Origin: an archaeon
GTDB taxonomy: Archaea > Aenigmatarchaeota > Aenigmatarchaeia > QMZP01 > JAFGSV01
Length of the DNA stretch: 64,000 nucleotides
Assembly: GCA_028279705.1 (NCBI GenBank)
Contig: JANQNF010000005.1
Span: forward strand, 2,688 to 66,687
Direction of reading: 5' to 3'
In this document: positions 1-64,000 of the stretch, piece after piece
How the letters are laid out: every line of letters starts with the position of its first letter
Numbering within the stretch: position 1 is the first letter of the stretch
Translations under genes and position numbers: made by a program
Notes under the pieces: model-generated
Database searches by the model: none
What the model was told of the DNA's origin: nothing
Seen by the model: only the letters and a program-made list of their open reading frames with translations

Positions 1-2
1 GA

Positions 3-161
3 GACAACATAAAAATCGTGCTCCTAAGAATCACTGGCGGCGGAGTCCGCATCGGAATTGAAGCCCCTAAAGACCTTCCTATTATTCGTGCGGAGTTGAA
101 AGTGGGCGAGATTGAAACCTTAACAAACCTACCCAAGGAGTTAGGAAATGACCTTAACTAA
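3..161 (+). CDS. csrA: CsrA-family RNA-binding regulator; 5'-truncated at the window edge, C-terminal 52 codons present
   Basis: Frame-3 translation DNIKIVLLRITGGGVRIGIEAPKDLPIIRAELKVGEIET... matches the CsrA core (VRIGVNAPKEVSVHREEIY). Stop TAA at 159-161. Confidence 0.6.
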   Translation, partial: DNIKIVLLRITGGGVRIGIEAPKDLPIIRAELKVGEIETLTNLPKELGNDLN

Positions 162-1239
162 GACGGAAAGTTTATTCGTCAATGCCTTGAAGAAGAAGGC
201 ACCCGGTGCTCACAAGAACACTCGGGACAAAGAAGTTGTTATCAGGGGAGGTGGTCTTCCCGATGGTATCTCACGTGGAATTGCCAAGTTCGCTGACTAC
301 AAGACCGGCACGATTGCGAAAGGTAATGCGAAGGGAGCGCAATATATTTCCTTGACCGGCATCGTTTGTGAGCCGACTCAGTATAAGGGTCTCCGCGCGA
401 CCAAGACCATCTACTTCCGTGACACGGCCAACAAGACCGTCGCCGATCAGGTAGACGACTTTAATAACGAGTTGAAGAAACTCGGTTGCGACCTGTCCGG
501 TACGAACGAGGAAGACTGGTTCCGACTGTTGGCCGAAGTCAAGGCGAACGGGACGTACTTTTACTTTCACACCTGGAAAGGCGATCCCACGCCTCAGTTC
601 CCTAACCCGCAAGTCAATACCGAATTTGACGGCGGTGTTGCGGATCTTGCCGATTACGTTGATCCAAATGCGGGCGACGGGGTTGTGGACAACACTACGG
701 CTCCAGCCAGTTCTGGTGCTCAAGAGTTGTCACTCGCAGAACTCGGGGCCGCTGCGGATGCCGGAGACGAGGACGCCGAAGTCAAGCTGACCGAACTGGC
801 CAGCGAGGCTGGAATCGACCCGGCGGAAATCGAAACGTGGACGGAAGTAGCAACCATGTTGGAATCTGCTGATGGTGGATCCAGTAATGGTGAAGCTTCT
901 GTTGATGTCCATGCACTCGGTGCTGCTGCCGACGAAGGTGACGAAGACGCTGCAAGCCAACTCACTGAGATGGCCAAGGCGCAGGACATTGACCCAGACG
1001 CTGTTGAAACGTGGACTGAGGTTGCTACCATGCTCAACGGTGAAGCTGGTGGTGAAGAGTCGTCTGGTGAAATCGTGCCCGAGAAAGGCCAGATGTTCAA
1101 CTACCGAGCGCCAAGAGCTCAACAGGCCGAAACCTGTGAGATCACCGCTGTATTCGCAGGGACGCAGAAGTGCAACCTGAAACGAGTCAGCGATGACAAG
1201 TTGTTCAAGGGCATCCCTTGGGAAAAGTTGGAACGATAG
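148..1239 (+). CDS. Hypothetical acidic protein with an internal ~50-aa tandem repeat
   Basis: 363-aa ORF. Repeat LGAAAD(A/E)GDEDA...ETWTEVATML occurs twice. Start overlaps the CsrA stop. Confidence 0.55.
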   Translation: MTLTKTESLFVNALKKKAPGAHKNTRDKEVVIRGGGLPDGISRGIAKFADYKTGTIAKGNAKGAQYISLTGIVCEPTQYKGLRATKTIYFRDTANKTVADQVDDFNNELKKLGCDLSGTNEEDWFRLLAEVKANGTYFYFHTWKGDPTPQFPNPQVNTEFDGGVADLADYVDPNAGDGVVDNTTAPASSGAQELSLAELGAAADAGDEDAEVKLTELASEAGIDPAEIETWTEVATMLESADGGSSNGEASVDVHALGAAADEGDEDAASQLTEMAKAQDIDPDAVETWTEVATMLNGEAGGEESSGEIVPEKGQMFNYRAPRAQQAETCEITAVFAGTQKCNLKRVSDDKLFKGIPWEKLER

Positions 1240-1311
1240 TCCTCCGCTGAAGATAGGGAACAAACGAGGGAAGGTCTTTGTGACGTGCAATCCAGGGGCT
1301 GAAACTCGGAC

Positions 1312-1803
1312 GTGGATGCACCCACGTCGTTCCTTATCTTCATCTTTTTAGTAGGATCAATTATGGCCAAAACATTTTTTGAAAAAGCAGGAATAGGTTG
1401 TATCGCTAGCGGTATAGGGCTTTCTGTTTTTGTTGTGGTGATTTTCTTTGCTATCTTTGGAAGGTTCTTCCGTGAAGGTAGTAGGATCATTGACAAGACC
1501 ATTGACGCTGATAACGTAATCTATAACTACGAATGGTTCAAGCAGCGTCACCAGGATGTCCAAGCAATCGACACCAAGATCGAACAAGCCAACCAAGCCG
1601 TCAACCAATTCAAGGATGACAACGGTGAGCGTAGTGGTTGGGATATGTTTGACAAGCAGGAGTACGACCGTTTGAACTCGGTTGCTATCGGCCTGCAACA
1701 ACAGCGTGCGGATATTGTTGCTGAGTACAATGCGAGATCACGGATGGCGAACCGAAGTATTTTCAAAGCGGGAGATACTGAACTCCCCGAAACCATTAAC
1801 TAA
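1312..1803 (+). CDS. Hypothetical membrane protein
   Basis: Two N-terminal hydrophobic segments (FLIFIFLVGSIM, LSVFVVVIFFAIFG), then a soluble domain. Confidence 0.5.
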   Translation: MDAPTSFLIFIFLVGSIMAKTFFEKAGIGCIASGIGLSVFVVVIFFAIFGRFFREGSRIIDKTIDADNVIYNYEWFKQRHQDVQAIDTKIEQANQAVNQFKDDNGERSGWDMFDKQEYDRLNSVAIGLQQQRADIVAEYNARSRMANRSIFKAGDTELPETIN

Positions 1804-1816
1804 CCTGAGGAGTCTT

Positions 1817-2347
1817 ATGAAACCTTTAATTCCAGCTTTAATTGTTTGCATCCTATTGTGCGGGTGTGACAAACGAAGAGAAGCAAAGACGCAGATTCAA
1901 GAACAGAATCGTACTGAAGACCAGCAACGAGTACATCTAAAGACTTCACCTCCACCGAAGTTGACCCGTTCCCAAGAACGTCTTAACCTAATCGAAAGAC
2001 TAACCAGATTCAACACTGACTCAAAGGTCAGTTACATCTATCTGGTTAATTACGGAAAGGTGATGGCATTCTATACAGTCAAAGGAAAAGTGTCGTCAGT
2101 TAATTCACTATTGACCACCCCAGACCAGTTGATCAAGCCGAAGAACATATCAGAAAGGCATGTCATGGCTTCTCCTGATCTGGACGGTTCGTACGGTTCC
2201 AACGGGGACGCCGTGTTCTTTTTCACAACCGATGGTACATACGTTGAGTGGAGCGGTGATTACATGCTCTGCGACAAGCCGCTCAAGTTAACTACTCCCC
2301 CAGAGTTAACCATCGACGTTACAGACCAAACTACTGGAGGTCAGTAA
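1817..2347 (+). CDS. Putative lipoprotein
   Basis: ATG at 1817 after GAGG. MKPLIPALIVCILLCGCDK has a signal peptide with a lipobox-like LLCGC. Confidence 0.5.
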   Translation: MKPLIPALIVCILLCGCDKRREAKTQIQEQNRTEDQQRVHLKTSPPPKLTRSQERLNLIERLTRFNTDSKVSYIYLVNYGKVMAFYTVKGKVSSVNSLLTTPDQLIKPKNISERHVMASPDLDGSYGSNGDAVFFFTTDGTYVEWSGDYMLCDKPLKLTTPPELTIDVTDQTTGGQ

Positions 2348-2349
2348 GT

Positions 2350-4404
2350 ATGATTTCGGTTGACACGGAAACTACCGGTCTTGACTTTTATCATGGATGC
2401 GCACCGTTCCTCGTATCCATCTGTGATGAGGATCTCCAAGTTACGACATGGCAGTTTCCGGTCAACCCTCGTACTCGCATTCCCAAGGTTACTAAGCGTG
2501 ACCGGGATGAGATAGAATCCTATCTTGACCAGGACAAGGTCTTACAGAATAGTAAGTTTGACGTCCGTGCGTTACAGTCCATAGGCATCTGTATGGATTG
2601 GGACTGGGAACGCACAGAAGACACACTTATAGCAGGACACCTAGTAGCCAGTGGTGAATCCCACGAGTTGGGAAACATGGCGTTGAAGTACCTGGGAGTT
2701 GACATCAAACCGTTGGAGGAAAACCTACGGCAAGAAGTAATTAAGGCCAGAGCTCTAGCCAAGAAAAAGTATCCTGAATGGCGGCAAGCAAAGGAAGGCG
2801 ATCCGATGATGCCAAGCATGAAAGAAACTGCTTGGAAGGGGGATATGTGGTTACCTCAAGCCTTAGCAAACATGGAGGACTTACCCGAGGATCATCCTTG
2901 GTGGCATGTGCTGCCTGAGTACAACAACGGGGACAGTTCGGTAACCCTCAAATTGTGGGAAGTACAAAAAGAAATTCTACAAGAACGTGGGTTATGGGAA
3001 ATCTACCTAGAACGTAAGAAACTACTGAAGACCACCTACGATATGGAATCTATAGGGATTACCATGAACGTAGAACGGTTGAACGAACTCAATGACAGGT
3101 ATAGAGAAGAGAGTACAAAGGCTGAACAACTGTGTTTGAAACTAGCCGACGGGCACATAGATAAACTTCCAAAAGGCGGAACCAGCAAAGCTCTACGTAG
3201 TGTTATCTTCGATCACTTCAAACTACCTGTAGTAGTGAAGTCAAAGAAGACTCAGGAACCCTCAGTCAATAAAGTAGCAATAGAGCAGTGGATAGCTACT
3301 GTTCCAACAACAGAAAAGTCCTTCCATTTTATTAAAAACCTAAGGGACAAACGCAAGCGTGACACAGCCTCAGGTTATATGGAAGGTTACCTCAAAGTAG
3401 GATTACCCCTTTATGGCCCTTGGTACACTCTATTCCCCTACCTCAATATTACCGGGACTGATACCTTACGATTCAGTAGCAGCAATCCAAATGAGCAGAA
3501 TATTAGCAAACAAGAAGGGTTCAACCTCCGATACATTTTTGGTCCGCGCCCTGGAAGAGAGTGGTGGTCCGGCGATTATAAGAACATCGAGTTGCGGTTG
3601 CCAGCCTTCGAGTGCGGCGAAACTGAAATGGTCAACCTGTTCAACAATCCCGGCGAGCCACCCTATTACGGATCCTACCATTTACTTATCTGTGACGTTC
3701 TTCACCCAAAATGGTTCGGGCAACACGGAACAGACTTCAAAAACAAGTTCGCGTCGACGTGGTATCAGTGGACCAAGAATGGCAACTTTGCTGTCCAGTA
3801 TGGAGCCGTTGAATCTTCGGGTACAGCCGACTTGGCCTACCACGTTCCGGGGGCGCAAAGGAAGATTCAAGGGCGGTTCAAAAAGATCGCGCAGTTGAAT
3901 AAGGATATGATAGCTCATGCGGATGCTCACGGATATGTCACCACAATACCTTCCAAGGGTTTTGACCGCGGATACCCGTTACAATGTACACGAACCGAAT
4001 GGGGCAGAGTCAAACCAACTATCCCATTGAACTACCACGTTCAGGGAAGTGCGATGTGGGCTATGAGCTTAGCTATGAATCGATGTGACAACTTCCTAGA
4101 GCAGTGGAACCAGTCCGAGCTAGGGATAGCCAACACCAGCCAGATAATACAAGAACAGATGGAAGATCAAGCTTACTTCATGATTATGCAAATACATGAT
4201 GAGCTGGTCTTTGACTTCCCAGCCAAGCGTAGTAAGAACTGGGATCCTAAGAATCCAAAGGCTGAGCATCTAGGAAATGCACAGTTGGTACGTGAACTCA
4301 AACAACTCATGGAGCTCTCTGGAGAAGATATGAATACTCCTCTACCGGTCGGCTTCGATTATCACCCTGACACGTGGGACGTAGGCTATGGTATCAGTTT
4401 ATGA
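2350..4404 (+). CDS. Family-A (Pol I-type) DNA polymerase with 3'-5' exonuclease domain
   Basis: N-terminal Exo I motif VDTETTGL. Pol A motif B-like K..NGNFAVQYG and motif C QIHDELVFD. 684 aa. Confidence 0.85.
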   Translation: MISVDTETTGLDFYHGCAPFLVSICDEDLQVTTWQFPVNPRTRIPKVTKRDRDEIESYLDQDKVLQNSKFDVRALQSIGICMDWDWERTEDTLIAGHLVASGESHELGNMALKYLGVDIKPLEENLRQEVIKARALAKKKYPEWRQAKEGDPMMPSMKETAWKGDMWLPQALANMEDLPEDHPWWHVLPEYNNGDSSVTLKLWEVQKEILQERGLWEIYLERKKLLKTTYDMESIGITMNVERLNELNDRYREESTKAEQLCLKLADGHIDKLPKGGTSKALRSVIFDHFKLPVVVKSKKTQEPSVNKVAIEQWIATVPTTEKSFHFIKNLRDKRKRDTASGYMEGYLKVGLPLYGPWYTLFPYLNITGTDTLRFSSSNPNEQNISKQEGFNLRYIFGPRPGREWWSGDYKNIELRLPAFECGETEMVNLFNNPGEPPYYGSYHLLICDVLHPKWFGQHGTDFKNKFASTWYQWTKNGNFAVQYGAVESSGTADLAYHVPGAQRKIQGRFKKIAQLNKDMIAHADAHGYVTTIPSKGFDRGYPLQCTRTEWGRVKPTIPLNYHVQGSAMWAMSLAMNRCDNFLEQWNQSELGIANTSQIIQEQMEDQAYFMIMQIHDELVFDFPAKRSKNWDPKNPKAEHLGNAQLVRELKQLMELSGEDMNTPLPVGFDYHPDTWDVGYGISL

Positions 4405-5275
4405 TCTGGTTGAAATGAATGATAACCTTGTTAATGAATTCATCTATTGGGCAAAGGAACGTCACAGCATACACCTTAAAAGGGAAGCTGGTAAACCTAA
4501 GCCGTGGACCAAGGACCCGATACTCCAACGGTACTTCTTCACTAACCCTTACAGGGAGAATGACAAGACTACCGTATGGTTCCGGGAAACAGTACGAGAT
4601 CCAATTGCTGCCAAGCCTCAGGTCTTCTTTTCTACTGTGTGCTTCCGTTGGTTCAACTACATCCCAACAGGACAAGTACTCCATGATCTACAACTTCTGT
4701 ATGCGTGGGATTGTGAATTAGCTATTGCAAAACTGAACGACATCCTACGATCCGGGCGCAAGGTATTCACAGGGGCGTTTACCATCAGCCCTAGCGGAAG
4801 CACCAAGCCAAAGATCCAGCGTGTATGCGAAGACTACATCCAACCAGTATGGGACGACCTGTCAAGCATCGTTGGCCAACTGTACAAGGCCGACACACTG
4901 AAACGCGCATGGCAAGTTGTATCTTCTCTCCCAGGAATGGCTGGCGGAGGATTCATGGCCTATGAAGTAGTTTCAGACCTGCGGTATACTGAGTTCCTAA
5001 GAAACGCTGAAGACATCAATCTGTGGGCTAACCCCGGTCCTGGTGCCAAGCGAGGACTCAACCGTCTAATGATGAGAGAAATCAAAAGCCCAATCAACCA
5101 ACCATTGTGGGAAGACCAGACCCAGGAACTTCTTAAGATCGTTAATAAACGTCTACCCAAAAATATGCCACGGTTTGAGATGCGTGAAATTGAACACAGT
5201 CTGTGTGAGTTTGACAAGTACCTACGGGCGAGAACCAAGTCCGGCAGAATGAAAAGGAAATACGATGGTGTTTAA
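4388..5275 (+). CDS. Hypothetical protein; possible nucleotide/DNA-base modification enzyme (aGPT-Pplase-like, tentative)
   Basis: 295 aa, overlaps the polymerase stop. Motifs ILQRYFFTNPYRENDKTT, VSDLRYT and NPGPGAKRGL recall the thymine hypermodification pyrophosphorylase-like domain. Recognised from memory only. Confidence 0.45.
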   Translation: MVSVYDLVEMNDNLVNEFIYWAKERHSIHLKREAGKPKPWTKDPILQRYFFTNPYRENDKTTVWFRETVRDPIAAKPQVFFSTVCFRWFNYIPTGQVLHDLQLLYAWDCELAIAKLNDILRSGRKVFTGAFTISPSGSTKPKIQRVCEDYIQPVWDDLSSIVGQLYKADTLKRAWQVVSSLPGMAGGGFMAYEVVSDLRYTEFLRNAEDINLWANPGPGAKRGLNRLMMREIKSPINQPLWEDQTQELLKIVNKRLPKNMPRFEMREIEHSLCEFDKYLRARTKSGRMKRKYDGV

Positions 5276-5489
5276 TTGCAGGTTCCGTGAAGGTCCGTTG
5301 GATGGTAGATTAGCAGAAGTGTCCATTACTGAACCTTTCAAGGTTGGTATGTTCATCACTGTTGAAGGATGCACCTACGAAATCCTCAATGGTGCGGCTG
5401 CTCAACACCACGAGCAGAAACAAGAAGGACATCCTAACTTGGCTGTGAGTGCTAGTTATGTTGATGATAAGAACCTTTCTGGTGTCTGA
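5265..5489 (+). CDS. Hypothetical small protein
   Basis: 74-aa ORF in a co-directional array; overlaps the upstream stop. Confidence 0.3.
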   Translation: MVFNCRFREGPLDGRLAEVSITEPFKVGMFITVEGCTYEILNGAAAQHHEQKQEGHPNLAVSASYVDDKNLSGV

Positions 5490-5808
5490 TCTTCCTTTGG
5501 AGTTGTTCTGTAAGCAGTTGTGTACGTTCAATTCTAAAAAGCTAAAGAAGAGCAGGCGTCATTCTCTTTACTTGGAAAACGTGAAATGGTACAGAGAAGA
5601 CAATGGGTTATTCACAGTGACTGTGAAATTTCTCAGAGGAGAAAAATTCACTTACCGATTTATCAAGGCCGGAGGAACGTTCAGCTATTCTCCTTTCCGT
5701 GACTGCGATCACAGCAAACTGTTGAAAGTCCTAGCAGATAACCAGAGGAAGACCCGTGAAAATATTCAGGTGGAATCAAATCAGGGAAGCCGTAGCGTAT
5801 GCGGTTGA
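5449..5808 (+). CDS. Hypothetical protein
   Basis: 119-aa ORF; start uncertain (alternative ATG at 5458). Confidence 0.3.
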   Translation: MLVMLMIRTFLVSDLPLELFCKQLCTFNSKKLKKSRRHSLYLENVKWYREDNGLFTVTVKFLRGEKFTYRFIKAGGTFSYSPFRDCDHSKLLKVLADNQRKTRENIQVESNQGSRSVCG

Positions 5809-6088
5809 AGACCCTGATAACACCGCTTTGCATTTACATTACTTCATAACGCCTACAGCTCCTGCTTGCTTCAAGAGGGATGTAGGTAGGAGATTACCGA
5901 TTGCTCACTTGTTTGGACAGGACGCAAAACTATTGGAGGCAATAGCAAGACATGCTGGAGTGAACAAAATCGTTATCGAACGTACGAACACTCCTCGCCA
6001 GCACATTGATTTGTGTGGAGCTCCTTTACGTAGAGTGCTTGAGGAGTGTGGCGAGGATATAAACAACTACAGGTTGGAGGAGGACTGA
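5756..6088 (+). CDS. Hypothetical protein
   Basis: 110-aa ORF; overlaps its neighbours; stop overlaps the next start. Confidence 0.3.
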   Translation: MKIFRWNQIREAVAYAVEDPDNTALHLHYFITPTAPACFKRDVGRRLPIAHLFGQDAKLLEAIARHAGVNKIVIERTNTPRQHIDLCGAPLRRVLEECGEDINNYRLEED

Positions 6089-7221
6089 TGAAAGTAGCCA
6101 TAGTCAATTGGCCGATTAATGACGTAGGAGGCATCAACACCTACTGCGAAAACATGATAGCAGGGTTTAGAACTTTGGGAGGGTATGAAGTGGATCTAAT
6201 CCACGCCACACCACAACTCAAGTACAACAATGCGAAACATGGTGAACGGGTGAACCAGACTACCAAGCGAAGGTTCACAATCTTGGAAGGTTATCATTTC
6301 AGTTACAACGACCAGCACGTAACCGAAGCTGTAGATGCTTTGAATACTTACGATCTCGTGATATTCTTGCATCCTAGTCCACATCCTACCAAGGCTGTGA
6401 AAGAACATCCATGTCATTTGAATTGGCAAGCCTTATACAATGAGTTGACCGTTCCTGACTTGGTAATCTTCCACGACGCCAATTGGGCGAAGACGAACTC
6501 GTGGTTTGCTGACGTTGCTGACCGGGTAGATGCAGCACTAGGAGCCCAACATATATTCTTCCCAAGTATTGAGCAGTATCCAGCCAACTGCCCAAAGACC
6601 TGGGAATACTTTCCATTGAACTTAGAGCAGATGTTAAGTGACTCAGCAGAGGAGGACAAGGTAGAACAGGGGATTCTAGCTACTCAGTGGTTAAAGTGGA
6701 AGAACCATCACAAGTTCTTACCAGTCATGCCTCAGATCAAATACCCTATCATGGTGTTTGGTAGCGGTATGGAATATCACAACCTAGCCAAGACCCCGGA
6801 GTTCGCTGAGGCTTTCAACATCGACTACACAACAGACAAGGAGTACAACCCAGACTCTCCACACGAATACCATGGATACGTAGACTATGTGTACGTCATG
6901 GTGGAGATGGCTCGGTCTACCTTTAGTATCGATCTGTCAACTAAGGGTTACACGAACATGACCCATTGGGAGCCGATGGCCTGCGAGACCCTTAATTTAA
7001 TCCACGAAGATGTACTTGCTAACGAGTACTGTGAGATCCCAGACGATTGTTGTATGACATTCAACTTTGGGAATGTTGCCGACGTCATCAACGAAACGAT
7101 GGAAAATCCTGACTGGATTGACAAGCGTGTTACCAACGCTTCCAAGTTCATTACTAAGTGTGACAACGTTCAGGTTGTCAGCCGTATCATGTCCTGGTTA
7201 AAGAAAGAAGGTGTTGTATGA
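6088..7221 (+). CDS. GT-B fold glycosyltransferase; candidate DNA (hydroxymethyl-pyrimidine) glucosyltransferase
   Basis: RBS GGAGGAGG then ATG at 6088. The N-terminus MKVAIVNWPINDVGGINTY...GGYEVDLIHA is a typical GT-B Rossmann start and resembles the T4 alpha-glucosyltransferase N-terminus (MRICIFMARGLEGCGVTKF...GHEVTLVYA). Confidence 0.5.
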   Translation: MKVAIVNWPINDVGGINTYCENMIAGFRTLGGYEVDLIHATPQLKYNNAKHGERVNQTTKRRFTILEGYHFSYNDQHVTEAVDALNTYDLVIFLHPSPHPTKAVKEHPCHLNWQALYNELTVPDLVIFHDANWAKTNSWFADVADRVDAALGAQHIFFPSIEQYPANCPKTWEYFPLNLEQMLSDSAEEDKVEQGILATQWLKWKNHHKFLPVMPQIKYPIMVFGSGMEYHNLAKTPEFAEAFNIDYTTDKEYNPDSPHEYHGYVDYVYVMVEMARSTFSIDLSTKGYTNMTHWEPMACETLNLIHEDVLANEYCEIPDDCCMTFNFGNVADVINETMENPDWIDKRVTNASKFITKCDNVQVVSRIMSWLKKEGVV

Positions 7222-7622
7222 CTCACTATCATGTTACAAGCCTAATCCTAGGAGCGATTCTCACTGTTGGGATTTTCACAGGCTGTTGTGAACAGACTAA
7301 GATGGAACGTTCCCTCGAATACGAAGAAGGGATCAAAAGTCACAACACAGGTATGTCACTTCACGAGAATCCTTACAGCGATGCTGTTGGGAGAAAGGAA
7401 CGGGAACATAAAGCTTACTGGACAAACGGTTGGCTGGACGCCGAGCTCGAAGAACAAGAACACGACGAAGAGTACGAGTCAGAAAGAAACGTAGCTATCC
7501 TCGCTACCATACGTTTGAAACGGTTGGAGAAAGCAGAAGAACGTATTGAAGAGTTGGAAGCCCGTATCAACACTATGCAAGCGTTACAGGAGGAGTTCTA
7601 TGCAACGTTCCGTAACCGTTGA
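7218..7622 (+). CDS. Hypothetical protein, possible lipoprotein with C-terminal coiled coil
   Basis: MTHYHVTSLILGAILTVGIFTGCC has a signal-like segment with Cys. C-terminal acidic coiled coil. Confidence 0.45.
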   Translation: MTHYHVTSLILGAILTVGIFTGCCEQTKMERSLEYEEGIKSHNTGMSLHENPYSDAVGRKEREHKAYWTNGWLDAELEEQEHDEEYESERNVAILATIRLKRLEKAEERIEELEARINTMQALQEEFYATFRNR

Positions 7623-7797
7623 TTATATGTACGATGACAACGAGTGTGATCTTTTTGACAAACTCAAAGAAGTATTGGCAAGCATCGGAGTGGAGGTCGA
7701 GATGGTTGACCCCGATCCACCAGATCTGGAATCGTTAACCATGGAATTCACAAACACACTAGTCGAGGACAACCAGCAGATCGAGCCAGTCGGATGA
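7600..7797 (+). CDS. Hypothetical small acidic protein
   Basis: RBS AGGAGG 7 nt upstream of ATG 7600. 65 aa. Stop overlaps the next start. Confidence 0.35.
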   Translation: MQRSVTVDYMYDDNECDLFDKLKEVLASIGVEVEMVDPDPPDLESLTMEFTNTLVEDNQQIEPVG

Positions 7798-8690
7798 GAT
7801 TATTCAACACCCTATCCTTGGAAATCAACGCACAGTGTAATCGCAAGTGCAAGTTCTGTCCTGTAGCTTACAACACTAGACCTGATGAACGGATGGCTAT
7901 CGGGTTGGTCAACAAAGCAGCAGCGGAGCTTGCTCACCTTAACTACAAAGGGAGGATCGAACTCTACATATACAACGAACCGCTCAAGGACAAAACCTAT
8001 CTGCGACAAGTCACAAAGCTGTTGCGCAAGCACGTCCCTAAGTGTACTCTGATGATTGCCACTAACGGTGACTACATCCGGGACTACACAGACATCATGG
8101 AGATGTATGAGTGGGGGATGAACCAAGTCCTCATTAACTGCTACAGTCCTGGTCTGTATGAACGCCGACAAGTATGGTTCAGTGGATTACCTGCTGAAGT
8201 ACGTAGACACAAGAGCGTGTACGACCAAGGCTTCAAAGGCAAGTGCATACAGATGCTAGACAAGTCTTCTCCCCAGAAGTTTGGTACGGGAATCTTTTCC
8301 TTGACAAACCGTGCAGGTAATATAGACCAGTTCTTACCTGTAGTAGAAGAACCTTTGCAGAAGATGTGTGTGCGCCCGTTCAGGTTACTTAACATTAACT
8401 GGCTTGGACAAGCCTTAGTGTGCTGCCAAGATTACCACGCAGACGTTCCTATCGGGAATTTACAGGACAACACATTAGTAGAACTCTGGAATCATCCGGT
8501 GCTCAATACCTACCGAAAGCATTTATCCGAGAAGGACAGAACTTTACCTCTGTGCAACCAGTGCGACTGTCACTCCGGTGCGTATCCGGGAAATGTGGAC
8601 AAGAGTTTTGGAAAACCAGCCAGTCGCCATGAAATTGCTAACATCCATGCGACCAACGTAAGGAGAAGAAATCGTGCATCTAAAGTTTAG
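7794..8690 (+). CDS. Radical SAM enzyme with C-terminal SPASM/twitch-like Cys cluster
   Basis: CNRKCKFC (CxxxCxxC) at residues 15-22. C-terminal CCQDY...CNQCDC cluster. Start overlaps the upstream stop. Confidence 0.7.
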   Translation: MRLFNTLSLEINAQCNRKCKFCPVAYNTRPDERMAIGLVNKAAAELAHLNYKGRIELYIYNEPLKDKTYLRQVTKLLRKHVPKCTLMIATNGDYIRDYTDIMEMYEWGMNQVLINCYSPGLYERRQVWFSGLPAEVRRHKSVYDQGFKGKCIQMLDKSSPQKFGTGIFSLTNRAGNIDQFLPVVEEPLQKMCVRPFRLLNINWLGQALVCCQDYHADVPIGNLQDNTLVELWNHPVLNTYRKHLSEKDRTLPLCNQCDCHSGAYPGNVDKSFGKPASRHEIANIHATNVRRRNRASKV

Positions 8691-9825
8691 AAACGTTAAC
8701 GAAGCTTTTGATTTCATACTCAAGGGAGTCACAGACGGTAGTATTCCAACGATCGATTCAGGGTCTAGAAACGGAGATGTTGTTCAGATCCCTGAAGTAT
8801 TGACGATCACCTACCTACGTCCTTGGGAGCGAGTTCTGTTTAACAGCGGAAGGGATTGCAATCCGTTCTTTCACCTGTACGAAGCTATGTGGATGCTTGC
8901 CGGTCGGGAGGACGTAGCGTCGCTTGAGTACTTCAACAGCCAGATGGCTCAGTACAGTGACGATGGTAAAGTATTCAACGGTGCTTACGGTAACCGATGG
9001 CGCAACTGGAAAGTACCAAGATGGACTCAAGGACATAATATGTCCGATCCGGACCTACTCTATTGGGAAGGAATAGACCAACTAGAAGTCATTGCGAAGA
9101 ATCTGACCCGGGATAATAACAGCCGACGAGAGGTTCTAGAGATGTGGAGCGTTCACAGCGACCTCCTACGCAACCGTAGTAGTAAGGATGTCTGCTGTAA
9201 CCTTGTAGTCACGTTCCAGATCGTTGATGCGTTCGGGGCTAAGAAGTTGGACATGTCCGTGTTCAATCGTAGCAACGATACGATCTGGGGACTGCTCGGT
9301 GCCAACGTAGTACATTTCAGCTTTCTGCACGAGTGGATGGCTTCTATGTGTGGGGTCAAGATGGGCTTGTACAACCAGATCAGTGTCAATGCGCACTTCT
9401 ACGCTGACAAGTTCACACCCGAAAAATGGATTGGGGATACGACGCCGGATTTGTATCTGGATGCTCTTCCAATAAACCTCACACCCCTTATTGAGGATAA
9501 GAACCAGTGGGAGCGGGACGTACTGACGTTCTGTGAAAATCCATACAACTCAGACAACCCTGAACTGCCGTTCACCCGTAGTCTGAGTAAGAAGTTGTTG
9601 TACGACGAACCGTTCTTTACCAAGGTTGCTATTCCTGCTTGTAAAGCATTCCATGCGCACAAGAATCGGAAGTATGAAGATGCTTTCCGGTTTGCTTCAA
9701 CCATCGAATCAACAGATTGGCAGTTCGTGTGCACAGAATGGTTGATGAAGCGGGAAAGATGGTACAAAGAAAGGATCCGTAAGTCCGGCAACCCATACGC
9801 TAAACTTTCACAACAAGATCAATGA
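8674..9825 (+). CDS. Thymidylate synthase-family enzyme, probably a deoxypyrimidylate hydroxymethylase or methylase, with a ~120-aa C-terminal extension
   Basis: FHLYEAMWMLAG, NGAYGNRWRNW and VCCNLVVTFQ align with ThyA motifs ELLWFLKG, GPVYGKQWRAW and PCHAFFQFYV. The conserved substrate Asn is present in GLLGANVV. 383 aa versus ~264 for ThyA. Confidence 0.8.
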   Translation: MHLKFRNVNEAFDFILKGVTDGSIPTIDSGSRNGDVVQIPEVLTITYLRPWERVLFNSGRDCNPFFHLYEAMWMLAGREDVASLEYFNSQMAQYSDDGKVFNGAYGNRWRNWKVPRWTQGHNMSDPDLLYWEGIDQLEVIAKNLTRDNNSRREVLEMWSVHSDLLRNRSSKDVCCNLVVTFQIVDAFGAKKLDMSVFNRSNDTIWGLLGANVVHFSFLHEWMASMCGVKMGLYNQISVNAHFYADKFTPEKWIGDTTPDLYLDALPINLTPLIEDKNQWERDVLTFCENPYNSDNPELPFTRSLSKKLLYDEPFFTKVAIPACKAFHAHKNRKYEDAFRFASTIESTDWQFVCTEWLMKRERWYKERIRKSGNPYAKLSQQDQ

Positions 9826-10060
9826 GATGATTATCTTCTTGATAGTAATCTGTTGCCAGCTTGCAATAATCGCTTACTTGTTATACGAGATTGATAAATC
9901 AATAAACAGTAAACCCTGAGAGGATGAATAATGCCCTTAACCTCGGACCAGCAACGGGAATCTAAAGCCAAACTCGAAGTCTGGCAAGAACTTTCCAAAG
10001 CTTTGAAGAATCTCAACAAATTCCTAGACCTACTTATCAAAGAAGCGGAGAAGAAAGCTA

Positions 10061-11098
10061 ATGACAACTAGAACCGAACCAGACCTGCGACACCTAGACT
10101 TCCTAGAAAGGGTAGCAGGGCTCGACGTGAACCAAGTTGAAGAGAAGGACCGCAGCTACGGAGGTAGTTGGAAGCGTCGTGGCGGAGTCGGCGTCTTTAT
10201 GATGCTTGCTCGCAAGTGGGACCGGCTTGAAAACATGATGGCCAATCCTCAGGCTCTGGTAGCTGGTCCTAAACATCCAACCAAAGAACAAGGCGAACAC
10301 GAGTGCTTCCTATGGGACAAGTACGATATCATAGGGGCCATAGAATCCCAGATCACTAGAGGTCAAGTTCCTGGTGATGCCCCAGACGGTACGGTCCTGG
10401 CCGAAGTCCGCGACCTGCGCCGTTACCTGTTACTGTTGGAGGCCGAGCTACTCAGCCGCGACCATACTCAAAACGCCAATCCCCATGTCGTTCGAGCTAT
10501 GGAAAGATTAGAAAAGGAAGGCACTGTTGTAGGGGAGGATGCTGTCACCCTGATGCAAAGTCAAGCTGTTGGGAGAAGGGTAGAAGCAGTTCAAGCTTCA
10601 GGATCTAGAACCCATCAGACTGATCATCAATATCGGGTTCAGCAATTCATGGAAAAAGCAGGTCAGGAGATTCCTGACCAACCTACCATCCCTGACTTCG
10701 AAGTACGCAAGCTACGTGCAAGGCTGATCTTCGAAGAAGCAATGGAAACCATTGAGGCGATGGGAATTTCCATACGCCATCACATAGTCCACTCTAATAA
10801 CGAGATTTGGTTGGACTCATTCCATAGCACCTACCGGGTCGAGTTTCTCAATAAGGGGGAATGCGTTATCGAGGACGTTGCCGACGGTTGTGCGGATCTG
10901 TCTGTTGTCAACGAAGGTACGTTACTGGCCTTCGGTATCCGGGACAACCCACTACTACAAGAAGTGGACGAAGCCAACCTACGCAAGTTCCGGGGGGATG
11001 CTCACAGGGACGAAGGGGGTAAGTGGATCAAGCCTTCGGACTGGCAACCACCTAACATCGCCAAAGTATTGGAGGACCAAGGATATGACCCTACCTGA
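10061..11098 (+). CDS. Tandem MazG-like all-alpha NTP pyrophosphohydrolase
   Basis: Two MazG-like segments (SYGGSWKRRGGVGVFMMLARKWDRLE; EVRKLRARLIFEEAMETIEAM...EDVADGCADLSVV with the E..AD..L signature). Confidence 0.55.
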   Translation: MTTRTEPDLRHLDFLERVAGLDVNQVEEKDRSYGGSWKRRGGVGVFMMLARKWDRLENMMANPQALVAGPKHPTKEQGEHECFLWDKYDIIGAIESQITRGQVPGDAPDGTVLAEVRDLRRYLLLLEAELLSRDHTQNANPHVVRAMERLEKEGTVVGEDAVTLMQSQAVGRRVEAVQASGSRTHQTDHQYRVQQFMEKAGQEIPDQPTIPDFEVRKLRARLIFEEAMETIEAMGISIRHHIVHSNNEIWLDSFHSTYRVEFLNKGECVIEDVADGCADLSVVNEGTLLAFGIRDNPLLQEVDEANLRKFRGDAHRDEGGKWIKPSDWQPPNIAKVLEDQGYDPT

Positions 11099-11288
11099 TT
11101 CAAGTGATTTCGATCAAGCAGAAGCTGGAATGCGGATGATAGCAGGTTCCTGGGCAACCATGTATCTAGCTATTGTAGCTAAGGGAGTTCCTGCTGATCA
11201 CGCTATCCAGATGATAGTTGCTTACATCACAGCAATCAACAGCAAACCAAGTACCCCAGAACCACCCAAGTCGGAGGAAGATGAATGA
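11085..11288 (+). CDS. Hypothetical small protein
   Basis: 68-aa ORF bridging the MazG stop and the primase start with overlaps. Confidence 0.3.
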   Translation: MTLPDSSDFDQAEAGMRMIAGSWATMYLAIVAKGVPADHAIQMIVAYITAINSKPSTPEPPKSEEDE

Positions 11289-13480
11289 AGCTCAAGGATG
11301 CGCCAATCAAGTTACGACCGTACCTGTTTCACGGAGTAGAGATGACGTGGCAGGGCAACGACGATGCAATAGCAACCTGTCCATTCTGTACAAAGGAACA
11401 GAAGTACCACATCAGTCAAGCAACAGGCCAGTATCACTGCAAGGTCTGTGGCAAGAAGGGAAACGTATACACGTTCCTCAAACACTTTCACCAAGCTTGT
11501 GATGAGGTCACTGACCCCGACCAGCTACAGGACTTAGCTGAAGACCGAGGGGTCTCGGTTGAAGTCCTGGAGGAGTGGGGAGTGGTTATGTCTTATTTAC
11601 GCCAGGACTGGCTAGTCCCAACTTATAACGAAGAGGGGAAGGTAAATAACCTATATCGTTATACAGAGTTGGACGGTAAGATGAGGCTGCTCTCCACTCC
11701 TACTTTGAGTCACGGTATATTCGGTCTACAACATTACGATCCAACCAAACAGATGGTTGACATTTGTGAAGGACCGTGGGATGGGATGGCTTGGTACGAA
11801 GTGCTACGACGGTACAAGGAATCCCCTAGCGGGCTTCACCGCTGTATCGAAGTAGGAGATTCCTTGTGGGCAACGACCAACGTCATTGCTGTCCCAGGTT
11901 GTGAGGTGTTCCGTGACACTTGGATGCCGCTGTTCAAAGATAAGGACGTGAACTTCATCTATGACAACGACCATCCCCGTAATCTACCTAGTGGGCGCAT
12001 GGTTCCGCCTCCAAGTTACTCAGGTATGGAACGGGCTTGCAACATCTTGTGTCGTGAAGAAACTGCCAACCTCAGTATCATCCATTGGGGTACAGGAACT
12101 CACGACCCACTACGCAAGGACGGGTACGACCTGCGAGATCTTATTAACGACCGCGGATTACCAGCCGTGATTCACACGGTCAGGTCTATGTTATCTTCTC
12201 CCCCAGAAGACTGGGTGGATCCTGAGAATCCAAGCGTGTCTACAGGTGAGTTGCTAGAACCTACTCCTTGTGACAACTTTGTAGAACTCAGGGAGTACTG
12301 GAAGAAGGCACTCAAGTGGACCGATTCATTGGACACCACGTTGGCTGTGATGCTGGCTACAGCCGCGAGTACCAAGTTGCAAGGAGACCAGCTATGGCTC
12401 CGGGTAGTTGGTCCTCCGGGCAGTGCCAAGTCTACGCTCTGCGAAGCGTTAAGTGTAGATAAAGAACACGTACACTCTATCAGTATCCAGAAAGGGTTCC
12501 ACAGTGGTTACCGAGGATCAGGGGCACAGAAGGGGAAAGACTCAAGTCTCATACCCCGAATGGATGGTAAGACCGTCATCACTAAGGACGGGGATACCTT
12601 GCTCAACAGCGCTAATCGTGATCAAACACTTAGCGAGATGCGGGACTTCTACGACGGAACAAGTCGTGCAGAATATAAGAACTTTAAGAAGAGTTCATAT
12701 TCTGGGTTGCGTATCACTTTCATCCTTGCAGGGACGCGATCTCTCTATCGATTGAACAAGTCCTTCTTGGGTGATAGGTTCGTGGACTGTATTATCTACG
12801 ATCGCAAGACAGACTACGACCCTGAGCTCGAGGAGGAAATCCTAGACCGAGCAGCACTGAACGCTCTCAAACGTGTACGGCAGGAAAGTGATGGGACTGC
12901 TGAAAACACTTCAGACCCTAGATTGATTGATGCTATGAAGTATACTGCTGGATATGTTCAGTGGTTGCGCGAGCACGTACAGGAGCGGATCAACAAGGTC
13001 GAATGTCCTGATGATGTACTCCGCCGGTGCCGTGAACTCGGTGTGCTTACCAGTTACATGCGGGCTAGACCGGACAAGGAGCTTGACGATGAAGAACAAG
13101 AAGTCGAGTTGGCCACTAGACTCACCAGTCAATACGTTAGGTTGGCGAACTGTCTTGCCGTTGTACTTAACCGTGATGCCGTGGACAATGTGGTCATGGA
13201 CCAAGTCGTTAAGGTGGCCACTGATACGAGTAGAGGACTCAACCTTAGGATTACCGAGTTGCTCTACTACGCAGAAGACATGGGTATGGAAGCGTCCCGA
13301 ATCGCCCTTCGTCTTAACAAGGGTGATAGTACCGTGCGAAGAGCTTTGAAGTTCTTGCGGGAAATTGAGGTAGTCAAACCAATGTCAGTCAATAACAACA
13401 GTGGGAGTCGTGGTCGCAACCGGCATATGTGGACTCTCACTGATCAAGTCCGTCATTTATTTGAGGCATTACAAGTATGA
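11285..13480 (+). CDS. DNA primase-helicase (CHC2-type zinc finger + TOPRIM primase fused to a P-loop NTPase)
   Basis: CPFC...H...CKVCG zinc finger. TOPRIM motifs DICEGPWDG and YDNDHP. Walker A VVGPPGSAKST. 731 aa. Confidence 0.8.
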   Translation: MKLKDAPIKLRPYLFHGVEMTWQGNDDAIATCPFCTKEQKYHISQATGQYHCKVCGKKGNVYTFLKHFHQACDEVTDPDQLQDLAEDRGVSVEVLEEWGVVMSYLRQDWLVPTYNEEGKVNNLYRYTELDGKMRLLSTPTLSHGIFGLQHYDPTKQMVDICEGPWDGMAWYEVLRRYKESPSGLHRCIEVGDSLWATTNVIAVPGCEVFRDTWMPLFKDKDVNFIYDNDHPRNLPSGRMVPPPSYSGMERACNILCREETANLSIIHWGTGTHDPLRKDGYDLRDLINDRGLPAVIHTVRSMLSSPPEDWVDPENPSVSTGELLEPTPCDNFVELREYWKKALKWTDSLDTTLAVMLATAASTKLQGDQLWLRVVGPPGSAKSTLCEALSVDKEHVHSISIQKGFHSGYRGSGAQKGKDSSLIPRMDGKTVITKDGDTLLNSANRDQTLSEMRDFYDGTSRAEYKNFKKSSYSGLRITFILAGTRSLYRLNKSFLGDRFVDCIIYDRKTDYDPELEEEILDRAALNALKRVRQESDGTAENTSDPRLIDAMKYTAGYVQWLREHVQERINKVECPDDVLRRCRELGVLTSYMRARPDKELDDEEQEVELATRLTSQYVRLANCLAVVLNRDAVDNVVMDQVVKVATDTSRGLNLRITELLYYAEDMGMEASRIALRLNKGDSTVRRALKFLREIEVVKPMSVNNNSGSRGRNRHMWTLTDQVRHLFEALQV

Positions 13481-13779
13481 CTGAGAACAAAGTAACGATT
13501 CTTACGTGTATCCCAGTCAATTGGGACCAGTACACAGACCGAGTCAAGGAAGAGATGATGAGATTGGGTTATGTGGAAGGTAAACCAAAATACATGAATT
13601 CTATCAAGGGATCATGCGATGAGTGTTCGACCGAAGTATTTATTGGTCCCAGTCAACAGGATCTTCTGCCTTGTAAGATCCTGTGCGTAACTTGTGCGGT
13701 TACTCTTATGAACAACCATCCAGACCAATCAAGGATTAGATGTCTAGGAAATGACAACACTATTACAGGGAACAACTAA
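13477..13779 (+). CDS. Hypothetical protein with Cys cluster
   Basis: 100 aa; CDECSTE...CKILCVTC. ATGA overlap with the primase stop. Confidence 0.4.
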   Translation: MTENKVTILTCIPVNWDQYTDRVKEEMMRLGYVEGKPKYMNSIKGSCDECSTEVFIGPSQQDLLPCKILCVTCAVTLMNNHPDQSRIRCLGNDNTITGNN

Positions 13780-14081
13780 TGCCTAGAGTGAAATGCAAAC
13801 ACTGTGGACACCCTCGACCTGACGGGGTTACTACCTACAAGCACTGCGTGAAGTGTAATCAACAAACAGGTATACTGAAAGCAGGTATTACCGTGGACGA
13901 TTGGAAGGTGCCTATCTTCCGGGAGTTACTGGATGGGAACAGCTTTGATTACCAAGTCCACAACGGTCTTACCAAGAAGGACCGTATCATTGTGGTCTGG
14001 TTACAGAACAGTCTGGATGCGCAGACCCTCCACTACTTAACCAAGTCAGCACAGAGAAAGGCTGCTGAACTCAAAAACTAA
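13779..14081 (+). CDS. Hypothetical zinc-ribbon protein
   Basis: CKHCGHPRPDGVTTYKHCVKCNQ at the N-terminus (CxxC..CxxC). Confidence 0.4.
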   Translation: MPRVKCKHCGHPRPDGVTTYKHCVKCNQQTGILKAGITVDDWKVPIFRELLDGNSFDYQVHNGLTKKDRIIVVWLQNSLDAQTLHYLTKSAQRKAAELKN

Positions 14082-14139
14082 AAAGTCCAAACTCCCAAAA
14101 TTATTTTTTACCAATTTCGTTTCAGTAAAATGAAAAATC

Positions 14140-14598
14140 ATGGATAGCTTTCACGGTCTTAACGGGTTCAAGTTGGATTACTATCCGGCGTTTCAACCAC
14201 AGCAATATGCAAACTACACCCCTTCCTCAGCCTCATCTAGTGAGTTCTATGAATCGATGGAGAAGGCTAGAAGACGTATGCAAGAGTTGAAAGCAGGTGA
14301 GAGATACTACATTGAGAGCCACTGCTTCATGCTTCTTAATGAATCTACTATGAGATCCTGGCAGCTACGCATCCATCATCTTACACCAGAACCTAGATGT
14401 GCCTGTCCATTTAATTTCCTGAACGAATACGACAGATGGTTCGAGTGGCAGAAGTTGGTTCAGTTTGAAAGGATGAACACCTTGGAAGCAGCAGTTAAGG
14501 TGACCGGAGTTACCAGGATCTGGGTTATCGAACCTCCCAGGTTCGATCCCCTGTCCGTGATGAGACAACCTTTATGGAGCCCTAAGAATGATGACTGA
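14140..14598 (+). CDS. Hypothetical protein
   Basis: 152-aa ORF; ATGA overlap with the next gene. Confidence 0.45.
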   Translation: MDSFHGLNGFKLDYYPAFQPQQYANYTPSSASSSEFYESMEKARRRMQELKAGERYYIESHCFMLLNESTMRSWQLRIHHLTPEPRCACPFNFLNEYDRWFEWQKLVQFERMNTLEAAVKVTGVTRIWVIEPPRFDPLSVMRQPLWSPKNDD

Positions 14599-15082
14599 CT
14601 GTGAAATCCTTGCAGTCACTGGTCACAGACCTCCAAAGCTAGGGGGGTATGATCTTCTCCTATTTGATTGCCTAGTGCGCTTTGCTGTTACAGAACTCAA
14701 GCAAATCCAACCAGAGTACGTCCTTACAGGTATGGCGTTAGGTTGGGACCAAGCAATAGCGGAAGCCTGTGACAGGATTGGTATCCCGTTCATAGCCTGC
14801 TTACCGCACGACAATCCAGGAAGTAACTGGCCAGACCATAGCCGTGAGTACCTAGACCAGTTACTGAACAAAGCACATGACATCTGGTGGTGTCCGGGAG
14901 GACCGTACGAACCACAGAAGATGCAGATACGTAACGAAACAATGGTGGATGAGTGTGACACGTTGCTTGCCCTGTACGACGGAGAGCCACAAGGCGGAAC
15001 TCATAACTGTGTGAACTACGCACAAATGGAAAGCAACTGCCTAATCATCAACTGTTGGGAACGATGGGAACCCTTTATCTAA
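14588..15082 (+). CDS. SLOG-superfamily Rossmann protein (YpsA/DUF1273- or DprA-like)
   Basis: N-terminal ILAVTGHRPPKLGGYD matches the YpsA-type start (vTGyr..eLgif). A glycine-rich turn MALGWDQAIAEA follows. Confidence 0.4.
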   Translation: MMTDCEILAVTGHRPPKLGGYDLLLFDCLVRFAVTELKQIQPEYVLTGMALGWDQAIAEACDRIGIPFIACLPHDNPGSNWPDHSREYLDQLLNKAHDIWWCPGGPYEPQKMQIRNETMVDECDTLLALYDGEPQGGTHNCVNYAQMESNCLIINCWERWEPFI

Positions 15083-15102
15083 TTAACACTGAGGAAATAA
15101 AT

Positions 15103-15552
15103 ATGGGAATGATAACCGTGAGACTACCCGATACCAAGCACGAAGGTATCAAACTGGCAGCGGAGGACGCTGGCCTAAGTATGAATACTTGGTGCGTTCA
15201 AAAACTCTGCCAAGCCGCAGGAAAGTTTGTGCCTCCTGAACCCCAAGAGATCATTCTAGAAGGTGGTCCTCTGCACAACACTCTTCACCAGACCGAAGAC
15301 ATTGTCACTCATCTGGTACTAGACGAACCAGATCACTTGTACCAATTGAGGGCTGATGAAATTGCTAAGATCAGTCCCGTCCCACCGTTACGAAACCAGT
15401 ACACCTACAAAAGAAGTGGAGAACGCAAGCACAGGTATCCAGCAGAAGGTACAAGAGTTCTAACCCCCATTTTCAAATTCATCTCAGTGAACGTTATTAC
15501 CAATGATGCAGATCTTTCCCCACAAAGTAGTGAACAAGATTCACTGCGGTAA
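15103..15552 (+). CDS. Ribbon-helix-helix (HicB/Arc-like) DNA-binding protein with C-terminal extension
   Basis: RBS GAGGAA then ATG 15103. ITVRLPDTKHEGIKLAAEDAGLSMNTWCVQKL is an RHH signature. Confidence 0.5.
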   Translation: MGMITVRLPDTKHEGIKLAAEDAGLSMNTWCVQKLCQAAGKFVPPEPQEIILEGGPLHNTLHQTEDIVTHLVLDEPDHLYQLRADEIAKISPVPPLRNQYTYKRSGERKHRYPAEGTRVLTPIFKFISVNVITNDADLSPQSSEQDSLR

Positions 15553-16363
15553 CTGTGCCCACGTACTCCGTAAGATGGTCCCAGACCAAGTCATTGATCT
15601 CACAGTCACCAGCCCACCGTATGACGATCTCCGTGCTTACGAGGGGTTCAAGTTTGACTGGCGTAGTATCATCAAGCAACTATGGCGAATTACCAAGATC
15701 GGCGGAGTTGTGGTCTGGGTCGTGGCTGATCAAGTAGAAGACGGTAGTGAGACTGGAACCAGTTTCCAACAAGCTATCTTCTTCCAAGCTGTAGGCTTCA
15801 GACTCCACGACACTATGATCTATCGTCGGGCTCCCAGGTTCCCAGACGTTATCCGCTATCCTCAGTGGTTTGAGTATATGTTCGTGTTCAGTAAGGGACC
15901 ACCCAAAACGTTCAATCCTATTTGTGACCGCAAGAACACTACAGCCGGGACTAAGGGAGGCAACAGACGCCGCGATCCTAAGACCGGTGAAGTTGTAGGC
16001 ACAGGCCAAGAGAAGAACGTTCGTAAGGACTACGGAGCACGTGAGAATATATGGACTTACCTAGCAGGTAGTGCCGAGAGTGAAGACCTGGGACATCCAG
16101 CTAAGTTCCCTGATCAGCTTGCTATGGATCACATCCTAAGCTGGTCTGATCCTGGCGACCTTGTCCTAGATCCTATGTGTGGTAGCGGCACGACCTGTGC
16201 TATGGCCAAGAAAGCCGGGCGCGAATACGTAGGTATTGACATTAGTGAGAACTACTGCCAGATTGCTCGTGGTACAGTGGAGTCTCACCAACTAGCTGCC
16301 GAGTTCGAGACCGGCACACCTTCCTCCCAGAGAAAGCCAATAGGCGGAAAAGGATTACTATGA
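15503..16363 (+). CDS. Beta-class DNA methyltransferase (N6-adenine or N4-cytosine)
   Basis: Motif IV DLTVTSPPY precedes motif I DPMCGSGTT (permuted beta-class order). Confidence 0.8.
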   Translation: MMQIFPHKVVNKIHCGNCAHVLRKMVPDQVIDLTVTSPPYDDLRAYEGFKFDWRSIIKQLWRITKIGGVVVWVVADQVEDGSETGTSFQQAIFFQAVGFRLHDTMIYRRAPRFPDVIRYPQWFEYMFVFSKGPPKTFNPICDRKNTTAGTKGGNRRRDPKTGEVVGTGQEKNVRKDYGARENIWTYLAGSAESEDLGHPAKFPDQLAMDHILSWSDPGDLVLDPMCGSGTTCAMAKKAGREYVGIDISENYCQIARGTVESHQLAAEFETGTPSSQRKPIGGKGLL

Positions 16364-17199
16364 CGACCAGCACTAAAACAGTATGTGAATGTCTTGATTT
16401 GTTACTCCCTCTGATTCCAGAAGACGAACCCATGTACACTGAGTTGAAGTACATGAGGGATAATATCTTCATGGAACTACCTGAGAACACCTTCAGCTTG
16501 ATGCAAGAAACTTACAAGATCATGCAGGAGCACATAACTCCGGGTGGTGTAGAAGACCTGAAACAGTGGGAGCACGATCTATGTGTGCGGTGGAAAGAAT
16601 ACTGGAATCCAACAGGTCAGGAACCTGCTCCTACTCCACCTAACCGGACTGAACAGAAGTATCCGGGCATACATACGTGGATTGCAACGTCTATAGGTCA
16701 AGAGTTCGATCTCGCTGAACCTAACCCTAAGATTATCCACATCGATGACATCGCCCAAGGATTGAGCAACATCTGCCGGTACGCTGGTCAGTGCAACAAG
16801 TTCTACAGTGTAGCTCAACACAGCGTAATTGTTGCCAGGAATGTTCCTAAGGAGTTGCGTCTGCCTGCTTTACTACACGATGCGGCGGAAGCCTACATTG
16901 GGGACATCACAGCACCCCTCAAAAGGATGCTCGGTAACGTGTGGCACGAGATTGAGTGGTCTATTGACGTAGCAATCGCGGAGGCCTTTGATTTCTCCCC
17001 AGAGTTGTTTGACGCCCCCGAAATTGAGCTTGCTGATAAGCGAGCTATGATGGCCGAGGTCAGGGATCTGTTTAATCACAAACCAAACATACCTCCCTAC
17101 GCCGAACCTTTGGAAGAACGCATAAGCCCGATGATCCCGTTCGATGCCCGACATTTATTTTTGGGCGAGCTCAGCAAGTACAGGTGGGAATCAAAGTGA
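16360..17199 (+). CDS. HD-domain phosphohydrolase (YfbR-like 5'-deoxynucleotidase family)
   Basis: ALLHDAAEAYIGDI carries the H..HD...GD motif. ATGA overlap with the methyltransferase. Confidence 0.7.
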   Translation: MTTSTKTVCECLDLLLPLIPEDEPMYTELKYMRDNIFMELPENTFSLMQETYKIMQEHITPGGVEDLKQWEHDLCVRWKEYWNPTGQEPAPTPPNRTEQKYPGIHTWIATSIGQEFDLAEPNPKIIHIDDIAQGLSNICRYAGQCNKFYSVAQHSVIVARNVPKELRLPALLHDAAEAYIGDITAPLKRMLGNVWHEIEWSIDVAIAEAFDFSPELFDAPEIELADKRAMMAEVRDLFNHKPNIPPYAEPLEERISPMIPFDARHLFLGELSKYRWESK

Positions 17200-17249
17200 T
17201 TCCGGTGCTCAATGGCGCTATGTCCATTTTCTCTGAAGATAGTTGGAAA

Positions 17250-17265
17250 CCCCCTGTTAGGGGGG
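17250..17265 (+). terminator. C5-TGTTA-G6 hairpin immediately after the HD gene
   Basis: CCCCC TGTTA GGGGGG inverted repeat 51 nt after the 17199 stop. No T-tract follows, so it is not a classical intrinsic terminator. Confidence 0.3.
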
Positions 17266-17310
17266 TGGAGCTTGGTAACCCCCCGATGGTGGCAATACCG
17301 GGCCAAAACA

Positions 17311-17325
17311 CCCCCTATCGGGGGG
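17311..17325 (+). promoter_or_regulatory. Second C5-TATC-G6 hairpin
   Basis: CCCCC TATC GGGGGG. A twin of the hairpin at 17250. Confidence 0.3.
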
Positions 17326-17342
17326 CTCGTAGCAAACGGGCC

Positions 17343-17356
17343 AAATGTCGCACCTG
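17343..17356 (+). promoter_or_regulatory. Copy of the recurring 14-bp motif AAAT(G/A)TCGCACCTG
   Basis: aaatgtcgcacctg, followed by cgcgtttttcagac. Confidence 0.45.
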
Positions 17357-17472
17357 TATCGCGTTTTTCAGACCCGGCTGGTTATACCCCCCTGCCAAAA
17401 ACGCGAGCCACGTGCGACCCTCCGAGGCCGTGCCGCAACCCCTGTCAGCCAGCCAAAACGGGGGCAATATGG

Positions 17473-17485
17473 CCAACCCGCCAAA
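17473..17485 (+). promoter_or_regulatory. Copy of the recurring motif AAATATCGCACCT
   Basis: aaatatcgcacct, followed ~50 nt later by cgcatttttcagaaac (parallel to the first copy). Confidence 0.45.
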
Positions 17486-17640
17486 TATCGCACCTAACGC
17501 TCGCCCCAATTGGCCGATACCTAGTACGCATTTTTCAGAAACGCGATACACGGCCGATGCTGGCCTGCTAATTTCCGATATTTGCATTTAACCCCGTAAT
17601 ACAGGCCAACCAGCCAAAAGCCTAATGGAAGGAAGGAACC

Positions 17641-17931
17641 ATGGAAAGTAGGAAACCCCCTCAGTATGCAGACGTCGTGGAAGATCGACACTTCCAACAT
17701 AAGGGAGTACGGGTGCACGAACTGGTTGTAAACAACTGGTTCAATACTGGTACGTGTATGGTGATCTGGGCTCGTGAGGAGTTTACGCTTACGGAAGTAG
17801 AGCTTCCTGATGGGTCGGTGGTTCCAAACCCTGTAGCGTATAAAGAAATGCTTCTTCCTATGGGAGAACATTCGTTAGAGTTCGCTAAGAATCGTGTGAT
17901 GAATGCTTTCGATGACCATTGGAATCTGTAA
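17641..17931 (+). CDS. Hypothetical protein
   Basis: RBS AAGGAAGG then ATG 17641. 96 aa. Confidence 0.45.
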   Translation: MESRKPPQYADVVEDRHFQHKGVRVHELVVNNWFNTGTCMVIWAREEFTLTEVELPDGSVVPNPVAYKEMLLPMGEHSLEFAKNRVMNAFDDHWNL

Positions 17932-18131
17932 TGAAAAGGTTTGTCCTACAACACAGATACCAAGACGAAGGTTGGCAACGGTTGAACGGGGAAGAGTATG
18001 ATGAGGAAGCTGAAGCCATACTGGTAGCTGCTCAACTCAGTTGTGATGCTATCTGTTACGGAATGGTAAGAGTCGTGGATACTAAACTTCAACAAGTAGT
18101 AACAACATTTAGCGCAGGAGTGTCAGAATGA
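17931..18131 (+). CDS. Hypothetical small protein
   Basis: ATGA overlap with the upstream stop. MKRFVLQHRYQDEGWQ... Confidence 0.4.
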   Translation: MKRFVLQHRYQDEGWQRLNGEEYDEEAEAILVAAQLSCDAICYGMVRVVDTKLQQVVTTFSAGVSE

Positions 18132-18493
18132 ATTTTGAAGCCCATGTACAGAAGCTAAGACAGGATGCTGCCAAGCAGTTCCGTATGACCTACGGTATGA
18201 ACCTTGAGCAGTGGAATACCATGACCTGGGACGAGTGGCACAAGATCCCTGTCTTTGAGGCTATGCGCCTAGTTCCTCTGGGAGGTAGAATCAGGTTCAT
18301 GAATACTGAGTTGGAAGAATTGTCCTACAGCTATGCTGTGGCCAAGGGTGGAGTATTATTGGGGGTAGATATAGAAGCCCGACCAGACCACCTGTTCAGT
18401 GGAGCAGTCAGGGCAAGTGAAGGTGACGTTGATGATGCGGCACGGGAAGCCATAACGACCCTTATAGAACTCGCATACCTACGAGGTAAATAG
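18128..18493 (+). CDS. Hypothetical protein
   Basis: 121 aa; ATGA overlap. Confidence 0.5.
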   Translation: MNFEAHVQKLRQDAAKQFRMTYGMNLEQWNTMTWDEWHKIPVFEAMRLVPLGGRIRFMNTELEELSYSYAVAKGGVLLGVDIEARPDHLFSGAVRASEGDVDDAAREAITTLIELAYLRGK

Positions 18494-18494
18494 A

Positions 18495-18722
18495 ATGAAG
18501 TTAAAGAACCCAATAGGTTCCTTGAGGGATACTGAAGATGTTGTTGGTTATATGAGAGGGTTGAGGGACTTGGCTGTTAACATGACCGACAAAGCAGGTA
18601 TCACTATGGATAATGAAGCAGCAAATCAGAAACAGATTGAATGTGGAATCTGTCATTATTTAGATATCATCGCTGTAGGGATGATCACGATAGTAGAAAA
18701 TCTACCTGAGAAGAAGTCCTAA
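18495..18722 (+). CDS. Hypothetical small protein
   Basis: 75 aa; last gene of the rightward block. Confidence 0.45.
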   Translation: MKLKNPIGSLRDTEDVVGYMRGLRDLAVNMTDKAGITMDNEAANQKQIECGICHYLDIIAVGMITIVENLPEKKS

Positions 18723-18723
18723 A

Positions 18724-18741
18724 GGGGGTATAAATACCCCC
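18724..18741. terminator. Hairpin between convergent gene blocks (candidate bidirectional terminator)
   Basis: GGGGGTA TAAA TACCCCC lies between the 18722 stop (+) and the 18759 stop (-). Confidence 0.45.
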
Positions 18742-18758
18742 TCTAGGAATGGCGTGGG

Positions 18759-19154
18759 TTAGGATTGGCTAGGAGCAGGTTCCGGCGTTTCCGGTTGTGT
18801 CTCCTCCGGTTCGTACTTGGTCAGTTTGGAAAGATCAAACCCTGTGACCATAACAGCATTGTCAGGGATGCCATCCCATTCCAATGGTTGATCAACATTG
18901 TAATAAACTTCACCACCAACCTTAGCCATGTGCTGGTTCTTGCACAGCGCTAACGCTCCGCCTTCACCATCGATGGCTTCTTGGAGCGTCTTGAATCCTT
19001 CTGTGTGGTGCCCTTTGCTTTTCCAGCGCTCGGCATCACCTAGCTGGCCAGACGGGGGCGGTGCTTCCCAAAGCAAGATGGGATGGTACGTATCCTGTGC
19101 TTCATTGTGAAGTATTAGGATAACCGGGTTGTAAGGAATTGTCGGTACTATCAT
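18759..19154 (-). CDS. Hypothetical protein
   Basis: 131 aa; end of the leftward block. Confidence 0.5.
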   Translation of the reverse strand: MIVPTIPYNPVILILHNEAQDTYHPILLWEAPPPSGQLGDAERWKSKGHHTEGFKTLQEAIDGEGGALALCKNQHMAKVGGEVYYNVDQPLEWDGIPDNAVMVTGFDLSKLTKYEPEETQPETPEPAPSQS

Positions 19155-19423
19155 TTCAAATCCTTTGCTCTATAAACTTTGCCTTTGATTTCCAACCGTA
19201 CGATAGCCCGAAGGTTCACGTTACGGTACTCTTGGAGGTCTGTATCCCATACGGTTAACAGATCCTTATCTTCAGGATCATAGGGCTGTCCTTGCCCTGT
19301 GACCCCTTCCTTAACACCAAGCTGGCATGACATCCGTCTAAGCCTCCCGTTGGTGCGTTTTCTAAACGTACATACGAAAGGCTCATTACCAGCTTCCTTC
19401 CTGATAAATTCACCTACGTTCAT
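19151..19423 (-). CDS. Hypothetical protein
   Basis: 90 aa; ATGA overlap. Confidence 0.5.
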   Translation of the reverse strand: MNVGEFIRKEAGNEPFVCTFRKRTNGRLRRMSCQLGVKEGVTGQGQPYDPEDKDLLTVWDTDLQEYRNVNLRAIVRLEIKGKVYRAKDLK

Positions 19424-19425
19424 TT

Positions 19426-19884
19426 CTACCCCTTCGTGTACGAAACTGTATTAGAATAGAAATCCTCACTCCACTCCCAAACGTCGCGGACGAAACATTG
19501 GAATTCTGCAAAAGTCAAAGTCATCGTTTCCTCGACTTCCCACTGGGCGATGTCGATTGCCGCGTCGTACTCCTTGGAGTAGTTCCTCGGAACTGGTAAG
19601 TGGATCACTTCGGATTGGATCAACTCAATATAGTCTGAAGTTTTACTCTCCGGATCAAAGTCCTCGAGGTCGAGTTGAACTTTTTGGAAATTCTTCTCCA
19701 TACGGGCAAGAGCTGTCTCCTTGGCTTTCTGGAGTTTCGCCAATGCCTGTTCCTGGTATCCAGCAAGAGCTTCCTCATACTGCTGAATATGTTTCTCCCG
19801 GTTAGACTTCAATGTTTCGAGAAGCCGCTCTCGGTCAACTTTGACTTCACGTTTTTTCTGGTCTTGTCGTGCTTGGTTAGCCAT
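19426..19884 (-). CDS. Hypothetical coiled-coil protein
   Basis: 152 aa; charged, heptad-rich N-terminus. Confidence 0.5.
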   Translation of the reverse strand: MANQARQDQKKREVKVDRERLLETLKSNREKHIQQYEEALAGYQEQALAKLQKAKETALARMEKNFQKVQLDLEDFDPESKTSDYIELIQSEVIHLPVPRNYSKEYDAAIDIAQWEVEETMTLTFAEFQCFVRDVWEWSEDFYSNTVSYTKG

Positions 19885-19896
19885 CTAAATTCTCCT

Positions 19897-20097
19897 TTAT
19901 CCATTGTATAGTTCTTCCAGCCTTGCTTCAATCAGCTTGGCTAACTTGGTTTGTAGGGCAGCATCCTTAGTATCGCCGTCCCGGTGAGCAAGACCAGCCA
20001 GTTCATAGGCTTGATCCCGCTTACGTCTTAGGCGAACTACGTTGGTTGAGTTCTTAATTTGTTCCTCGTCCATACTACCTCCAAATATTACCATCAA
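19897..20097 (-). CDS. Hypothetical small protein
   Basis: 66 aa. Confidence 0.4.
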   Translation of the reverse strand: MMVIFGGSMDEEQIKNSTNVVRLRRKRDQAYELAGLAHRDGDTKDAALQTKLAKLIEARLEELYNG

Positions 20098-20422
20098 GGA
20101 TTTGATTAATTGTTACCGACGGGGCTTCCATTAACTCCATTGTATGACTGGCCAGACTGCCGTCATTGACAATAGAGCTAATGAACTGGGAAAATGAGGT
20201 TTCACCCCCTGCTGTAGCATCCTTGAACTTCTCGTGTAAGTCTTCCAGGATCTCAGCCCAATTAGCAGTGTCCTCGTCATCAAACTCCTTACCACCGTTA
20301 GTCACAAACTTATTTACTTCTTGCACCATTGTTTGTCTTTCCATTACCGTTGTGTTGTGGATTTGTTTTGTTAGACCGAACCGGTCTGTGTGCTGGCCGA
20401 CGTCACGTTCCGCCTGGGACAT
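20075..20422 (-). CDS. Hypothetical protein
   Basis: 115 aa. Confidence 0.45.
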   Translation of the reverse strand: MSQAERDVGQHTDRFGLTKQIHNTTVMERQTMVQEVNKFVTNGGKEFDDEDTANWAEILEDLHEKFKDATAGGETSFSQFISSIVNDGSLASHTMELMEAPSVTINQILDGNIWR

Positions 20423-20675
20423 GGCCTGCTCGTTGTATCTGCTGCTCCGCCAGTACCTCCACTAAGGCGTTGGCTCCTGCCCAAAAACAATTCCATAGGA
20501 CTTCCTTGCCCTCATCGTCAAGGTACGTCAGCCCCTCATCCTTCAGGTACTGCTCGAAGAATGGGCGCAGGTTCCCGCTACCCGTCTTCGGTGGTTGGGG
20601 TTGTTGATTCTTCATTTTCTTTCTCGCTTTCTTGCTGGTCCCGCATCTCCGATTGAACATTTGTAAACTCCTCAA
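20403..20675 (-). CDS. Hypothetical protein (start uncertain; alternative ATG at 20615)
   Basis: 90-aa ORF; overlaps the upstream ORF in another frame. Confidence 0.35.
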   Translation of the reverse strand: MRSLQMFNRRCGTSKKARKKMKNQQPQPPKTGSGNLRPFFEQYLKDEGLTYLDDEGKEVLWNCFWAGANALVEVLAEQQIQRAGHVPGGT

Positions 20676-20859
20676 TTGAACGTTGAACTTTGGCTCTACA
20701 AGCAGCTTCGTATAAGGTCTTACCTAGTACCTCACCAACGAACCCTCGCGAAGCATCAAAGTCAAGCTTATCAGTTAATACGAAGTCAGAGATTATGAGG
20801 CTGAAGTCCCCTTTGTACTTTCTTCGTAACTCTTCTCCACCAATAGTAGACATGGTCAC
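20578..20859 (-). CDS. Hypothetical acidic protein
   Basis: 93 aa. Confidence 0.4.
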   Translation of the reverse strand: MTMSTIGGEELRRKYKGDFSLIISDFVLTDKLDFDASRGFVGEVLGKTLYEAACRAKVQRSIEEFTNVQSEMRDQQESEKENEESTTPTTEDG

Positions 20860-21065
20860 CTCGGTCTCTTGGGTATAGCGTCTTCCTTAGGATAGACCCC
20901 ATACTTTGCGTAAAACTTCTTTCTGTACTTGTCCCTCCACTCTTCGTCTGTTTCCTTGGCATCGTTTTCTTCCATCCTACGCATACCCATAACAGTACCG
21001 TAGACAACACCACAGAAAACACAGAAGAAGAGGAATACACCAATTACCATATACACCAGGAACAT
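20856..21065 (-). CDS. Hypothetical small membrane protein
   Basis: FLVYMVIGVFLFFCVFCGVVYGTV is a single TM segment. ATGA overlap. Confidence 0.4.
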   Translation of the reverse strand: MFLVYMVIGVFLFFCVFCGVVYGTVMGMRRMEENDAKETDEEWRDKYRKKFYAKYGVYPKEDAIPKRPR

Positions 21066-21110
21066 TGTTATCTCCTCATGTAACTGACCAGCATAGCGGT
21101 GAAGATAATA

Positions 21111-21653
21111 CTACCCCCCGCTAGGATCAGAAGTACCAGAACGATCATCTTCAGTTCTCCCACTTAATTCGCCGACAACAAGATCCCACAGAGTGGTATC
21201 CCACTCATCCATGACATCATGGGCCAGATCGTTAAGCAGCTTTCCGCGCTGCTCACGGTCCGGGTGTTCTACATTGTTGGCAACGTTGTTGATACACAGT
21301 TGCAGTTCCTTACTCGGTGTCCAAGGACGTTTGAGGCTTTGCTTGATATCAAACTCCTGCACAATTAACATCACCATCGTCTGATAGGTGATCTCAATAC
21401 GCTCGTCAAGCCATGCCCAACGTTTCGCCTGTTTAACCAGAGCCTGTAGGAACTCCGTTTCGGCAGTTTCTTCAATGTAACCTAATAGCTTATCGAAGAT
21501 ACCAGCGACATCCCTGTCGTTAAGTAACTGATCCCACTCCTTAGGATCATCCACAAAGCTGGCCAACCATTCGGCGACCAGCTCACTTTCGGGGTTGTGG
21601 CCTTGAGCAGGACCACAACTAGGACAGTTCGTATCTCCACACATGCAAGGCAT
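21111..21653 (-). CDS. Hypothetical protein with N-terminal Cys cluster
   Basis: MPCMCGDTNCPSCGP. ATG at 21653 is preferred over the GTG at 21656. Confidence 0.5.
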   Translation of the reverse strand: MPCMCGDTNCPSCGPAQGHNPESELVAEWLASFVDDPKEWDQLLNDRDVAGIFDKLLGYIEETAETEFLQALVKQAKRWAWLDERIEITYQTMVMLIVQEFDIKQSLKRPWTPSKELQLCINNVANNVEHPDREQRGKLLNDLAHDVMDEWDTTLWDLVVGELSGRTEDDRSGTSDPSGG

Positions 21654-21656
21654 CAC

Positions 21657-21826
21657 TCATCCTCCTGTACTGTTTGAAACTCAGCAACCAACCGATTGCA
21701 CTCAGGTAGGAAACAGAATAGCTTCAGTATCCCACCCTCATGCATCTCGGCACGTAACGGAGCAGATGTGTGGCAGACTGACCTGAGATGTGCAGGAAAG
21801 TCACCACACAGTTCACAACCATCCAT
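21657..21826 (-). CDS. Small Cys-rich (zinc-ribbon-like) protein, absent from the ORF track
   Basis: 56-aa ORF MDGCELCGD...CFLPEC. Its ATG overlaps the upstream TGA (ATGA). RBS AGGAGG of the next gene lies at its 3' end. Confidence 0.35.
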
Positions 21827-22140
21827 CAATTGAACTCCTTCATGTCAATGGCTGACCCGTCAAAGTCGCTATCAACCTCAAGCAACTTGTGGGTCAAGCC
21901 TGCTATGAAACGGAGGCCAGCGTCAGTGATCTTTTGTGGACCAATGTGGGAAACCAGGACCGATGCTACAAACGATTCCAACAGCAGCATCTGTTCACCT
22001 AGTTCCCAGTCCTTGAACTCACCTTGCCGAACCTCATCAAGCCATGCCCTAACCTTGGGGATCAGGAACTCGTTGGCTTGCCGTGATCTTTCTTTACCTA
22101 TGCTTCCGTCTCTTTCCATTATTCTTCTCCTTTCGACCAA
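21826..22140 (-). CDS. Hypothetical protein
   Basis: 104 aa. Confidence 0.45.
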   Translation of the reverse strand: MVERRRIMERDGSIGKERSRQANEFLIPKVRAWLDEVRQGEFKDWELGEQMLLLESFVASVLVSHIGPQKITDAGLRFIAGLTHKLLEVDSDFDGSAIDMKEFN

Positions 22141-22934
22141 GTTGCTTCGTAGTCTTCTTCAGTGATACGCATGTTCTCGATGACCTCACCGTCCATCCAA
22201 GCATTCCAGGACTTCAGGAACCAATAGATCATTGTTGTAGATGTTACCTTCTCCTTAGCATTCTTGTTCTTAATCAATCTTTCACGGAGAAGGTAAATAG
22301 GTGAAGCTTTCTTCAGGTTGTCCCCCTTCAGTACTCCATGGTAAAACTCGTCAGCGAAGTCCCTGTCAATTCTTCGGCAGATAAGATACATACCTGCCAT
22401 GAGGCCTGGAGGACCCACTGAATTGTTAGCACACGCTGATGCTACAAACTTGACATCGCTCTTCATACGTCGGTACACCTTCAGTCCTTCAGTCAAGGAA
22501 ACCTTCTGTCTGCTGGCTTCCCCGGTTGCACCTTTGTGATACCGTGAATAGTTGTTCACCGCAGCAGCAGCGATAGCCCAATTAGAAACACCTTCAATGG
22601 CCAAGGCATCGGCAAGTGTTCTTCCCTTACCTTGGTCTAGTGAACGGAACGCATCAGGGTGAACGTTGTAGGCTGTGAAGAACGTCAACGGCTTACCAAG
22701 GGCAATCAGCATACCTAGTCGGTGCTGACCATCCACCAAGTTCCCTTCAGCATCAAACTTGAGGGTATCCCCATTGTCTTCTACCCACTCACCAGCACGG
22801 TAGTCTTTCACCAACGTAATAACCCATTTCTCCTTATAGGGTCGATTACAGTGATTGCGGTTGGCGAGGATATCCTTTGCCTCGCTTACGGTGTAGCGAA
22901 CTTTCTTCGCGTTGAGTTTACTACTCATCTTCAA
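22119..22934 (-). CDS. ParB/sulfiredoxin-superfamily protein with DGQHR motif (DndB-like / ParB-like nuclease domain)
   Basis: The LVDGQHRLGMLIA motif is characteristic of DGQHR/ParB-N-terminal domain proteins. 271 aa. Confidence 0.55.
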   Translation of the reverse strand: MKMSSKLNAKKVRYTVSEAKDILANRNHCNRPYKEKWVITLVKDYRAGEWVEDNGDTLKFDAEGNLVDGQHRLGMLIALGKPLTFFTAYNVHPDAFRSLDQGKGRTLADALAIEGVSNWAIAAAAVNNYSRYHKGATGEASRQKVSLTEGLKVYRRMKSDVKFVASACANNSVGPPGLMAGMYLICRRIDRDFADEFYHGVLKGDNLKKASPIYLLRERLIKNKNAKEKVTSTTMIYWFLKSWNAWMDGEVIENMRITEEDYEATWSKGEE

Positions 22935-23340
22935 ACCTCATAAGAGTAACGATTTCGTTTTCAACAATGGACCCCCAACCAAGCTTCTTAATAGAAACCA
23001 GTTCGTGAGCCCGAGCAACCCACTGTCCGTGTCCTTGAACAGCAGCGTCTCGGTTTTCGTAGCGTTGAACAGGATGAGCACCCTGCTTATCCACAATTGC
23101 AGTTTCGTACCCAACGTCGCTTGTAAGAACTGTTGAGACAACCAACCCTGAGGTAACGTCCTTCCCAACAACTTCCTTAGGACCCTGCAACATACGTTCC
23201 GATGTGTCTAGTAGCATCTCTAGACCCTCTTCAAACACAGTCCTATGCTCCTCTTCTGTTAGGTTTTCCTTTTTAGCTAGGTTCCCGTAGCTTTCTTCAT
23301 CCTTACGTTTACCTGACATAGACAAGCTCCTGTATTGCAC
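22921..23340 (-). CDS. Hypothetical protein
   Basis: 139 aa; acidic N-terminus. Confidence 0.45.
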   Translation of the reverse strand: MQYRSLSMSGKRKDEESYGNLAKKENLTEEEHRTVFEEGLEMLLDTSERMLQGPKEVVGKDVTSGLVVSTVLTSDVGYETAIVDKQGAHPVQRYENRDAAVQGHGQWVARAHELVSIKKLGWGSIVENEIVTLMRFEDE

Positions 23341-25168
23341 GGGTTCGTGCTACGTAAATAAGGTTCATCTCCTGTTCTTTCTGCCAGTCACTGGAAGCCA
23401 TTGGATGAGGCATCTCGGCACCTTTCGGTTCCAAGATAAATACCCTGTCCGCTTCCAACCCCTTAGCACGGTGAACACTACTCAACCGTATGCCATCAGT
23501 TTCATCAGTGAAAATAGCGTGAATGCTATCAATCACTTCCTGTATGCTGTTTACATCCCTGCAAAACACCAACAGACACTGATATCTATCCTGTAAGGAA
23601 ATCAACCGAGATTCCCTTGGAGTCTTACGTTCGTTTTCAGCCTTGACCTCAGCTTCGTACCATTCCTTGGCACGTACCTTGAGATCACCAACTCCTAGAG
23701 GTCTAAGGCTTTTCACTAGGTTAACCAAGCCATCACCGATATCCCTACCGATAATCCTGGCCTTTCGCTTCGCCCTAATAAACCTCAAGCACTGGCTGAC
23801 CAGTGGAGCATTCACCCTACTAAGGATCATGTCCTCCGGTCCAACGTTGCGGTGATACCTGTCCCCGTCGTACACATCCCCTGTAACGTTGCCTTCATGC
23901 GCATCCGGCATAGCATGAAAGTCTGGGACGATGTGAACTACTTCGCCCACGATACGCTTCCCACATCTGCGGGTAACGTTGAGCGGCAACACTTCACAAC
24001 CACGGTCGGTGGTTTCCAAGTAGCTTTGCATCCGCGGGATACTGGTAACGTCAGCACCAGCAAATCCATAGATGGCTTGCTTAGGATCACCACACAGGAT
24101 CAACCTTCGGCCTGCACGCTTGGCCAACTCCTGTTGGCACCGGTTCAGGTCTTGGGCTTCATCCACCAATAACAGGTCGAACGGATTAATCTTAAGATCC
24201 AGTACCACTGGTAACCAGATCATATCGTTGTAATCCATACGACCGTCAGCAGGATTCTTACACCGCTCAAGGATAATTGGCACCAACTCGTAGATGTCCC
24301 TTCGGTACTTACCGAGGTCCACATCGTAGTGAGCCACCAAGTTATCCAGCGCTGTGTAGAACGCTGGTGAAGTATAGTCAACCAAGTTCAGTTTACACAA
24401 CCGAACCAAGGATTCCGTACCTGTAACCAGATCGGGCTTACTACGGCGAAGGATGCGGATATCTTCTTCTAGCTCTTCGCTAATAAAATCCGCAACCCTA
24501 CCATTGTCAAGTTCCAACTGGCCAAAGGCTTTGACAATCGCCCTACGTCCAAGACTGTGCATGGTCATCGCAGCGCAGTTCTTCGGCACCTTGGCTTTCA
24601 ACTCCATAGCCACCGATTTGTTAAACGCCACGAACCCGGCACTACTAGACGCGGGCGACTTACACATTTCCTCCCAGATAGCAGCTTGCTGATCACTCGG
24701 AGTAATGCTGACAGGAAAGCCTTTCACCTTCTTCAACCCTTCGATGAGGGTAGTTGTTTTCCCCGTACCTGCACGGGCAACAACGATAAGGTGTGAGGCA
24801 TCATCCTTCTTCTGTTGACTGGCTTTCAGGTTAGCCAGCCATCTACTGTTAACATCCTCAACGTCCTCTTGAGTCATGTTAGCAGGTCTTTCCACAACAG
24901 GTTCTTCTTCCTTGTATACCTGCGAAAGGAGCAAGTCAACCACCTGATCCTTAAGTAGCCTGCCAGCACCACGAATACCGTGGAACGATACCAGCTTCTT
25001 AAGGTCCGCAGCAGTCTGCAATTCCAAGTACTCCTGAAGCTCGGCACGATTGGTAATCGTTTCGATGACCTCGTGGAGCTTCCTGCTCGCTGTGTGGCTC
25101 CTTACTCTTTGGATCTGCTTGGCCATTCGGTACCTCCTTTCTCCCCAAGAGCCTTGACGACTTGCCAC
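23309..25168 (-). CDS. UvrD/Rep-family SF1 DNA helicase
   Basis: Motifs I VVARAGTGKTTTL, II LLVDEAQD, III LCGDPKQAIYGFAGA, V HRAKGLEADRVFIL and VI YVARTRA. Confidence 0.85.
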   Translation of the reverse strand: MASRQGSWGERRYRMAKQIQRVRSHTASRKLHEVIETITNRAELQEYLELQTAADLKKLVSFHGIRGAGRLLKDQVVDLLLSQVYKEEEPVVERPANMTQEDVEDVNSRWLANLKASQQKKDDASHLIVVARAGTGKTTTLIEGLKKVKGFPVSITPSDQQAAIWEEMCKSPASSSAGFVAFNKSVAMELKAKVPKNCAAMTMHSLGRRAIVKAFGQLELDNGRVADFISEELEEDIRILRRSKPDLVTGTESLVRLCKLNLVDYTSPAFYTALDNLVAHYDVDLGKYRRDIYELVPIILERCKNPADGRMDYNDMIWLPVVLDLKINPFDLLLVDEAQDLNRCQQELAKRAGRRLILCGDPKQAIYGFAGADVTSIPRMQSYLETTDRGCEVLPLNVTRRCGKRIVGEVVHIVPDFHAMPDAHEGNVTGDVYDGDRYHRNVGPEDMILSRVNAPLVSQCLRFIRAKRKARIIGRDIGDGLVNLVKSLRPLGVGDLKVRAKEWYEAEVKAENERKTPRESRLISLQDRYQCLLVFCRDVNSIQEVIDSIHAIFTDETDGIRLSSVHRAKGLEADRVFILEPKGAEMPHPMASSDWQKEQEMNLIYVARTRAIQELVYVR

Positions 25169-25329
25169 AAACTGTCGAGAACACCAAGCATCCTTTTCTG
25201 TCTTTGGGTGTTCTCTACATCATTGTCTATAGCTTCCACATTAGCCCGCAAGGTATCTATGTCCCTGCGAGCGAAAGTCATGAGTTCCAACCCTTCCTTT
25301 TGCAGAAGCTCCTCTTTACGTTGATTCAT
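25102..25329 (-). CDS. Hypothetical small protein
   Basis: 75-aa ORF; overlaps the helicase 5' end by 66 nt; start uncertain. Confidence 0.3.
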   Translation of the reverse strand: MNQRKEELLQKEGLELMTFARRDIDTLRANVEAIDNDVENTQRQKRMLGVLDSLWQVVKALGEKGGTEWPSRSKE

Positions 25330-25646
25330 CGTATTCTAAACTCCTCTCCTTGTCTGGTGTCAAACAGTTCATAACACACCCAACAGGTCACGATGAGACA
25401 TGGTACTCCTCCGGGTATGATCATCACCACCCAACAGACGTACTTGAGCGGTATCTCAATCCATGTCTCATCGTAGTTAAGATGGACAAGGTTCCAGGCT
25501 GTGATGCCCAGAAAGATGGTGAACAAGCCAGCAAACAACAGGACAGAGTTAATCGCTATCCATTTGTAGTTGAACGGCTTGCCCGGTATCATTGACTTAT
25601 ACGTCATTACTCCTCTCCTAACGTGTTTGTAACCAAGGTTCAGCAA
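25326..25646 (-). CDS. Hypothetical membrane protein
   Basis: Two hydrophobic segments (AINSVLLFAGLFTIFLGI; VCWVVMIIPGGVPCLIV). Confidence 0.4.
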   Translation of the reverse strand: MLNLGYKHVRRGVMTYKSMIPGKPFNYKWIAINSVLLFAGLFTIFLGITAWNLVHLNYDETWIEIPLKYVCWVVMIIPGGVPCLIVTCWVCYELFDTRQGEEFRIR

Positions 25647-26643
25647 CAGTCTTCACGTAGTACGGTGCTTGGATCTTAATTCCGTTGAACTCGTACTCGT
25701 GTTCAGTCAGCGGCACGCTTCCATCATAATACTTGGCCAACGTCACATCGGTCAAGTCATCGATCTGGAAGTATCCACGACGCATCCACGGACAGTAGTG
25801 GTGATGAGTATGCTTCGCTGGAAGCGTACGATACCGTAACTTGAACGGGTTGCTAGGATCGCCTGGGACCGGGTGTTCAAAGGTAATGAACACGAACGGG
25901 TCTTTCGGTAGGTACAGCATATCCAACTCTTGCCGTGCTTTCACTCCGGCAAAGTAGATAGCCATCATTTCCAACCAATCTTCTCCGGGGTAGATCTTGG
26001 AGTACAGACTGGTATAGTGTTTGATCTGGTCCTCAGTAAACGGCTTCCAGATCAACTGGTTGTGCTGTTCACCCTGTAACAGATCCTTCATTGGACCTAC
26101 TCGTGCCGAGGCAGTACGGTAGAACTGAGTAAGATCATCACCGTAGTCCCCTTCGAAACATACGTACGAATCCTCAAGCATGGTTTCCACCAATACTCTT
26201 AAGGACAGCGCGTAGTGCTCCACGGCTTCTACCTCCGCTTCCATCAAATCCTTTTGGCCTCGGCCGAACAACCACACATCAGCTAGGTTCTCAGCACGGA
26301 ACGTGAACTCCGCCCTTACACCGTAGTCAGCCAGTGTTTGCTGGAGACACTGTAATTGACGAACGGCGAAGAACTCCAACAGGTCGATACCAGCACCTTC
26401 CTCTTGCTTGCGTGCTGCAAACGGAACAAAGAACCGTATGACCTCGTCGTTATCACGGATCACGTTTCTAATTTGTACCTGTACCTCCGGGACAGGCATC
26501 GGGCCGAACCGACGTTGCTTGGTTCCAATGATTTCCCCTGCGATGGCATCAAGCCGAACAGAGGTCTTCACCCCACTAACGGGGAACGCGCTGTATAGCG
26601 CCTGATCAACTAGATCCTCATAGGTACTACCCATTGTTCTCAC
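25618..26643 (-). CDS. Hypothetical protein, 341 aa (largest unknown in the early block)
   Basis: Long ORF with no recognisable motif; His cluster HTHHHYCPW near the C-terminus. Confidence 0.55.
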   Translation of the reverse strand: MRTMGSTYEDLVDQALYSAFPVSGVKTSVRLDAIAGEIIGTKQRRFGPMPVPEVQVQIRNVIRDNDEVIRFFVPFAARKQEEGAGIDLLEFFAVRQLQCLQQTLADYGVRAEFTFRAENLADVWLFGRGQKDLMEAEVEAVEHYALSLRVLVETMLEDSYVCFEGDYGDDLTQFYRTASARVGPMKDLLQGEQHNQLIWKPFTEDQIKHYTSLYSKIYPGEDWLEMMAIYFAGVKARQELDMLYLPKDPFVFITFEHPVPGDPSNPFKLRYRTLPAKHTHHHYCPWMRRGYFQIDDLTDVTLAKYYDGSVPLTEHEYEFNGIKIQAPYYVKTVAEPWLQTR

Positions 26644-27139
26644 TCCAGTGTTGATTTCTGATTTCCGGGTTAAAGCTCCCTACCTTCTTGGCATGGATAC
26701 GAACAAGTCCAGGAGATTCCGGACTAACTTCCCAAGGCTCATCCCACTCCGTAACCTGAGGAATCAGGTCTCTCATAGCCTGTAGCTCCTGCTCATTGGG
26801 CGCACGAACATACTCGCTCTGCTCAGCGCCGTCTCTCTGAACAGAACCGTTGACAGTCCAGATCAACTCATTGTTATCCCCAACTGGTTCCTTGCCAACC
26901 ATGACACGGAGTTGACCGTCGGGCACGTCACAGACATAACGTACTAGGAACGCACCACCGATTGTCATGTGTTGGAGGATCATTTCCGGCGGGGATGAGA
27001 TAGGATGTAGTACCACCCTACTCATCTCCTTCTGTGTGAGATCCTGGTACTTCCTGGCCAACAGCCGCAACGTGACAACGTTGCTAGTGTCGCGAATGGT
27101 TTCCTGGTCCTTGATAAATTCAGCATCACTGATCTTCAT
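26627..27139 (-). CDS. Hypothetical protein
   Basis: Start moved to the MKISDAEF ATG at 27139, which has an AGGAG RBS 7 nt upstream. Confidence 0.45.
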   Translation of the reverse strand: MKISDAEFIKDQETIRDTSNVVTLRLLARKYQDLTQKEMSRVVLHPISSPPEMILQHMTIGGAFLVRYVCDVPDGQLRVMVGKEPVGDNNELIWTVNGSVQRDGAEQSEYVRAPNEQELQAMRDLIPQVTEWDEPWEVSPESPGLVRIHAKKVGSFNPEIRNQHWSENNG

Positions 27140-27422
27140 GAATAGTCTCCTGTGTCCAAAATTGAGGAGGATTCTTACTTTGCCAGTCCTCCACCATATC
27201 TGAAAGCGCACCGTTCACCGCCGTGGTGAACTCCAACATACGCTCATTGTCAGGGGGTCCAACCTTACGTATCTGGTTGGATGTCATCCCGTGGTTTGCG
27301 AGATCAATAAACTCTACGAACTTACGGATCTCAATAATTGCCGGGTCTTCCTGGTACACGCTATGGTACAGATTCCACAACCATCTGGCAGTAGCCTTTG
27401 CATTGAGGGGGATCATGTTCAT
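27126..27422 (-). CDS. Hypothetical protein
   Basis: 98 aa. Confidence 0.45.
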   Translation of the reverse strand: MNMIPLNAKATARWLWNLYHSVYQEDPAIIEIRKFVEFIDLANHGMTSNQIRKVGPPDNERMLEFTTAVNGALSDMVEDWQSKNPPQFWTQETIHEDQ

Positions 27423-27721
27423 AGCTTACCCCTCAGGTTTTCCAAGAACTTGAGGATGCCGTGGGCCTCCCCAAAGTCCCCTTCACAAGCCTCAACCAAC
27501 TTGGCACCAACTTCCAGCCTGTCTTCGGTCAGGATGGCTTGCTGATAGATGGGATCACCACCTGTCTTCCTACGATGGTTGGACATGATGGTGCTGACGT
27601 ACTGAGGAGACACCTCCAGCCCTGCTTCAGTAGCAGCCTGTGCTACTTCCTTAGGTTTGGCATCTGGGTTGTCCTCCATGTAATCCCGTATCCACTCAGA
27701 CTTGTTCGTTTCGCTCATCAC
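27419..27721 (-). CDS. Hypothetical protein
   Basis: 100 aa; ATGA overlaps on both sides. Confidence 0.45.
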   Translation of the reverse strand: MMSETNKSEWIRDYMEDNPDAKPKEVAQAATEAGLEVSPQYVSTIMSNHRRKTGGDPIYQQAILTEDRLEVGAKLVEACEGDFGEAHGILKFLENLRGKL

Positions 27722-28005
27722 CGAGCTCCTGTAGCAAGCTTGGCAATCTCTGGGATAGATACCAATAGGTAATCAAGCGTGAAGAACAAGGCAACAGGTT
27801 CCCAGATTTCCTGTTGTGTTTCGACCAGGACTTCATAACCCTTGGCCGGTTTCCTACGTTCTACACGCACGGTCAACCCCAACAACTCTTCAAGGCTGTT
27901 GTGGTCGGGGGTCATTTCGTTAAGGATAACCAGTTCATCACTGGTCATGCTCTCGGGTGCCAACCCCAATACATGGCACACTTTTTCAAGGTCACCGACG
28001 TACAT
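27718..28005 (-). CDS. Hypothetical protein
   Basis: 95 aa. Confidence 0.45.
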   Translation of the reverse strand: MYVGDLEKVCHVLGLAPESMTSDELVILNEMTPDHNSLEELLGLTVRVERRKPAKGYEVLVETQQEIWEPVALFFTLDYLLVSIPEIAKLATGAR

Positions 28006-28007
28006 AG

Positions 28008-28253
28008 TCAGTCCCTCCTAAAATGGTTGTTGATCCAATACAAACCGAACACCAACAGGAGTATTGAGAATACAGCGTATGTCATTACATTCCCAATCTC
28101 CTGCGATGTCCAGTACTCAGCCAGCAGTATTCTCATCATCCCTTTCCTCCTTTTCTGGACACAACACCTGTACGAACAACAACAAGCACAAACATTGTAG
28201 GAACAACACGCTTGGTTCCCACGGCTCATGGGTCCAGGACCTAATTGTTCCAA
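28008..28253 (-). CDS. Hypothetical small membrane protein with Cys-rich N-terminus
   Basis: CCSYNVCACCCSYRCC, then the TM segment YAVFSILLLVFGLYWI. Confidence 0.4.
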   Translation of the reverse strand: MEQLGPGPMSRGNQACCSYNVCACCCSYRCCVQKRRKGMMRILLAEYWTSQEIGNVMTYAVFSILLLVFGLYWINNHFRRD

Positions 28254-28324
28254 TTAGAAAGTATGCGACTGCGCAGCTATTAACAAGTAGTTTACCTCCC
28301 ATATCAAACCACGCCTTCAATTCA

Positions 28325-28636
28325 TCATTCACTTAATTCCTCCTGTGCTTCTGTTGCTAGTTCCGTAATGGTCTTTACAAAACTGTTAACCAGATGTATC
28401 CTCTCCAAAAGAGGGATACCACATTTACCGAACCAGTCGTACATCTGTTGGCCCAACTCAGAGTCAAGCAGATTGAACATTCCGAAATGAACATCATGCT
28501 CCTGCATCTGGTTCTTACCGCTAGCTTCCACCTCAGACTTGACCTCGCCTATGTCCAGCAGGTTGCATCGGTGCTCAATAGGGTTGATTGATATGGCTAC
28601 CCATATCTCCGTAGGTTCAGGTCTGTTAGCTACCAT
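28325..28636 (-). CDS. Hypothetical protein
   Basis: 103 aa. Confidence 0.45.
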   Translation of the reverse strand: MVANRPEPTEIWVAISINPIEHRCNLLDIGEVKSEVEASGKNQMQEHDVHFGMFNLLDSELGQQMYDWFGKCGIPLLERIHLVNSFVKTITELATEAQEELSE

Positions 28637-29432
28637 CCGTTACTCCTTCCAATTTACGCCTCAATATATGAAGCTCGTGCTGTATGCTCTCACGGTCCTC
28701 AGCGTGCAGGTTAGGATCCCGCAGCTCACTGAGCATACTTTCCATTTCCTGGTGACCGTCGCACTTCCTACGTGCTGTACCGCGGATCACCTTACCATCG
28801 ATTCCGTTCTCACTACAAACACCGCACACCTTTCCATCGCTGTGTGACGTCATTCCACAATACGCACAATCCCTGTGCTTCTTAGGAAGTACACAACCAC
28901 AAGGAGCCTTCTCCTTTGCTAAGGCTTTCTTCTCCTCTTGGTCAGCAATCCATTCCGCCTGACGCTTGGACTCACCATCCACCAACGTTCGGCCACTCGG
29001 CTTATGATATACCTCCCAGGAATACAGGTCGTCGCCGTATCCTCTTCGTACACCATAATGCTTCCTTACTGGTTTACGTGGTTTCCTGTTCTTGCTAACG
29101 CGCCCTAGCCTTGGTCGTGCCAGCGCTGCCTCCTTACGTGTCTTACAAGGACCAGCCACAACTTCCCACAACAAGCCTTTCCGCTTGTCCTTGGGATCAC
29201 GCTTGGTTCCTGCAATCTTGTACCACTCTCCGCGCTTGCCAGCAATACGGCACATCATCTTCATACGGGGTCGGCCTGCAAGGTGCGATACCACGTAGTA
29301 GCCGATTACCCTATACACATCATACACGTTGACAAACCGCCGGTCACTCTTGCTGATGCTCTTCGCCCTGTGAGGCTGTAAGAACTTCAGTTCAATCTTC
29401 TTGTGTGGTAGTAACGTCATGGCCCACCTCAT
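28626..29432 (-). CDS. Arg/Lys-rich protein with C-terminal multi-Cys zinc-binding region; possible degenerate GIY-YIG-like nuclease
   Basis: NVYDVYRVIGYYVV...R...E is reminiscent of the GIY-(10)-YIG..R..E layout. C-terminal CGC...C..C...CGVC...C..H cluster. Confidence 0.4.
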   Translation of the reverse strand: MRWAMTLLPHKKIELKFLQPHRAKSISKSDRRFVNVYDVYRVIGYYVVSHLAGRPRMKMMCRIAGKRGEWYKIAGTKRDPKDKRKGLLWEVVAGPCKTRKEAALARPRLGRVSKNRKPRKPVRKHYGVRRGYGDDLYSWEVYHKPSGRTLVDGESKRQAEWIADQEEKKALAKEKAPCGCVLPKKHRDCAYCGMTSHSDGKVCGVCSENGIDGKVIRGTARRKCDGHQEMESMLSELRDPNLHAEDRESIQHELHILRRKLEGVTDGS

Positions 29433-29772
29433 TACTTACATAGTAAATTCTAGTTTCATCCCAAGTGAATTCAATCCTATATCGGTGCTCGTACATAAAA
29501 CTGAATTCCTGATCACTTATATAAGTGTCCGCACCTTGATGCAACCACCATAAGTTCTTTTCTTTATTCGTATTACTCAACATGCTGATCAAGGCTGTGT
29601 AGTCAATGATCATGTTATCCATGTTTTTCAGACGCTCTTCAGCACCTTCACCCGAACGGTACACATTGAACAACGCTTGCCAGATCTTACGCATACGTTG
29701 TTCAAAGCTTCCATCACGTGTGTGGGAAATGACCAAGTAGATCACCCCCTTCTTAATCGGTTTCATTTTCAT
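29392..29772 (-). CDS. Hypothetical protein
   Basis: 126 aa. Confidence 0.45.
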   Translation of the reverse strand: MKMKPIKKGVIYLVISHTRDGSFEQRMRKIWQALFNVYRSGEGAEERLKNMDNMIIDYTALISMLSNTNKEKNLWWLHQGADTYISDQEFSFMYEHRYRIEFTWDETRIYYVSNEVGHDVTTTQED

Positions 29773-30007
29773 TCCCCCGTAAATGTGCTTGGAGTTCTTC
29801 TACGACCTCAGGTCCAAGGTCGTGAAAGTATAGTTCACACATAATAACCACCAAAGCTTCCAGCTTGGTCTGATCACGTATTAGATCCCTGATGAGATCT
29901 ATTGTTGCTTCGTTGGCCTTCCTCTGTTGGATCCCTTGGTGGACAGTCATCAACTGCTGAGTCATAGGGAACACCAACATAACCAGGATCAATACCCACA
30001 GCATCAC
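29753..30007 (-). CDS. Hypothetical small membrane protein
   Basis: N-terminal TM segment MMLWVLILVMLVFPM. Confidence 0.4.
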   Translation of the reverse strand: MMLWVLILVMLVFPMTQQLMTVHQGIQQRKANEATIDLIRDLIRDQTKLEALVVIMCELYFHDLGPEVVEELQAHLRGNENETD

Positions 30008-30252
30008 ATCACCTCGTGATACATCCAGTAGATGGCTTCTTCAAAATCACGTGCCGTGAACTCCCTACCCGACTCTTTCAAATCAGGGATAAGGGTGTTC
30101 TGTAAGTACGCAATAAACGCCTCCATACTTTCAAACTCAGGCACCCTTAACGGGTCCTCAGCCTCAGCAGCATGGATACTTTCTGCGACCTCGCCAAACG
30201 GCACATCACGCAATTGTTCGCGCTTACGCATTCCACGGTTACTACTCATCAC
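30004..30252 (-). CDS. Hypothetical small protein
   Basis: 82 aa; ATGA overlap. Confidence 0.4.
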   Translation of the reverse strand: MMSSNRGMRKREQLRDVPFGEVAESIHAAEAEDPLRVPEFESMEAFIAYLQNTLIPDLKESGREFTARDFEEAIYWMYHEVM

Positions 30253-30612
30253 TCACTCCGGGATTGGAATAAAGGGGAGCTTCTCGTTGATCAGCAAACA
30301 GATCCTACAATGGGTCATGTTGCACGGTTCATGTAAGGCAGATAGCTCCTTACGAAGGTCACGGATGAGCAGGTACGCTCTCCACAGTATTTCGGCGTCG
30401 GCTAATTCCCCACCCCAAGGAGAAGGAGGATCGGTCTCCCATATAACCTCCTCGTGGCGAGCATCCATCATCCCTAACCAAGCACTCTCATCCCCGTATA
30501 TTTCCTTACATAGGTCTTCAATATTTGTTGACATGTCAGTCCTCAAAGAGTTGGGTGTAGTTGTTGATTTGAGTTGCTGCAACGTGCAGGTTCTCTTCAC
30601 TCCAGTCCGCAC
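30253..30612 (-). CDS. Hypothetical protein
   Basis: 119 aa. Confidence 0.45.
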   Translation of the reverse strand: MRTGVKRTCTLQQLKSTTTPNSLRTDMSTNIEDLCKEIYGDESAWLGMMDARHEEVIWETDPPSPWGGELADAEILWRAYLLIRDLRKELSALHEPCNMTHCRICLLINEKLPFIPIPE

Positions 30613-30907
30613 CTGCCATCAGGTATTGATGCCAGTGTGTTCGGTGAGCCTTCCTCAGCAAATCCCCTTTGCCTTGGAACACGATCCACGCCTTGGTTGC
30701 ACCAACAACGTGGATTTCGTCGGATGGCAAATTCTTCAACTCCTGCACACCCAACGTAGGCATCTGCTCAAGGAACTTTGCCTTGATGGTTTTGACCTGG
30801 ATTAGCTCACGGTCATCCACAGCCGTTACAACACGAACACCGGTTTTGGTTTTGATATCACTACTCATTATCTTCCTCCCAGAAAAGGGTATGGTACTCG
30901 TTTTCAC
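30536..30907 (-). CDS. Hypothetical protein
   Basis: 123 aa; overlaps the downstream gene by 77 nt, so the start may be later. Confidence 0.4.
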   Translation of the reverse strand: MKTSTIPFSGRKIMSSDIKTKTGVRVVTAVDDRELIQVKTIKAKFLEQMPTLGVQELKNLPSDEIHVVGATKAWIVFQGKGDLLRKAHRTHWHQYLMAGADWSEENLHVAATQINNYTQLFED

Positions 30908-30943
30908 TTACGATCGTTTCAATGGGTGCTTTCTGGGGAGAAG

Positions 30944-31276
30944 CTACATGGAGCGTACTTCAGTACTGAACCCCAGTGCCCACATCCCCCGAACAGTAAC
31001 AGGAGGTGAAATCCCGTTGATAAAGATGCCAGCAGCCATTGCGTTAGGGAATTGAATCCCCATTGTGCCCACTTCCCATTCATCCGGCCACTTATCGCCG
31101 TTGAGGTGTATCTCCACCCCATGTGCGTCACACACAATTAACGTCTGCTCATCCACGATACGGAATATAGGGTCGTCTCCATTAGGGAACCTTTCAGCCC
31201 CTTGGAACCCATCCCACATACCATCCGTAAACGGAGTTGCTTCTGCGTGCAAATGATTTCCACTACTCATTTTCAT
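30944..31276 (-). CDS. Hypothetical protein; first gene of the leftward early block
   Basis: 110 aa. RBS GGAAGGAG upstream of the ATG at 31276. Confidence 0.45.
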   Translation of the reverse strand: MKMSSGNHLHAEATPFTDGMWDGFQGAERFPNGDDPIFRIVDEQTLIVCDAHGVEIHLNGDKWPDEWEVGTMGIQFPNAMAAGIFINGISPPVTVRGMWALGFSTEVRSM

Positions 31277-31354
31277 TCTCCTTCCAACACGGAATCTAAA
31301 ACGAAATCAAAACCGAATACAAAAATAAAGTCTTCAACACCAACACGATATTGA

Positions 31355-31402
31355 AAACACAAAATCCAAAATCTTCAATCCAAAAACCCAATTCCAAAAA
31401 TG
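31355..31402. repeat. Phased A-tract repeats (A)ATCCAAAA(A) x3
   Basis: aatccaaaatc / aatccaaaaac / attccaaaaat at ~13-nt phasing, just upstream of the leftward operon. A curved-DNA / UP-element-like region. Confidence 0.5.
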
Positions 31403-31476
31403 ACTTCCGGTGCTCAAAACTGGGTATTCCATTTTCTCAGAGTTCCTCTACCTACCCCTCACAAGGGGGTGTGCAC

Positions 31477-31569
31477 TTCCGCACAGTGCCCTTCCGCACA
31501 CCACCTCATCGGGGGGTGTCAATTCCGCACATGTGCTCCACACGCACACTTCCGTGCCAATACCGCACG
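31477..31569. repeat. Iteron cluster TTCCGCACA x3 plus two variants
   Basis: ttccgcaca at 31477, 31492 and 31523. Variants ttccgtgcc at 31550 and accgcacg at 31562. Confidence 0.5.
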
Positions 31570-31692
31570 TTTCCATTGTGGGCTCCATATTTCCATTTTG
31601 CCGCTATGTGGAAAAATCTGCTCACTATAACTATTCATTTCCAGCGCGCGCCATCCACAAGCGATTTTAGCGGTTAGCAAAGGGAAAACTCC

Positions 31693-31706
31693 ATATATCG
31701 CACCTG
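31693..31706 (+). promoter_or_regulatory. Copy of the 14-bp motif (ATATATCGCACCTG)
   Basis: Matches the copies at 17343 and 17473. Confidence 0.45.
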
Positions 31707-31926
31707 CCGCGCTTTACAGCCAAACGGGGTATATAGCAGGCCAGCCAGTACAGGCCACTAGGGGCGATATTTGCCCTGCCAGCGACCGGGCTGTTGGCCA
31801 GCCACTAGGCCAGCACAGCCAGCCAGCGCAACCCCTAGCAGGTTGCCAGCGTAATATCGTACAGGCTTGCGCACAGTCGCACAGCTATCGCGTTTTTTGC
31901 GCCCCTGTACTTTGTATCGGCTGGCC

Positions 31927-31951
31927 AAAAATCGCACCACGTGCGATATTT
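31927..31951. promoter_or_regulatory. Inverted pair of the 14-bp motif (aaaatcgcacc-acgt-gcgatattt)
   Basis: The two half-sites are reverse complements. A degenerate minus-oriented copy lies at 31764-31775. Confidence 0.45.
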
Positions 31952-31978
31952 GCTGGCCTGTTGCCAGCGCATAAAAAT

Positions 31979-31997
31979 AGCCCGGTAAAACCGGGCT
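31979..31997 (-). terminator. Rho-independent terminator for the 32021..32323 gene (possibly bidirectional)
   Basis: AGCCCGG-tAAAA-CCGGGCT stem-loop. On the minus strand it is followed by a UUUUUA run. 23 nt downstream of the gene. Confidence 0.6.
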
Positions 31998-32020
31998 AAT
32001 GGGCTATTTTTCGTTTTTTC

Positions 32021-32323
32021 CTATTTTCCACAATTGGGGCAAGCGCTTTGGCACCCGGTTTGCAAGGGCAATTCCACGCGCCCACAATGCGGGCAAAGGT
32101 TTTCCAACCAGCCTGTTAGGCTGGCCAATGTGTTAGCCTGTTTGGCTTGCCGTGCTGTTAGGCCAGTACGCAATTCCATAGCCTGTAGGCTTGCGCTATA
32201 CCCGTTAAGCATTTCCAGCAAGTTTTCCAACGCGCTGTACTGGTTGGGGGGTGCTACTTGGTTTTCAATAGCGCCTAGCAATACCTGTGCAAAGTGCTTT
32301 GCAATGTTATTGGTGTTGGCCAT
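32021..32323 (-). CDS. Small protein with C-terminal zinc ribbon (CPHCG...CPNCG)
   Basis: ATG at 32323 (MANTNNIAKHF); a longer alternative start exists at 32374. Has its own terminator. Located in the control region. Confidence 0.5.
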   Translation of the reverse strand: MANTNNIAKHFAQVLLGAIENQVAPPNQYSALENLLEMLNGYSASLQAMELRTGLTARQAKQANTLASLTGWLENLCPHCGRVELPLQTGCQSACPNCGK

Positions 32324-32417
32324 GTTTTGCCCTTGTGTTAGGGGGTGTTGTGGTTGCCTGTTACGTACATACATTTTAGCAACCTGTTAGCCCCTTGCAA
32401 GGCCAGCCAACACGTAA

Positions 32418-32434
32418 TTTCCACTTTGTGGAAA
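32418..32434. promoter_or_regulatory. Perfect palindrome TTTCCAC-TTT-GTGGAAA (candidate operator)
   Basis: 17-bp perfect inverted repeat. Related TGGAAA/TTTCCA sites recur across 31570-31620 and 33614-34520. Confidence 0.5.
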
Positions 32435-32497
32435 ATAGTTGGCTACTAGCATTTTCCATACCAATAGCAAACAATTTTCAACAAAGCACATAAAAAT

Positions 32498-32520
32498 AGC
32501 CCGGTTTTCCTAACCGGGCT
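32498..32520 (-). terminator. Rho-independent terminator for the 32547..32873 gene (bidirectional shape)
   Basis: AGCCCGG-ttttcctaa-CCGGGCT, flanked by ataaaaat and gttttgg. Confidence 0.6.
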
Positions 32521-32546
32521 GTTTTGGTTAATTGGTTGGCTGGCTA

Positions 32547-32873
32547 CTAGCTTTCCTCGCCACCGCGTAAATCGTACCCGCCGTTTTTGTTGGCATGGGC
32601 AATGGTTTTCCGCCCTTGTGGCGTAATGCTGTAGTAGGTTGGGCTGTCCGCACCGCTTTCCAATTCGTATGCGGCGTCCGCCATATTGCCCAATTCCACT
32701 TCCTCGTCGCAAGTTGGCTTGCAACCGTGGCTTAGGTTAATGCCATCGCGTATTTCGCTGGCAGTGCTTTCGCCGTTTTTGGCCACAAATTCCAAAATAC
32801 GCAAGCGTACGGTTTTGGCCTTGGCCTTGGGTGCGGTGGACTTTTTGGCGGTTTTGCTTTTTGCTGTTTTGGC
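32547..32873 (-). CDS. Lys/Ala-rich (histone H1-like tail) winged-helix DNA-binding protein
   Basis: RBS GAGGAG 7 nt before ATG 32873. N-terminus AKTAKSKTAKKSTAPKAKAK, then RLRILEFVAKNGESTASEIRDGI...YYSITPQGRKTI (wHTH-like). Confidence 0.6.
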   Translation of the reverse strand, partial: AKTAKSKTAKKSTAPKAKAKTVRLRILEFVAKNGESTASEIRDGINLSHGCKPTCDEEVELGNMADAAYELESGADSPTYYSITPQGRKTIAHANKNGGYDLRGGEES

Positions 32874-33117
32874 CATTGTTTGGCTCCTCAATAAAACAGG
32901 TGTAACGGGTTGGCCTTTTGCGGCCTAGCTGCCAACAACGTGTTGGCCACTGTTAACCAATATAGGATAAAAACGGCTGTAGGCAATAGCAGGCTACACC
33001 CATTTATCCATTTTTGCCAAAGTATTTTGGATAGCTGGACCTAAGTGCTGTTATAGCAATAGGTTAGGCGCATAGATTATTTTTGCCCTGTACTGGCCAG
33101 CCAGCCAATTTCTACCA

Positions 33118-33344
33118 CTAGCAGGGGGTGTGTAAGCACCGCAAGCCAGCGCTAGCCAGTGGATTTTGATAGGATTTTTCCTTACTGTTAGTAGTTTGGA
33201 AATTGTTATAGTAGGTTTCCAGCGCAGTAAATTCCTGCTCCAGCACCCAACCAAGCGCGTTATTTTCTTTTCCATAACTACGGGTTGCAACTACGGTCCA
33301 TCCATTACGCGCTGTTATGCGTACACCTTTTTCACTAGTGGCCA
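33118..33344 (-). CDS. Hypothetical small protein (weak)
   Basis: 75-aa ORF from the MATSEKGVRITARNGW ATG; weak RBS; within the non-coding-rich control region. Confidence 0.25.
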
Positions 33345-34153
33345 TTTGTACACCTATACCCAACACGGGCGCTAAAGGTTTATCCAACACGGAAAACAAA
33401 CGTTAGCGCGCTAATGCCATTGCAACTATACAAACGTACACTAGCGCGTTGAACAATTGTTTTCACAAACTGTTAACCACCGCTACACTTTGCCGCACAC
33501 ATACCCGCGCTCATTGTATTGTTAGTTGGCAGTGCGCTCCATACTGGTTTTGCGCGTAGCACTTGTGTTCCATTTTACCCGGCAAAACACGGGGTAAAAT
33601 CAACACCAATTAAGTATGGAAAACATAGCGGTTAGGTTACTTAACCACAAACAACAGTACGCATTGAAAACCGTTTGGCCAAACAAGCGTAGGCCAGCAC
33701 TGTTCCCGCAGTGCGCGTAACGGTTGCGCTGTTGTTAATGGGTTGCAATGTTCCTGTGCCATTGCTCCGCATAGTAGGTTGTGTGTTACCTGTTCGCTAT
33801 GCGTTAAGCACCTACACTGTAAGCGGGTATTGAAACCAACTAACCGTATGCAACATGGTTTTCAATAACCACTGGTTGCAACTAAAGCTTTACTGGCTGT
33901 TTTACGCTTTCCACGTGTAGCCTGTATACCAACACCAACACGGCGCAGCATACGTTTCCCCGTATAGCCACGGGGTAGGGTTAGTAGGTTGCCAAAGAGC
34001 AGCATAACATTATAGGTATAACACCCCCTATAGCAAGGCCAGCACGGCAATATAGCAAGCCAGTACAATATCGGATAAAAGGGGCCAAATATCGGATTTA
34101 AGCTACTTTAGCGGCAAATACGGGGTTACCACGGCTTTTTGGTTAGCACGCAC

Positions 34154-34168
34154 CAGGTGCGATATTTA
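34154..34168 (-). promoter_or_regulatory. Minus-oriented copy of the 14-bp motif (rc: TAAATATCGCACCTG)
   Basis: caggtgcgatattta. Confidence 0.45.
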
Positions 34169-34190
34169 CCCCCTTGTTGTCGGTTTTGCC

Positions 34191-34236
34191 TGTATATGTA
34201 TATATAATATATATTTACCATTAAATCCGCTAACCG
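34191..34236. promoter_or_regulatory. AT-rich element (candidate DNA-unwinding element)
   Basis: tgtatatgtatatataatatatatttaccattaaat; about 85 percent AT, against ~48 percent for the window. Confidence 0.4.
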
Positions 34237-34627
34237 TATAGGACCTAAGTTGTTGATAATAAAGTACTTACAGCTACAAGTGGAACATTGTATAGCATAC
34301 TAGCGCCTTCCATATGGAAAAGTGGATACTTGTTATCCTGTAGGGAAAAGTGTTATATGGAAATGGAAAACATACTAACTTCCACATAGTATACTAATGG
34401 AAAACGATATAACTACTTTCCATAGGTGGTGTGCGTTTACAAATCCAAAGCTCAATTTCCACGTGTGGAGCGCAGGGTAAAGTATTTTTCATATAGGGAA
34501 TCCTACACATGAAACACGTATGGAAGTAGTAGTTCAATACTTTTGTTCCATACAGCTAATAACTGTTATGCTTTCGGTTAGGTTTGATGCGATATGTACG
34601 TTATTCACGGGAGTTTTACCCGAACAC

Positions 34628-34656
34628 TTGCCAAGCCTGTCCAGATAGGGTATTAT
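34628..34656 (+). promoter_or_regulatory. Sigma70-like promoter for the rightward late block
   Basis: -35 TTGCCA, 17-nt spacer, -10 TATTAT. 52 nt upstream of ATG 34708. Confidence 0.4.
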
Positions 34657-34707
34657 TTTGACTGTTTTGGTTTCAGCCGATTAATCCCGTTAATCCCGGA
34701 GTAACAG

Positions 34708-34920
34708 ATGGCTAAGAAGGAAAAAGTCAAGATCGCAGTCAACGCTGATACCGTGAGGAATGGTATCTATGCAGCAACCGATATCGGTCGTAAGGATGTC
34801 AAGCATGTCACAGGTACTATCCTGGAGGATATGGGAGACACTATTGCCAAGGTCAAACTCGACAGGGATGGGGATGATCTGGCCAACACATACAATCTAC
34901 GAAAGGAGTGGCTGATCTAA
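34708..34920 (+). CDS. Hypothetical protein
   Basis: RBS GGAG. 70 aa. First rightward gene. Confidence 0.5.
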   Translation: MAKKEKVKIAVNADTVRNGIYAATDIGRKDVKHVTGTILEDMGDTIAKVKLDRDGDDLANTYNLRKEWLI

Positions 34921-35216
34921 TGTTACCACGCAAAGGTGATCCATTTCCAGGAGAAACAAACATGATGCCAAAAGAAGGACAACCGTCCAACCAAGAAGCC
35001 CTCGATGCAGCAGCCCAACAAGGAGCCTGTTGTATGGGACAAGATCCTGCTTGTAAGAATGGGGATAAGCTGGTACTCAGCCTCAACCTTGTACCCGATC
35101 TCAGCAAGCCTGTCAGTTACATGGATGTCAAGAAGCAGCTATTGGAGCAAGCAGCGGCGGCAATTGAGGAGTTCGTTAACAAACACGTTCATCTACAACC
35201 AATCAACGATGGCTGA
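34908..35216 (+). CDS. Hypothetical protein
   Basis: 102 aa. Confidence 0.5.
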   Translation: MADLMLPRKGDPFPGETNMMPKEGQPSNQEALDAAAQQGACCMGQDPACKNGDKLVLSLNLVPDLSKPVSYMDVKKQLLEQAAAAIEEFVNKHVHLQPINDG

Positions 35217-35442
35217 GTTTACCCTCATCAAGTGGCTAGACAGCGCAGGCAAGGACGGGTGGCAACACGAAGATGAGCTACCTGAGCCTTGTGAGATTAC
35301 CACCCTGGGATTCCTGGTGAAAGAAACAGATGACGCTGTCTGGGTGAGTTGTTCCAAAGTAACTAATGGGGAACAGTGGGCTCAGGTGATGGTGATTCCT
35401 ACCTACTGCATCCTAGAACGTTGGGAGGTACAAATCAAGTGA
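35209..35442 (+). CDS. Hypothetical protein
   Basis: MAEFTLIKWLD... start preferred over the longer ORF 35005. Confidence 0.45.
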   Translation: MAEFTLIKWLDSAGKDGWQHEDELPEPCEITTLGFLVKETDDAVWVSCSKVTNGEQWAQVMVIPTYCILERWEVQIK

Positions 35443-35654
35443 CGACCAGCAAGATTATACTCCACGGAAGTGTCCATGACGGTAATGAGCTTACCACAGA
35501 AGCCAGCTTGGAGCACTTCAGAGAATTACCCGATGATCTATACATTCGGATGCAAGGAGTGTATTTCAAGTGTGTGGATGTTGAGGGTAACGATTTTCAC
35601 TTCGAAGTAATACCACCGGATGAGATCCATGATTGTTATTCCGACCGACAGTGA
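35439..35654 (+). CDS. Hypothetical protein (GTG start)
   Basis: GTG at 35439 overlaps the upstream TGA (GTGA). GGGAGG lies upstream. Confidence 0.4.
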   Translation: MTTSKIILHGSVHDGNELTTEASLEHFRELPDDLYIRMQGVYFKCVDVEGNDFHFEVIPPDEIHDCYSDRQ

Positions 35655-35820
35655 CTTCTGGGAATGGCTTGAATCCAACAGAGTGGTTTATTTTGGGAAG
35701 GAGGTGTGCTTTCAAATATCTGATATAGAGGAACCGTTCGAAGACCGTTTGAGAAAGTGTTGCGAGCTGAGGGGAGTACCCTACGTTCCATCTGATCACC
35801 CTGATAGACAGTCCCGATAA
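35620..35820 (+). CDS. Hypothetical small protein
   Basis: 66 aa. Confidence 0.35.
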   Translation: MRSMIVIPTDSDFWEWLESNRVVYFGKEVCFQISDIEEPFEDRLRKCCELRGVPYVPSDHPDRQSR

Positions 35821-35837
35821 AGTAGAAGGAGAACCTT

Positions 35838-36992
35838 ATGTTCAAGAAGTTTATTATTTCAGCGTTGATGGTGTTGGGAGGCCTGTACTCTCTCCCAGAG
35901 AATCATGCGCAGGTAATCGGAGAACCAGGAGTTCACGTTGAGTACCAAGCAGCAGAAGTCAACCTAGCCGAAGGGATGGTATTTCCCCATAAAGCCGGTG
36001 GACAAATCCTGGGAGCAGGTACTGGACCAGCAATCAAGAACAACAATCTGAAGGGGAACACTACTCAGTTCTATTGGCAGGGTGCTACGGGACCTATGAT
36101 GAAGGTGTACGGTTCCCACTACCTCATTGACGGGTTTTCCTTACATGGCCAGTATTGGCAGAACAAGGAGTTAGTTGGTGAGAAAGCTGATATAGGACTT
36201 CTTATTGCCAAGAAGCCGGGTCTAGGGACAGGGAAACACGATATCCGCCGGTTGTATATTTCCAATACAAAGGTTGGGATGCAGTTTGGAGAAACAGAGA
36301 ACGACCACAACTGCGATGAATGCCAGATAGGCTTCTACCAATCCCATCAAAACGATGTAGGTGTCAAGCTGAAAAACAGCATGGCAATGGGACATCACTT
36401 TGAACGGTACATTGGGAAAGGCACCCCAATCCACTTTCAGATAGATGCTGGAGGTAAGGTATCCGTCGATAAGGTATTCATTGTCAAAGGAACCCTGTTA
36501 CACTTCTCAGACGATAACGAGAACAAGTTCACAGGACCTAACAACGGTTCCTTCTGGTTCAGAAGCCTACACGCTGACCAGCAGAGTGGGAGTGATATGA
36601 GGTATCTGGTGATGGAGAGATCCTTACCGCTTCATGTTACCTTTGACGGTGGGCACATTTCCTACGACAAGTATTACCAAGAAGATGCTAGGCTATGTGT
36701 AGCCAAGGGGCCAGCCGTTATCATCTTACGGGATATCAATAATCTTCAACGTGGTATGTTAGGGGGAACCCCAGAGGATAGACCTGGGAATTGGCCTGAT
36801 ACACATCCTACTTATATTGTTGAAAACTGCCGGTTGGCAGGAATGTCGAGTGTAGCGGAGTTGGCAGCACCCGGTTCCACTATTACCATCATAGGTCGGA
36901 GTAATATCCGCCACTGGACTAACGAACTTCTACCAGATGGTACGTTTCACATAGTCCCACCTGAACCCTTTACACCGGGAGGAACAAACTAA
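35838..36992 (+). CDS. Secreted protein, likely right-handed beta-helix (pectate-lyase-like) fold
   Basis: Signal peptide MFKKFIISALMVLGGLYSLPENHAQ. Gly/Asn-rich repetitive beta-type sequence. 384 aa. Confidence 0.55.
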   Translation: MFKKFIISALMVLGGLYSLPENHAQVIGEPGVHVEYQAAEVNLAEGMVFPHKAGGQILGAGTGPAIKNNNLKGNTTQFYWQGATGPMMKVYGSHYLIDGFSLHGQYWQNKELVGEKADIGLLIAKKPGLGTGKHDIRRLYISNTKVGMQFGETENDHNCDECQIGFYQSHQNDVGVKLKNSMAMGHHFERYIGKGTPIHFQIDAGGKVSVDKVFIVKGTLLHFSDDNENKFTGPNNGSFWFRSLHADQQSGSDMRYLVMERSLPLHVTFDGGHISYDKYYQEDARLCVAKGPAVIILRDINNLQRGMLGGTPEDRPGNWPDTHPTYIVENCRLAGMSSVAELAAPGSTITIIGRSNIRHWTNELLPDGTFHIVPPEPFTPGGTN

Positions 36993-37264
36993 TGCAACGT
37001 CGAGAGTTTCTCAGAAACCTGAGAGATGGAATTGCGGGTGTCGCGATCGGCGGACCTGCGGTCCTTACGATCATTTCGTCGAACTCGGGAACAACGACAA
37101 TCACGCAAAGCTACGAAGAATACTGCATTGAACAGTACGGTCATCCCTGTACCACGACCCTCCCACCGGAGTACTTCAAAGATCCTAACTTTGCGGAGTG
37201 GTACGATAACGTAAAAAGAGGAGGAATCAGCTTTGATCGACAGAATCAGAACGATCGTCAATAA
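36992..37264 (+). CDS. Small protein with twin-arginine (Tat) signal peptide
   Basis: MQRREFLRNLRDGIAGVAIGGPA carries the S/T-RR-x-F-L consensus. Confidence 0.55.
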   Translation: MQRREFLRNLRDGIAGVAIGGPAVLTIISSNSGTTTITQSYEEYCIEQYGHPCTTTLPPEYFKDPNFAEWYDNVKRGGISFDRQNQNDRQ

Positions 37265-37721
37265 CTTCCTGGTCGTGGGCTTGTGGCTGACTCTGTTAGT
37301 CTTTGGCTTTACAATCCATGGAAGACCGTACATAGATGCTCTCAATACGCACTTGGCCAATCAGGAGTTCTTCTACTTCTTTGGTGACCTTGCTGTGGGA
37401 GCATTTTGTTTTACCCCGTCTAATATGTTCCTGGTATCTGTGTTATCCTGTTTCATAGGAGCAGAGCTTGCCAGACGTACTGAAGAGGGTGAGATACCTG
37501 TAGAAGAACATCCTAACTATCCACTACTTTGGAAAGACGCTCTGATGCGCGGGTTCGTTTGCTTCTTCAGTGTATTCTTCGTCATAGGTTGGATGGATGC
37601 TCAGAAACTGCTTAACGCTGGCCAAGAGGATTACTTCAAGGCCGTCGGGATGGTAGTCCCAGTCAGTCTCGGAGCCGGGTTCAACCCCAAGAAAATCCCA
37701 GCATTGATTTTTAGGAGTTAA
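37233..37721 (+). CDS. Hypothetical polytopic membrane protein (TTG start)
   Basis: AGGAGGA RBS before TTG 37233. At least four hydrophobic helices. Confidence 0.45.
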   Translation: MIDRIRTIVNNFLVVGLWLTLLVFGFTIHGRPYIDALNTHLANQEFFYFFGDLAVGAFCFTPSNMFLVSVLSCFIGAELARRTEEGEIPVEEHPNYPLLWKDALMRGFVCFFSVFFVIGWMDAQKLLNAGQEDYFKAVGMVVPVSLGAGFNPKKIPALIFRS

Positions 37722-37723
37722 CT

Positions 37724-38536
37724 GTGCCTCCAAAGGAAAACAAAATCAAGGAAGGTGGTAGGGTGAAGAAACCGAAGAAACGCGGTTACGAACCTAAGAG
37801 TCCAGCCGGTAAGAAGCGTGTGATGGAGCGCCGTCGCCGGCGAGGTATTGTTCGTAGGGAGATCCTCAAGGGTAACACCAACGTTACAGAGCTGGCTGAA
37901 AAGCTGGGAGTATCCCGTGGAACTATAAGTAAGGATATGCGTTGGGTATTCCAGCAATGGAAATTTGCTGACGAGAAAATGTTCGTCAACGATCAAACTC
38001 GCCGTGCTGCCCGCGTTCAACAACTTATGGACACCATCAACCGTGCTGTGGAAGCTTTCGAAGACAGTCAGGAGGATGCGGAAAAGGTAGTTACCCACAA
38101 AGTCAACAAGAAGTGCTTCGCCTGCAACGGTACAGGCCTCAAGAGGCTAAACGGGCAGAAAGTACAGAAAAACGGGAGTGCGCAGCGAGAGACTTGTCAG
38201 GAGTGCAGTGGTAAGCGTACAATTGCGGTCGTAACAGAAACTCGTGAAACCAGAGGACAAGCAGGTGATGCAGCATTTCTAAACGTCATTAGATCGTGTG
38301 TAAGGGACATCGCGGACCTTGAAGGACTCCGTACTACGAAGCATGAACATAGTGGCGCTGTGACAACAGATCTGCTTATCCGCTTGGTAGCTGAGTTGGA
38401 AAATACAGGAGACCAAATGATCACTGATGATGCGATAGATGCTATTGCGTACAAGGCTCTAGCCCATCAAAAGTCTCAGGAGGAGGAAGATGAGTTCACT
38501 ACAGAGCAAATCACGGAAGCAGCCGAGAGTCCGTAG
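37724..38536 (+). CDS. Putative terminase small subunit (HTH DNA-binding protein)
   Basis: GTG start with AGGAG RBS. HTH VTELAEKLGVSRGTISKDM. Basic N-terminus; central CxxC..CxxC. Confidence 0.5.
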   Translation: MPPKENKIKEGGRVKKPKKRGYEPKSPAGKKRVMERRRRRGIVRREILKGNTNVTELAEKLGVSRGTISKDMRWVFQQWKFADEKMFVNDQTRRAARVQQLMDTINRAVEAFEDSQEDAEKVVTHKVNKKCFACNGTGLKRLNGQKVQKNGSAQRETCQECSGKRTIAVVTETRETRGQAGDAAFLNVIRSCVRDIADLEGLRTTKHEHSGAVTTDLLIRLVAELENTGDQMITDDAIDAIAYKALAHQKSQEEEDEFTTEQITEAAESP

Positions 38537-38712
38537 GAAAGCATACCTACAAGGACAGGACGCTGCTCGGAACCAGGAACCGGATTCCATTTGTCCTTAC
38601 CGTTCCAAGAATTCTAAGAACCAAGTAGGTAGTTCATTGGAAAGTGAAAATCGACAACTATGGTTCGACGGATATTTGGATTACATATTCCAACAGAAAT
38701 ATGGAGACTAAT

Positions 38713-39033
38713 ATGGAAGTTAGTAGCAGCAAATTCCATGAGTTGATTACTTTCGCCTTGTCAGAGTGTATGGGCGCGAACCCGTTTGACGGGGAACATC
38801 GCCTTGCTATTATGGACGAAGCGGGTGAAGAATTGCTCATCAGCATACCACTAGGACCCGCAGTAAGTTCAATCAAGTGTATTGCTGACTGTCTCCTACA
38901 TTCCCACAGCACAGGAACTATCAAACTAGCAGAGGACTGTAAGATTGCTTTGGAGAACGTTTCCTTCCAGTTGTCCGAGATAGTTGACTACGATGTTTTT
39001 GAACCACCAAGCGACCAGGATGATGAAACGTAG
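38713..39033 (+). CDS. Hypothetical acidic protein
   Basis: GGAGA RBS then ATG 38713; longer alternatives exist from 38644. Confidence 0.4.
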   Translation: MEVSSSKFHELITFALSECMGANPFDGEHRLAIMDEAGEELLISIPLGPAVSSIKCIADCLLHSHSTGTIKLAEDCKIALENVSFQLSEIVDYDVFEPPSDQDDET

Positions 39034-39121
39034 GTAAGGCTCCTCAGGTTTTGGCCTCGTTCGGCTGCCTCCGTGCCGGTTAACAGTCTGGAGTAAATCC
39101 AGCCTACGGAGTTATTTTATT

Positions 39122-40723
39122 ATGGGACTAGACAATACCAGCAAGAAGCTCCAGGAAATCCTGGCAGATCCAGTACGTTTCACAAAGATGTGCTGGCCAA
39201 AGATCAAGCTCTACGATCGTCAGCAAGAAGTTCTTTATTCTGTACGAGACAATATTGAAACGTTCGTACACGCTGCTAATGAAGTGGGTAAGGACTTTAT
39301 TGCCAGTATCGCGGTCGTGTGGTTCTATGCCAGCCGGACTCCATGCAAAGTCGTAACCAGCAGTTCTGGTGAAACCCAACTCAAGTCAATTCTCTGGGGA
39401 GAAATAAACGAGCGCATAGAAACCAGCCGGTTTGAGTTTCCTTTTGAAGTCAAAGACCTACGCATCTACAAGGTTAATTCAGAAGGAAAGAGAGATCCCA
39501 GGTCGTATGTTATTGGGCAAGTGACCAAGGTAGTTGAAAACTTCCAAGGACATCACTTACCTCATGACAAGCCCAGAGTCCTTGCTGTGTTTGATGAAGC
39601 CTCTGGTATTGCTGACCCGTTCTATGAAGCTTGTGAATCATGGGCACACAGGAAGTTGATTATTGGTAACCCGCTCAGCACAACCAACTTCTTTTTCCGA
39701 GGTTGCAAGAAAGGTGATGAGGAAGACCCTGCTGAAAGCGGTGGATTGCTGAAGAAGGTAATTCATATTGACGGCTTAGATAGTCCGAATGTCAAGGTCG
39801 GTAAGAAATGTGAGGAGCTCGGTGTTAAACGGCCTCACCCGATTGTTGTTCCTGGTGTGCTCAGCTACGATGAATACCTACGACGTTCACACAAGTGGGA
39901 TCACGTCAAACGAACCATGCGACTGGATGGACACTTCTACGAAGGTGAAGGAGCCTTACTATTCCCACCTGACTGGTTAGACCTGTGTGAAGAACTGTAC
40001 AAGATCCTCAACCCTTATGGCTACGATACACCCTACAGGAGAGTCATCAACGGCGAAACCCGGAAAGCCAAAGGTATGGGAGTTGACACCGGTGCTGGAC
40101 GTGACTTATCCTGCTGGAGTATTGTTGACAAGCTGGGACTAATTGAACAGATAACGTTAGAAACACCCAACACAATGGAAGTCGCGTCACAGACCATCAG
40201 CCTGATGAGGGACTACGATTTGGAACCCCATGAAATCGTGTTTGATGCTGGTGGTGGAGGTAAGCAGATATCCGACCGGCTAATTGAACAAGGATATAAC
40301 GTTCGTGCTGTGTACTTCGCTGGTTCCCCAAGTCCAGAACGTACCAAGAAGAAGTTATCCACGGCCGAAAAGAAGGATGATGACCAGACCAAACAGGTGT
40401 ACAAGAACAAGCGAGCTGAGCTGTACGGTATAGCCAGCGAACTGTGTGATCCGGGATTGTGCGAAGAATACAATCGTCCTGTGTTTACAATCCCAGAAGA
40501 CCTATACCATTTGCGCCAAGAACTTGCTATAATGCCGAAGCAATACGACAGCGAAGGCAGAATGTTTTTACCACCGAAAGAACGACCTCCCGGTAACAAG
40601 AACCCTGATCTGGTTGTTATTAAGGAAATACTTGGAAGAAGTCCAGACCGTGCAGACAGTCTTTGTTTAGGAATGTATGCTATGGAAGAGTCTGGAGCAC
40701 CACGAGTAGCAGGAGCAGTGTAA
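39122..40723 (+). CDS. Terminase large subunit (ATPase + RNase H-like nuclease)
   Basis: Walker B-like VLAVFDEASGI. C-terminal nuclease segment VFDAGGGGKQ. 533 aa; follows the small subunit. Confidence 0.85.
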   Translation: MGLDNTSKKLQEILADPVRFTKMCWPKIKLYDRQQEVLYSVRDNIETFVHAANEVGKDFIASIAVVWFYASRTPCKVVTSSSGETQLKSILWGEINERIETSRFEFPFEVKDLRIYKVNSEGKRDPRSYVIGQVTKVVENFQGHHLPHDKPRVLAVFDEASGIADPFYEACESWAHRKLIIGNPLSTTNFFFRGCKKGDEEDPAESGGLLKKVIHIDGLDSPNVKVGKKCEELGVKRPHPIVVPGVLSYDEYLRRSHKWDHVKRTMRLDGHFYEGEGALLFPPDWLDLCEELYKILNPYGYDTPYRRVINGETRKAKGMGVDTGAGRDLSCWSIVDKLGLIEQITLETPNTMEVASQTISLMRDYDLEPHEIVFDAGGGGKQISDRLIEQGYNVRAVYFAGSPSPERTKKKLSTAEKKDDDQTKQVYKNKRAELYGIASELCDPGLCEEYNRPVFTIPEDLYHLRQELAIMPKQYDSEGRMFLPPKERPPGNKNPDLVVIKEILGRSPDRADSLCLGMYAMEESGAPRVAGAV

Positions 40724-40929
40724 TGACCGGACCACGTCCAAGCGTAGGTAGCGCTGAAGAGACTTCTAGGACTTGCCTCAAGTGCTTGAATTCCTTCATG
40801 AGCAATCTACCAAAATCAGAGAAGCGTATATGCCCAACGTGCGAGAGATCCAACAAGCGCATCGTTGGGAACTCACATGAGCCAAGATCTAAAGTGGTCC
40901 TAGGCTCCAAAACTAATCTTCCTACATAA
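40723..40929 (+). CDS. Hypothetical zinc-ribbon protein
   Basis: CLKC...CPTC. Confidence 0.4.
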   Translation: MTGPRPSVGSAEETSRTCLKCLNSFMSNLPKSEKRICPTCERSNKRIVGNSHEPRSKVVLGSKTNLPT

Positions 40930-40940
40930 GGAACTTACAG

Positions 40941-41195
40941 ATGGCCAAGGATATCGACCTCCGTCCTACCAAGGACAAAGCCGATAATGAACTTTCAACC
41001 AAGCAGCGCAAGATCCGTGAGCAAGAACAGGAAGCTGCCAGCCGGTTGAAGGGCATGAAGTTCACCGTTGAAATCGAAGTACCACCGCAAGAAGGTGGTC
41101 GTATGTGCAATTTCCACCAGATCGCTGCGTGCTGCACTGCTCAATTCAACAAGGTGATGTCAGAGAAAGTCAACGACTACCTGTCGCAAGAGTAA
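40941..41195 (+). CDS. Hypothetical protein
   Basis: 84 aa. Confidence 0.45.
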   Translation: MAKDIDLRPTKDKADNELSTKQRKIREQEQEAASRLKGMKFTVEIEVPPQEGGRMCNFHQIAACCTAQFNKVMSEKVNDYLSQE

Positions 41196-41199
41196 CGTC

Positions 41200-41895
41200 A
41201 TGGGAATGGTACATAAATTCGGCGCTAATGATGATGTTGACACTGGTTCAGACCCTGAAGATATTTGGGATGTCGGTGGACTGTATTCGTTTCTTAGTGC
41301 CGCGAGTACTTCTTTTGAAGTCTCGTCCGACGATGCTAACGACACGGCTGCTGGAAGTGGAGCTCAGTCAGTCTGTGTAGTAGGGTGTGATGAAAACTAT
41401 CAGCAGGTGACGGAGACCGTTGCTACAAATGGAGTTACTCCTGTCAGTCTGTCTTCTAGTTTTTACAGAGTCTTCAGAGCTTACGTTATTGACGTAGGAG
41501 CTGGTGGAGTCAATGCTGGTAATATTGACATCGCAATCGGTGCTACTGTGTACGCCAGGATTTCGGCAGGTAAAGGTCAAACCCTTATGGCGATTTACAC
41601 TGTTAGCGAAAAAGGTGGATTACTCAAAAACTATCACGCCTCGCTCGCCCGGCAAAGTAATGGAGCAGCAACGATCGATCTTATGACCCGCGAACCTGGG
41701 AAGTCTTGGCGAGTACGGGACGAAGTTGGGTTGCATTCTTCCGGTGGACCTTGGTCTTATGACTTTGGTGAACCAAGTGATCAGGAAGGGATTGTACTTC
41801 CTGCGGGCACAGACGTCAAACTCACCGTAGCAGAAGTCACTGCTAATAACACAACCGTAGCGGCAGGATTTAAGATACGGGAACATTATAGGTAG
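41200..41895 (+). CDS. Hypothetical protein
   Basis: 231 aa; Gly/Ala/Ser-rich beta-type sequence. Confidence 0.5.
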   Translation: MGMVHKFGANDDVDTGSDPEDIWDVGGLYSFLSAASTSFEVSSDDANDTAAGSGAQSVCVVGCDENYQQVTETVATNGVTPVSLSSSFYRVFRAYVIDVGAGGVNAGNIDIAIGATVYARISAGKGQTLMAIYTVSEKGGLLKNYHASLARQSNGAATIDLMTREPGKSWRVRDEVGLHSSGGPWSYDFGEPSDQEGIVLPAGTDVKLTVAEVTANNTTVAAGFKIREHYR

Positions 41896-41901
41896 TTTAC
41901 C

Positions 41902-43539
41902 ATGAGTGAACAAGAAACCAAACGAATGGCTGAAGCTCTCTTAAATGAGGACAGTTACGTTAATGGGGCGTCCAATGGACACGTTCAAGAAGAGCCTGCG
42001 CTGAACATGCGTGATATGGCTTTTCTTTTGAATGAGGTCTTCACATCCCGAACCAAGCTCATGGATAACCTGTTCGACTCCCGTCGAGACATTGATACTG
42101 AGTGCGGTTACCCAAAAACAATCACAGCCGAACAGTTCCGTACTATGTACGAGCGGAACGGTATTGCTGAGCGGGTGGTCAATGTATACCCTGAGGAAAC
42201 TTGGGGGATGGATCCCGTTGTCAAAGAAAATGACAAGGTCAAGGAAACGGACTTTGAGAAAAGCTGGCGCGAGTTAGAGGAAGAGCTTGGCCTGTATGCT
42301 TTTATGGAACGGGCTGACGAACTCAGCGGTATCGGCCGATACGGGGTGATGTTGTTAGGCTTCGACGACGGTCGTGACCTTAAGGAACCGCTACCAGGAC
42401 TCAAGAAAGATGGAACGTTCAGGGAAAACAACAAACCGTTGAAGCTTCTATATGTGCGTACCTTCGATGAAGAATCAGCCAAGGTCAGTAAGTTCAATTC
42501 TGACAAGAACAATCCTCGGTACGGATATCCTGAGGAATACGATATCAAGTTCTTGGAGTACAGTGCTGAACAAACTTCAGAAGGCGGAGAGGCTGTTACA
42601 ACCCAACAGAAAGTCCACTGGAGTCGTATCATCCATATAGCAGACAACCGCAAGAATAGCGAAGTGTTTGCTACCCCCCGACAACAGCCTGTATGGAACC
42701 GGCTGTACGATATTCGTAAGATGTTGGGCGGTTCGGGTGAGATGTACTGGCGTGGAGCATTCCCAGGCATCAGTCTAGAAACGATGCCCGGCTTTGAAGA
42801 TGCTAAGATCGATACAACCACGACCAAGGAACGTATGCAAGACTATATGAACGGTCTTCAGCGTTATATGCTCAATATCGGTATGACTGCCAAGTCACTA
42901 CCCCCGCAAGTGGAAAGTCCTCGAGACTTCTTACTGGTACAACTCCAAGCCATCACAATCACAATCAAAGTTCCGTTGCGTATCTTCTTGGGTAGCGAGG
43001 CCGCGCAATTAGCTTCAGGGCAGGATACCCGTAACTTCAATCGGAGGATTAAACGACGTCAACACAAATACGTAAGCCCGTTTATCATCAAACCATTTGT
43101 TGAACGGCTTATCCAAGTCAAAGCAATTATTGCTCCTTCCGAAACAACAGAGGGAGGCCGACCTAAATTTGAAGTAGACTGGCCTGATATTGATGTTCCT
43201 ACTGAAAAGGACCAAGCAGAGATTGGTGACAAGTGGGCAGCAGCTTTGCAGAAGTACGTTACTTCAGGAATTGAAAAACTCGTGCCCCCACTCGAGTTCC
43301 TTACAATGTTCCTCGGTGTTCCTAAAGACCGGGCCAAAGTCATTGTAGACACGGCTAAGAAGAACAAAGAAAAAGACAAATTAACTGTTGATCCTGCGCC
43401 GGACCCTTCTAACGAGGGTGGTCAGTTTGATCCAGATGGAAACAAAGCTGCAAACATGGGTCAGCGAAACGACAAGAAGAATGCAAGCAAGAAAGATGTA
43501 AGCAAACTTCCTGGCGACAAGAAAGTAGACGCAACATAA
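41902..43539 (+). CDS. Putative portal protein
   Basis: 545 aa; position after the terminase; acidic/basic C-terminal tail. No motif-level proof. Confidence 0.55.
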   Translation: MSEQETKRMAEALLNEDSYVNGASNGHVQEEPALNMRDMAFLLNEVFTSRTKLMDNLFDSRRDIDTECGYPKTITAEQFRTMYERNGIAERVVNVYPEETWGMDPVVKENDKVKETDFEKSWRELEEELGLYAFMERADELSGIGRYGVMLLGFDDGRDLKEPLPGLKKDGTFRENNKPLKLLYVRTFDEESAKVSKFNSDKNNPRYGYPEEYDIKFLEYSAEQTSEGGEAVTTQQKVHWSRIIHIADNRKNSEVFATPRQQPVWNRLYDIRKMLGGSGEMYWRGAFPGISLETMPGFEDAKIDTTTTKERMQDYMNGLQRYMLNIGMTAKSLPPQVESPRDFLLVQLQAITITIKVPLRIFLGSEAAQLASGQDTRNFNRRIKRRQHKYVSPFIIKPFVERLIQVKAIIAPSETTEGGRPKFEVDWPDIDVPTEKDQAEIGDKWAAALQKYVTSGIEKLVPPLEFLTMFLGVPKDRAKVIVDTAKKNKEKDKLTVDPAPDPSNEGGQFDPDGNKAANMGQRNDKKNASKKDVSKLPGDKKVDAT

Positions 43540-43549
43540 GGAGCTTTTT

Positions 43550-43834
43550 GTGGCAGTAATCCTTGACACACCAAACAGTGAGGATCAAGTATCCTCCACT
43601 GTGACTATGACCGGACCTGCAACGTTTCAAGTATCTGGTACGTTTGCAGGATCGGAAGAAATCATTGCCGAGTGTCGTAAGACATCAGGCTCAGTAACTG
43701 ATTGGTATCCAATTGCTGAGTTGTCGTTGATCAATGGTCCTGGTCCTGTTAATATCACGTTGTACGGGATGGACCTCCGATTCAGACTAAACGACTTTGT
43801 AAGCGGGACCACGGAAGTTAAAATAGAGGATTAG
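43550..43834 (+). CDS. Hypothetical protein
   Basis: 94 aa. Confidence 0.45.
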   Translation: MAVILDTPNSEDQVSSTVTMTGPATFQVSGTFAGSEEIIAECRKTSGSVTDWYPIAELSLINGPGPVNITLYGMDLRFRLNDFVSGTTEVKIED

Positions 43835-43836
43835 TA

Positions 43837-44307
43837 ATGTCAAACGACTTATATATTCCTCGGTCATCGATCAACCCACCAATCAGGATGCCGGTGATAA
43901 GAACCTGTCGTTGCAATCCCGCAGCGTTTTCGCCGATAGGACCTGAATTAATCACCAACGGAACTTTCGATGGACAGAGTTCTTCAGGTTGGACGTTACA
44001 AGCTACGTGGTCGGTGAGTGTTTCTGATAAACTTTCAGGCTTGACTGACTTCATTTCAACCTATTATGCAACCCACGATACAGTCCAGTTCGTTGCTGGA
44101 CGTTTGTACAAAGTGCAGTTTGATGTGGATGCAATAGGTGGTGGAGGATTCAACCTACAAATAGGTGGATCCACCGTTTACTCTTTTGCATCAACAGGAA
44201 CTCACACACAGAACATTGTGCCAACCGTAACCGGAGTTCTCCGGTTTGAAAAACTCAGTAATCGAAATATCACACTGGATAATATTTCAGTTCGAGAACT
44301 GTTTTAA
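43837..44307 (+). CDS. Hypothetical protein with carbohydrate-binding-module-like segment
   Basis: ITNGTFDGQSSSGWTLQ is a CBM4/9-type opening. Confidence 0.45.
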   Translation: MSNDLYIPRSSINPPIRMPVIRTCRCNPAAFSPIGPELITNGTFDGQSSSGWTLQATWSVSVSDKLSGLTDFISTYYATHDTVQFVAGRLYKVQFDVDAIGGGGFNLQIGGSTVYSFASTGTHTQNIVPTVTGVLRFEKLSNRNITLDNISVRELF

Positions 44308-44373
44308 CAAGGAACCGAGTAGAAGACCGTCCCCCCTTCTCTCACCGTAAACAAAAGAAGGGAATCACCAACT

Positions 44374-44649
44374 ATGCTGATAGGAGAAATCACCGTGGCA
44401 GAAACCATTCAAGCGGTGATGCTGGTCATAATGACCATTATCTGTGGTAGTGGGATTCCTTGGGCGTTTCAGGTAGGCAAGAGACTAGCTAGTATCGAAG
44501 CCACAATAAAGGAAGGTATCGAACAGAAATTTGCCAACGTTGAAAACCGTCTGGAATCGCACAGTAACAAACTCAACAAACTACACGAAGAACACACCGA
44601 TTTGAAAGTCGAACTAGCAAAAATCGGTAAAGGAGAAAAAGATGTTTAG
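44374..44649 (+). CDS. Small membrane/coiled-coil protein (holin-like candidate)
   Basis: One TM segment AVMLVIMTIICGSGI, then a charged coiled coil. Confidence 0.4.
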   Translation: MLIGEITVAETIQAVMLVIMTIICGSGIPWAFQVGKRLASIEATIKEGIEQKFANVENRLESHSNKLNKLHEEHTDLKVELAKIGKGEKDV

Positions 44650-44854
44650 AAAAGCAATTGTTAATTGGAAAACAACCGTAGGGGGCATAATTGCCGCCGT
44701 GGCTGTTATCCTAAACGAAGTCAATCTGTTTTTCGACAATGATGCTGCCACCAACCCGGACTGGAACATTGTTGTCGCCGCAGTCGCTGCCATCTGGGTA
44801 GCGTTGAATATTCGGGATGCTGACAAATCATCCCAAGACAACGAGATTCGTTAA
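44642..44854 (+). CDS. Small two-TM protein (holin-like candidate)
   Basis: TM segments GGIIAAVAVILN and VVAAVAAIWVAL. Confidence 0.4.
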   Translation: MFRKAIVNWKTTVGGIIAAVAVILNEVNLFFDNDAATNPDWNIVVAAVAAIWVALNIRDADKSSQDNEIR

Positions 44855-44898
44855 TGTCTCGTTAAATTGTTTCTCATTAACTTTGGAAGGAGAGTAAC

Positions 44899-45459
44899 GT
44901 GAGAAATCTGTTTGTTGCGATTATCGCAAGTTTGATGTTCGTTCCGTGTGTAAGCGGTCAAGATGATCTACTGGCAAAAGAACTCGACAGTATTGAAGCT
45001 CAATACAACGAGAGCCAGGAACAGTCCAAGGAAGATAACTCAACCCTCAAGAAAGTCAGTACACCAATCCCACAGGAGGAAGCCGCTCAAGGTACGTTCC
45101 ACCGTACTGTGATCAAAGCAGCTAGGAACAAAGTCAAGTCCGGCGAACTCAGCCGACGGGACTTCATGCGCCTTCGTATTGCCATGATGTCTCCGGCCTT
45201 CCGGGCGCACGCGGAAGACTTTGCCGTCATCCAAATGGCGTTTTCCGATTCGGAGAATGTTCCTGTTACAGAAGACGGTGGAGTTGACCGGACTGCAATT
45301 GACTGGGACGCAATTATTGCGTTCATTGAGAAGTTGATCCCACTGCTGATTCAGATCATCGACATATTTTCACAGATGGGAATGGACACGTCCCACCTGT
45401 ATGACACGCTTCATGCTTGTCTTTTCACTTTGGATCACGCTAAGGCACAGCAAGGATGA
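44899..45459 (+). CDS. Secreted hypothetical protein (GTG start)
   Basis: Signal peptide MRNLFVAIIASLMFVPCVSG. RBS GGAAGGAG. Confidence 0.5.
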   Translation: MRNLFVAIIASLMFVPCVSGQDDLLAKELDSIEAQYNESQEQSKEDNSTLKKVSTPIPQEEAAQGTFHRTVIKAARNKVKSGELSRRDFMRLRIAMMSPAFRAHAEDFAVIQMAFSDSENVPVTEDGGVDRTAIDWDAIIAFIEKLIPLLIQIIDIFSQMGMDTSHLYDTLHACLFTLDHAKAQQG

Positions 45460-46481
45460 TCATCATGTGTAACGAACGTTTAACAATTGAGGAGCTCACA
45501 CAAGACCAGCTCCTACGTGTAAGAACGTGGGAAGACCAGTCTGGTGTACAGGTCCTGGAACTTGAGCGCAACGAAAATGATAAGCTCAGACCTACCCTTA
45601 TCAACGGAAGACAAGTTGATCGTGACGGGTGGCGCGAGGTTGTCAGAATCGGTAATCGTTCTTGCACAGGAACTATTGTCGGCCGGAATGCAGTAATCAC
45701 TGCTGCTCATTGTGGTCGTAATAACAGCCGGAGCACTCTAGAAGTGTTCAAGGACGGTTCACTAGTCCGGTACAACTACCGAATGTTCCATCATCCCCGT
45801 TATCGTGGGCAATCGAACTGGGACATTGCAGTGTTAGCGCTGGACAACGATATCGAGGACGTCTTCTACGCGATTGCTGGAGTCAACTACAACTTCAGGC
45901 AAGGAGCAGAAGTTGACATTCTCGGTTACGGGTGTACGCGACCAGGAGGTGGAGGAGGAAACGATGGCATCCTTCGCTTCGGTGAATCACGAGTTGTGAA
46001 TTTCACTGGAACGGATGTTATCACATCCCACCGTCCTAGCGGAGCGGCTCTTTGCTTTGGTGACAGCGGTGGTCCAATGTTCGCGGACACGTCCGACGCT
46101 TCATTGGAAGACCACAATACGCTAATTGCGGTCAACAGCAAAGGTAACATCCGTGACACGAACTACAATCTACGGCTAGACTATGATGGTGTCGGTGAAT
46201 GGTTGGAGTCAATTGCGAATGCCCGTGATCTGGAAATCTACGGGGTCAATGCTCAACCTGATGAGCCAGATCCCAACCCGGATCCAGACCCAGATCCTGA
46301 TCCAAACCCAGATCCACAGGACCCGTGCGAAGTCTGGGCTCAACTCGCCAAGCAACACCGGGAAACTGCTTTGTACTGGGAGCGTCAAGCTGAGAAGTAC
46401 GAACAGATGTCCGGCAATGGTTGCGGCGGCGACAAACCAAATCCACCGAACGATCCAAGTGATGATCTGTTCGGGCTTTAA
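45456..46481 (+). CDS. Trypsin-like (S1 family) serine protease with C-terminal Pro-Asp-rich linker
   Basis: His motif TAAHCG, Ser motif GDSGGPMF, then a PDEPDPNPDPDPDPDPNPDP run. Ends in DDLFGL. Confidence 0.75.
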   Translation: MIIMCNERLTIEELTQDQLLRVRTWEDQSGVQVLELERNENDKLRPTLINGRQVDRDGWREVVRIGNRSCTGTIVGRNAVITAAHCGRNNSRSTLEVFKDGSLVRYNYRMFHHPRYRGQSNWDIAVLALDNDIEDVFYAIAGVNYNFRQGAEVDILGYGCTRPGGGGGNDGILRFGESRVVNFTGTDVITSHRPSGAALCFGDSGGPMFADTSDASLEDHNTLIAVNSKGNIRDTNYNLRLDYDGVGEWLESIANARDLEIYGVNAQPDEPDPNPDPDPDPDPNPDPQDPCEVWAQLAKQHRETALYWERQAEKYEQMSGNGCGGDKPNPPNDPSDDLFGL

Positions 46482-46494
46482 CAAGGAGGAGAAG

Positions 46495-47166
46495 ATGAGA
46501 ACCTTCTACACTTTGATCACACTTGTGATCTTCGCTCTGTGTCTTGGTCCACAAGCGCAGGGCACTGAACTGTACGGTTTGGGTGATGAACCCGAATCAG
46601 TAACAACTGTTGAACCTCAACCTGATCTGTTCGGTCTTGAAGATCAAGGCTCAGACCAGTTCCTGGGTTACTTGTTTCAACAGCAATGTACCGACCTCAA
46701 CGGTGACGGTATTTGTGACCAGACTGGTCAACCTATGTTTCGCTCACGCATTCTTTCTCCCAGAAGGACGTTCAGTAACAACGATCTTTTTGGAATGAAT
46801 GGCGTAGTGGTTACTAGGATTGAACCAATTCCGGAAGCTAATATCTTTCCTGTTAGGTCTGTGGTCAACCAGTGGGTGTGCCCTTCGGGTAGGCACCTGC
46901 ACACAGAATGGTCTGACGGAAGTAAAACGGTCCAAGACCGATCAGTGGTTACGAGTAGAACCTGGAGTAACGTGAACTCATGGGACACCGGATGGACGCC
47001 TACGAGTTCGTGGGATATGGATGGTGAAGAGTATACTCGTACTCGAAGGAACGCAGTCTACAGCAAAGAGACTGGTAGGTTCCATAGGCGTAACGGTCGG
47101 GCAGTCCTGTTCGACGGTCAGGGTTGGTGGTTAGGAAAAGCCTTCGGGCTTGCTCCACGCCGCTAA
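46495..47166 (+). CDS. Secreted hypothetical protein
   Basis: RBS AAGGAGGAG. Signal peptide MRTFYTLITLVIFALCLGPQAQG. Contains PDLFGLED, echoing the protease C-terminus. Confidence 0.5.
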   Translation: MRTFYTLITLVIFALCLGPQAQGTELYGLGDEPESVTTVEPQPDLFGLEDQGSDQFLGYLFQQQCTDLNGDGICDQTGQPMFRSRILSPRRTFSNNDLFGMNGVVVTRIEPIPEANIFPVRSVVNQWVCPSGRHLHTEWSDGSKTVQDRSVVTSRTWSNVNSWDTGWTPTSSWDMDGEEYTRTRRNAVYSKETGRFHRRNGRAVLFDGQGWWLGKAFGLAPRR

Positions 47167-47263
47167 CCATAGCGAATCAGGGAAGAGTGATGTTATTGGA
47201 GCAACATCATTCGTGAGAGTTCTGGGGACAGGGATGGTCCCCTCCCCCACCGGGAGTGATTGA

Positions 47264-48565
47264 ATGGGTATTAAAGTAGGATCTTTTAATAAGTCCATCC
47301 TACCGGCAACCACGACTAATGTCATAACCGGTCTAGGGTTCGAGCCAGAGTCCTTGATTATTATGATGACAGGTGTTGTTGCTGGAAGTGAAAATGCTCC
47401 TCAAGGAGAAGATGTTCTTCAGTGTGTAGGTTTTAGTGACGGAACAAACCATAGATGTGTTTTTGGTGGATCAGAAGACGGACAACTTACGTCGGACACA
47501 AACCGATACAAGGACCCAGACCAAGTTCTTGCTCTTTATGATCTGGCTGATAATTTAATCTGTGAAGGAACTGTGGCCTTTGATTCTGACGGATTCACAA
47601 TTACTTGGACCACCAATGATGCTAATGCCTATGTCATCAAATATTGGGCTTCGTCTCTTGGGTGCGAAGTAGGAACTCTAGTTCTATCATCCGGAACAGG
47701 TTCTATAACGAAGTCAACAACTAATGTTCCTAAAGCTTTGATGTTTCTTACAGGTAGGAGTACTACTGAGAATTCAATTCTTAGTAATAACTACACGAAT
47801 CTAGGATTTGCCACTGGTACAGCTAATGAAACAGCCCTAACTTCTAGGGATCGAAGTGGTAGAACTTCCATGGACTGTGAACGGTCTTTTTATAACAGTC
47901 GTTGTATTGTGTGTCAGGATTTAGCAGGAACCGCTCTAGATCACGCTGTGGAGTTTACTAGCTTTGATAGTGGCCCAAATGGATTCACGCTTAATAAAGT
48001 TCAATCTGATGCTGAAATAGACGTTTACTATATCGCCTTCTATGAAGGTACTTGGGAAGCAGGATCTGGTACTTCACCGACATCAGCAGGAACAAAAGCT
48101 TTTACGACCAGCTTTGAACCCGACGCCTTATTGGTGTTCGGGAATCATTTGAATACAGTAAACAGCAATGCTACTGGTGGAGGCCCGTTCCTTGGTATGA
48201 TGGATGGTACTACTCAAGGAGCTATTGTATGGTCTTCTCGTCATGCAGCAGGGACTAGTGAAGTCTGGGAGGGAACTTATAACGATGCTGTGTACGTATC
48301 TATTGCAGGTAATGGAGGAGCGGAACAAGTAGTAGCTGACTGGGATTCGTTCAACGCAACGGATTTCACCTTAGACTTTACGACTGTTGATGCTTCAGCT
48401 AGATACTTCGGTTGGCTTGCAGTTAAAGATGAAGACGTGCCGGTACTAGGGACACAACACAAAGCAGGGGAGCTTGTCCCCTACTGCCTATCACCTATGG
48501 GTGGAGGCACTGTACATCCAATTGGGCGCAATAATCGCGCAGAGGAACACATCAAAGCTCTTTAG
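47264..48565 (+). CDS. Hypothetical Thr/Ser/Gly-rich beta protein (possible virion protein)
   Basis: 433 aa. Confidence 0.55.
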   Translation: MGIKVGSFNKSILPATTTNVITGLGFEPESLIIMMTGVVAGSENAPQGEDVLQCVGFSDGTNHRCVFGGSEDGQLTSDTNRYKDPDQVLALYDLADNLICEGTVAFDSDGFTITWTTNDANAYVIKYWASSLGCEVGTLVLSSGTGSITKSTTNVPKALMFLTGRSTTENSILSNNYTNLGFATGTANETALTSRDRSGRTSMDCERSFYNSRCIVCQDLAGTALDHAVEFTSFDSGPNGFTLNKVQSDAEIDVYYIAFYEGTWEAGSGTSPTSAGTKAFTTSFEPDALLVFGNHLNTVNSNATGGGPFLGMMDGTTQGAIVWSSRHAAGTSEVWEGTYNDAVYVSIAGNGGAEQVVADWDSFNATDFTLDFTTVDASARYFGWLAVKDEDVPVLGTQHKAGELVPYCLSPMGGGTVHPIGRNNRAEEHIKAL

Positions 48566-48577
48566 TGGGGTTTATAA

Positions 48578-48898
48578 ATGGGCGCTGTATGGACTGCACA
48601 AACATCAGACGCTACTTCGTCTGAATTTGATATGGATGCCAGCCCTAAGCAAATCCAATTCGTTGGTGATCTTAAGGCTAATGGCGTTCTACAATGTCAA
48701 CGATCCACACGGACTAGTCAGTGGGTTGTTGTACGTGAGTGGAAAGCAGACAACACCGGGGACGGGACTCTTGCCGTTGATGAGTTGTTATACGGGGAAG
48801 TTGTTTCTCCTAACAACAACAAAGTCAGGTTCGTAGTCACAGGTATAACAGGGGTCAGCGGAGCCACTGTTACCGGGGATTTTGGCGGGAACTATTAA
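48578..48898 (+). CDS. Hypothetical protein
   Basis: 106 aa. Confidence 0.45.
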   Translation: MGAVWTAQTSDATSSEFDMDASPKQIQFVGDLKANGVLQCQRSTRTSQWVVVREWKADNTGDGTLAVDELLYGEVVSPNNNKVRFVVTGITGVSGATVTGDFGGNY

Positions 48899-49016
48899 CC
48901 CCCAAAATTTTTAGGATTACCCCCTTGTTTTCTGACCAGACCCCTCGTACAATGTCCCAGGACCAAATTCGTGGGAAACGAGGGTTTTCAAAACGAAGGC
49001 ACTATGGAGGCCAAAC

Positions 49017-50516
49017 ATGGCTTTAAGCACATTTACCTTCAATCTTTCCAATGCCAATCTTCGATACGAAGTATTGGACGGGAAGGAATACCTTGTAGCA
49101 CCTATGGCGATGTTAACCGTAGGTGTCCACAATGGCAGTCAAGGACCTCTGATGTATACAGAGGCAGAACTTTCCAAAGCACCATCGGTGTGGAACATGA
49201 AACCAATTGTGGTTTACCACCCGGAACGAGATGGAAAGGGAATATCAGCCTGTGATCAGGTCATCATCAACAATCGCGGGATTGGTCTGGTGATGAACGC
49301 CAAGTTCGACGGTAAACTTCGTGCCGAAGCTTGGTTGGATGTGAACAAAATGAAGCAGGTTGATGAACGGGTTCTTGTTGCCGTATTGAACAATCAGATG
49401 ATGGAAGTATCTACTGGCCTGTTCAGAGACGAGGATTCCACACCTGGGAAATTTGGCGGGAAGCAATTTGTAGGACACGCCCGGAATATCAAACCGGACC
49501 ACCTTGCTATCCTCCCAGACAAGATTGGAGCATGTTCCATCGCAGATGGAGCAGGACTACTTCAATTGAATGAGTTGGTTGAGAACGCTGAAAGATATGC
49601 GATCAACGCTGAAAGACAACTGGAAACAGCGTTCAGACAAGCCTTGCGGAGGAGTGGGCTTGTTGATAACCAGATGTCTCACGGTAATATCCGTTCAGCC
49701 TTAGCAATGGCTGTTCGGGAGCGTTACACGGACGAGACGTGGATTGAAGATGTCTACGACGATTTTATAATTGTTGAAAACGACGGCGATCTGCTACGAG
49801 TGGATTATTCAGCAGAAGAAACAGCCGTCACGTTAAGTAGCGAGCAACCGGAGAAGGTTGTTCGAGTTACTGAGTACAGAACTGTTGACGGTGCCTTCGT
49901 TGGCAACTCAACAAACGATCCCCCTAACCCAAAGGAGAAAGACATGGGTAAGGAACAGTTGGTAGAAGACCTCATTGCCAACGAAGGGACCAAGTGGACT
50001 GAAGATCACCGGGAGTTCCTGATGGAGACCGATGAAAGTTTGCTTGATAACTTCATTCCTGTGGTCAAGAACGATTCTACCGAACCTTCAAAGAAGCCGG
50101 AAGAAACCGTTGAGGATTCGCCTGCGAACAACAACGAACCGACCGGCCAAGAAGAACCGAAAGTTGTTTCGCTGAATGAGTACATTGAAGGTGCTCCAGT
50201 TGAACTGCAAGACGTTCTACGAAACGGTATCGAAGCTCACCAAAACGAAAAGGAAGCTTTGATCGCCAAGATCACTGCGAACAAGAAGAACAAGTTCGCC
50301 GCTGATACGTTGCAGAACATGGCAATCGCAGACCTCCGCAACCTCGCCCTGTTGGCTGAGGACGAAGAGGAAGGCGGACAAGGTCGTCCTAACTACGCTG
50401 GCCAAGCTGGTTCCACACCTGCGGCCAACCAACAGGACTCGTCCATGCCCGGAGCTATCGTGGACAACGAAGAGCCTTTGAAAATGCCCGAACTGACGTT
50501 TGGCTCCAAGTCGTAA
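49017..50516 (+). CDS. Putative prohead protease/scaffold protein (DUF2213-like)
   Basis: 499 aa immediately upstream of a small protein and the capsid gene. Long acidic coiled-coil C-terminus. Family assignment from memory. Confidence 0.45.
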   Translation: MALSTFTFNLSNANLRYEVLDGKEYLVAPMAMLTVGVHNGSQGPLMYTEAELSKAPSVWNMKPIVVYHPERDGKGISACDQVIINNRGIGLVMNAKFDGKLRAEAWLDVNKMKQVDERVLVAVLNNQMMEVSTGLFRDEDSTPGKFGGKQFVGHARNIKPDHLAILPDKIGACSIADGAGLLQLNELVENAERYAINAERQLETAFRQALRRSGLVDNQMSHGNIRSALAMAVRERYTDETWIEDVYDDFIIVENDGDLLRVDYSAEETAVTLSSEQPEKVVRVTEYRTVDGAFVGNSTNDPPNPKEKDMGKEQLVEDLIANEGTKWTEDHREFLMETDESLLDNFIPVVKNDSTEPSKKPEETVEDSPANNNEPTGQEEPKVVSLNEYIEGAPVELQDVLRNGIEAHQNEKEALIAKITANKKNKFAADTLQNMAIADLRNLALLAEDEEEGGQGRPNYAGQAGSTPAANQQDSSMPGAIVDNEEPLKMPELTFGSKS

Positions 50517-50570
50517 CAGCCATTCCGGTTGTATTAAATTCCAAAGCCATGATATAAGGAGTTACTCTAA

Positions 50571-51020
50571 ATGGCTGACAACAGAAGAATCGTCCTGCGA
50601 GGCCGTGACGAAGGTTACGGAGAAGGTCGCTGCGATGAGGCTATGAGCCCTGGGATGGCAATTGAATTGGCTGCCGATGGTGATTATGACCAAGTGCAAG
50701 CCACTCAAGCTGAAGCATTGAAGGGTGTCGCTGGCCTGATTATCCTCATCGAAGATTCGATGCAAGGAAAAACGGTTGATGACGCTTACGCTGCTGACGA
50801 CGTCATCTTTTTCTATCACCCGGTAAACGGTGAAATCATCAACATCCTGGTCAAGTCAGGTGAAGCGATTGCGGTCGGTGACACCCTTGTGGTGGAAGCC
50901 GCCGGTTCCGGTTTGTTCGTTGAAGCCGCCGGTACTGAAACCCGCTACTGCTTCGAAGCAATGGAAGGACCAGGAACACTTGCCGCCAACGATCACGTGA
51001 AGTGCCGTTGCGTCTGGTAA
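50571..51020 (+). CDS. Hypothetical capsid-associated protein (DUF2190-like position)
   Basis: 149 aa between the scaffold and capsid genes. Confidence 0.45.
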   Translation: MADNRRIVLRGRDEGYGEGRCDEAMSPGMAIELAADGDYDQVQATQAEALKGVAGLIILIEDSMQGKTVDDAYAADDVIFFYHPVNGEIINILVKSGEAIAVGDTLVVEAAGSGLFVEAAGTETRYCFEAMEGPGTLAANDHVKCRCVW

Positions 51021-51066
51021 CCTGTGATTCCGTCATTTCCAATCACACACTACAAGGAAAGGTGAA

Positions 51067-52137
51067 ATGGACTATATCTTGAATGGTCAAGGTTATGGGG
51101 GAGTCGCCCAGACTTTGATGAACAGCGGCTTTGACGTGAACGCACTGCGTCCGTGGAAGTCCAATGAGTGGGATCCTGAGGATCCTAATACTGACCAAAG
51201 AACGTTCCAGACTGTGACTCGTAACGGTAAACCACAAACGATCGTTACGAACGCGCCTGCAACGTTGAGAAAGGACGAGTGGAAACAACTCGACGAGGCA
51301 ATCGTTGAAGCCGCTCAGAAAGAAATGCGTGCCTATGGTGACTTGCTTGCCAACGGCTTGACCTATACCATCCCGAACGGACTTGGAAAGACCGTACTGG
51401 AAACGGAACGTCAAAGCGACCTGACCGATGCTGAAATGAGCATGGACGGTATCCGACGATCGGATGCGGACCGACCTCACTTCGACTTGGTCAACTTGCC
51501 CCTTCCGATTACCCACAAGGATTTCCACTTCACCGCTCGCCAACTTGCAACGTCCCGCGAACGCGGTGCGCCGCTGGATACGTCCACGGCTTCCCTCGCT
51601 GGTCGTAAGGTTGCTGAGTCCATTGAGAAACTGTATCTCGGTGAACTTTCCACCTACGCTTTCGGCGGCGGAACCATCTCGGGTCTGACGAACTTTGCCA
51701 GCCGATTGACCAAGACGCTGACTGCACCAACTTCGGCCAATCACGCTGTGACTGTGAACGAAGTCCTGGACATGCGTGATCTGGCCTACTTGGATAATCA
51801 CTACGGTCCGTTCATGCTTTACTGCTCTCCCGGCTGGGACCAGTACATGGACGAGGACTACTCCACGGCGAAGGGAAGCAACACCCTGCGAGAACGGCTG
51901 AAAGCCATTGACCAAATCCAGGATGTGCGAACCTTGCACTTCCTCAGTGACACTACGTTGCTGCTGGTCCAAATGACTTCGGACATTGTTCGTGCCGTTC
52001 GTGGTATGTCAATCACCACCGTCCAATGGCCAACGGAAGGTGGAATGATGCTGAACTACAAAGTCATGGCCATCGAGGTTCCACAACTTCGGGCAGACTT
52101 CAACAGTAACACTGGTATCGTCCACGGTTCTGTCTAA
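51067..52137 (+). CDS. Putative major capsid protein
   Basis: 356 aa. Position after the scaffold; strong terminator hairpin downstream (52601). Size fits an HK97-fold capsid protein. No motif proof. Confidence 0.55.
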   Translation: MDYILNGQGYGGVAQTLMNSGFDVNALRPWKSNEWDPEDPNTDQRTFQTVTRNGKPQTIVTNAPATLRKDEWKQLDEAIVEAAQKEMRAYGDLLANGLTYTIPNGLGKTVLETERQSDLTDAEMSMDGIRRSDADRPHFDLVNLPLPITHKDFHFTARQLATSRERGAPLDTSTASLAGRKVAESIEKLYLGELSTYAFGGGTISGLTNFASRLTKTLTAPTSANHAVTVNEVLDMRDLAYLDNHYGPFMLYCSPGWDQYMDEDYSTAKGSNTLRERLKAIDQIQDVRTLHFLSDTTLLLVQMTSDIVRAVRGMSITTVQWPTEGGMMLNYKVMAIEVPQLRADFNSNTGIVHGSV

Positions 52138-52170
52138 CCAACAGTTGGACATTAGCTAAAGGAGATTACC

Positions 52171-52578
52171 ATGAGTAGATCTGTTCAAGAACCTGCATCC
52201 CATTCTCCGTTTAAGAATTGGGCGTTCGATAACGCTACGTTCGTCATCGGGGCTGAAGCTGCCAACGTAATTAACGTAGGTATTCAACTCCGATACGGTG
52301 GCGCTGACATCGCAGAACGTTCTGCGGTGCGAATGTATCTTTCAGACGATGCGAATGGGGATTCAATTTCCGCTGCCCCTGATTCAGTAGCAATCGGGAC
52401 CGACGGGGTCATCATTGATCCTTATGCAGCAAGCCAGAGTTTCATGGCAGTATCCGAGTCGGACGGGGATATCGACATTGATATCACCGAAGCTGGTGGT
52501 GCTGACACGTTCTATCTGGTCGTTATCCTACCGGACGGAAGTCTGGTGGTGAGTAGCGCAATTACATTCGCTGCCTAA
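52171..52578 (+). CDS. Hypothetical protein (possible Ig-like decoration protein)
   Basis: 135 aa. Confidence 0.5.
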   Translation: MSRSVQEPASHSPFKNWAFDNATFVIGAEAANVINVGIQLRYGGADIAERSAVRMYLSDDANGDSISAAPDSVAIGTDGVIIDPYAASQSFMAVSESDGDIDIDITEAGGADTFYLVVILPDGSLVVSSAITFAA

Positions 52579-52600
52579 TCCGCGCTGGTCGCACGGGCTT

Positions 52601-52640
52601 GGGGGACTGGGCCGAGCTGGAGTTCAGTCCCCCTTCATTT
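52601..52640 (+). terminator. Rho-independent terminator after the capsid genes
   Basis: GGGGGACTG-15nt-CAGTCCCCC followed by TTCATTTCAT. Confidence 0.5.
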
Positions 52641-52657
52641 CATAAGGAGCCTATCAA

Positions 52658-53017
52658 ATGGCAAAGAAAGAAGCGACAACGGCTGTAGCTGACAAAGCTG
52701 CTCCTGTGTCCAAAACCAAAGCGTATCGGCTTGTGGAAGGAGCCGGAGCGCATAAAGAACTTGACGGAACTGTTTTCCGTCGAGGAGAAGTCATCGAGTC
52801 GGAAGAAAACCTTGTTGAAAAGTACAAGGGAAAATTCGTCGAGGTTGATTCCCAGGCTTGGAACGATGCTCTGGAAGCTGCTGCTGCCAAGCACGTTGAA
52901 AAAGAAAAAGCACGTGAAAAAGCAGCCGCTGATGCTGCCAAAGAACGAGCTCAGCGCGAAGCCGGCGGAAGTAAGCCAGCTACCACGAACAAGCCCAATG
53001 TGGGAAGTGGATCCTAA
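52658..53017 (+). CDS. Hypothetical Lys/Ala/Glu-rich protein
   Basis: 119 aa; RBS AAGGAG. Confidence 0.5.
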   Translation: MAKKEATTAVADKAAPVSKTKAYRLVEGAGAHKELDGTVFRRGEVIESEENLVEKYKGKFVEVDSQAWNDALEAAAAKHVEKEKAREKAAADAAKERAQREAGGSKPATTNKPNVGSGS

Positions 53018-53047
53018 TTCAATTCGCCTGATTGCAGGAGTTGGGTC

Positions 53048-53470
53048 ATGGGTAGGACAACGTACCTAGCGGTAAGTAAGATCACTAAGATCAATACCAG
53101 TATTACTACGGATGCAGCTCCGTTCATAGAAGCGGCTAACTTCCTGGTGACTAAACTGTGTTCCACTGCCACCGACGAAGACGGTGACCTATACCATGAC
53201 GCGACTTCCCTAGAACTTGTTGAACGTTGGCTCGCTGCTCACTTCTATCGTATCCGCGACCCGGAAGCTGATACGAAGAAAGCCGGGCCTGTCACAAAGA
53301 AGGACCAGTACAAAGTGGACCTAGCCCTAGACCAGACCCGATACGGTCAACAAGCAATGGCAATCGACATCAGCGGAGAATTGGCTTCCTGGAATGAGGA
53401 CGTCAAAAGCGGCGATGCTGGTAAGGAAGCCATATTCCACTGGATTGGTACTGACCCGGATGATCTGTAA
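53048..53470 (+). CDS. Hypothetical head-tail joining region protein
   Basis: 140 aa; positional. Confidence 0.5.
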   Translation: MGRTTYLAVSKITKINTSITTDAAPFIEAANFLVTKLCSTATDEDGDLYHDATSLELVERWLAAHFYRIRDPEADTKKAGPVTKKDQYKVDLALDQTRYGQQAMAIDISGELASWNEDVKSGDAGKEAIFHWIGTDPDDL

Positions 53471-53832
53471 TGGTGGAAATAAAACTACCGCTGATGGACA
53501 TTCCCAACAGGGATCAGAAAGCTACGTGGTGGCAAAAGAAGTCTGTCACACAAGGCGGACAGTTCACCTATGAGAATCCTGTCGAAATAGATTGCAGGTG
53601 GGACGATGAGATTATGGAGTTCGTGGATGCCAACAACACCAAGCAATTCAGCAAGGCTGTTGTTTATCCTGACCGTTACATGGAAAACGGTGATATCCTA
53701 ATTTTGAAAGCTCCCCACTTGCTAGACTTCCCCAACGATCCTAAAAAGAACCTGGGATACAGCGAGATACGGAATTTCCAACAGATCCCAGACTACGATC
53801 AGGGTGAAGTCCTGTTCATAGCGATGCTGTAA
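53470..53832 (+). CDS. Hypothetical head-tail joining region protein
   Basis: ATGG overlap; 120 aa. Confidence 0.5.
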   Translation: MVEIKLPLMDIPNRDQKATWWQKKSVTQGGQFTYENPVEIDCRWDDEIMEFVDANNTKQFSKAVVYPDRYMENGDILILKAPHLLDFPNDPKKNLGYSEIRNFQQIPDYDQGEVLFIAML

Positions 53833-54206
53833 TGGCTAAGACCAAATCATTCGTAGAAGTTCTTAACGTCGGTAAGATTAAGAAGCAACTACGTGACCAG
53901 GAAGTCAAATGGTCAAAGCAAAAACTGGCAAAGGGAATGAAAGCCGGTGCCGAGTACCTCAAGGAAAGAAGTCAGGAAGTTGTTCCAATTGCTTCAGGCA
54001 CGCTACACGACAGCGCTTTCACAAGAGTTGAACCAGACTTCCTAGATGTTATTGTTGGTTACACCGCTCACTACGCTGTATTCGTGCACGAAATGCCGCA
54101 GAGTTCTATCAAGGTAAAAGGCAGACGGGCCAAGTTCCTTGAAGAACCTGCAAGAAAACACAAACGACAAATTGCTAAGATCGTTGCGAAGAAGGCACAG
54201 GAATGA
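53832..54206 (+). CDS. Hypothetical head-tail joining region protein
   Basis: 124 aa. Confidence 0.5.
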   Translation: MAKTKSFVEVLNVGKIKKQLRDQEVKWSKQKLAKGMKAGAEYLKERSQEVVPIASGTLHDSAFTRVEPDFLDVIVGYTAHYAVFVHEMPQSSIKVKGRRAKFLEEPARKHKRQIAKIVAKKAQE

Positions 54207-54664
54207 TCCACAGCCCTGCTCAAATCTTAGCCCAACACCTGATTGATCAGGGGATAGGGACTACTCACACTACGACCAGCGACTGGTCAGTGTTTGTGGA
54301 CCATGCTCCAACCCCTGATGACCTTGTGCCAAAGAAGATAATTTCTGTCATCAACCAGACTGCAATCATCCAAGGAAGATACCACAGCAACCGATCAGGG
54401 CAGCAAGGGAAGACAGTAAAGCAAGAAGGGATCCAGTGCGTCATACGATCAGACGATCCCAATGATGCTTGGACCAAGGCTAACGACATAGCAAATAGGT
54501 TTGACGCCATCCTAAGGACCAACGTGACGGTTGAAAAGAGAGATTATCTGGTCCAAAGCGTCACTCTGGTGACTTCAATTGTTTCACTTGGAGAAGACCC
54601 AGAACTGCGGTTGCGTAACTTTTCATTGAACGCAACTGCATCCATTAGACAGAAACCAATATAG
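54203..54664 (+). CDS. Hypothetical tail-completion region protein
   Basis: 153 aa; ATGA overlap. Confidence 0.5.
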   Translation: MIHSPAQILAQHLIDQGIGTTHTTTSDWSVFVDHAPTPDDLVPKKIISVINQTAIIQGRYHSNRSGQQGKTVKQEGIQCVIRSDDPNDAWTKANDIANRFDAILRTNVTVEKRDYLVQSVTLVTSIVSLGEDPELRLRNFSLNATASIRQKPI

Positions 54665-54687
54665 AACATTACTGAAAGGAGAAGTCC

Positions 54688-55110
54688 ATGGCTATCATGG
54701 AAGACGGATTTAGTACAATCATAGCTTTTCCGTCGCACCCATCTGTCGCATTTGAAGAAAAGACCGTAACTCCACCTGGAGTTTCGGGTGGTGGTCAGAA
54801 CGACGTCACCACGATGCGGAATACGACCTGGCGCACGATGGCTCCCAAGAAGCTGAAGACCTTAACGGAATCCACCTTCGAAGCTGCCTACGATCCAGCC
54901 GTTTTCGATGACATCGTGGCGATGGTCAATGACAATCAGTTGATCACGATTACGTTCCCGGATGCTTCGACGCTGGCCTTTTATGGCTGGCTTGATGATT
55001 TCATCCCGAACGCTAACGAGGAAGGAAGTCAGCCCACGGCTAACTGCACCATCCAGATCAGTAACAGAACCGACGCTGGTGTTGAAACAGCACCCGTCTA
55101 CACCCCATAA
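54688..55110 (+). CDS. Hypothetical protein
   Basis: 140 aa. Confidence 0.5.
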   Translation: MAIMEDGFSTIIAFPSHPSVAFEEKTVTPPGVSGGGQNDVTTMRNTTWRTMAPKKLKTLTESTFEAAYDPAVFDDIVAMVNDNQLITITFPDASTLAFYGWLDDFIPNANEEGSQPTANCTIQISNRTDAGVETAPVYTP

Positions 55111-55127
55111 TTGAAGGAGTCTAATAA

Positions 55128-55634
55128 ATGGCTGTAACCCTAACACTTGGTTACCACCTTCAATTCCTGCAAAGGAAGGTTGTAGAAGGTGCTAACGTTG
55201 ACGCCGAGCCGAGGTTTGACCAAAACCTGACACTAGAGTCAGGGACGGTCGTCAATGAACAGGACTTGTTGTGGTATGACATCGGCCGGACACTAGCTGC
55301 ATCGGCCAGTGAGAACCTGGACTTAGCAGGATCTCTCAGTGATCCATTCGGCGACACCATCACGATGGCGAAGCTGAAAGGTATTTACATCCACAACAAG
55401 AACACAACTGCTGGTGACGTTCTACAGTTTGGAAACAATGCGGCCCACGTCCCACTGTTCAGCGCAGTAACTACTTCGTTTGATATTGGACCTGGAGCTA
55501 CGTTCTTCTGGCTTGATCCATCACTGGCTGGAGTGACTGTCACCGCTGGAACAGGGGATATCATATCCCTTGCCGAAACCGGTGCTGCAAACACACTAAC
55601 GTTTGACATCGCTATCTGGGGCACGTCCGCATAG
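55128..55634 (+). CDS. Putative major tail (tube) protein
   Basis: 168 aa; followed by a strong terminator; lies before the chaperone pair and the tape measure gene. Confidence 0.45.
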   Translation: MAVTLTLGYHLQFLQRKVVEGANVDAEPRFDQNLTLESGTVVNEQDLLWYDIGRTLAASASENLDLAGSLSDPFGDTITMAKLKGIYIHNKNTTAGDVLQFGNNAAHVPLFSAVTTSFDIGPGATFFWLDPSLAGVTVTAGTGDIISLAETGAANTLTFDIAIWGTSA

Positions 55635-55644
55635 TGATTTACCT

Positions 55645-55700
55645 AGCCGCACCTGCACCGGGTCGTAGACCTCCCGGTGTGGGAGCGCGGCTATTATTTT
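55645..55700 (+). terminator. Rho-independent terminator after the putative tail tube gene
   Basis: Long imperfect hairpin AGCCGC..CACCGGG-tcgtagacc-CCCGGTG..GCGGCT followed by ATTATTTT. Confidence 0.5.
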
Positions 55701-55741
55701 GGTTGTACCTTCTCCCCAGAAGGTAATTGGAAGGAGTTGAA

Positions 55742-56128
55742 ATGAACGACGTAGCAACTGAACAGGAAGAAGTACTTGAGTTTTCTCTAGTACTCGAAGA
55801 AAAGAAAATTCGCCTGTTTGATGAAAACAAGGAACCACAAGATTTTATCTTGCGGGAACTTACTGGCAAAGAACGAGACAAGTGGATGACCAGTATGGCC
55901 ACTAAGGTCAGCATCGGTAAAGAATCCTCAGTCTCCAACTTTGACGGTATCCAAGCTAACCTGTTAGCCCTCGCCATGCGGTACTCTGGAGGGGAAAGAT
56001 CAGGTGAGGCGCTTTCAGTCACAACGATCCAAAGCTGGCCATCCAAAGTTCAAACCGAACTATTCAAACTGTGTCAAGAAATGTCTGGTCTCGGTGAAGA
56101 TGCAGATGAGAAGGAGGGGGAAGACTAA
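55742..56128 (+). CDS. Putative tail assembly chaperone
   Basis: RBS AAGGAG 5 nt before ATG 55742. Acidic C-terminus. Lies between the tube and tape measure genes. Confidence 0.45.
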   Translation: MNDVATEQEEVLEFSLVLEEKKIRLFDENKEPQDFILRELTGKERDKWMTSMATKVSIGKESSVSNFDGIQANLLALAMRYSGGERSGEALSVTTIQSWPSKVQTELFKLCQEMSGLGEDADEKEGED

Positions 56129-56172
56129 AAGGGGAGGAAGGTTTTTGGTATGACCTTGCTTCCCACCTTAAG

Positions 56173-56481
56173 ATGTCCCCTCAACGTTGTAAGAGGGAAC
56201 ACACGTCCCGGGAGTTTGTTCGTTGGCGTATCTGGTTCAGTAAGAACATTGAAAAAGATACCAAGGAAGATTACCGGGCGGCATCAATTGTAGCTGAAAT
56301 AAGAAGAGGTCAAGTAAAGAATCCCAGAGCCGTTAAACTGGAAGACTGTTTGGTTAAAGTAGGTTACGAAGACGATAAGCGTAAAGGACCTACTTCAACC
56401 ATGTCACCTGAACAAAGGATAGCAGCTTCCAAGGCTAAGTGGTTAGGATTTGCTGGCCTGCAATTGAGTAAGGAAAGTTAG
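56173..56481 (+). CDS. Hypothetical protein in the chaperone position, in the -1 frame relative to the upstream ORF
   Basis: Frame 1 is open from 56110 while the upstream ORF is in frame 2; the overlap is only 19 nt. Confidence 0.4.
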   Translation: MSPQRCKREHTSREFVRWRIWFSKNIEKDTKEDYRAASIVAEIRRGQVKNPRAVKLEDCLVKVGYEDDKRKGPTSTMSPEQRIAASKAKWLGFAGLQLSKES

Positions 56482-59187
56482 ATGGCATTCGAACTTGAAA
56501 AGCTGATCATCCGCCTTCACGGGGATACCAAGCAGTTCAAGACTGAGATGCGTAAAGCTTCGCGCATCATGGACCAAGCTGCGGATTCCTTCGTAGCTGC
56601 TGGTAAGAGAATGACCATCGCCGTATCAGCTCCTCTAGTAGCTATCGGCGCTGCATCCACAAAAGCCTTTGCTGACTTCGATTCTAACATGACGAAGTCG
56701 GCTGCTATCATGCGTGGGCTTACAGGTGAGATGCGTCAGGATATGGAAGATCTGGCCACGGTCATGTCTGATCAAGGCATCCGGTCTGCTTCAGAATTGG
56801 CCGAGGCCTACTTCTTCCTGACATCTGCTGGTTTGAGTACTGAAGAGTCTTTGGCTGCTTTGCCATTGATGACTGAATTCTCAACCGCTGGTATGTTCAG
56901 TCTAGCCCATTCCACTGACTTGGTCACTGACGCCTTTTCAGCTTTGGGCTTCAAGACTGGAACCACAGCAGAGCAAATGGAAAAGATGCGTCGCGTAGCT
57001 GATACGCTTACTGAAGCTAACATGCTCGCGAATGCTACGGTTGAACAATTCTCCATCGCGCTTACCACGAGAGCGGGAGCCGCGATGAAAGCATATAATA
57101 TCGAGGTTGAGGAAGGAGTAGCCGTTCTAGCGGCTATGGCTGACCAAGGGGTTAAGGCTCAACGTGCTGGTACTGAGTTTGACCGCCTTTTGAGGTTGAT
57201 GGCTAAATCAACACTCAAGAATACTGAAGCCCACAGGAAGTACGGCTTTGCTGTATTTGATGAGACGACTGGTAAGATCCGCAAGATGGCAGACATTGTT
57301 GCCAACCTTGAACAGATTACATCCAAGTTGTCAGACACTCAACGTACAGCAGCGCTGGATGCTATGGGCTTCGATGCACGTGTCCAACAAGTGATTCTTC
57401 CACTGTTGGGAACCAGCGAGGCTATCCGTGAGTATCACTCTGAGATGGTTCGTATGCAGGATACGACCCGTGAAGTTTCTGAGAAACAATTAACTTCATT
57501 CGCATCTCAAATGAAGATCCTCCGGAACCAGATACAAAATACCGGAAGAGTTGTAGGGGAAGTTCTGGCCCCATTCCTACAACAACTTACCAAACTCTTA
57601 GCCGACGCAGGGAACGAGTTCCGTAAACTACCTAGATGGATCCAAACCGTATTCATAGCTCTAGGTGTGATCGTAGCTACTGTAGGTCCGCTCCTAGTTA
57701 TGTTGGGAGCTCTAGGAGGAATCATTGCAGGCGTATCAGCAGGACTCAATGTGCTGGCTGTAATCCTTGGTGGTCCTCTGGCCATAGCGTTCCGCACCGC
57801 TGCAATTGCTAACGCGCTATTTAATTCTTCTCTTCGTACTACTGCGGTTCTTCTAGCTGCTTTCGTAGCATTCAAAGTAGGGGAAAGAATCGGTAAGGAA
57901 CTGGCAGAAGCTTTCTTTGGAGCTGAAAGCGGTGCCCGTGCTTTACAGGATCGCATAGACAGACTCAAAGGATTGAACGTAGGTACTATCGCGTTCCAAG
58001 AACGTAACAACATGATAACCAAAACTAATTTGGACCAGATCAAAGACCTTGAAAGGAGAACTGTAGAATACGCAGAAGCAATCAAGTTGGCTGAAAGCAA
58101 CCTTAGAGGACTGGAGTCTAGAGCTAGTGGTACTGCAAGGATGATCGAAGACATGCAGACCTACCAAGGACCTCCGGGTGGTATCTTCTCCTTGCTAGGT
58201 TTGGAAGACTGGTTGGTTAAGACCACCAAACTCCACCGCACAACCGCCGACTTTGAAGCAGAACTTCAAGCACTTAACCAGCAAATCATAAGCCAACAAA
58301 CAGATGTTGAAGGGTTGAAGGATGAGTACTCGAGACTCCAAAATCAGTTGGCTATGCTCGAAGAGCTGATTGACCAAGAGTTGAAGGAAGACATAGAACA
58401 ACTGACCCTTCGTATGAAGGACCAGATTGCAACCTTTGGTATGTCTTCCAATGCTGCTGAAATCTATAGGTTGCAACAGCGAGAGGCTGGTAAGGCTGAT
58501 ATCTTACGACTGCAAGCCTTGAACCTGATGATCGAAGCCCAAGAACGAAATCAGAAAGCTATGGAGGATGCGGCTGAAAAGACCGCAATGATAAACAAGG
58601 AAGGCCGCGACCAAGTAAAACAAATGGAACAACAGGTAAGGTTCTTCCACCTTACAGCCCGACAAGCTCGTATTGCTGAACTCGCTGAAAAGGGAGTGCG
58701 TAGAAGCCGTATCGAAGCGATGAAGCAATTAGACAGAGAGCTAACTCTGTTGGAAAAACGTAAGCAACTAATGGAACGAGGTAAGCAACTCACCAAGCAG
58801 ATGCTGACCCCAACAGAACAGCTCAGAGCCCTACAACAAGAACTCAAGGAACTACTAGAAGCTGGAGCAATCAACTGGACTACCGCTGAACGAGCTGTGC
58901 GTGACTTCGTAGAAAACATGCAGGACGAAGAAATCAAACTCAAAGTTTCTGTAGAAGGTGTTGAAGCTGTTGAAGCTGGTTCAATCGAAGCCTTGACCCG
59001 TTTGCAAGGATTCCAAATCAATGCTCCTGGCGCTACTACAGGAACCGCAAGTAAGACTACAAATGTTAGCGACGACCCACAGTACAAAGAAACTATGAAG
59101 AACCTGTTTGAGTCTGTGGAAGAAGCCGTACAGGAAATGGTAGCTAACGGAACATTGTTAACTGTTGCTGGATTGTCGAGGTTCTAA
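56482..59187 (+). CDS. Tail tape measure protein
   Basis: 901 aa, alpha-helical and Ala/Leu/Gln-rich. Central hydrophobic segment VFIALGVIVATVGPLLVMLGALGGIIAGV. Confidence 0.8.
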   Translation: MAFELEKLIIRLHGDTKQFKTEMRKASRIMDQAADSFVAAGKRMTIAVSAPLVAIGAASTKAFADFDSNMTKSAAIMRGLTGEMRQDMEDLATVMSDQGIRSASELAEAYFFLTSAGLSTEESLAALPLMTEFSTAGMFSLAHSTDLVTDAFSALGFKTGTTAEQMEKMRRVADTLTEANMLANATVEQFSIALTTRAGAAMKAYNIEVEEGVAVLAAMADQGVKAQRAGTEFDRLLRLMAKSTLKNTEAHRKYGFAVFDETTGKIRKMADIVANLEQITSKLSDTQRTAALDAMGFDARVQQVILPLLGTSEAIREYHSEMVRMQDTTREVSEKQLTSFASQMKILRNQIQNTGRVVGEVLAPFLQQLTKLLADAGNEFRKLPRWIQTVFIALGVIVATVGPLLVMLGALGGIIAGVSAGLNVLAVILGGPLAIAFRTAAIANALFNSSLRTTAVLLAAFVAFKVGERIGKELAEAFFGAESGARALQDRIDRLKGLNVGTIAFQERNNMITKTNLDQIKDLERRTVEYAEAIKLAESNLRGLESRASGTARMIEDMQTYQGPPGGIFSLLGLEDWLVKTTKLHRTTADFEAELQALNQQIISQQTDVEGLKDEYSRLQNQLAMLEELIDQELKEDIEQLTLRMKDQIATFGMSSNAAEIYRLQQREAGKADILRLQALNLMIEAQERNQKAMEDAAEKTAMINKEGRDQVKQMEQQVRFFHLTARQARIAELAEKGVRRSRIEAMKQLDRELTLLEKRKQLMERGKQLTKQMLTPTEQLRALQQELKELLEAGAINWTTAERAVRDFVENMQDEEIKLKVSVEGVEAVEAGSIEALTRLQGFQINAPGATTGTASKTTNVSDDPQYKETMKNLFESVEEAVQEMVANGTLLTVAGLSRF

Positions 59188-60158
59188 TGGCTGGCAAAAT
59201 AGAAGGACGAACAGGCTGGTCAGTCCGTAGAACGGATAACGGTCATCGTAATTACTCAGTCAAGCACAAGATTGAAACGACTGATGAAGAAGACGGTCCA
59301 GCAATTGTACTATCAACAGTTGGATTACCCACTGTTGGAAGTGTCTGGGGTTACGGTAACGACCTAGACTCATGGGCATTCTGTCTACCTGAAGCCGAAG
59401 TTAAATTCCTTGGTAAACAAGAAGCCTCTTGCTGGTGGGAAGTGACAAACCACTTCTCAACAGAACCGCAGGAACGATGCCAAACAACTGAGATTGAAAA
59501 CCCGTTAGATGAACCTGACCGGGTTGGTGGAAGTTTTACCAAACTCAAAAAGCAAGCTAAGGTTGACCGCAATGATAAACCCATTGCAAACAGCAGCCAT
59601 GAACTATTCACAGGCTCGGCAACCGAGGTTGATGATAGCCGACCTACGGTGTTAATTGGGAAAAACGTCAGCAGTCTTCCACTAGTCACATTTGCATCTA
59701 TGATTGACACGGTGAACGATGCGACACTGTGGGGTATGGCAGCTAGAACAATCAAGCTGACCAACGTCAACTGGCAAAGAAAACTGTATGGAGTTTGTAC
59801 CTACTACTATATCGTCGAGTATGAGTTTGAAATAAACGCCAACACGTTTGACAAGACTTTGCTAGACATTGGTACAAGGGTTCTAAAGGGGAAGTGGGTT
59901 GATAACAGTTGGGTTGGTCTAGACCCTGATGAAGTCCCAACTGAGAATAACCCGAAGAACCTTAAGAACAGCCAGATCGCAAGCAACTTCATTCAGTACA
60001 AAGACGAAACCGGTCAATTCGGTGGAGACGGAAAGGTGCTTCTCGATGGGAAAGGAAGGCCGCTACAGGATCCGAACGACGACGCTATCACCCTTGGCCC
60101 TTTTGAATACTATCCAGAATCAAACTTCCTGCTGCTCAACATCCCAACCAGCTTATAG
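59187..60158 (+). CDS. Hypothetical distal tail protein
   Basis: 323 aa; ATGG overlap with the tape measure gene. Confidence 0.55.
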   Translation: MAGKIEGRTGWSVRRTDNGHRNYSVKHKIETTDEEDGPAIVLSTVGLPTVGSVWGYGNDLDSWAFCLPEAEVKFLGKQEASCWWEVTNHFSTEPQERCQTTEIENPLDEPDRVGGSFTKLKKQAKVDRNDKPIANSSHELFTGSATEVDDSRPTVLIGKNVSSLPLVTFASMIDTVNDATLWGMAARTIKLTNVNWQRKLYGVCTYYYIVEYEFEINANTFDKTLLDIGTRVLKGKWVDNSWVGLDPDEVPTENNPKNLKNSQIASNFIQYKDETGQFGGDGKVLLDGKGRPLQDPNDDAITLGPFEYYPESNFLLLNIPTSL

Positions 60159-60168
60159 TGAGTCAGAC

Positions 60169-60636
60169 ATGATCGCCAAGATATCAGGTCCGCCAACAAG
60201 AGAACGTGATAGGATTACTCTCAATCTTAATTTCTACCACGAACGAATAGGGGAAAGCCCAACCCCTCACCAAATCAGCTTTGCACAACTGCTTGAAGGG
60301 ACCGACCAGCCATACTCCCGTGAATACAAAATCACAAAGGAATGGAAATCGCTTCCAATCCCTCTAGAGAAGGTTGGTTACATCATCGTCCAAAACTTGG
60401 TAGGCACCAACTACGAAACAATCCCGAGTGATGCTCAAATCGCCACTGACGACAAACGAATTGTTGAACTTACCAGTTCACGAGACGGCGGGTTCTTACC
60501 AAACGATCCCGGAGGCACGCAGCTTATTCCTCCCAGAGGATTGTACGTGGGACAGATGAGTGCTGATTGGGAAGACGTTATGTTCCGCACCCAAGAAGGT
60601 ACAGCGATAATCAACCTTTCTGTGTATCCAAAGTAA
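60169..60636 (+). CDS. Hypothetical tail protein
   Basis: ATG 60169 (MIAKISGPP); 155 aa. Confidence 0.5.
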   Translation: MIAKISGPPTRERDRITLNLNFYHERIGESPTPHQISFAQLLEGTDQPYSREYKITKEWKSLPIPLEKVGYIIVQNLVGTNYETIPSDAQIATDDKRIVELTSSRDGGFLPNDPGGTQLIPPRGLYVGQMSADWEDVMFRTQEGTAIINLSVYPK

Positions 60637-60637
60637 G

Positions 60638-62617
60638 ATGCCATCAAAACTCTATGCTCTTTCCGAAGCGGAACGGGATCTCGTTGAAAAGGCGCTACAG
60701 AAGTTAGCCAAGATCCCTGAGCCTCAGGATACAGAACCAACTCAGCCGCAACCTGGGATTAAGGCAGATGATGTTTATCTAGCCTATCCTCCTTGCGACC
60801 AGTCTATCCCTGCGATGATAGGCGAAGTCCCAGGAGCTATGGAATGTTGTATCTTCCTACTGCACTACGGTGATGATCCCAATGACCCAGAGCAGAGGGA
60901 AATCACACCTATTCTGCTAGGTAAGGACGAAGATGGTAAACCTATTCATATGCGTGAGTGGGTTTATAACATCTATCCTGTTCCCTCGGATCGTAACCGT
61001 TACTTCCAAGTATGGCGTAGTAAGGGTGGATTTTTCTTCTGTGAACGTCCTTCAGGACATAACCAGGAACAAGACACTACTACAACCACAACGTCAACGA
61101 CCACAACTACAATAGAACCGGAACCACAATCATGTGAGGGATTCTGTGAATGGCAATGGAACGACTCCACGAGGACGTGGAATAAGATCGATGATAATTG
61201 CAGCACGACCACATCAACTACTACCACGTCCACCACGATTATCGGTTCCACAACGACGACTACTGAATGCCCTTGTCCGGTTGAGGATAAGTCAACATCG
61301 ACGACGACCACAACAACGTTAGCTCCTCCACCTGAGTGTAACTGCTTGTGGCCTGACTTCTGCGGAACAAACAACGGAGAGATCACATACACGAACTGTG
61401 CTTACGATGCAGATACCGATCCTCCAATTTGCACCACGACAACGACTACATCATGTAACTGCAATACAACCACAACCAGTGAAGTACCTAACTGTGATCC
61501 AGCTTGTGAATGGGTTTGGATTCCACCGGGGCGATGGTGGCCTGTACCTGGGACTCTTCAGTGCCGTAACAAGATTCACTGTAATCCTTGCCCACAGCCT
61601 TCAACGGCTGGTGGTTTCTACTGTGATGAAGACACTACAAATTGTACCATAAAGGATGATCCGCCCCCTCCACCACAGCGATGTAACGATTCTTGCGAAT
61701 GGTGGTGGATACCACAAGTGCAGTCCTGGATTAGGATGACTAACAATTGCAACCCTGCATTGATCAATTGCTATTGTGATCCACCTAGTGACCCACCATC
61801 CAACAACAATGATTGTGTTCCAACTCACACACCTTGCACACTGCACGGCGGAGGGACAACTACTACTCAGGATCCATGCCATCCTTGTTATTCAACAACC
61901 ACGACAACCACTACTGGTGAACCTTCTTGCCAAGCTGAGTGTCGCTGGTTCTGGAACGGAGTAACATGGAACCTGATCACCAACGACTGCCCTACTCGTT
62001 GTCCATGTCCAGACCCTGTGTGGAATGGTACAGTATTCGGGGAAACCACAACCACTGAATGTAGCGATTTTCCAACTACTAGCACAAGTTCAACAACCAC
62101 TACAGCAACTCCAACCGGAGCCTGCTGTGTGCCTGAAATCAAGGATCCATTCAGATGCTTGGATAATATTACCCAGACAAGCTGTGAAGATGTTCTGGGA
62201 GGAACATATCAAGGCGATGGTAGCACATGTCCTGCTGACTGTGGACCTACCTGTGATCCACGACCTTGTAGGTGGGAGTGCATCAACGGACGATGGATAG
62301 AAAATCCACAAGACCAATGTGGAACGTTTGTACCGTGTCACTGTAAGCAACCTCCTGGATTCCCAATATGCCTAGACAATGGTTCTGAGATCTGGATGAC
62401 CTGTGAAGACGGGTTCGGATCCTACGCATCAACGTATGGAGGTTCGGGAACCAAAGCAATCCGTAAAGTTCCTAGGATCATTGTCACCAACAAGATTAAG
62501 ACTCCGGGTGTTCTTAATCAAGACATCACAGTTACGGTTCCTGCGATATCTGTACAACCGATAACCGTTATTCCACCTACTGTACTAGGCGGTGGACAAC
62601 AAGTAGGAGGAAGCTAA
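60638..62617 (+). CDS. Tail fibre / receptor-binding protein with poly-Thr linkers and repeated Cys/Trp-rich modules
   Basis: 659 aa. Modules CEWQWN, CEWVWIPPGRWW, CEWWWIPQVQSW, CRWFWNGVTWN and CRWECINGRWIE, separated by Thr/Ser runs such as TTTTTSTTTTT. Confidence 0.7.
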   Translation: MPSKLYALSEAERDLVEKALQKLAKIPEPQDTEPTQPQPGIKADDVYLAYPPCDQSIPAMIGEVPGAMECCIFLLHYGDDPNDPEQREITPILLGKDEDGKPIHMREWVYNIYPVPSDRNRYFQVWRSKGGFFFCERPSGHNQEQDTTTTTTSTTTTTIEPEPQSCEGFCEWQWNDSTRTWNKIDDNCSTTTSTTTTSTTIIGSTTTTTECPCPVEDKSTSTTTTTTLAPPPECNCLWPDFCGTNNGEITYTNCAYDADTDPPICTTTTTTSCNCNTTTTSEVPNCDPACEWVWIPPGRWWPVPGTLQCRNKIHCNPCPQPSTAGGFYCDEDTTNCTIKDDPPPPPQRCNDSCEWWWIPQVQSWIRMTNNCNPALINCYCDPPSDPPSNNNDCVPTHTPCTLHGGGTTTTQDPCHPCYSTTTTTTTGEPSCQAECRWFWNGVTWNLITNDCPTRCPCPDPVWNGTVFGETTTTECSDFPTTSTSSTTTTATPTGACCVPEIKDPFRCLDNITQTSCEDVLGGTYQGDGSTCPADCGPTCDPRPCRWECINGRWIENPQDQCGTFVPCHCKQPPGFPICLDNGSEIWMTCEDGFGSYASTYGGSGTKAIRKVPRIIVTNKIKTPGVLNQDITVTVPAISVQPITVIPPTVLGGGQQVGGS

Positions 62618-62619
62618 TC

Positions 62620-63087
62620 ATGGCCAGCTTGGTATACACACAAGCTCTAATGGAGATGATGGATGGGACCATCGATATTGATACAGACACCATCAAGTGT
62701 ATGTTGGTTGAAGATGGTTACGTCCCAGACCAGGATGACACTGTAATCGATGACGGGGGCGGTAATGACCCCATTGATCACGAGATCAGCGTCTCAGGAT
62801 ACACCGGAGGATTTGGTGGAGCCGGTCGTAAGACTGTGTCCATTGCTCTCACAGCTAACGATACCAACAACAGAGTTGACATTGGTATTGAAGCCGATCT
62901 CACTTGGTCATCGTTGGGCGCAGGAGCCACAATCGCCGGTGCAATTCTGGTCAAAGAAATCACAAACGATACGCTATCAAGGCTTATCGCTTACTTCGAT
63001 GTTAACGACTTTGCTACTACGGGTGGAGACTACACGTTAGATTTCACACCGTCAGCCAGCGGAGGCAATATTCAATTCCCGCTTTAA
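62620..63087 (+). CDS. Hypothetical protein
   Basis: 155 aa; Asp/Gly/Thr-rich. Confidence 0.5.
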   Translation: MASLVYTQALMEMMDGTIDIDTDTIKCMLVEDGYVPDQDDTVIDDGGGNDPIDHEISVSGYTGGFGGAGRKTVSIALTANDTNNRVDIGIEADLTWSSLGAGATIAGAILVKEITNDTLSRLIAYFDVNDFATTGGDYTLDFTPSASGGNIQFPL

Positions 63088-63138
63088 TCTAGATGCGAAC
63101 TGGATGGTTGGCCAGTTCTAAAACTAATTGGAGGACAT

Positions 63139-64000
63139 TATGAAACTCACAATAGGTATGGCAACCTATCAGGACTACGACGGTCTTCACTTCACCGTCC
63201 AAAGTCTTAGGATGCACAGTAAGATCCACGAGGATGACAACGTTGAGTTGTTAGTCGTGGACAACTGTCCATCTCACAAGGATGCCTCACGCATCAAGCA
63301 ACTCACTGAGTGTACTAATCACGGAGGAAAAATCCGTGGCCGGTACATTCCAATGGAAACACCCGTCGGAACTTCTGCGCCTCGGCAAAGAATTTTCGAT
63401 GAAGCTGAAGGAGACGTGGTGCTCTGTATGGACAGCCATGTCCTCCTTCCAACCGATACACCATCGCGTCTCCTTCACTTCTTTAGTGAGAACCCAGACA
63501 CCCCGAACCTGTATACCGGTCCAATGATCTATGACGGAATGGGTATGATGTCTACCCACTTCGATATGATCTGGCGGTCCGAGATGTGGGGGATCTGGGC
63601 ACATGCTTGGAGATGCAAGTGTGGTCATCCTTTCACAGTGATTAACCCTGAAGATATTGGCAAAGACGATGACAAGCCAATACAATTCCACAGCCTGGAG
63701 TTTGAGGTTAAAAACCACAGACGCAAACGCTGTGCCGAATGTTACCAGCCGTTCCCTGTCAACATCCGTTGGCCAGGACACCAACAAATCCTGAAGCAGA
63801 AGTTCGGGTACACACAAGCTGGTTGGACCGACGACGAACCTATCTTTAAGATCCCTGCTATGGGGTTAGGTTTATTCACCTGCCGGAAAGACGCTTGGCT
63901 CGGGTTCCTTGAAGGTCACAGAATGTTCGGTGGTGAAGAAGGGTACATACATGAGAAGTATGAACAAGCCGGGCACTCTACATTCTGTTTACCGTGGCTC
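63139..64000 (+). CDS. GT2-family (GT-A fold) glycosyltransferase; 3'-truncated by the window end
   Basis: RBS GGAGGA then ATG 63139. KLTIGMATYQDYDGLHFTVQSL start, VVDNCPSHKD and CMDSHV (DxD-like) motifs. Open to the end of the window. Not in the ORF track. Confidence 0.65.

What the first reader, a model, noticed from the sequence alone, without database searches (positions are those of the whole stretch)
4388..11098. Candidate undescribed DNA pyrimidine hypermodification pathway beside the replicative polymerase
The genes are co-directional and translationally coupled, and they combine the known ingredients of phage base-hypermodification systems in one arrangement. After the Pol A gene come a possible aGPT-Pplase-like protein (4388-5275), a GT-B glycosyltransferase with a T4 alpha-glucosyltransferase-like N-terminus (6088-7221), a radical SAM/SPASM enzyme (7794-8690) overlapping a thymidylate-synthase-family enzyme with a long C-terminal extension (8674-9825), and a tandem MazG pyrophosphatase (10061-11098); an HD 5'-deoxynucleotidase lies further downstream at 16360-17199, outside this span. 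Established systems (T4 hmC glucosylation; SPO1, phiW-14, ViI and M6 hmU-derived thymidine hypermodifications) use TS-homolog hydroxymethylases, glycosyltransferases or pyrophosphorylases, radical SAM enzymes and dNTP pool-sanitising pyrophosphatases. No P-loop hmU DNA kinase is evident here. This suggests hydroxymethylation followed by direct glycosylation plus radical-SAM chemistry.
Basis: partly seen in the sequence, partly recalled or inferred. Interest (0 to 1): 0.85.

Follow-up and report, generated by a model that had tools for sequence, protein, structure and literature searches.

The report
Phage sugar-on-thymine DNA modification cluster
An uncultivated phage carries, next to its DNA polymerase, a conserved gene set that most likely replaces thymine with hydroxymethyluracil, attaches a sugar to it and then reworks that sugar with a radical-SAM enzyme; this enzyme combination has not been described for DNA and its product is unknown.

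Summary
The genes exist as described, except that the MazG protein has one detectable MazG domain, not two.

- 4388-5275 is Pfam PF18723, formerly aGPT-Pplase clade 1. Its model has a DNA-glycosylase fold closest to the PaMx11 amino-acid:DNA transferase.
- 6088-7221 is a GT-B glycosyltransferase. Its best solved match is T4 alpha-glucosyltransferase.
- 7794-8690 is a radical-SAM enzyme. Its only solved relative is BtrN, a sugar-like alcohol dehydrogenase.
- 8674-9825 is a thymidylate-synthase homologue of the M6/PhiJL001 clade. It keeps the uracil-specifying Asn.
- 10061-11098 ends in a DR2231-like MazG domain.
- 16360-17199 carries a YfbR-type HD motif.

No 5-hmdU DNA kinase or amino-acid:DNA transferase was found in about 74 kb of the roughly 75 kb genome.

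The order PolA, PF18723, GT, rSAM, TS recurs in diverged metagenomic phages. Close homologues of the rSAM always sit beside or one gene from a glycosyltransferase from one of three families. The hydroxymethyl source there is either this TS type or ParB plus Tet/JBP.

Best reading: 5-hmdU DNA is glycosylated and the sugar is then tailored by the rSAM. This is a new variant of thymidine hypermodification. The chemistry is unproven.

The parts
2350..4404 (+). Family A DNA polymerase with 3'-5' exonuclease. It heads the operon and would have to incorporate 5-hmdUTP.
   Evidence: Pfam DNA_pol_A E 1e-30 and DNA_pol_A_exo1. It overlaps the next gene by 17 nt. It is at most 25% identical to the polymerase of any cultured phage.
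4388..5275 (+). Stand-alone PF18723 protein (HMUDK_hel, formerly aGPT-Pplase clade 1). It has a helix-hairpin-helix DNA-glycosylase-like fold and is basic (pI 9.3). It is the conserved partner of the TS homologue. Its role is inferred to be recognition or flipping of 5-hmU in DNA; its chemistry is unknown.
6088..7221 (+). GT-B glycosyltransferase whose fold is closest to T4 alpha-glucosyltransferase. Predicted to be the enzyme that puts a sugar on 5-hmdU in DNA.
   Evidence: AF2 pLDDT 95.2, pTM 0.92. Foldseek PDB ranks 1-8 are all T4 AGT chains (1y6f, 1xv5, 1y8z and others; E about 1e-13 to 1e-11; TM 0.69-0.72), followed by GT4-type enzymes. The family has 46 clusters, all from metagenomes, and three carry PF13524 or PF13439. 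It has no match in 50,697 GenBank phage records.
7794..8690 (+). BtrN-like radical-SAM enzyme with a SPASM/twitch auxiliary-cluster domain, basic (pI 9.3). Predicted to tailor the DNA-linked sugar or its nucleotide-sugar precursor, for example by oxidising an alcohol to a ketone.
   Evidence: Pfam SPASM and Radical_SAM. BtrN (4m7s) is the only PDB sequence match, E 1.8e-22 over residues 2-258. C15/C19/C22 are at least 90% conserved and C192, C210/C211, C254 and C257 are invariant across the family. It sits next to a glycosyltransferase in every locus with enough flank.
8674..9825 (+). Thymidylate-synthase-family enzyme, predicted dUMP 5-hydroxymethylase. It would be the source of 5-hmdUMP.
   Evidence: Pfam TS E 1.4e-19. 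phrog_5131 E 2.8e-94 over the full length. It is 37% identical to M6-like 'deoxyuridylate hydroxymethyltransferase'. The best PDB match is the hydroxymethylase MilA (E 1.3e-14) against ThyA at 3e-8. It scores far below all NCBIfam ThyA equivalog cut-offs. C175, R199, S200, D202 and N211 are conserved.
10061..11098 (+). Two-part protein. The C-terminal part (residues about 191-341) is an all-alpha MazG/DR2231-like NTP pyrophosphatase; the N-terminal 150 residues are of unknown type. Predicted to hydrolyse dUTP and/or dTTP, which would clear the pool for 5-hmdUTP and supply dUMP.
   Evidence: PRA-PH E 1e-6. DR2231 E 3e-8. phrog_671 nucleotide pyrophosphohydrolase E 5e-25. It is conserved over its whole length in L004. 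The two halves show no similarity to each other.
16360..17199 (+). Protein with a C-terminal YfbR-like HD 5'-deoxynucleotidase domain.
   Evidence: Weak Pfam YfbR-like hit, E 0.004-0.01. HD motif ...AQHS...ALLHDAAEAYIGD. Analogous genes follow the TS homologue in M6-like phages and PhiJL001 (YfbR-like), and L005 has an NT5C nucleotidase just before its TS homologue.
63143..64000 (+). 5' part of a 688-aa family-2 (GT-A) glycosyltransferase that runs off the window. Whether it belongs to the pathway is uncertain.
   Evidence: Pfam Glycos_transf_2 E 2.7e-12. The gene continues into the sequence upstream of the window in the Logan contig.

Best explanation
The locus encodes a thymidine hypermodification pathway that does not use a kinase.

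Before replication (inferred from family membership):
- The TS homologue converts dUMP to 5-hydroxymethyl-dUMP.
- The DR2231-like MazG pyrophosphatase and the YfbR-like HD nucleotidase remove competing dUTP/dTTP and dTMP and feed dUMP.
- The phage's own PolA incorporates 5-hmdU in place of T.

After replication (inferred from fold and gene context):
- The T4-AGT-like GT-B enzyme flips out 5-hmdU and transfers a sugar from a nucleotide sugar to its hydroxymethyl group.
- The BtrN-like radical-SAM enzyme then tailors that sugar. The most likely chemistry is a 5'-deoxyadenosyl-radical-initiated two-electron oxidation of a secondary alcohol to a ketone, with the auxiliary [4Fe-4S] cluster as electron acceptor, as in BtrN.
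- Alternatively the rSAM acts earlier, on the nucleotide-sugar donor.
- The stand-alone PF18723 protein, a DNA-glycosylase-fold paralogue of the amino-acid:DNA transferases, is an obligatory partner of the TS route. It probably recognises or flips 5-hmU in DNA. Its exact chemistry is unknown.

The expected result is a bulky, non-canonical glycosyl-hydroxymethyluracil that shields the DNA from host nucleases.
For: Family and fold assignments:
- TS homologue. The Asn at the E. coli N177 position, with the Cys/Arg/Ser/Asp catalytic set, is conserved in all 14 TS homologues (window included) that are linked to PF18723. The one PF18723-less TS homologue (L020) has Asp there and sits beside a C5 DNA methylase.
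- GT: the top eight PDB matches are T4 AGT chains, including its complexes with HMU-containing DNA.
- rSAM: BtrN is the only solved relative (E 1.8e-22), and the radical-SAM and auxiliary-cluster cysteines are conserved.
- MazG domain: DR2231-like.

Synteny:
- PolA, PF18723, GT-B, rSAM, TS (MazG, primase) is kept in L004 and L005.
- The non-conserved small ORFs are missing from L004, where the four core genes are contiguous.

The rSAM-GT pairing:
- It was found in about 11 distinct architectures with three glycosyltransferase types: AGT-like GT-B, Glycos_transf_1-type GT-B, and Pfam TAGT.
- The two genes often overlap by 4 nt.
- The hydroxymethyl source is TS(Asn)+PF18723, TS(Asp)+C5-MTase, or ParB+Tet_JBP.
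- This argues that the rSAM acts on the sugar rather than on a particular base or a particular GT protein.
- In L024 an FkbM-type methyltransferase sits between the rSAM and TAGT.

No kinase, AADT, Nmad5 or TAGT was found in the window plus 10 kb upstream.

Precedents from the literature:
- aGPT-Pplase1 without a detectable 5-HMUDK occurs in phages related to the T-glycosylated phages YerA41 and SP-15 (bioRxiv 10.1101/2025.03.26.645540).
- TS, Pplase1 and a GT lie near PolA in pelagiphages (PMC9599517).
Against: - No chemistry has been measured, so the base, the sugar and the order of the steps are all inferred.
- No phage dNMP kinase or dCMP deaminase was found, so conversion of 5-hmdUMP to 5-hmdUTP would rely on host or unrecognised enzymes.
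- No residue-level test separates a hydroxymethylase from a methyl-forming TS. That assignment rests on clade membership, the MilA match and gene context.
- BtrN acts on a free small molecule, so the rSAM may never touch DNA.
- The GT is acidic (pI 5.1).
- The role of PF18723 is unknown. In characterised systems it was dispensable for amino-acid transfer (PMC8989533).
- The HD assignment rests on a weak profile hit plus a motif.
Confidence: 0.6

Rival explanations
1. The radical-SAM enzyme acts on the base rather than on the sugar. It might oxidise the 5-hydroxymethyl group to 5-formyluracil, as the related SPASM dehydrogenase anSME does with Ser/Cys. It might instead make a C-C bond at the C5 methylene, as M6 gp53 does. 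The glycosyltransferase would then act on a different acceptor or on a subset of sites.
For: - SPASM/twitch dehydrogenases include enzymes that oxidise primary alcohols (established knowledge of anSME).
- A radical-SAM enzyme working on DNA-linked thymidine adducts has precedent in M6 gp53 (PMC8989533).
- The rSAM is basic (pI 9.3).
- In L032 it sits in the same cluster as AADT and a kinase.
Against: - The rSAM is never found without an adjacent GT, even in L032 (TAGT).
- It occurs with both hmU-type and hmC-type sources (L020).
- Its only solved relative is the cyclitol dehydrogenase BtrN, not anSME or SPL.
- M6 gp53 is an SPL-like rSAM and is unrelated: tblastn with MP1412_12 found nothing in the window.
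Confidence: 0.15
2. The genes are not one DNA-modification pathway. The TS homologue is an ordinary thymidylate synthase for nucleotide supply. The GT and rSAM modify a non-DNA target, such as a host surface glycan, a phage protein or a small molecule.
For: - GT-B/GT4-like folds mostly act on non-DNA acceptors (ranks 9-50).
- BtrN works on a small molecule.
- A second glycosyltransferase (GT2) lies near the tail genes.
- There is no chemical evidence for modified DNA.
Against: - The top structural matches of the GT are specifically the DNA enzyme T4 AGT.
- The rSAM-GT pair sits repeatedly next to Tet_JBP/ParB T-dioxygenase modules, TAGT, PF18723 and TS homologues, inside replication modules.
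- The TS homologue fails all ThyA equivalog cut-offs and is closest to hydroxymethylases.
- PF18723 is a family restricted to thymidine-hypermodifying contexts (PMC5889632).
Confidence: 0.12
3. It is an M6/ViI-type pathway: 5-hmdU is phosphorylated and then substituted. An unrecognised kinase would be involved, and the PF18723 protein would act as the transferase.
For: - PF18723 is the structural paralogue of the amino-acid:DNA transferase.
- In SP10 an aGPT-Pplase-type domain (gp186C) is fused to the kinase (PMC5889632). Its assignment to PF18723 is my reading of the Pfam family name and was not tested.
- L032 combines kinase, AADT, PF18723, TAGT and rSAM.
Against: - No kinase or AADT homologue was found at E<=10 in about 74 kb of the roughly 75 kb genome.
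- With the strict Walker A pattern the only P-loops are in a UvrD-type helicase and an AAA_24 protein; a looser pattern also hit a lysine-rich stretch on the opposite strand in L011.
- No kinase or AADT homologue was detected in the sampled flanks of the closest relatives L004 and L005.
Confidence: 0.06
4. It is a T4-like system acting on cytosine, that is glucosyl-5-hydroxymethylcytosine.
For: The GT resembles T4 AGT, and the best PDB sequence match of the TS homologue is a CMP hydroxymethylase.
Against: - The specificity position has Asn (N211, equivalent to E. coli N177), where the CMP enzyme MilA has Asp.
- The Asn is conserved across the clade, whereas the hmC-type locus L020 has Asp.
- No dCTPase was detected.
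- The clade includes M6-like enzymes of phages shown to pass through 5-hmdU (PMC8989533).
Confidence: 0.04

Closest known systems
Thymidine hypermodification clusters of phages M6, PaMx11, ViI, phiW-14 and SP10 (dUMP hydroxymethylase, 5-HMUDK kinase, AADT/aGPT-Pplase2, tailoring enzymes; PMC5889632, PMC8989533)
   Same: - The TS-homologue clade is the same (37% identity).
- The PF18723 partner is the same (35-41% identity).
- An HD nucleotidase and proximity to PolA are shared.
- The logic is the same: pre-replicative 5-hmdU, then post-replicative decoration and tailoring, including a radical-SAM step in M6.
   Different: - There is no P-loop 5-hmdU DNA kinase, no AADT (PF18724), no PLP or FAD enzyme and no Nmad5.
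- The appended group is predicted to be a sugar transferred directly to the hydroxyl, not an amino acid or amine displacing phosphate.
- The rSAM is BtrN-like, not SPL-like as in M6 gp53.
T4 glucosyl-hydroxymethylcytosine system (gp42 dCMP hydroxymethylase, alpha- and beta-glucosyltransferases)
   Same: - A TS-family hydroxymethylase makes the modified dNMP before replication.
- A GT-B enzyme of AGT-like fold glycosylates the hydroxymethyl group in DNA.
   Different: - The base is predicted to be uracil (Asn, not Asp).
- Sequence identity to AGT is only about 14%.
- This locus has an added rSAM tailoring enzyme and the PF18723 protein, and no dCTPase.
Alphaproteobacteria phage PhiJL001 (gp19 PF18723, gp22 TAGT, gp23 Nmad5, gp24 TS, gp25 HD, PolA) and HTVC023P-type pelagiphages (PMC9599517)
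   Same: It is a kinase-less combination of PF18723, a glycosyltransferase, a TS homologue and a 5'-nucleotidase beside PolA. Neither system has been characterised chemically.
   Different: - The GT family differs (TAGT there, AGT-like GT-B here).
- Nmad5 is present there.
- No rSAM was detected in the 25-kb PhiJL001 region examined, and no close rSAM homologue exists in any GenBank phage record.
ParB/Tet-JBP T-dioxygenase plus TAGT modules of metagenomic phages (PMC13229309; Cell Rep 2024 / bioRxiv 10.1101/2023.12.21.572611)
   Same: The downstream module is the same: a glycosyltransferase next to a close homologue (46-48% identity) of this rSAM (L007, L012, L016-L022).
   Different: - The hydroxymethyl group is installed after replication by a dioxygenase, at selected sites.
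- There is no TS homologue and no PF18723.
- The papers read here do not mention the rSAM.
BtrN, the radical-SAM 2-deoxy-scyllo-inosamine dehydrogenase of butirosin biosynthesis (PDB 4m7s)
   Same: - The two align over almost the full length (E 1.8e-22).
- The CX3CX2C motif and the four auxiliary-cluster cysteines of the twitch/SPASM domain are shared.
- The size is similar.
   Different: The genomic context is a phage DNA-modification cluster, not an aminoglycoside cluster. The substrate is unknown and no partner aminotransferase was found.
Glycosylated thymidine of Yersinia phage YerA41 and Bacillus phage SP-15, and base J of kinetoplastids
   Same: The product class is the same: sugars attached through the C5 substituent of thymine/uracil in DNA. 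Relatives of YerA41 carry aGPT-Pplase1 without a detectable kinase.
   Different: - No close homologue of this rSAM and no homologue of this GT-B family was found in any GenBank phage record, and those records should include these phages.
- Base J uses JBP dioxygenases and an unrelated GT.

Membership tests
Thymidylate synthase / dUMP hydroxymethylase superfamily (PF00303) | TS fold with the catalytic Cys nucleophile and the Arg-Ser-x-Asp phosphate/base-binding motif | tested here: met
   Pfam E 1.4e-19. C175, R199, S200 and D202 align with E. coli C146, R166, S167 and D169, and are invariant in 16 clade members.
Thymidylate synthase / dUMP hydroxymethylase superfamily (PF00303) | Uracil versus cytosine specificity residue (E. 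coli N177: Asn for dUMP, Asp for dCMP/CMP enzymes) | tested here: met
   N211 aligns with N177, and MilA has Asp at this position. Asn is found in all TS homologues linked to PF18723; Asp is found only in L020.
Bona fide ThyA (NCBIfam equivalogs) | Score above the curated equivalog cut-off | tested here: not met
   The best score was 65 bits against a cut-off of 174.55 (TIGR03283). The others scored 24-51 bits against cut-offs of 108-427.
dUMP hydroxymethylase (functional class) | Produces 5-hmdUMP rather than dTMP | not testable with these tools
   This is only inferred. The inference rests on 37% identity to the M6-like clade, on the closer match to the hydroxymethylase MilA than to ThyA, and on gene context.
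Weigele-type thymidine hypermodification cluster (kinase-dependent) | P-loop 5-hmdU DNA kinase (PF18748) | tested here: not met
   No tblastn or phmmer hit was found with the M6-like and L032 kinases at E<=10 in the window plus 10 kb upstream. There was no candidate Walker A outside a UvrD helicase and an AAA_24 protein.
Weigele-type thymidine hypermodification cluster (kinase-dependent) | Amino-acid:DNA transferase (PF18724 ADDT, formerly aGPT-Pplase2) | tested here: not met
   No hit was found.
PF18723 (HMUDK_hel, formerly aGPT-Pplase clade 1) | Full-length match to the profile and an HhH glycosylase-like fold | tested here: met
PF18723 (HMUDK_hel, formerly aGPT-Pplase clade 1) | Fusion to, or adjacency with, a 5-hmdU DNA kinase, as the current Pfam name implies | tested here: not met
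   Here it is a stand-alone 295-aa protein with no kinase in the genome. Most of the top homologues listed are also stand-alone proteins of about 290-300 aa.
GT-B glycosyltransferases, T4 AGT-like | Two Rossmann-like domains (GT-B fold), with closest similarity to a DNA hydroxymethylpyrimidine glucosyltransferase | tested here: met
   The model has pLDDT 95. T4 AGT chains are ranks 1-8 (E 1.7e-13 to 7.4e-12, TM 0.69-0.72).
GT-B glycosyltransferases, T4 AGT-like | Sequence-level membership in the AGT family, and transfer of a sugar to 5-hm-pyrimidine in DNA | tested here: inconclusive
   Identity to AGT is only about 14%. There is no Pfam, PHROG or NCBIfam hit. Activity cannot be tested here.
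Radical SAM / SPASM-twitch, BtrN-like | A CX3CX2C radical-SAM cluster motif plus C-terminal cysteines for an auxiliary [4Fe-4S] cluster | tested here: met
   C15, C19 and C22 are present, as are C192, C210/211, C254 and C257. All are invariant or at least 90% conserved in 33 homologues. SPASM E 8e-12. The alignment to BtrN covers residues 2-258.
Radical SAM / SPASM-twitch, BtrN-like | Alcohol-to-ketone dehydrogenase activity on a sugar or cyclitol | not testable with these tools
   This is inferred from BtrN homology and from the invariable GT neighbour.
MazG / all-alpha NTP pyrophosphatase | A MazG-type four-helix domain | tested here: met
   PRA-PH E 1.1e-6 at residues 193-306. DR2231 E 3e-8 at residues 191-341.
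   The N-terminal 150 aa have no Pfam hit at E<=5 and no similarity to the C-terminal half (E 0.59). A fold-level test was not run.
YfbR-like HD 5'-deoxynucleotidase | The H...HD...D metal-binding motif and a profile match | tested here: inconclusive
   The motif is present, but the profile scores 16-17 bits against a cut-off of 25.9.

The most novel reading that the evidence does not exclude
The BtrN-like enzyme would be the first radical-SAM enzyme found to tailor a glycan already attached to DNA. Alternatively it could rearrange the O-glycoside into a C-linked polyol, of the kind seen in SP-15 dihydroxypentyluracil. Either way, thymidine would carry a keto-, amino-, deoxy- or C-linked sugar of a type not yet seen in any genome. 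The 'glycosyltransferase + BtrN-like rSAM' pair would be a portable two-gene module that phages plug onto any source of hydroxymethylpyrimidine (TS-type hmU, TS-type hmC, or Tet/JBP).
Probability: 0.35. Interest if true: 0.85.

Novelty: new variant of a known kind. Interest (0 to 1): 0.7.

Why it matters
- Phage DNA hypermodifications determine resistance to restriction enzymes, CRISPR and glycosylase-based defences. They have also supplied enzymes for epigenomic sequencing and DNA labelling.
- Known thymidine pathways all pass through a phosphorylated 5-hmdU and an amino-acid or amine transferase.
- A kinase-less route would differ from these. It would glycosylate 5-hmdU directly and then apply radical-SAM chemistry to the sugar. 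That would add a new branch, a new class of DNA-acting or DNA-glycan-acting radical-SAM enzyme, and probably a new nucleoside.
- The module recurs in many uncultivated phages with three different sources of hydroxymethylpyrimidine, so the chemistry would be widespread rather than a curiosity.
- It could also help explain DNA that is hard to sequence or amplify in viromes.
- It gives a direct handle on the unknown function of PF18723. That family has more than 2000 clusters and always accompanies the TS route.

Tried and rejected
- Nucleotide search of the 6.7-kb span against GenBank phages found no match. The phage is distant from all cultured phages, with PolA at most 25% identical.
- The 5-hmdU DNA kinase, AADT, PLP enzyme, SPL-like rSAM and Nmad5 of M6-like phages were sought by tblastn and phmmer, and TAGT by phmmer. 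None was found in the window or in 10 kb upstream.
- Pfam scans of about 45 further ORFs of the window looked for dNMP kinase, dCMP deaminase and dUTPase. None was found.
- 'Tandem MazG' was tested by self-comparison and by a Pfam scan of the N-terminal half. It was not supported.
- A cytosine target was rejected because of the Asn/Asp specificity position.
- The small ORFs between the enzymes were considered as pathway members. They were rejected because they are not conserved in L004 or L005.
- Literature searches combined radical SAM or BtrN with phage DNA glycosylation, TAGT or 5hmU. No paper describing this pairing was found. The library covers open-access papers only, and Iyer et al. 2013 (NAR 41:7635) could not be read.
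- More distant rSAM/SPASM loci (L034-L068, 21-32% identity) showed none of the partner genes with my query set and were not pursued.
- The search of protein representatives was not used. The library has no names or context and would not have changed the conclusion.

Full report
**Observation.** The window carries a run of co-directional, tightly packed + strand genes downstream of a family A DNA polymerase at 2350-4404. Junctions overlap by 1 to 17 nt: PolA/4388, 6088, 7218, 7794 and 8674.

- 4388-5275 matches Pfam PF18723 over its whole length (E 9.4e-51).
A control scan of M6-like phage MP1412 shows the split: the M6 gp51-type protein hits PF18724 (ADDT), the gp55-type protein hits PF18723, and the kinase hits PF18748.
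- 7794-8690 has SPASM and Radical_SAM domains.
- 8674-9825 has a thymidylate-synthase domain.
- 10061-11098 has a MazG/PRA-PH domain.
- 16360-17199 gives only a weak YfbR-like hit, but it has a clear ...HS...LLHDAAEAYIGD motif.
- 6088-7221 has no profile hit in Pfam, PHROGs or NCBIfam.

First, only one MazG domain is detectable, at residues about 191-341. It is related to the Deinococcus MazG-like protein DR2231 (E 3e-8). The N-terminal 150 residues match nothing and do not resemble the C-terminal half. Second, the long TS C-terminus is a trait of the whole phage clade, since the PHROG and the M6-like proteins align end to end.

**The glycosyltransferase.** Forty-six homologue clusters were found, all from metagenomes and all about 360-390 aa. 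Three carry GT-B Pfam domains. An AlphaFold model built on 36 of them is confident (pLDDT 95.2, pTM 0.92). Foldseek against the PDB puts T4 alpha-glucosyltransferase chains at ranks 1-8 (E 1.7e-13 to 7.4e-12, TM 0.69-0.72). These include the AGT complexes with DNA containing a hydroxymethyluracil base. GT4-type GT-B enzymes follow. So the fold-level resemblance to the T4 DNA enzyme is real. Sequence identity is only about 14%, however, and family membership at sequence level cannot be claimed.

**The radical-SAM enzyme.** BtrN is its only sequence relative among solved structures (E 1.8e-22, aligned over residues 2-258). BtrN is the radical-SAM dehydrogenase that oxidises a ring hydroxyl of 2-deoxy-scyllo-inosamine to a ketone in butirosin biosynthesis. 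Across 33 homologues, the CX3CX2C motif (C15, C19, C22) is at least 90% conserved and the C-terminal cysteines C192, C210/C211, C254 and C257 are invariant. These C-terminal cysteines align with the cysteine-containing motifs in BtrN's C-terminal domain. The family has at least 126 clusters at 40-62% identity, many on phage-sized contigs.

**The TS homologue.**
- Its best phage relatives are the M6/YuA/MP1412 group (37% identity over 95% of the length), annotated in places as deoxyuridylate hydroxymethyltransferase.
- PhiJL001 gp24 is a similar relative (36%).
- Those Pseudomonas phages replicate through 5-hmdU DNA (PMC8989533).
- The best solved relative is the CMP hydroxymethylase MilA (E 1.3e-14), ahead of E. 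coli ThyA (about 3e-8).
- All NCBIfam thymidylate-synthase equivalogs score far below their cut-offs.
- In the HMMER alignments the catalytic Cys, Arg, Ser and Asp are kept. The base-specificity position (E. coli N177) is Asn here (N211), where MilA has Asp.
- In a local alignment of 16 clade members, Asn is invariant in every protein that is linked to PF18723.
- The single exception, L020, has Asp, lacks PF18723 and sits next to a C5 cytosine methylase.

The predicted substrate is therefore dUMP, and the predicted product is 5-hmdUMP. The product is an inference from clade and context.

**The PF18723 protein.**
- The family is very large, with 2062 clusters at E<=1e-5. Most of the listed homologues are stand-alone proteins of about 290-300 aa. 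The current Pfam name, "kinase helical domain", therefore describes these proteins poorly.
- The AlphaFold model (pLDDT 93.7) is all-helical.
- It is thus a distant paralogue of the amino-acid:DNA transferases with a base-flipping fold.
- Its biochemical role has not been established. In M6 reconstitutions the gp55 paralogue was not needed for glycine transfer (PMC8989533).

**What is missing.** Queries for the M6-like and L032 kinases, AADT, Nmad5 and TAGT gave no hit at E<=10. This covered six-frame translations of the 64-kb window plus the 10 kb upstream recovered from the Logan contig. That is about 74 kb of a roughly 75-kb genome. With the strict Walker A pattern, the only P-loops are in a UvrD-type helicase and an AAA_24 protein. 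A looser pattern also hit a lysine-rich stretch on the opposite strand in L011. No dNMP kinase or dCMP deaminase was found either. This is a gap in the proposed nucleotide branch.

**Comparative genomics.** This is the strongest evidence.

- The order PolA, PF18723, GT-B, rSAM, TS, (MazG), primase is kept in two diverged IMG/VR phages. In L004, PF18723, GT and rSAM are 54-60% identical to the window proteins and TS is 37%. In L005 the range is 29-56%.
- In L004 the four core genes are contiguous. The small ORFs that interrupt them in the window are not conserved.
- A profile scan of IMG/VR with the rSAM family returned 56 loci. I annotated them with local phmmer queries and Pfam.
- Every close homologue (at least 37% identity) with enough flanking sequence lies beside, or one gene from, a glycosyltransferase. 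The GT belongs to one of three families:
  - the AGT-like GT-B (window, L004/L031, L005/L023);
  - a Glycos_transf_1-type GT-B (L027-L030);
  - the Pfam TET-associated glycosyltransferase TAGT (L007, L009/L026, L012, L014-L022, L024, L025, L032).
- The two genes often overlap by 4 nt.
- The source of the hydroxymethyl group also varies:
  - TS(Asn) plus PF18723 (window, L004, L005, L013, L015, L024, L027-L030, L032);
  - TS(Asp) plus a C5 methylase (L020);
  - ParB plus Tet_JBP (L007, L012, L016-L019, L021, L022).
- PF18723 accompanies every TS(Asn) locus and none of the Tet/JBP loci.
- L024 adds an FkbM-type methyltransferase between the rSAM and TAGT. L005 has an NT5C 5'-nucleotidase before its TS homologue. 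L032 combines AADT, kinase, PF18723, TAGT, rSAM, TS and HD.

In summary, the rSAM stays constant while the GT is repeatedly replaced and the source of the hydroxymethylpyrimidine is interchangeable. This pattern is what one expects if the rSAM works on the sugar that the GT handles, not on a particular base or protein partner.

**Mechanism proposed.** The parts shown here are domain identities, catalytic residues, folds, synteny and co-occurrence. The steps below are inferred.

- (i) The TS homologue makes 5-hmdUMP.
- (ii) The MazG domain and the HD protein deplete dUTP, dTTP and dTMP. This mirrors the dTTPase/dUTPase and dTMPase roles described for hmU phages (PMC8989533 introduction; PMC13458397).
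- (iii) PolA incorporates 5-hmdU.
- (iv) The AGT-like GT glycosylates the 5-hydroxymethyl group directly, with no phosphate activation.
- (v) The BtrN-like rSAM oxidises or otherwise tailors the sugar, on DNA or on the nucleotide-sugar donor.
- (vi) PF18723 helps recognise 5-hmU in fully substituted DNA.

The basic pI values of the rSAM and PF18723 (9.3 each) are weak support for nucleic-acid contact. I put 0.6 on the overall pathway, 5-hmdU-derived and glycosylated. I put roughly 0.4 on the specific alcohol-to-ketone step.

**Rivals.**
- The rSAM could act on the base, giving 5-formylU or a C-C bond.
- The set might not be a DNA pathway at all.
- An unrecognised kinase could make this an M6-type route.
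- The target could be cytosine.

Each is weighed in the rival section. The invariable GT neighbour, the T4 AGT fold match, the replication-module context, the negative kinase/AADT searches and the Asn/Asp position argue against them in turn.

**Relation to what is known.**
- The closest characterised systems are the M6/PaMx11/ViI/phiW-14/SP10 thymidine hypermodification clusters. This locus shares their TS clade, PF18723 and HD genes but fails two defining features, the kinase and the AADT.
- The kinase-less combination of PF18723, a glucosyltransferase and TS beside PolA is annotated in PhiJL001. There gp22 is a TAGT (E 2.7e-53) and gp23 an Nmad5.
- The same combination was pointed out in HTVC023P-type pelagiphages (PMC9599517).
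- aGPT-Pplase1 without a detectable kinase has been noted in relatives of YerA41. YerA41 and SP-15 carry glycosylated thymidine (bioRxiv 10.1101/2025.03.26.645540).
- In the papers I could search or read, I did not find any mention of a BtrN-like radical-SAM enzyme as a fixed partner of DNA glycosyltransferases.
- Neither the close rSAM family nor this GT-B family occurs in any of 50,697 GenBank phage records.
- I therefore rate it a new variant of a known kind. The idea of combinatorial thymidine hypermodification clusters is established. This particular chemistry and its product are not.

**Limits.**
- There are no chemical data.
- The literature library is open-access only, and the key 2013 Aravind-lab paper could not be read.
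- Locus counts include near-identical contigs. By my own grouping of the and architectures, about 11 are distinct.
- The neighbourhood survey used my own small query set plus a few Pfam calls, so partner genes of unfamiliar type may have been missed.

Noticed in passing
window 63143-64000 (+), running off the window end: This is the start of a 688-aa family-2 (GT-A) glycosyltransferase (Pfam PF00535, E 2.7e-12). It continues into the sequence that precedes the window in the Logan contig, so that contig is permuted relative to the window, as expected for a circular or circularly permuted genome. It might extend the DNA glycan or modify a surface glycan.
   Followed up: partly
window 14588-16363 (+): The same operon holds a YpsA/SLOG-family protein (14588-15082), a HicB-like protein (15055-15552) and an N6/N4 DNA methyltransferase (15503-16363, E 2e-33). 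The methyltransferase would be a second, independent DNA modification function.
   Followed up: no
window 7218-7622 (+): This 134-aa ORF lies between the GT and the rSAM. It has an N-terminal lipoprotein-like signal (…ILTVGIFTGC…) and an acidic, coiled C-terminus. It is not conserved in L004 or L005 and looks like an inserted moron.
   Followed up: partly
L011 7013-7573 and 9811-10014 (about 2.3-2.8 kb and about 0-0.2 kb upstream of window position 1; the CsrA gene overlaps the window's first bases): The phage also encodes a UDG-family protein and a CsrA homologue. A uracil-DNA glycosylase is notable in a phage predicted to manipulate dUMP and dUTP pools.
   Followed up: no
L020 1126-5299: This looks like a cytosine version of the module: rSAM, TAGT, C5 DNA methylase and a 278-aa TS homologue with Asp at the N177 position. 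There is no PF18723. It suggests the GT+rSAM pair also decorates 5-hmC.
   Followed up: partly
L032 4133-10917: A single cluster combines AADT, the 5-hmdU DNA kinase, PF18723, TAGT, the BtrN-like rSAM, TS and HD. This phage may install two kinds of thymidine decoration or a composite one.
   Followed up: no
L009/L026 7174-10779: TAGT and the rSAM sit directly upstream of a PolA with an N-terminal UDG fusion and intein-interrupted polymerase genes. No hydroxymethyl source was seen in the 8-kb flanks.
   Followed up: no
L016-L022, ORF between rSAM and TAGT (e.g. L016 2599-3507): A conserved protein of about 300 aa with no Pfam hit is inserted between the rSAM and TAGT in the ParB/Tet_JBP loci. 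It may be a further tailoring enzyme.
   Followed up: no
window 10061-10510 (+): The N-terminal 150 residues of the MazG protein are conserved in L004 but have no detectable family. Their function is unknown.
   Followed up: partly

What the first reader, a model, noticed from the sequence alone, without database searches (positions are those of the whole stretch)
6088..7221. GT-B glycosyltransferase with T4 alpha-glucosyltransferase-like N-terminus inside the nucleotide-metabolism module
The first 45 residues follow the GT-B pattern and align by eye with the N-terminus of T4 a-gt (MRICIFMARGLEGCGVTKF...GHEVTLVYA versus MKVAIVNWPINDVGGINTY...GGYEVDLIHA). The gene sits between the polymerase and the TS homolog rather than in the structural module. 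A DNA hydroxymethyl-base glycosyltransferase role is plausible.
Basis: inference. Interest (0 to 1): 0.6.

Follow-up and report, generated by a model that had tools for sequence, protein, structure and literature searches.

The report
Phage DNA sugar-adding enzyme, T4-AGT-like
This gene encodes a previously unannotated enzyme whose closest known relative is the phage T4 enzyme that attaches glucose to DNA; it sits in a conserved phage gene cluster that most likely adds a sugar to a modified thymine (5-hydroxymethyluracil) and then oxidises that sugar, without the kinase that all known pathways of this type depend on.

Summary
T4 DNA alpha-glucosyltransferase (AGT) is its best solved-structure match by Foldseek (E 7e-14) and by profile searches (hmmsearch E 2.5e-12; hhalign 96.8%). 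GT4 enzymes score only slightly lower. It has no Pfam, PHROG or NCBIfam hit, no cultured-phage homolog, and 46 unannotated metagenomic relatives.

Its gene neighbours are conserved. A PF18723 gene lies nearby on the same strand in 21 of 26 related loci. Pfam calls PF18723 'HMUDK_hel', but it is not the kinase. It is the uncharacterised 'clade 1' paralog of the amino-acid:DNA transferase and keeps that enzyme's catalytic Cys motif. A BtrN-like radical-SAM dehydrogenase follows the GT in 10 loci, and a uracil-type thymidylate-synthase homolog is nearby. The proven P-loop 5-hmdU kinase and the amino-acid:DNA transferase have no detectable homolog in about 99% of the genome or in any related locus. 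In sister phages the same slot holds a divergent GT-B or a GT-A (TAGT).

Best reading: the enzyme glycosylates 5-hmU in phage DNA and the sugar is then oxidised. This would be a kinase-independent variant of thymidine hypermodification. Function is inferred, not shown.

The parts
6088..7221 (+). AGT-like GT-B glycosyltransferase (377 aa), the finding itself. Residues conserved across the broad family: G14, G15, D130, K205, E295. Additional invariants of the core family: H99, H129, N137, W139, Q154, Q200, W201, H207, D282, N290, H293.
4388..5275 (+). PF18723 protein (Pfam 'HMUDK_hel', formerly aGPT-Pplase clade 1). All-helical, basic, with an invariant E269-H270-x-x-C273-E274 motif. Conserved partner of the GT. 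It is not the P-loop kinase.
7794..8690 (+). BtrN-like radical SAM/SPASM enzyme. CX3CX2C motif at C15/C19/C22, and auxiliary-cluster cysteines are aligned. Predicted dehydrogenase acting on the appended sugar.
   Evidence: next to the GT in 10 of 26 loci
8674..9825 (+). Thymidylate-synthase homolog of the dUMP hydroxymethylase type. The catalytic Cys and the uracil-specifying Asn are conserved.
10061..11098 (+). MazG/PRA-PH-like nucleotide pyrophosphohydrolase. Likely clears competing dNTPs (inferred).
2350..4404 (+). Family A DNA polymerase with a 3'-5' exonuclease domain, at the head of the conserved backbone PolA-PF18723-GT-rSAM-TS.
7218..7622 (+). 134-aa ORF translationally coupled to the GT (ATGA overlap). 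No homologs in related loci. Function unknown.
5265..6088 (+). Small ORFs between PF18723 and the GT (74 aa at 5265-5489 and 110 aa at 5756-6088). Not conserved, no family hits. In 12 related loci PF18723 abuts the GT directly.

Best explanation
The gene encodes a retaining-type GT-B glycosyltransferase from a phage-restricted, unannotated family whose nearest characterised relative is T4 DNA alpha-glucosyltransferase. The proposed pathway has four steps. (1) The TS homolog makes 5-hydroxymethyl-dUMP, the MazG-like enzyme removes competing nucleotides, and the phage PolA incorporates 5-hmdU into DNA. This step is inferred from homology to M6/PaMx11/PhiJL001-type modules. (2) After replication, the GT binds a host NDP-hexose in its C-terminal Rossmann domain through K205 and E295, with H129-D130 and the G14-G15 loop at the domain cleft. 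It transfers the sugar to the 5-hydroxymethyl group of a flipped-out hmU, as AGT does for hmC. This step is inferred from fold, aligned catalytic residues and context. (3) The BtrN-like radical SAM enzyme oxidises a secondary hydroxyl of the attached sugar to a ketone (inferred). (4) The PF18723 protein keeps the Glu/Cys motif of the C6-attacking amino-acid:DNA transferase and acts on the same base in the same pathway. Its step is unresolved. No phosphorylation of hmU is involved, because no kinase is encoded.
For: Fold: high-confidence GT-B model.
Nearest relatives: T4 AGT-DNA complexes are the top 7 Foldseek PDB hits. AGT is the top hit of the 92-sequence profile at E 2.5e-12 over residues 15-360, and hhalign gives 96.8% probability at E 2.2e-10 over 322 columns.
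Aligned residues: FH129-D130 pairs with AGT QHD; W204-K205 with AGT W-K in TTWKG; T-H293-W-E295 with AGT T-H-L-E. D130, K205, E295 and G14-G15 are at least 90% conserved across the broad family. Family members give weak hits to both GT4 half-domains.
Viral neighbours: an SP-15 glycosyltransferase (TM 0.73) and proteins annotated as DNA alpha-GT.
Context: PF18723 is on the same strand in 21 of 26 loci and abuts the GT in 12. Three of the five exceptions are contigs that begin at the GT. The rSAM's best PDB hit is BtrN at E 1.8e-22 across both Fe-S motifs. The TS homolog is of the uracil type.
Slot swapping: on the same PolA-PF18723-[slot]-rSAM-TS backbone, the slot holds a TAGT (GT-A) in L039 and a divergent GT-B in L040. 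TAGT is adjacent in L004, L007 and L027. A slot that always holds a glycosyltransferase argues that sugar transfer is the conserved function.
No kinase or AADT: jackhmmer or phmmer searches with PaMx11 gp49 and gp46 found nothing in the window, the 9.85 kb upstream of it, the related loci or PhiJL001. The positive controls scored. The only Walker A motifs in this genome belong to the UvrD helicase and the AAA_24 protein.
Against: No biochemical data exist, and the phage is uncultured.
The preference for AGT over GT4 enzymes is modest.
The window protein alone, and its close-family profile, find nothing significant in PDB sequences or Pfam.
The Arg of the usual Arg/Lys diphosphate-binding pair appears to be replaced by invariant Gln200. 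This rests on an ungapped reading of the motif; the tool alignments place gaps differently. The first Glu of the GT4 EX7E motif is Gly287.
The window protein is strongly acidic (pI 5.1, net charge -21), which is unusual for a DNA enzyme. The family median pI is 8.85 and AGT itself has pI 6.05.
T4 AGT, BGT and JGT need no helper protein, so the tight PF18723 linkage is not explained by simple glycosylation.
No model coordinates were available, so a DNA groove and the surface electrostatics could not be examined.
The searches for the kinase and for AADT used single-sequence seeds and Pfam, so a very divergent or non-P-loop kinase cannot be excluded.
Confidence: 0.6

Rival explanations
1. The GT acts second, not first. 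PF18723, a Cys-dependent paralog of the amino-acid:DNA transferase, first attaches a hydroxyl-bearing small molecule to the C5-methylene of hmU. The GT then glycosylates that appendage rather than the hydroxymethyl group itself.
For: PF18723 keeps the E-x-x-x-C catalytic motif of PaMx11 gp46 in 25 of 25 sequences. gp46 is its only structural neighbour in the PDB. PF18723 lies upstream of the GT in 19 of 21 loci.
Against: Known transferases of this type need phosphate as the leaving group (Lee 2021, Wen 2024), and no kinase is present. The clade 1 paralog was dispensable for group transfer in vitro. AGT-like enzymes accommodate hmU or hmC directly (PDB 1y8z).
Confidence: 0.12
2. Glycosyl transfer takes the place of phosphorylation as the activating step. 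The GT loads a sugar, or a sugar-derived group, onto hmU. PF18723 then attacks C6 and displaces or rearranges that group, possibly after the rSAM has oxidised it, to give a different final base.
For: The kinase and AADT are absent while PF18723, with an intact catalytic motif, is strictly retained and translationally coupled to the GT. The Arg-to-Gln change at the diphosphate site and the many core-family-specific invariant His, Asn, Gln and Trp residues hint at atypical substrate handling. The M6 precedent shows an rSAM enzyme rearranging a C5 appendage.
Against: A glycoside is a much poorer leaving group than phosphate. There is no precedent. The GT slot is interchangeable between GT-B and GT-A enzymes, which fits ordinary glycosylation better. 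This reading is purely inferential.
Confidence: 0.1
3. It is an ordinary GT4-type glycosyltransferase acting on a non-DNA acceptor, such as a host envelope glycan, a lipid or a phage protein, and only happens to lie in the replication module.
For: GT4 enzymes (PimA, SPS, HepE, MshA, BshA) score almost as well as AGT. The family gives weak Pfam hits to GT4/GT1 domains. The window protein is acidic. The genome also encodes a separate GT2-domain protein.
Against: The GT keeps same-strand, often overlapping linkage to PF18723 across relatives with only 32-61% identity, together with a TS homolog and PolA. PF18723 is known only from thymidine-hypermodification clusters. The slot also swaps with TAGT, a DNA-GT family. 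There are no envelope or polysaccharide genes nearby, and none of the Pfam scans or called-gene tables showed a signal peptide or membrane domain.
Confidence: 0.08
4. It glucosylates 5-hydroxymethylcytosine, as T4 AGT does.
For: The closest characterised relative acts on hmC.
Against: The only TS-family enzyme keeps the uracil-specifying Asn and aligns end to end with the PaMx11 and PhiJL001 dUMP-hydroxymethylase-type enzymes. No dCMP hydroxymethylase or TET/5mYOX homolog was found. PF18723 belongs to thymidine pathways.
Confidence: 0.03

Closest known systems
T4 DNA alpha-glucosyltransferase (AGT; CAZy GT72; PDB 1xv5, 1y6f, 1y8z)
   Same: GT-B fold. It is the best structural and profile match. 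The H-D, W-K and T-H-x-E motifs align. It is a phage enzyme encoded outside the structural module, and AGT has been crystallised with HMU-containing DNA.
   Different: Sequence identity is only 13-14%, and the match is undetectable by pairwise or close-family searches. The likely acceptor is hmU rather than hmC. Gln stands in place of AGT's Arg in the GRxxxWK motif. It has obligate-looking partners (PF18723, rSAM) that T4 lacks.
GT4 retaining glycosyltransferases (PimA, MshA, BshA, sucrose-phosphate synthase, HepE)
   Same: Same fold, nearly equal structural scores, a conserved Lys and the second Glu of the EX7E region, and weak Pfam hits to Glyco_transf_4 and Glycos_transf_1 in many family members.
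   Different: The window protein fails every Pfam GT4 threshold. The first EX7E Glu is Gly287. The genomic context concerns DNA-base modification, not glycan or lipid synthesis.
Thymidine hypermodification clusters of M6, PaMx11, ViI and PhiW-14 (Lee et al. 2018, 2021; Wen et al. 2024)
   Same: The same replication-module backbone: PolA, a TS-type dUMP hydroxymethylase, a nucleotide pyrophosphatase and a PF18723 paralog about 40% identical to PaMx11 gp50. An rSAM tailoring enzyme follows the group-transfer enzyme.
   Different: It lacks the two proven core enzymes, P-loop 5-HMUDK and the amino-acid:DNA transferase (PF18724). A glycosyltransferase is present instead. The rSAM is BtrN-like rather than spore-photoproduct-lyase-like.
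Alphaproteobacteria phage PhiJL001 (Keylargovirus), gp19-gp24
   Same: A cultured phage with the closest cultured PF18723 (41% identity), followed by a glycosyltransferase and the TS homolog. No kinase or AADT homolog was detected genome-wide.
   Different: Its GT is a TAGT (GT-A, E 2.7e-53), not the AGT-like GT-B. It has Nmad5 rather than the rSAM. Its DNA modification has not been reported in the papers searched.
Phage 5mYOX/ThyS-associated DNA glycosyltransferases (Pyle et al. 2023/2024) and trypanosome base J glucosyltransferase
   Same: The concept of post-replicative sugar transfer to a 5-hydroxymethylpyrimidine in DNA. GT-containing clusters were reported next to ThyS.
   Different: Their GT-B enzymes resemble T4 beta-GT, and their GT-A enzymes resemble JGT or TarP. 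The text makes no mention of Pplase, PF18723 or radical SAM, and contains no 'AGT' or 'alpha-glucosyltransferase'.

Membership tests
GT-B fold glycosyltransferase superfamily | Two Rossmann-like beta/alpha/beta domains with an inter-domain cleft | tested here: met
   AF2 model with pLDDT 95.5 and alternating strand/helix elements in two halves. 315 PDB matches at E<=1e-3; the listed top hits are GT-B enzymes.
GT-B fold glycosyltransferase superfamily | Nucleotide-sugar binding residues in the C-terminal domain (a Lys at the diphosphate, a Glu at the ribose or sugar) | tested here: met
   K205 and E295 are at least 90% conserved over 92 sequences. They align with the AGT Lys in TTWKG and the Glu in THLE. 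Binding itself was not tested.
CAZy GT72 (T4 AGT family) | Significant sequence similarity to T4 AGT | tested here: inconclusive
   Broad profile: hmmsearch E 2.5e-12 and hhalign 96.8%. Close-family profile: hhalign 61%, and no PDB hit by hmmsearch. Pairwise BLASTP E 0.37 with 13-14% identity.
CAZy GT72 (T4 AGT family) | Arg/Lys pair of the GRxxxWKG motif | tested here: not met
   The Lys is present (K205). Counting back five residues from K205, the Arg position is invariant Q200. This is an ungapped reading by eye; the tool alignments place gaps differently.
CAZy GT72 (T4 AGT family) | UDP-glucose:5-hmC-DNA alpha-glucosyltransferase activity | not testable with these tools
   Context predicts hmU, not hmC. 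The donor is unknown.
GT4 (Pfam Glyco_transf_4 + Glycos_transf_1) | Passes the Pfam gathering thresholds for the GT4 N- and C-terminal domains | tested here: not met
   The window protein's best hit is Glyco_trans_1_2 at E 0.085, 13.2 bits against a cutoff of 25. Weak hits occur in 25 of 46 and 17 of 46 relatives.
GT4 (Pfam Glyco_transf_4 + Glycos_transf_1) | EX7E motif | tested here: not met
   The second Glu is E295. The position eight residues before it is the nearly invariant G287.
Thymidine hypermodification system (Lee et al.) | dUMP hydroxymethylase-type TS homolog | tested here: met
   phrog_5131 at E 2.8e-94. Catalytic Cys and uracil-specifying Asn are conserved. It aligns with PaMx11 gp51 and PhiJL001 gp24. 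Hydroxymethylase versus methylase activity was not tested.
Thymidine hypermodification system (Lee et al.) | P-loop 5-hmdU DNA kinase (M6 gp54 / PaMx11 gp49 type) | tested here: not met
   No jackhmmer, phmmer or Pfam hit in the window, the 9.85 kb upstream of it or the related loci. The only Walker A motifs are in UvrD and AAA_24. The positive control was found.
Thymidine hypermodification system (Lee et al.) | Amino-acid:DNA transferase (PF18724, aGPT-Pplase2) | tested here: not met
   No PF18724 hit among the window ORFs scanned. No jackhmmer or phmmer hit to gp46. The control, PaMx11 gp46, scores 1.6e-27.
Thymidine hypermodification system (Lee et al.) | PF18723 (clade 1 Pplase / 'HMUDK_hel') paralog | tested here: met
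   window:4388-5275 scores E 9.4e-51 and is 40% identical to PaMx11 gp50.
BtrN-type radical SAM dehydrogenase (for the neighbour at 7794-8690) | CX3CX2C radical SAM cluster plus a C-terminal auxiliary 4Fe-4S (twitch/SPASM) domain | tested here: met
   C15/C19/C22. The alignment to BtrN covers residues 2-258, including auxiliary cysteines (C192, C209/C210, C253, C256). E 1.8e-22; Pfam SPASM 8e-12. The substrate was not tested.

The most novel reading that the evidence does not exclude
These phages have a kinase-independent route of thymidine hypermodification. An AGT-like glycosyltransferase, not 5-HMUDK, performs the first post-replicative step on 5-hmU. The long-unexplained clade 1 Pplase (PF18723, which keeps the C6-attacking Cys) then works on the glycosylated base. 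With the BtrN-like radical SAM dehydrogenase, this would yield a keto-sugar or rearranged (possibly C-C linked) sugar-thymine adduct not yet seen in any DNA. It would also give PF18723 its first assigned function.
Probability: 0.15. Interest if true: 0.85.

Novelty: new variant of a known kind. Interest (0 to 1): 0.62.

Why it matters
Sugar-modified and hypermodified bases let phages evade restriction enzymes and CRISPR, and they supply enzymes for DNA labelling. Every thymidine hypermodification pathway worked out so far starts with a P-loop kinase and an amino-acid:DNA transferase. This cluster keeps the same replication-module backbone and the unexplained PF18723 paralog. It replaces both core enzymes with a T4-AGT-like glycosyltransferase and a sugar-type radical SAM dehydrogenase. 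If the prediction holds, it defines a second entry point into hmU hypermodification. It would add an AGT-like enzyme family that acts on hmU, giving an alpha-linked counterpart of base J if the retaining chemistry inferred from AGT holds. [quoted passage not shown] It also shows that the Pfam name 'HMUDK_hel' can lead annotators to infer a kinase where there is none.

Tried and rejected
1. I first read window:4388-5275 as the 5-hmdU DNA kinase because of its Pfam name, and built kinase-plus-GT hypotheses on that (glycosylation of 5-PmdU, or the GT replacing the Pplase). I rejected these after finding that PaMx11 splits the proven P-loop kinase (gp49) from the PF18723 protein (gp50), and that no kinase homolog or Walker A candidate exists here.
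2. Direct searches with the window protein found nothing: megablast and tblastn against GenBank phages, Pfam, PHROGs and NCBIfam, PDB phmmer and the close-family profile against PDB.
4. IMG/VR gave only 5 loci and GTDB genomes only 2 MAG contigs, both phage-like.
5. Literature searches for HMUDK plus glycosyltransferase returned nothing. The Iyer et al. 2013 paper is not held. Searches on PhiJL001 and on base J in phages found no relevant characterisation.
6. The hhalign comparison of PF18723 with gp46 is not significant overall (0.7%, 17 columns). I use it only as a motif-level observation supported by the Foldseek match.
7. The c21 downstream family gave no Pfam or PDB hit.
8. Neither a complex prediction of GT with PF18723 nor an electrostatic analysis could be run.
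Full report
**Observation.** window:6088-7221(+) is a genuine gene of 377 aa starting at ATG 6088. A GGAGGAGG ribosome-binding site lies 6-8 nt upstream. The start overlaps the upstream stop (TGATG) and the stop overlaps the next start (ATGA), so the gene is translationally coupled within a + strand operon. An independent gene call on the matching public contig uses the same boundaries. The gene lies between a family A DNA polymerase (2350-4404) and a thymidylate-synthase homolog (8674-9825). The portal, capsid-like and protease genes lie at about 39-63 kb.

**Is it a GT-B enzyme, and is it AGT-like?** The protein alone matches nothing in Pfam, PHROGs, NCBIfam, PDB sequences or GenBank phages. 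It has 46 homolog clusters in metagenomes at 32-61% identity, all unannotated, with strongly conserved motifs. An AlphaFold model built on that alignment is very confident (pLDDT 95.5, pTM 0.92).

- Foldseek against the PDB ranks seven T4 alpha-glucosyltransferase-DNA complexes first (E 7e-14 to 3e-12, TMq 0.68-0.72). GT4 enzymes follow from E 1.2e-11.
- Among viral models, the neighbours include an SP-15 glycosyltransferase (TM 0.73) and proteins annotated as DNA alpha-GT.
- An exhaustive profile search found 278 related 50%-identity clusters. A 92-sequence profile that includes distant members has T4 AGT as its best PDB hit (E 2.5e-12, residues 15-360 against 16-394). GT4 enzymes come next, starting at E 3.7e-10.
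- hhalign of the same profile against AGT gives 96.8% probability over 322 columns.

These alignments pair H129-D130 with AGT's QHD, W204-K205 with AGT's W-K, and T-H293-W-E295 with AGT's T-H-L-E. D130, K205, E295 and G14-G15 are the residues that stay at least 90% conserved across the broad family.

The family differs from AGT and GT4 in two ways. It has Gln200 where the diphosphate-binding Arg is expected, on an ungapped reading of the motif. It has Gly287 at the first EX7E position. I therefore call it AGT-like and do not file it as a member of GT72 or GT4.

**Context, and a correction.** I first took the neighbour at 4388-5275 (Pfam PF18723, 'HMUDK_hel', E 9e-51) for the 5-hmdU DNA kinase. 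It is not. In PaMx11 the proven kinase is the P-loop protein gp49 and the PF18723 protein is the separate gp50. The proven group-transfer enzyme is gp46 (PF18724).

- Searches seeded with gp49 and gp46 find nothing in the window, the 9.85 kb upstream of it (together about 99% of the genome), the related loci or the whole PhiJL001 genome. The positive controls score strongly.
- The only Walker A motifs in this genome belong to a UvrD helicase and an AAA_24 protein.
- PF18724 did not appear in any Pfam scan of the window's ORFs.

**PF18723.** It corresponds to the 'clade 1' aGPT-Pplase paralog. Its role was never established, and it was dispensable for group transfer in vitro. Its model is all-helical (pLDDT 94.2). 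Its only meaningful PDB neighbour is PaMx11 gp46 (probability 0.98, but TM only 0.42). A short local alignment pairs gp46's metal ligands and catalytic nucleophile, E243-T244-x-x-C247 (Wen 2024), with PF18723's E269-H270-x-x-C273. C273, E274 and K277 are conserved in 25 of 25 PF18723 sequences, including kinase-associated PaMx11 gp50. PF18723 is therefore probably an enzyme that attacks C6 of a 5-substituted uracil. This is inference.

**Conservation of the cluster.** I clustered the ORFs of 26 distinct loci that carry a relative of the GT.

- PF18723 is present on the same strand in 21 loci and abuts the GT (within about 50 nt) in 12.
- Three of the five exceptions are contigs that begin at the GT. 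The other two belong to a divergent subgroup at 32% identity.
- A radical SAM/SPASM gene is adjacent to the GT in 10 loci.
- A TS homolog was detected in 11 loci.

The window's rSAM enzyme is clearly BtrN-like. It scores E 1.8e-22 over residues 2-258, has the CX3CX2C motif, and has aligned auxiliary-cluster cysteines. BtrN is a radical SAM dehydrogenase that oxidises a secondary alcohol on an aminocyclitol (my own knowledge of the enzyme). This is independent support that a sugar is installed.

The TS homolog keeps the catalytic Cys and the uracil-specifying Asn, and aligns end to end with the PaMx11 and PhiJL001 enzymes. The expected acceptor is therefore hmU.

The closest PF18723 relatives (58% identity) share the backbone PolA-PF18723-[slot]-rSAM-TS. 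The slot holds a TAGT (GT-A) in L039 and a divergent member of the broad AGT-like family in L040. TAGT is also adjacent to the GT in L004, L007 and L027. The cultured phage PhiJL001 has PF18723, TAGT, Nmad5 and TS. A slot that always contains a glycosyltransferase, of either fold, argues that glycosyl transfer is the conserved function there.

**Mechanism.** Most likely (0.6): the phage replaces T with 5-hmdU before replication. The GT then transfers a hexose from a host NDP-sugar to the hydroxymethyl group of flipped-out hmU. The BtrN-like enzyme oxidises the sugar, and PF18723 acts at an unresolved step.

The rival explanations are:

- PF18723 acts first and the GT decorates its product (0.12).
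- Glycosylation substitutes for phosphorylation as activation for PF18723 chemistry (0.10).
- The acceptor is not DNA (0.08).
- The acceptor is hmC (0.03).

Points against the main reading:

- The margin of AGT over GT4 enzymes is small.
- The window protein is acidic (pI 5.1, net -21), against a family median pI of 8.85.
- The need for PF18723 is unexplained.
- There is no biochemistry.

**Novelty.** Phage GTs clustered with ThyS are a known concept (Pyle et al.). AGT is a textbook enzyme. Thymidine hypermodification through 5-HMUDK and a Pplase is well described. I found no description of three things: this AGT-like family, its linkage to PF18723 and a BtrN-like rSAM, and the absence of the kinase and AADT. 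I rate it a new variant of a known kind.

Noticed in passing
window 4388-5275: Pfam names this family 'HMUDK_hel' (5-hmdU DNA kinase, helical domain). Here and in about 21 related loci it occurs with no kinase at all. It carries an invariant E-H-x-L-C-E motif matching the catalytic motif of the amino-acid:DNA transferase. The name invites mis-annotation as a kinase.
   Followed up: yes
window 7794-8690: Radical SAM/SPASM enzyme with BtrN as a clear best PDB match (E 1.8e-22). It is adjacent to the GT in 10 loci. It may be a DNA-sugar dehydrogenase, which I have not seen described.
   Followed up: partly
window 6088-7221 versus alignment A1: The window's GT is the most acidic member of its family (pI 5.10, net charge -21; family median pI 8.85). 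Its PF18723 neighbour is basic (pI 9.35, +9.8). This may hint at a complex.
   Followed up: no
L006:11137-11982, L017:7457-8401, L028:7022-7795, L018: A conserved family of about 260-315 aa lies directly downstream of the GT in a second cluster architecture. It has no Pfam or PDB hit. An N-terminal R-R/T-G-x-x-H..W motif is reminiscent of a sulfotransferase or P-loop-like phosphate-binding loop.
   Followed up: partly
L039:6132-7864; L031:7605-9999: Two tandem PF18723 genes. In L039 they are followed by TAGT and an rSAM/SPASM gene.
   Followed up: no
L035 (PhiJL001) 6992-10841: The cultured phage PhiJL001 has PF18723 (gp19), a strong TAGT (gp22, E 2.7e-53), Nmad5 (gp23) and a TS homolog (gp24). 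No kinase or AADT homolog was detected genome-wide. It is a tractable test case whose DNA modification seems unreported.
   Followed up: partly
L043:1-277 (about 10 kb upstream of window position 1): A 688-aa protein with a Glycos_transf_2 (GT-A) domain is encoded elsewhere in the same genome. Its target is unknown.
   Followed up: no
L043:7013-7573 and L040:675-1265: A uracil-DNA glycosylase family gene (PF03167) is encoded by phages predicted to carry hmU-derived bases.
   Followed up: no
L043:9811-10014; L002:2885-3061; L004:5036-5239: A phage-encoded CsrA homolog is conserved next to the AAA_24 or replication genes in several of these phages.
   Followed up: no
L007:16432-19524: A portal protein gene interrupted by an intein with a LAGLIDADG homing endonuclease domain.
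   Followed up: no
L036:837-6156: A distant AGT-like GT (E 1.7e-46 to the family profile) is followed by a SAM methyltransferase, a DUF2284 protein and a TS homolog, with no PF18723. This may be another sugar-tailoring variant.
   Followed up: no
window 14588-15082, 15503-16363, 45456-46481: A YpsA/SLOG-family protein, an N6/N4 DNA methyltransferase, and a trypsin-like protease in the structural module.
   Followed up: no
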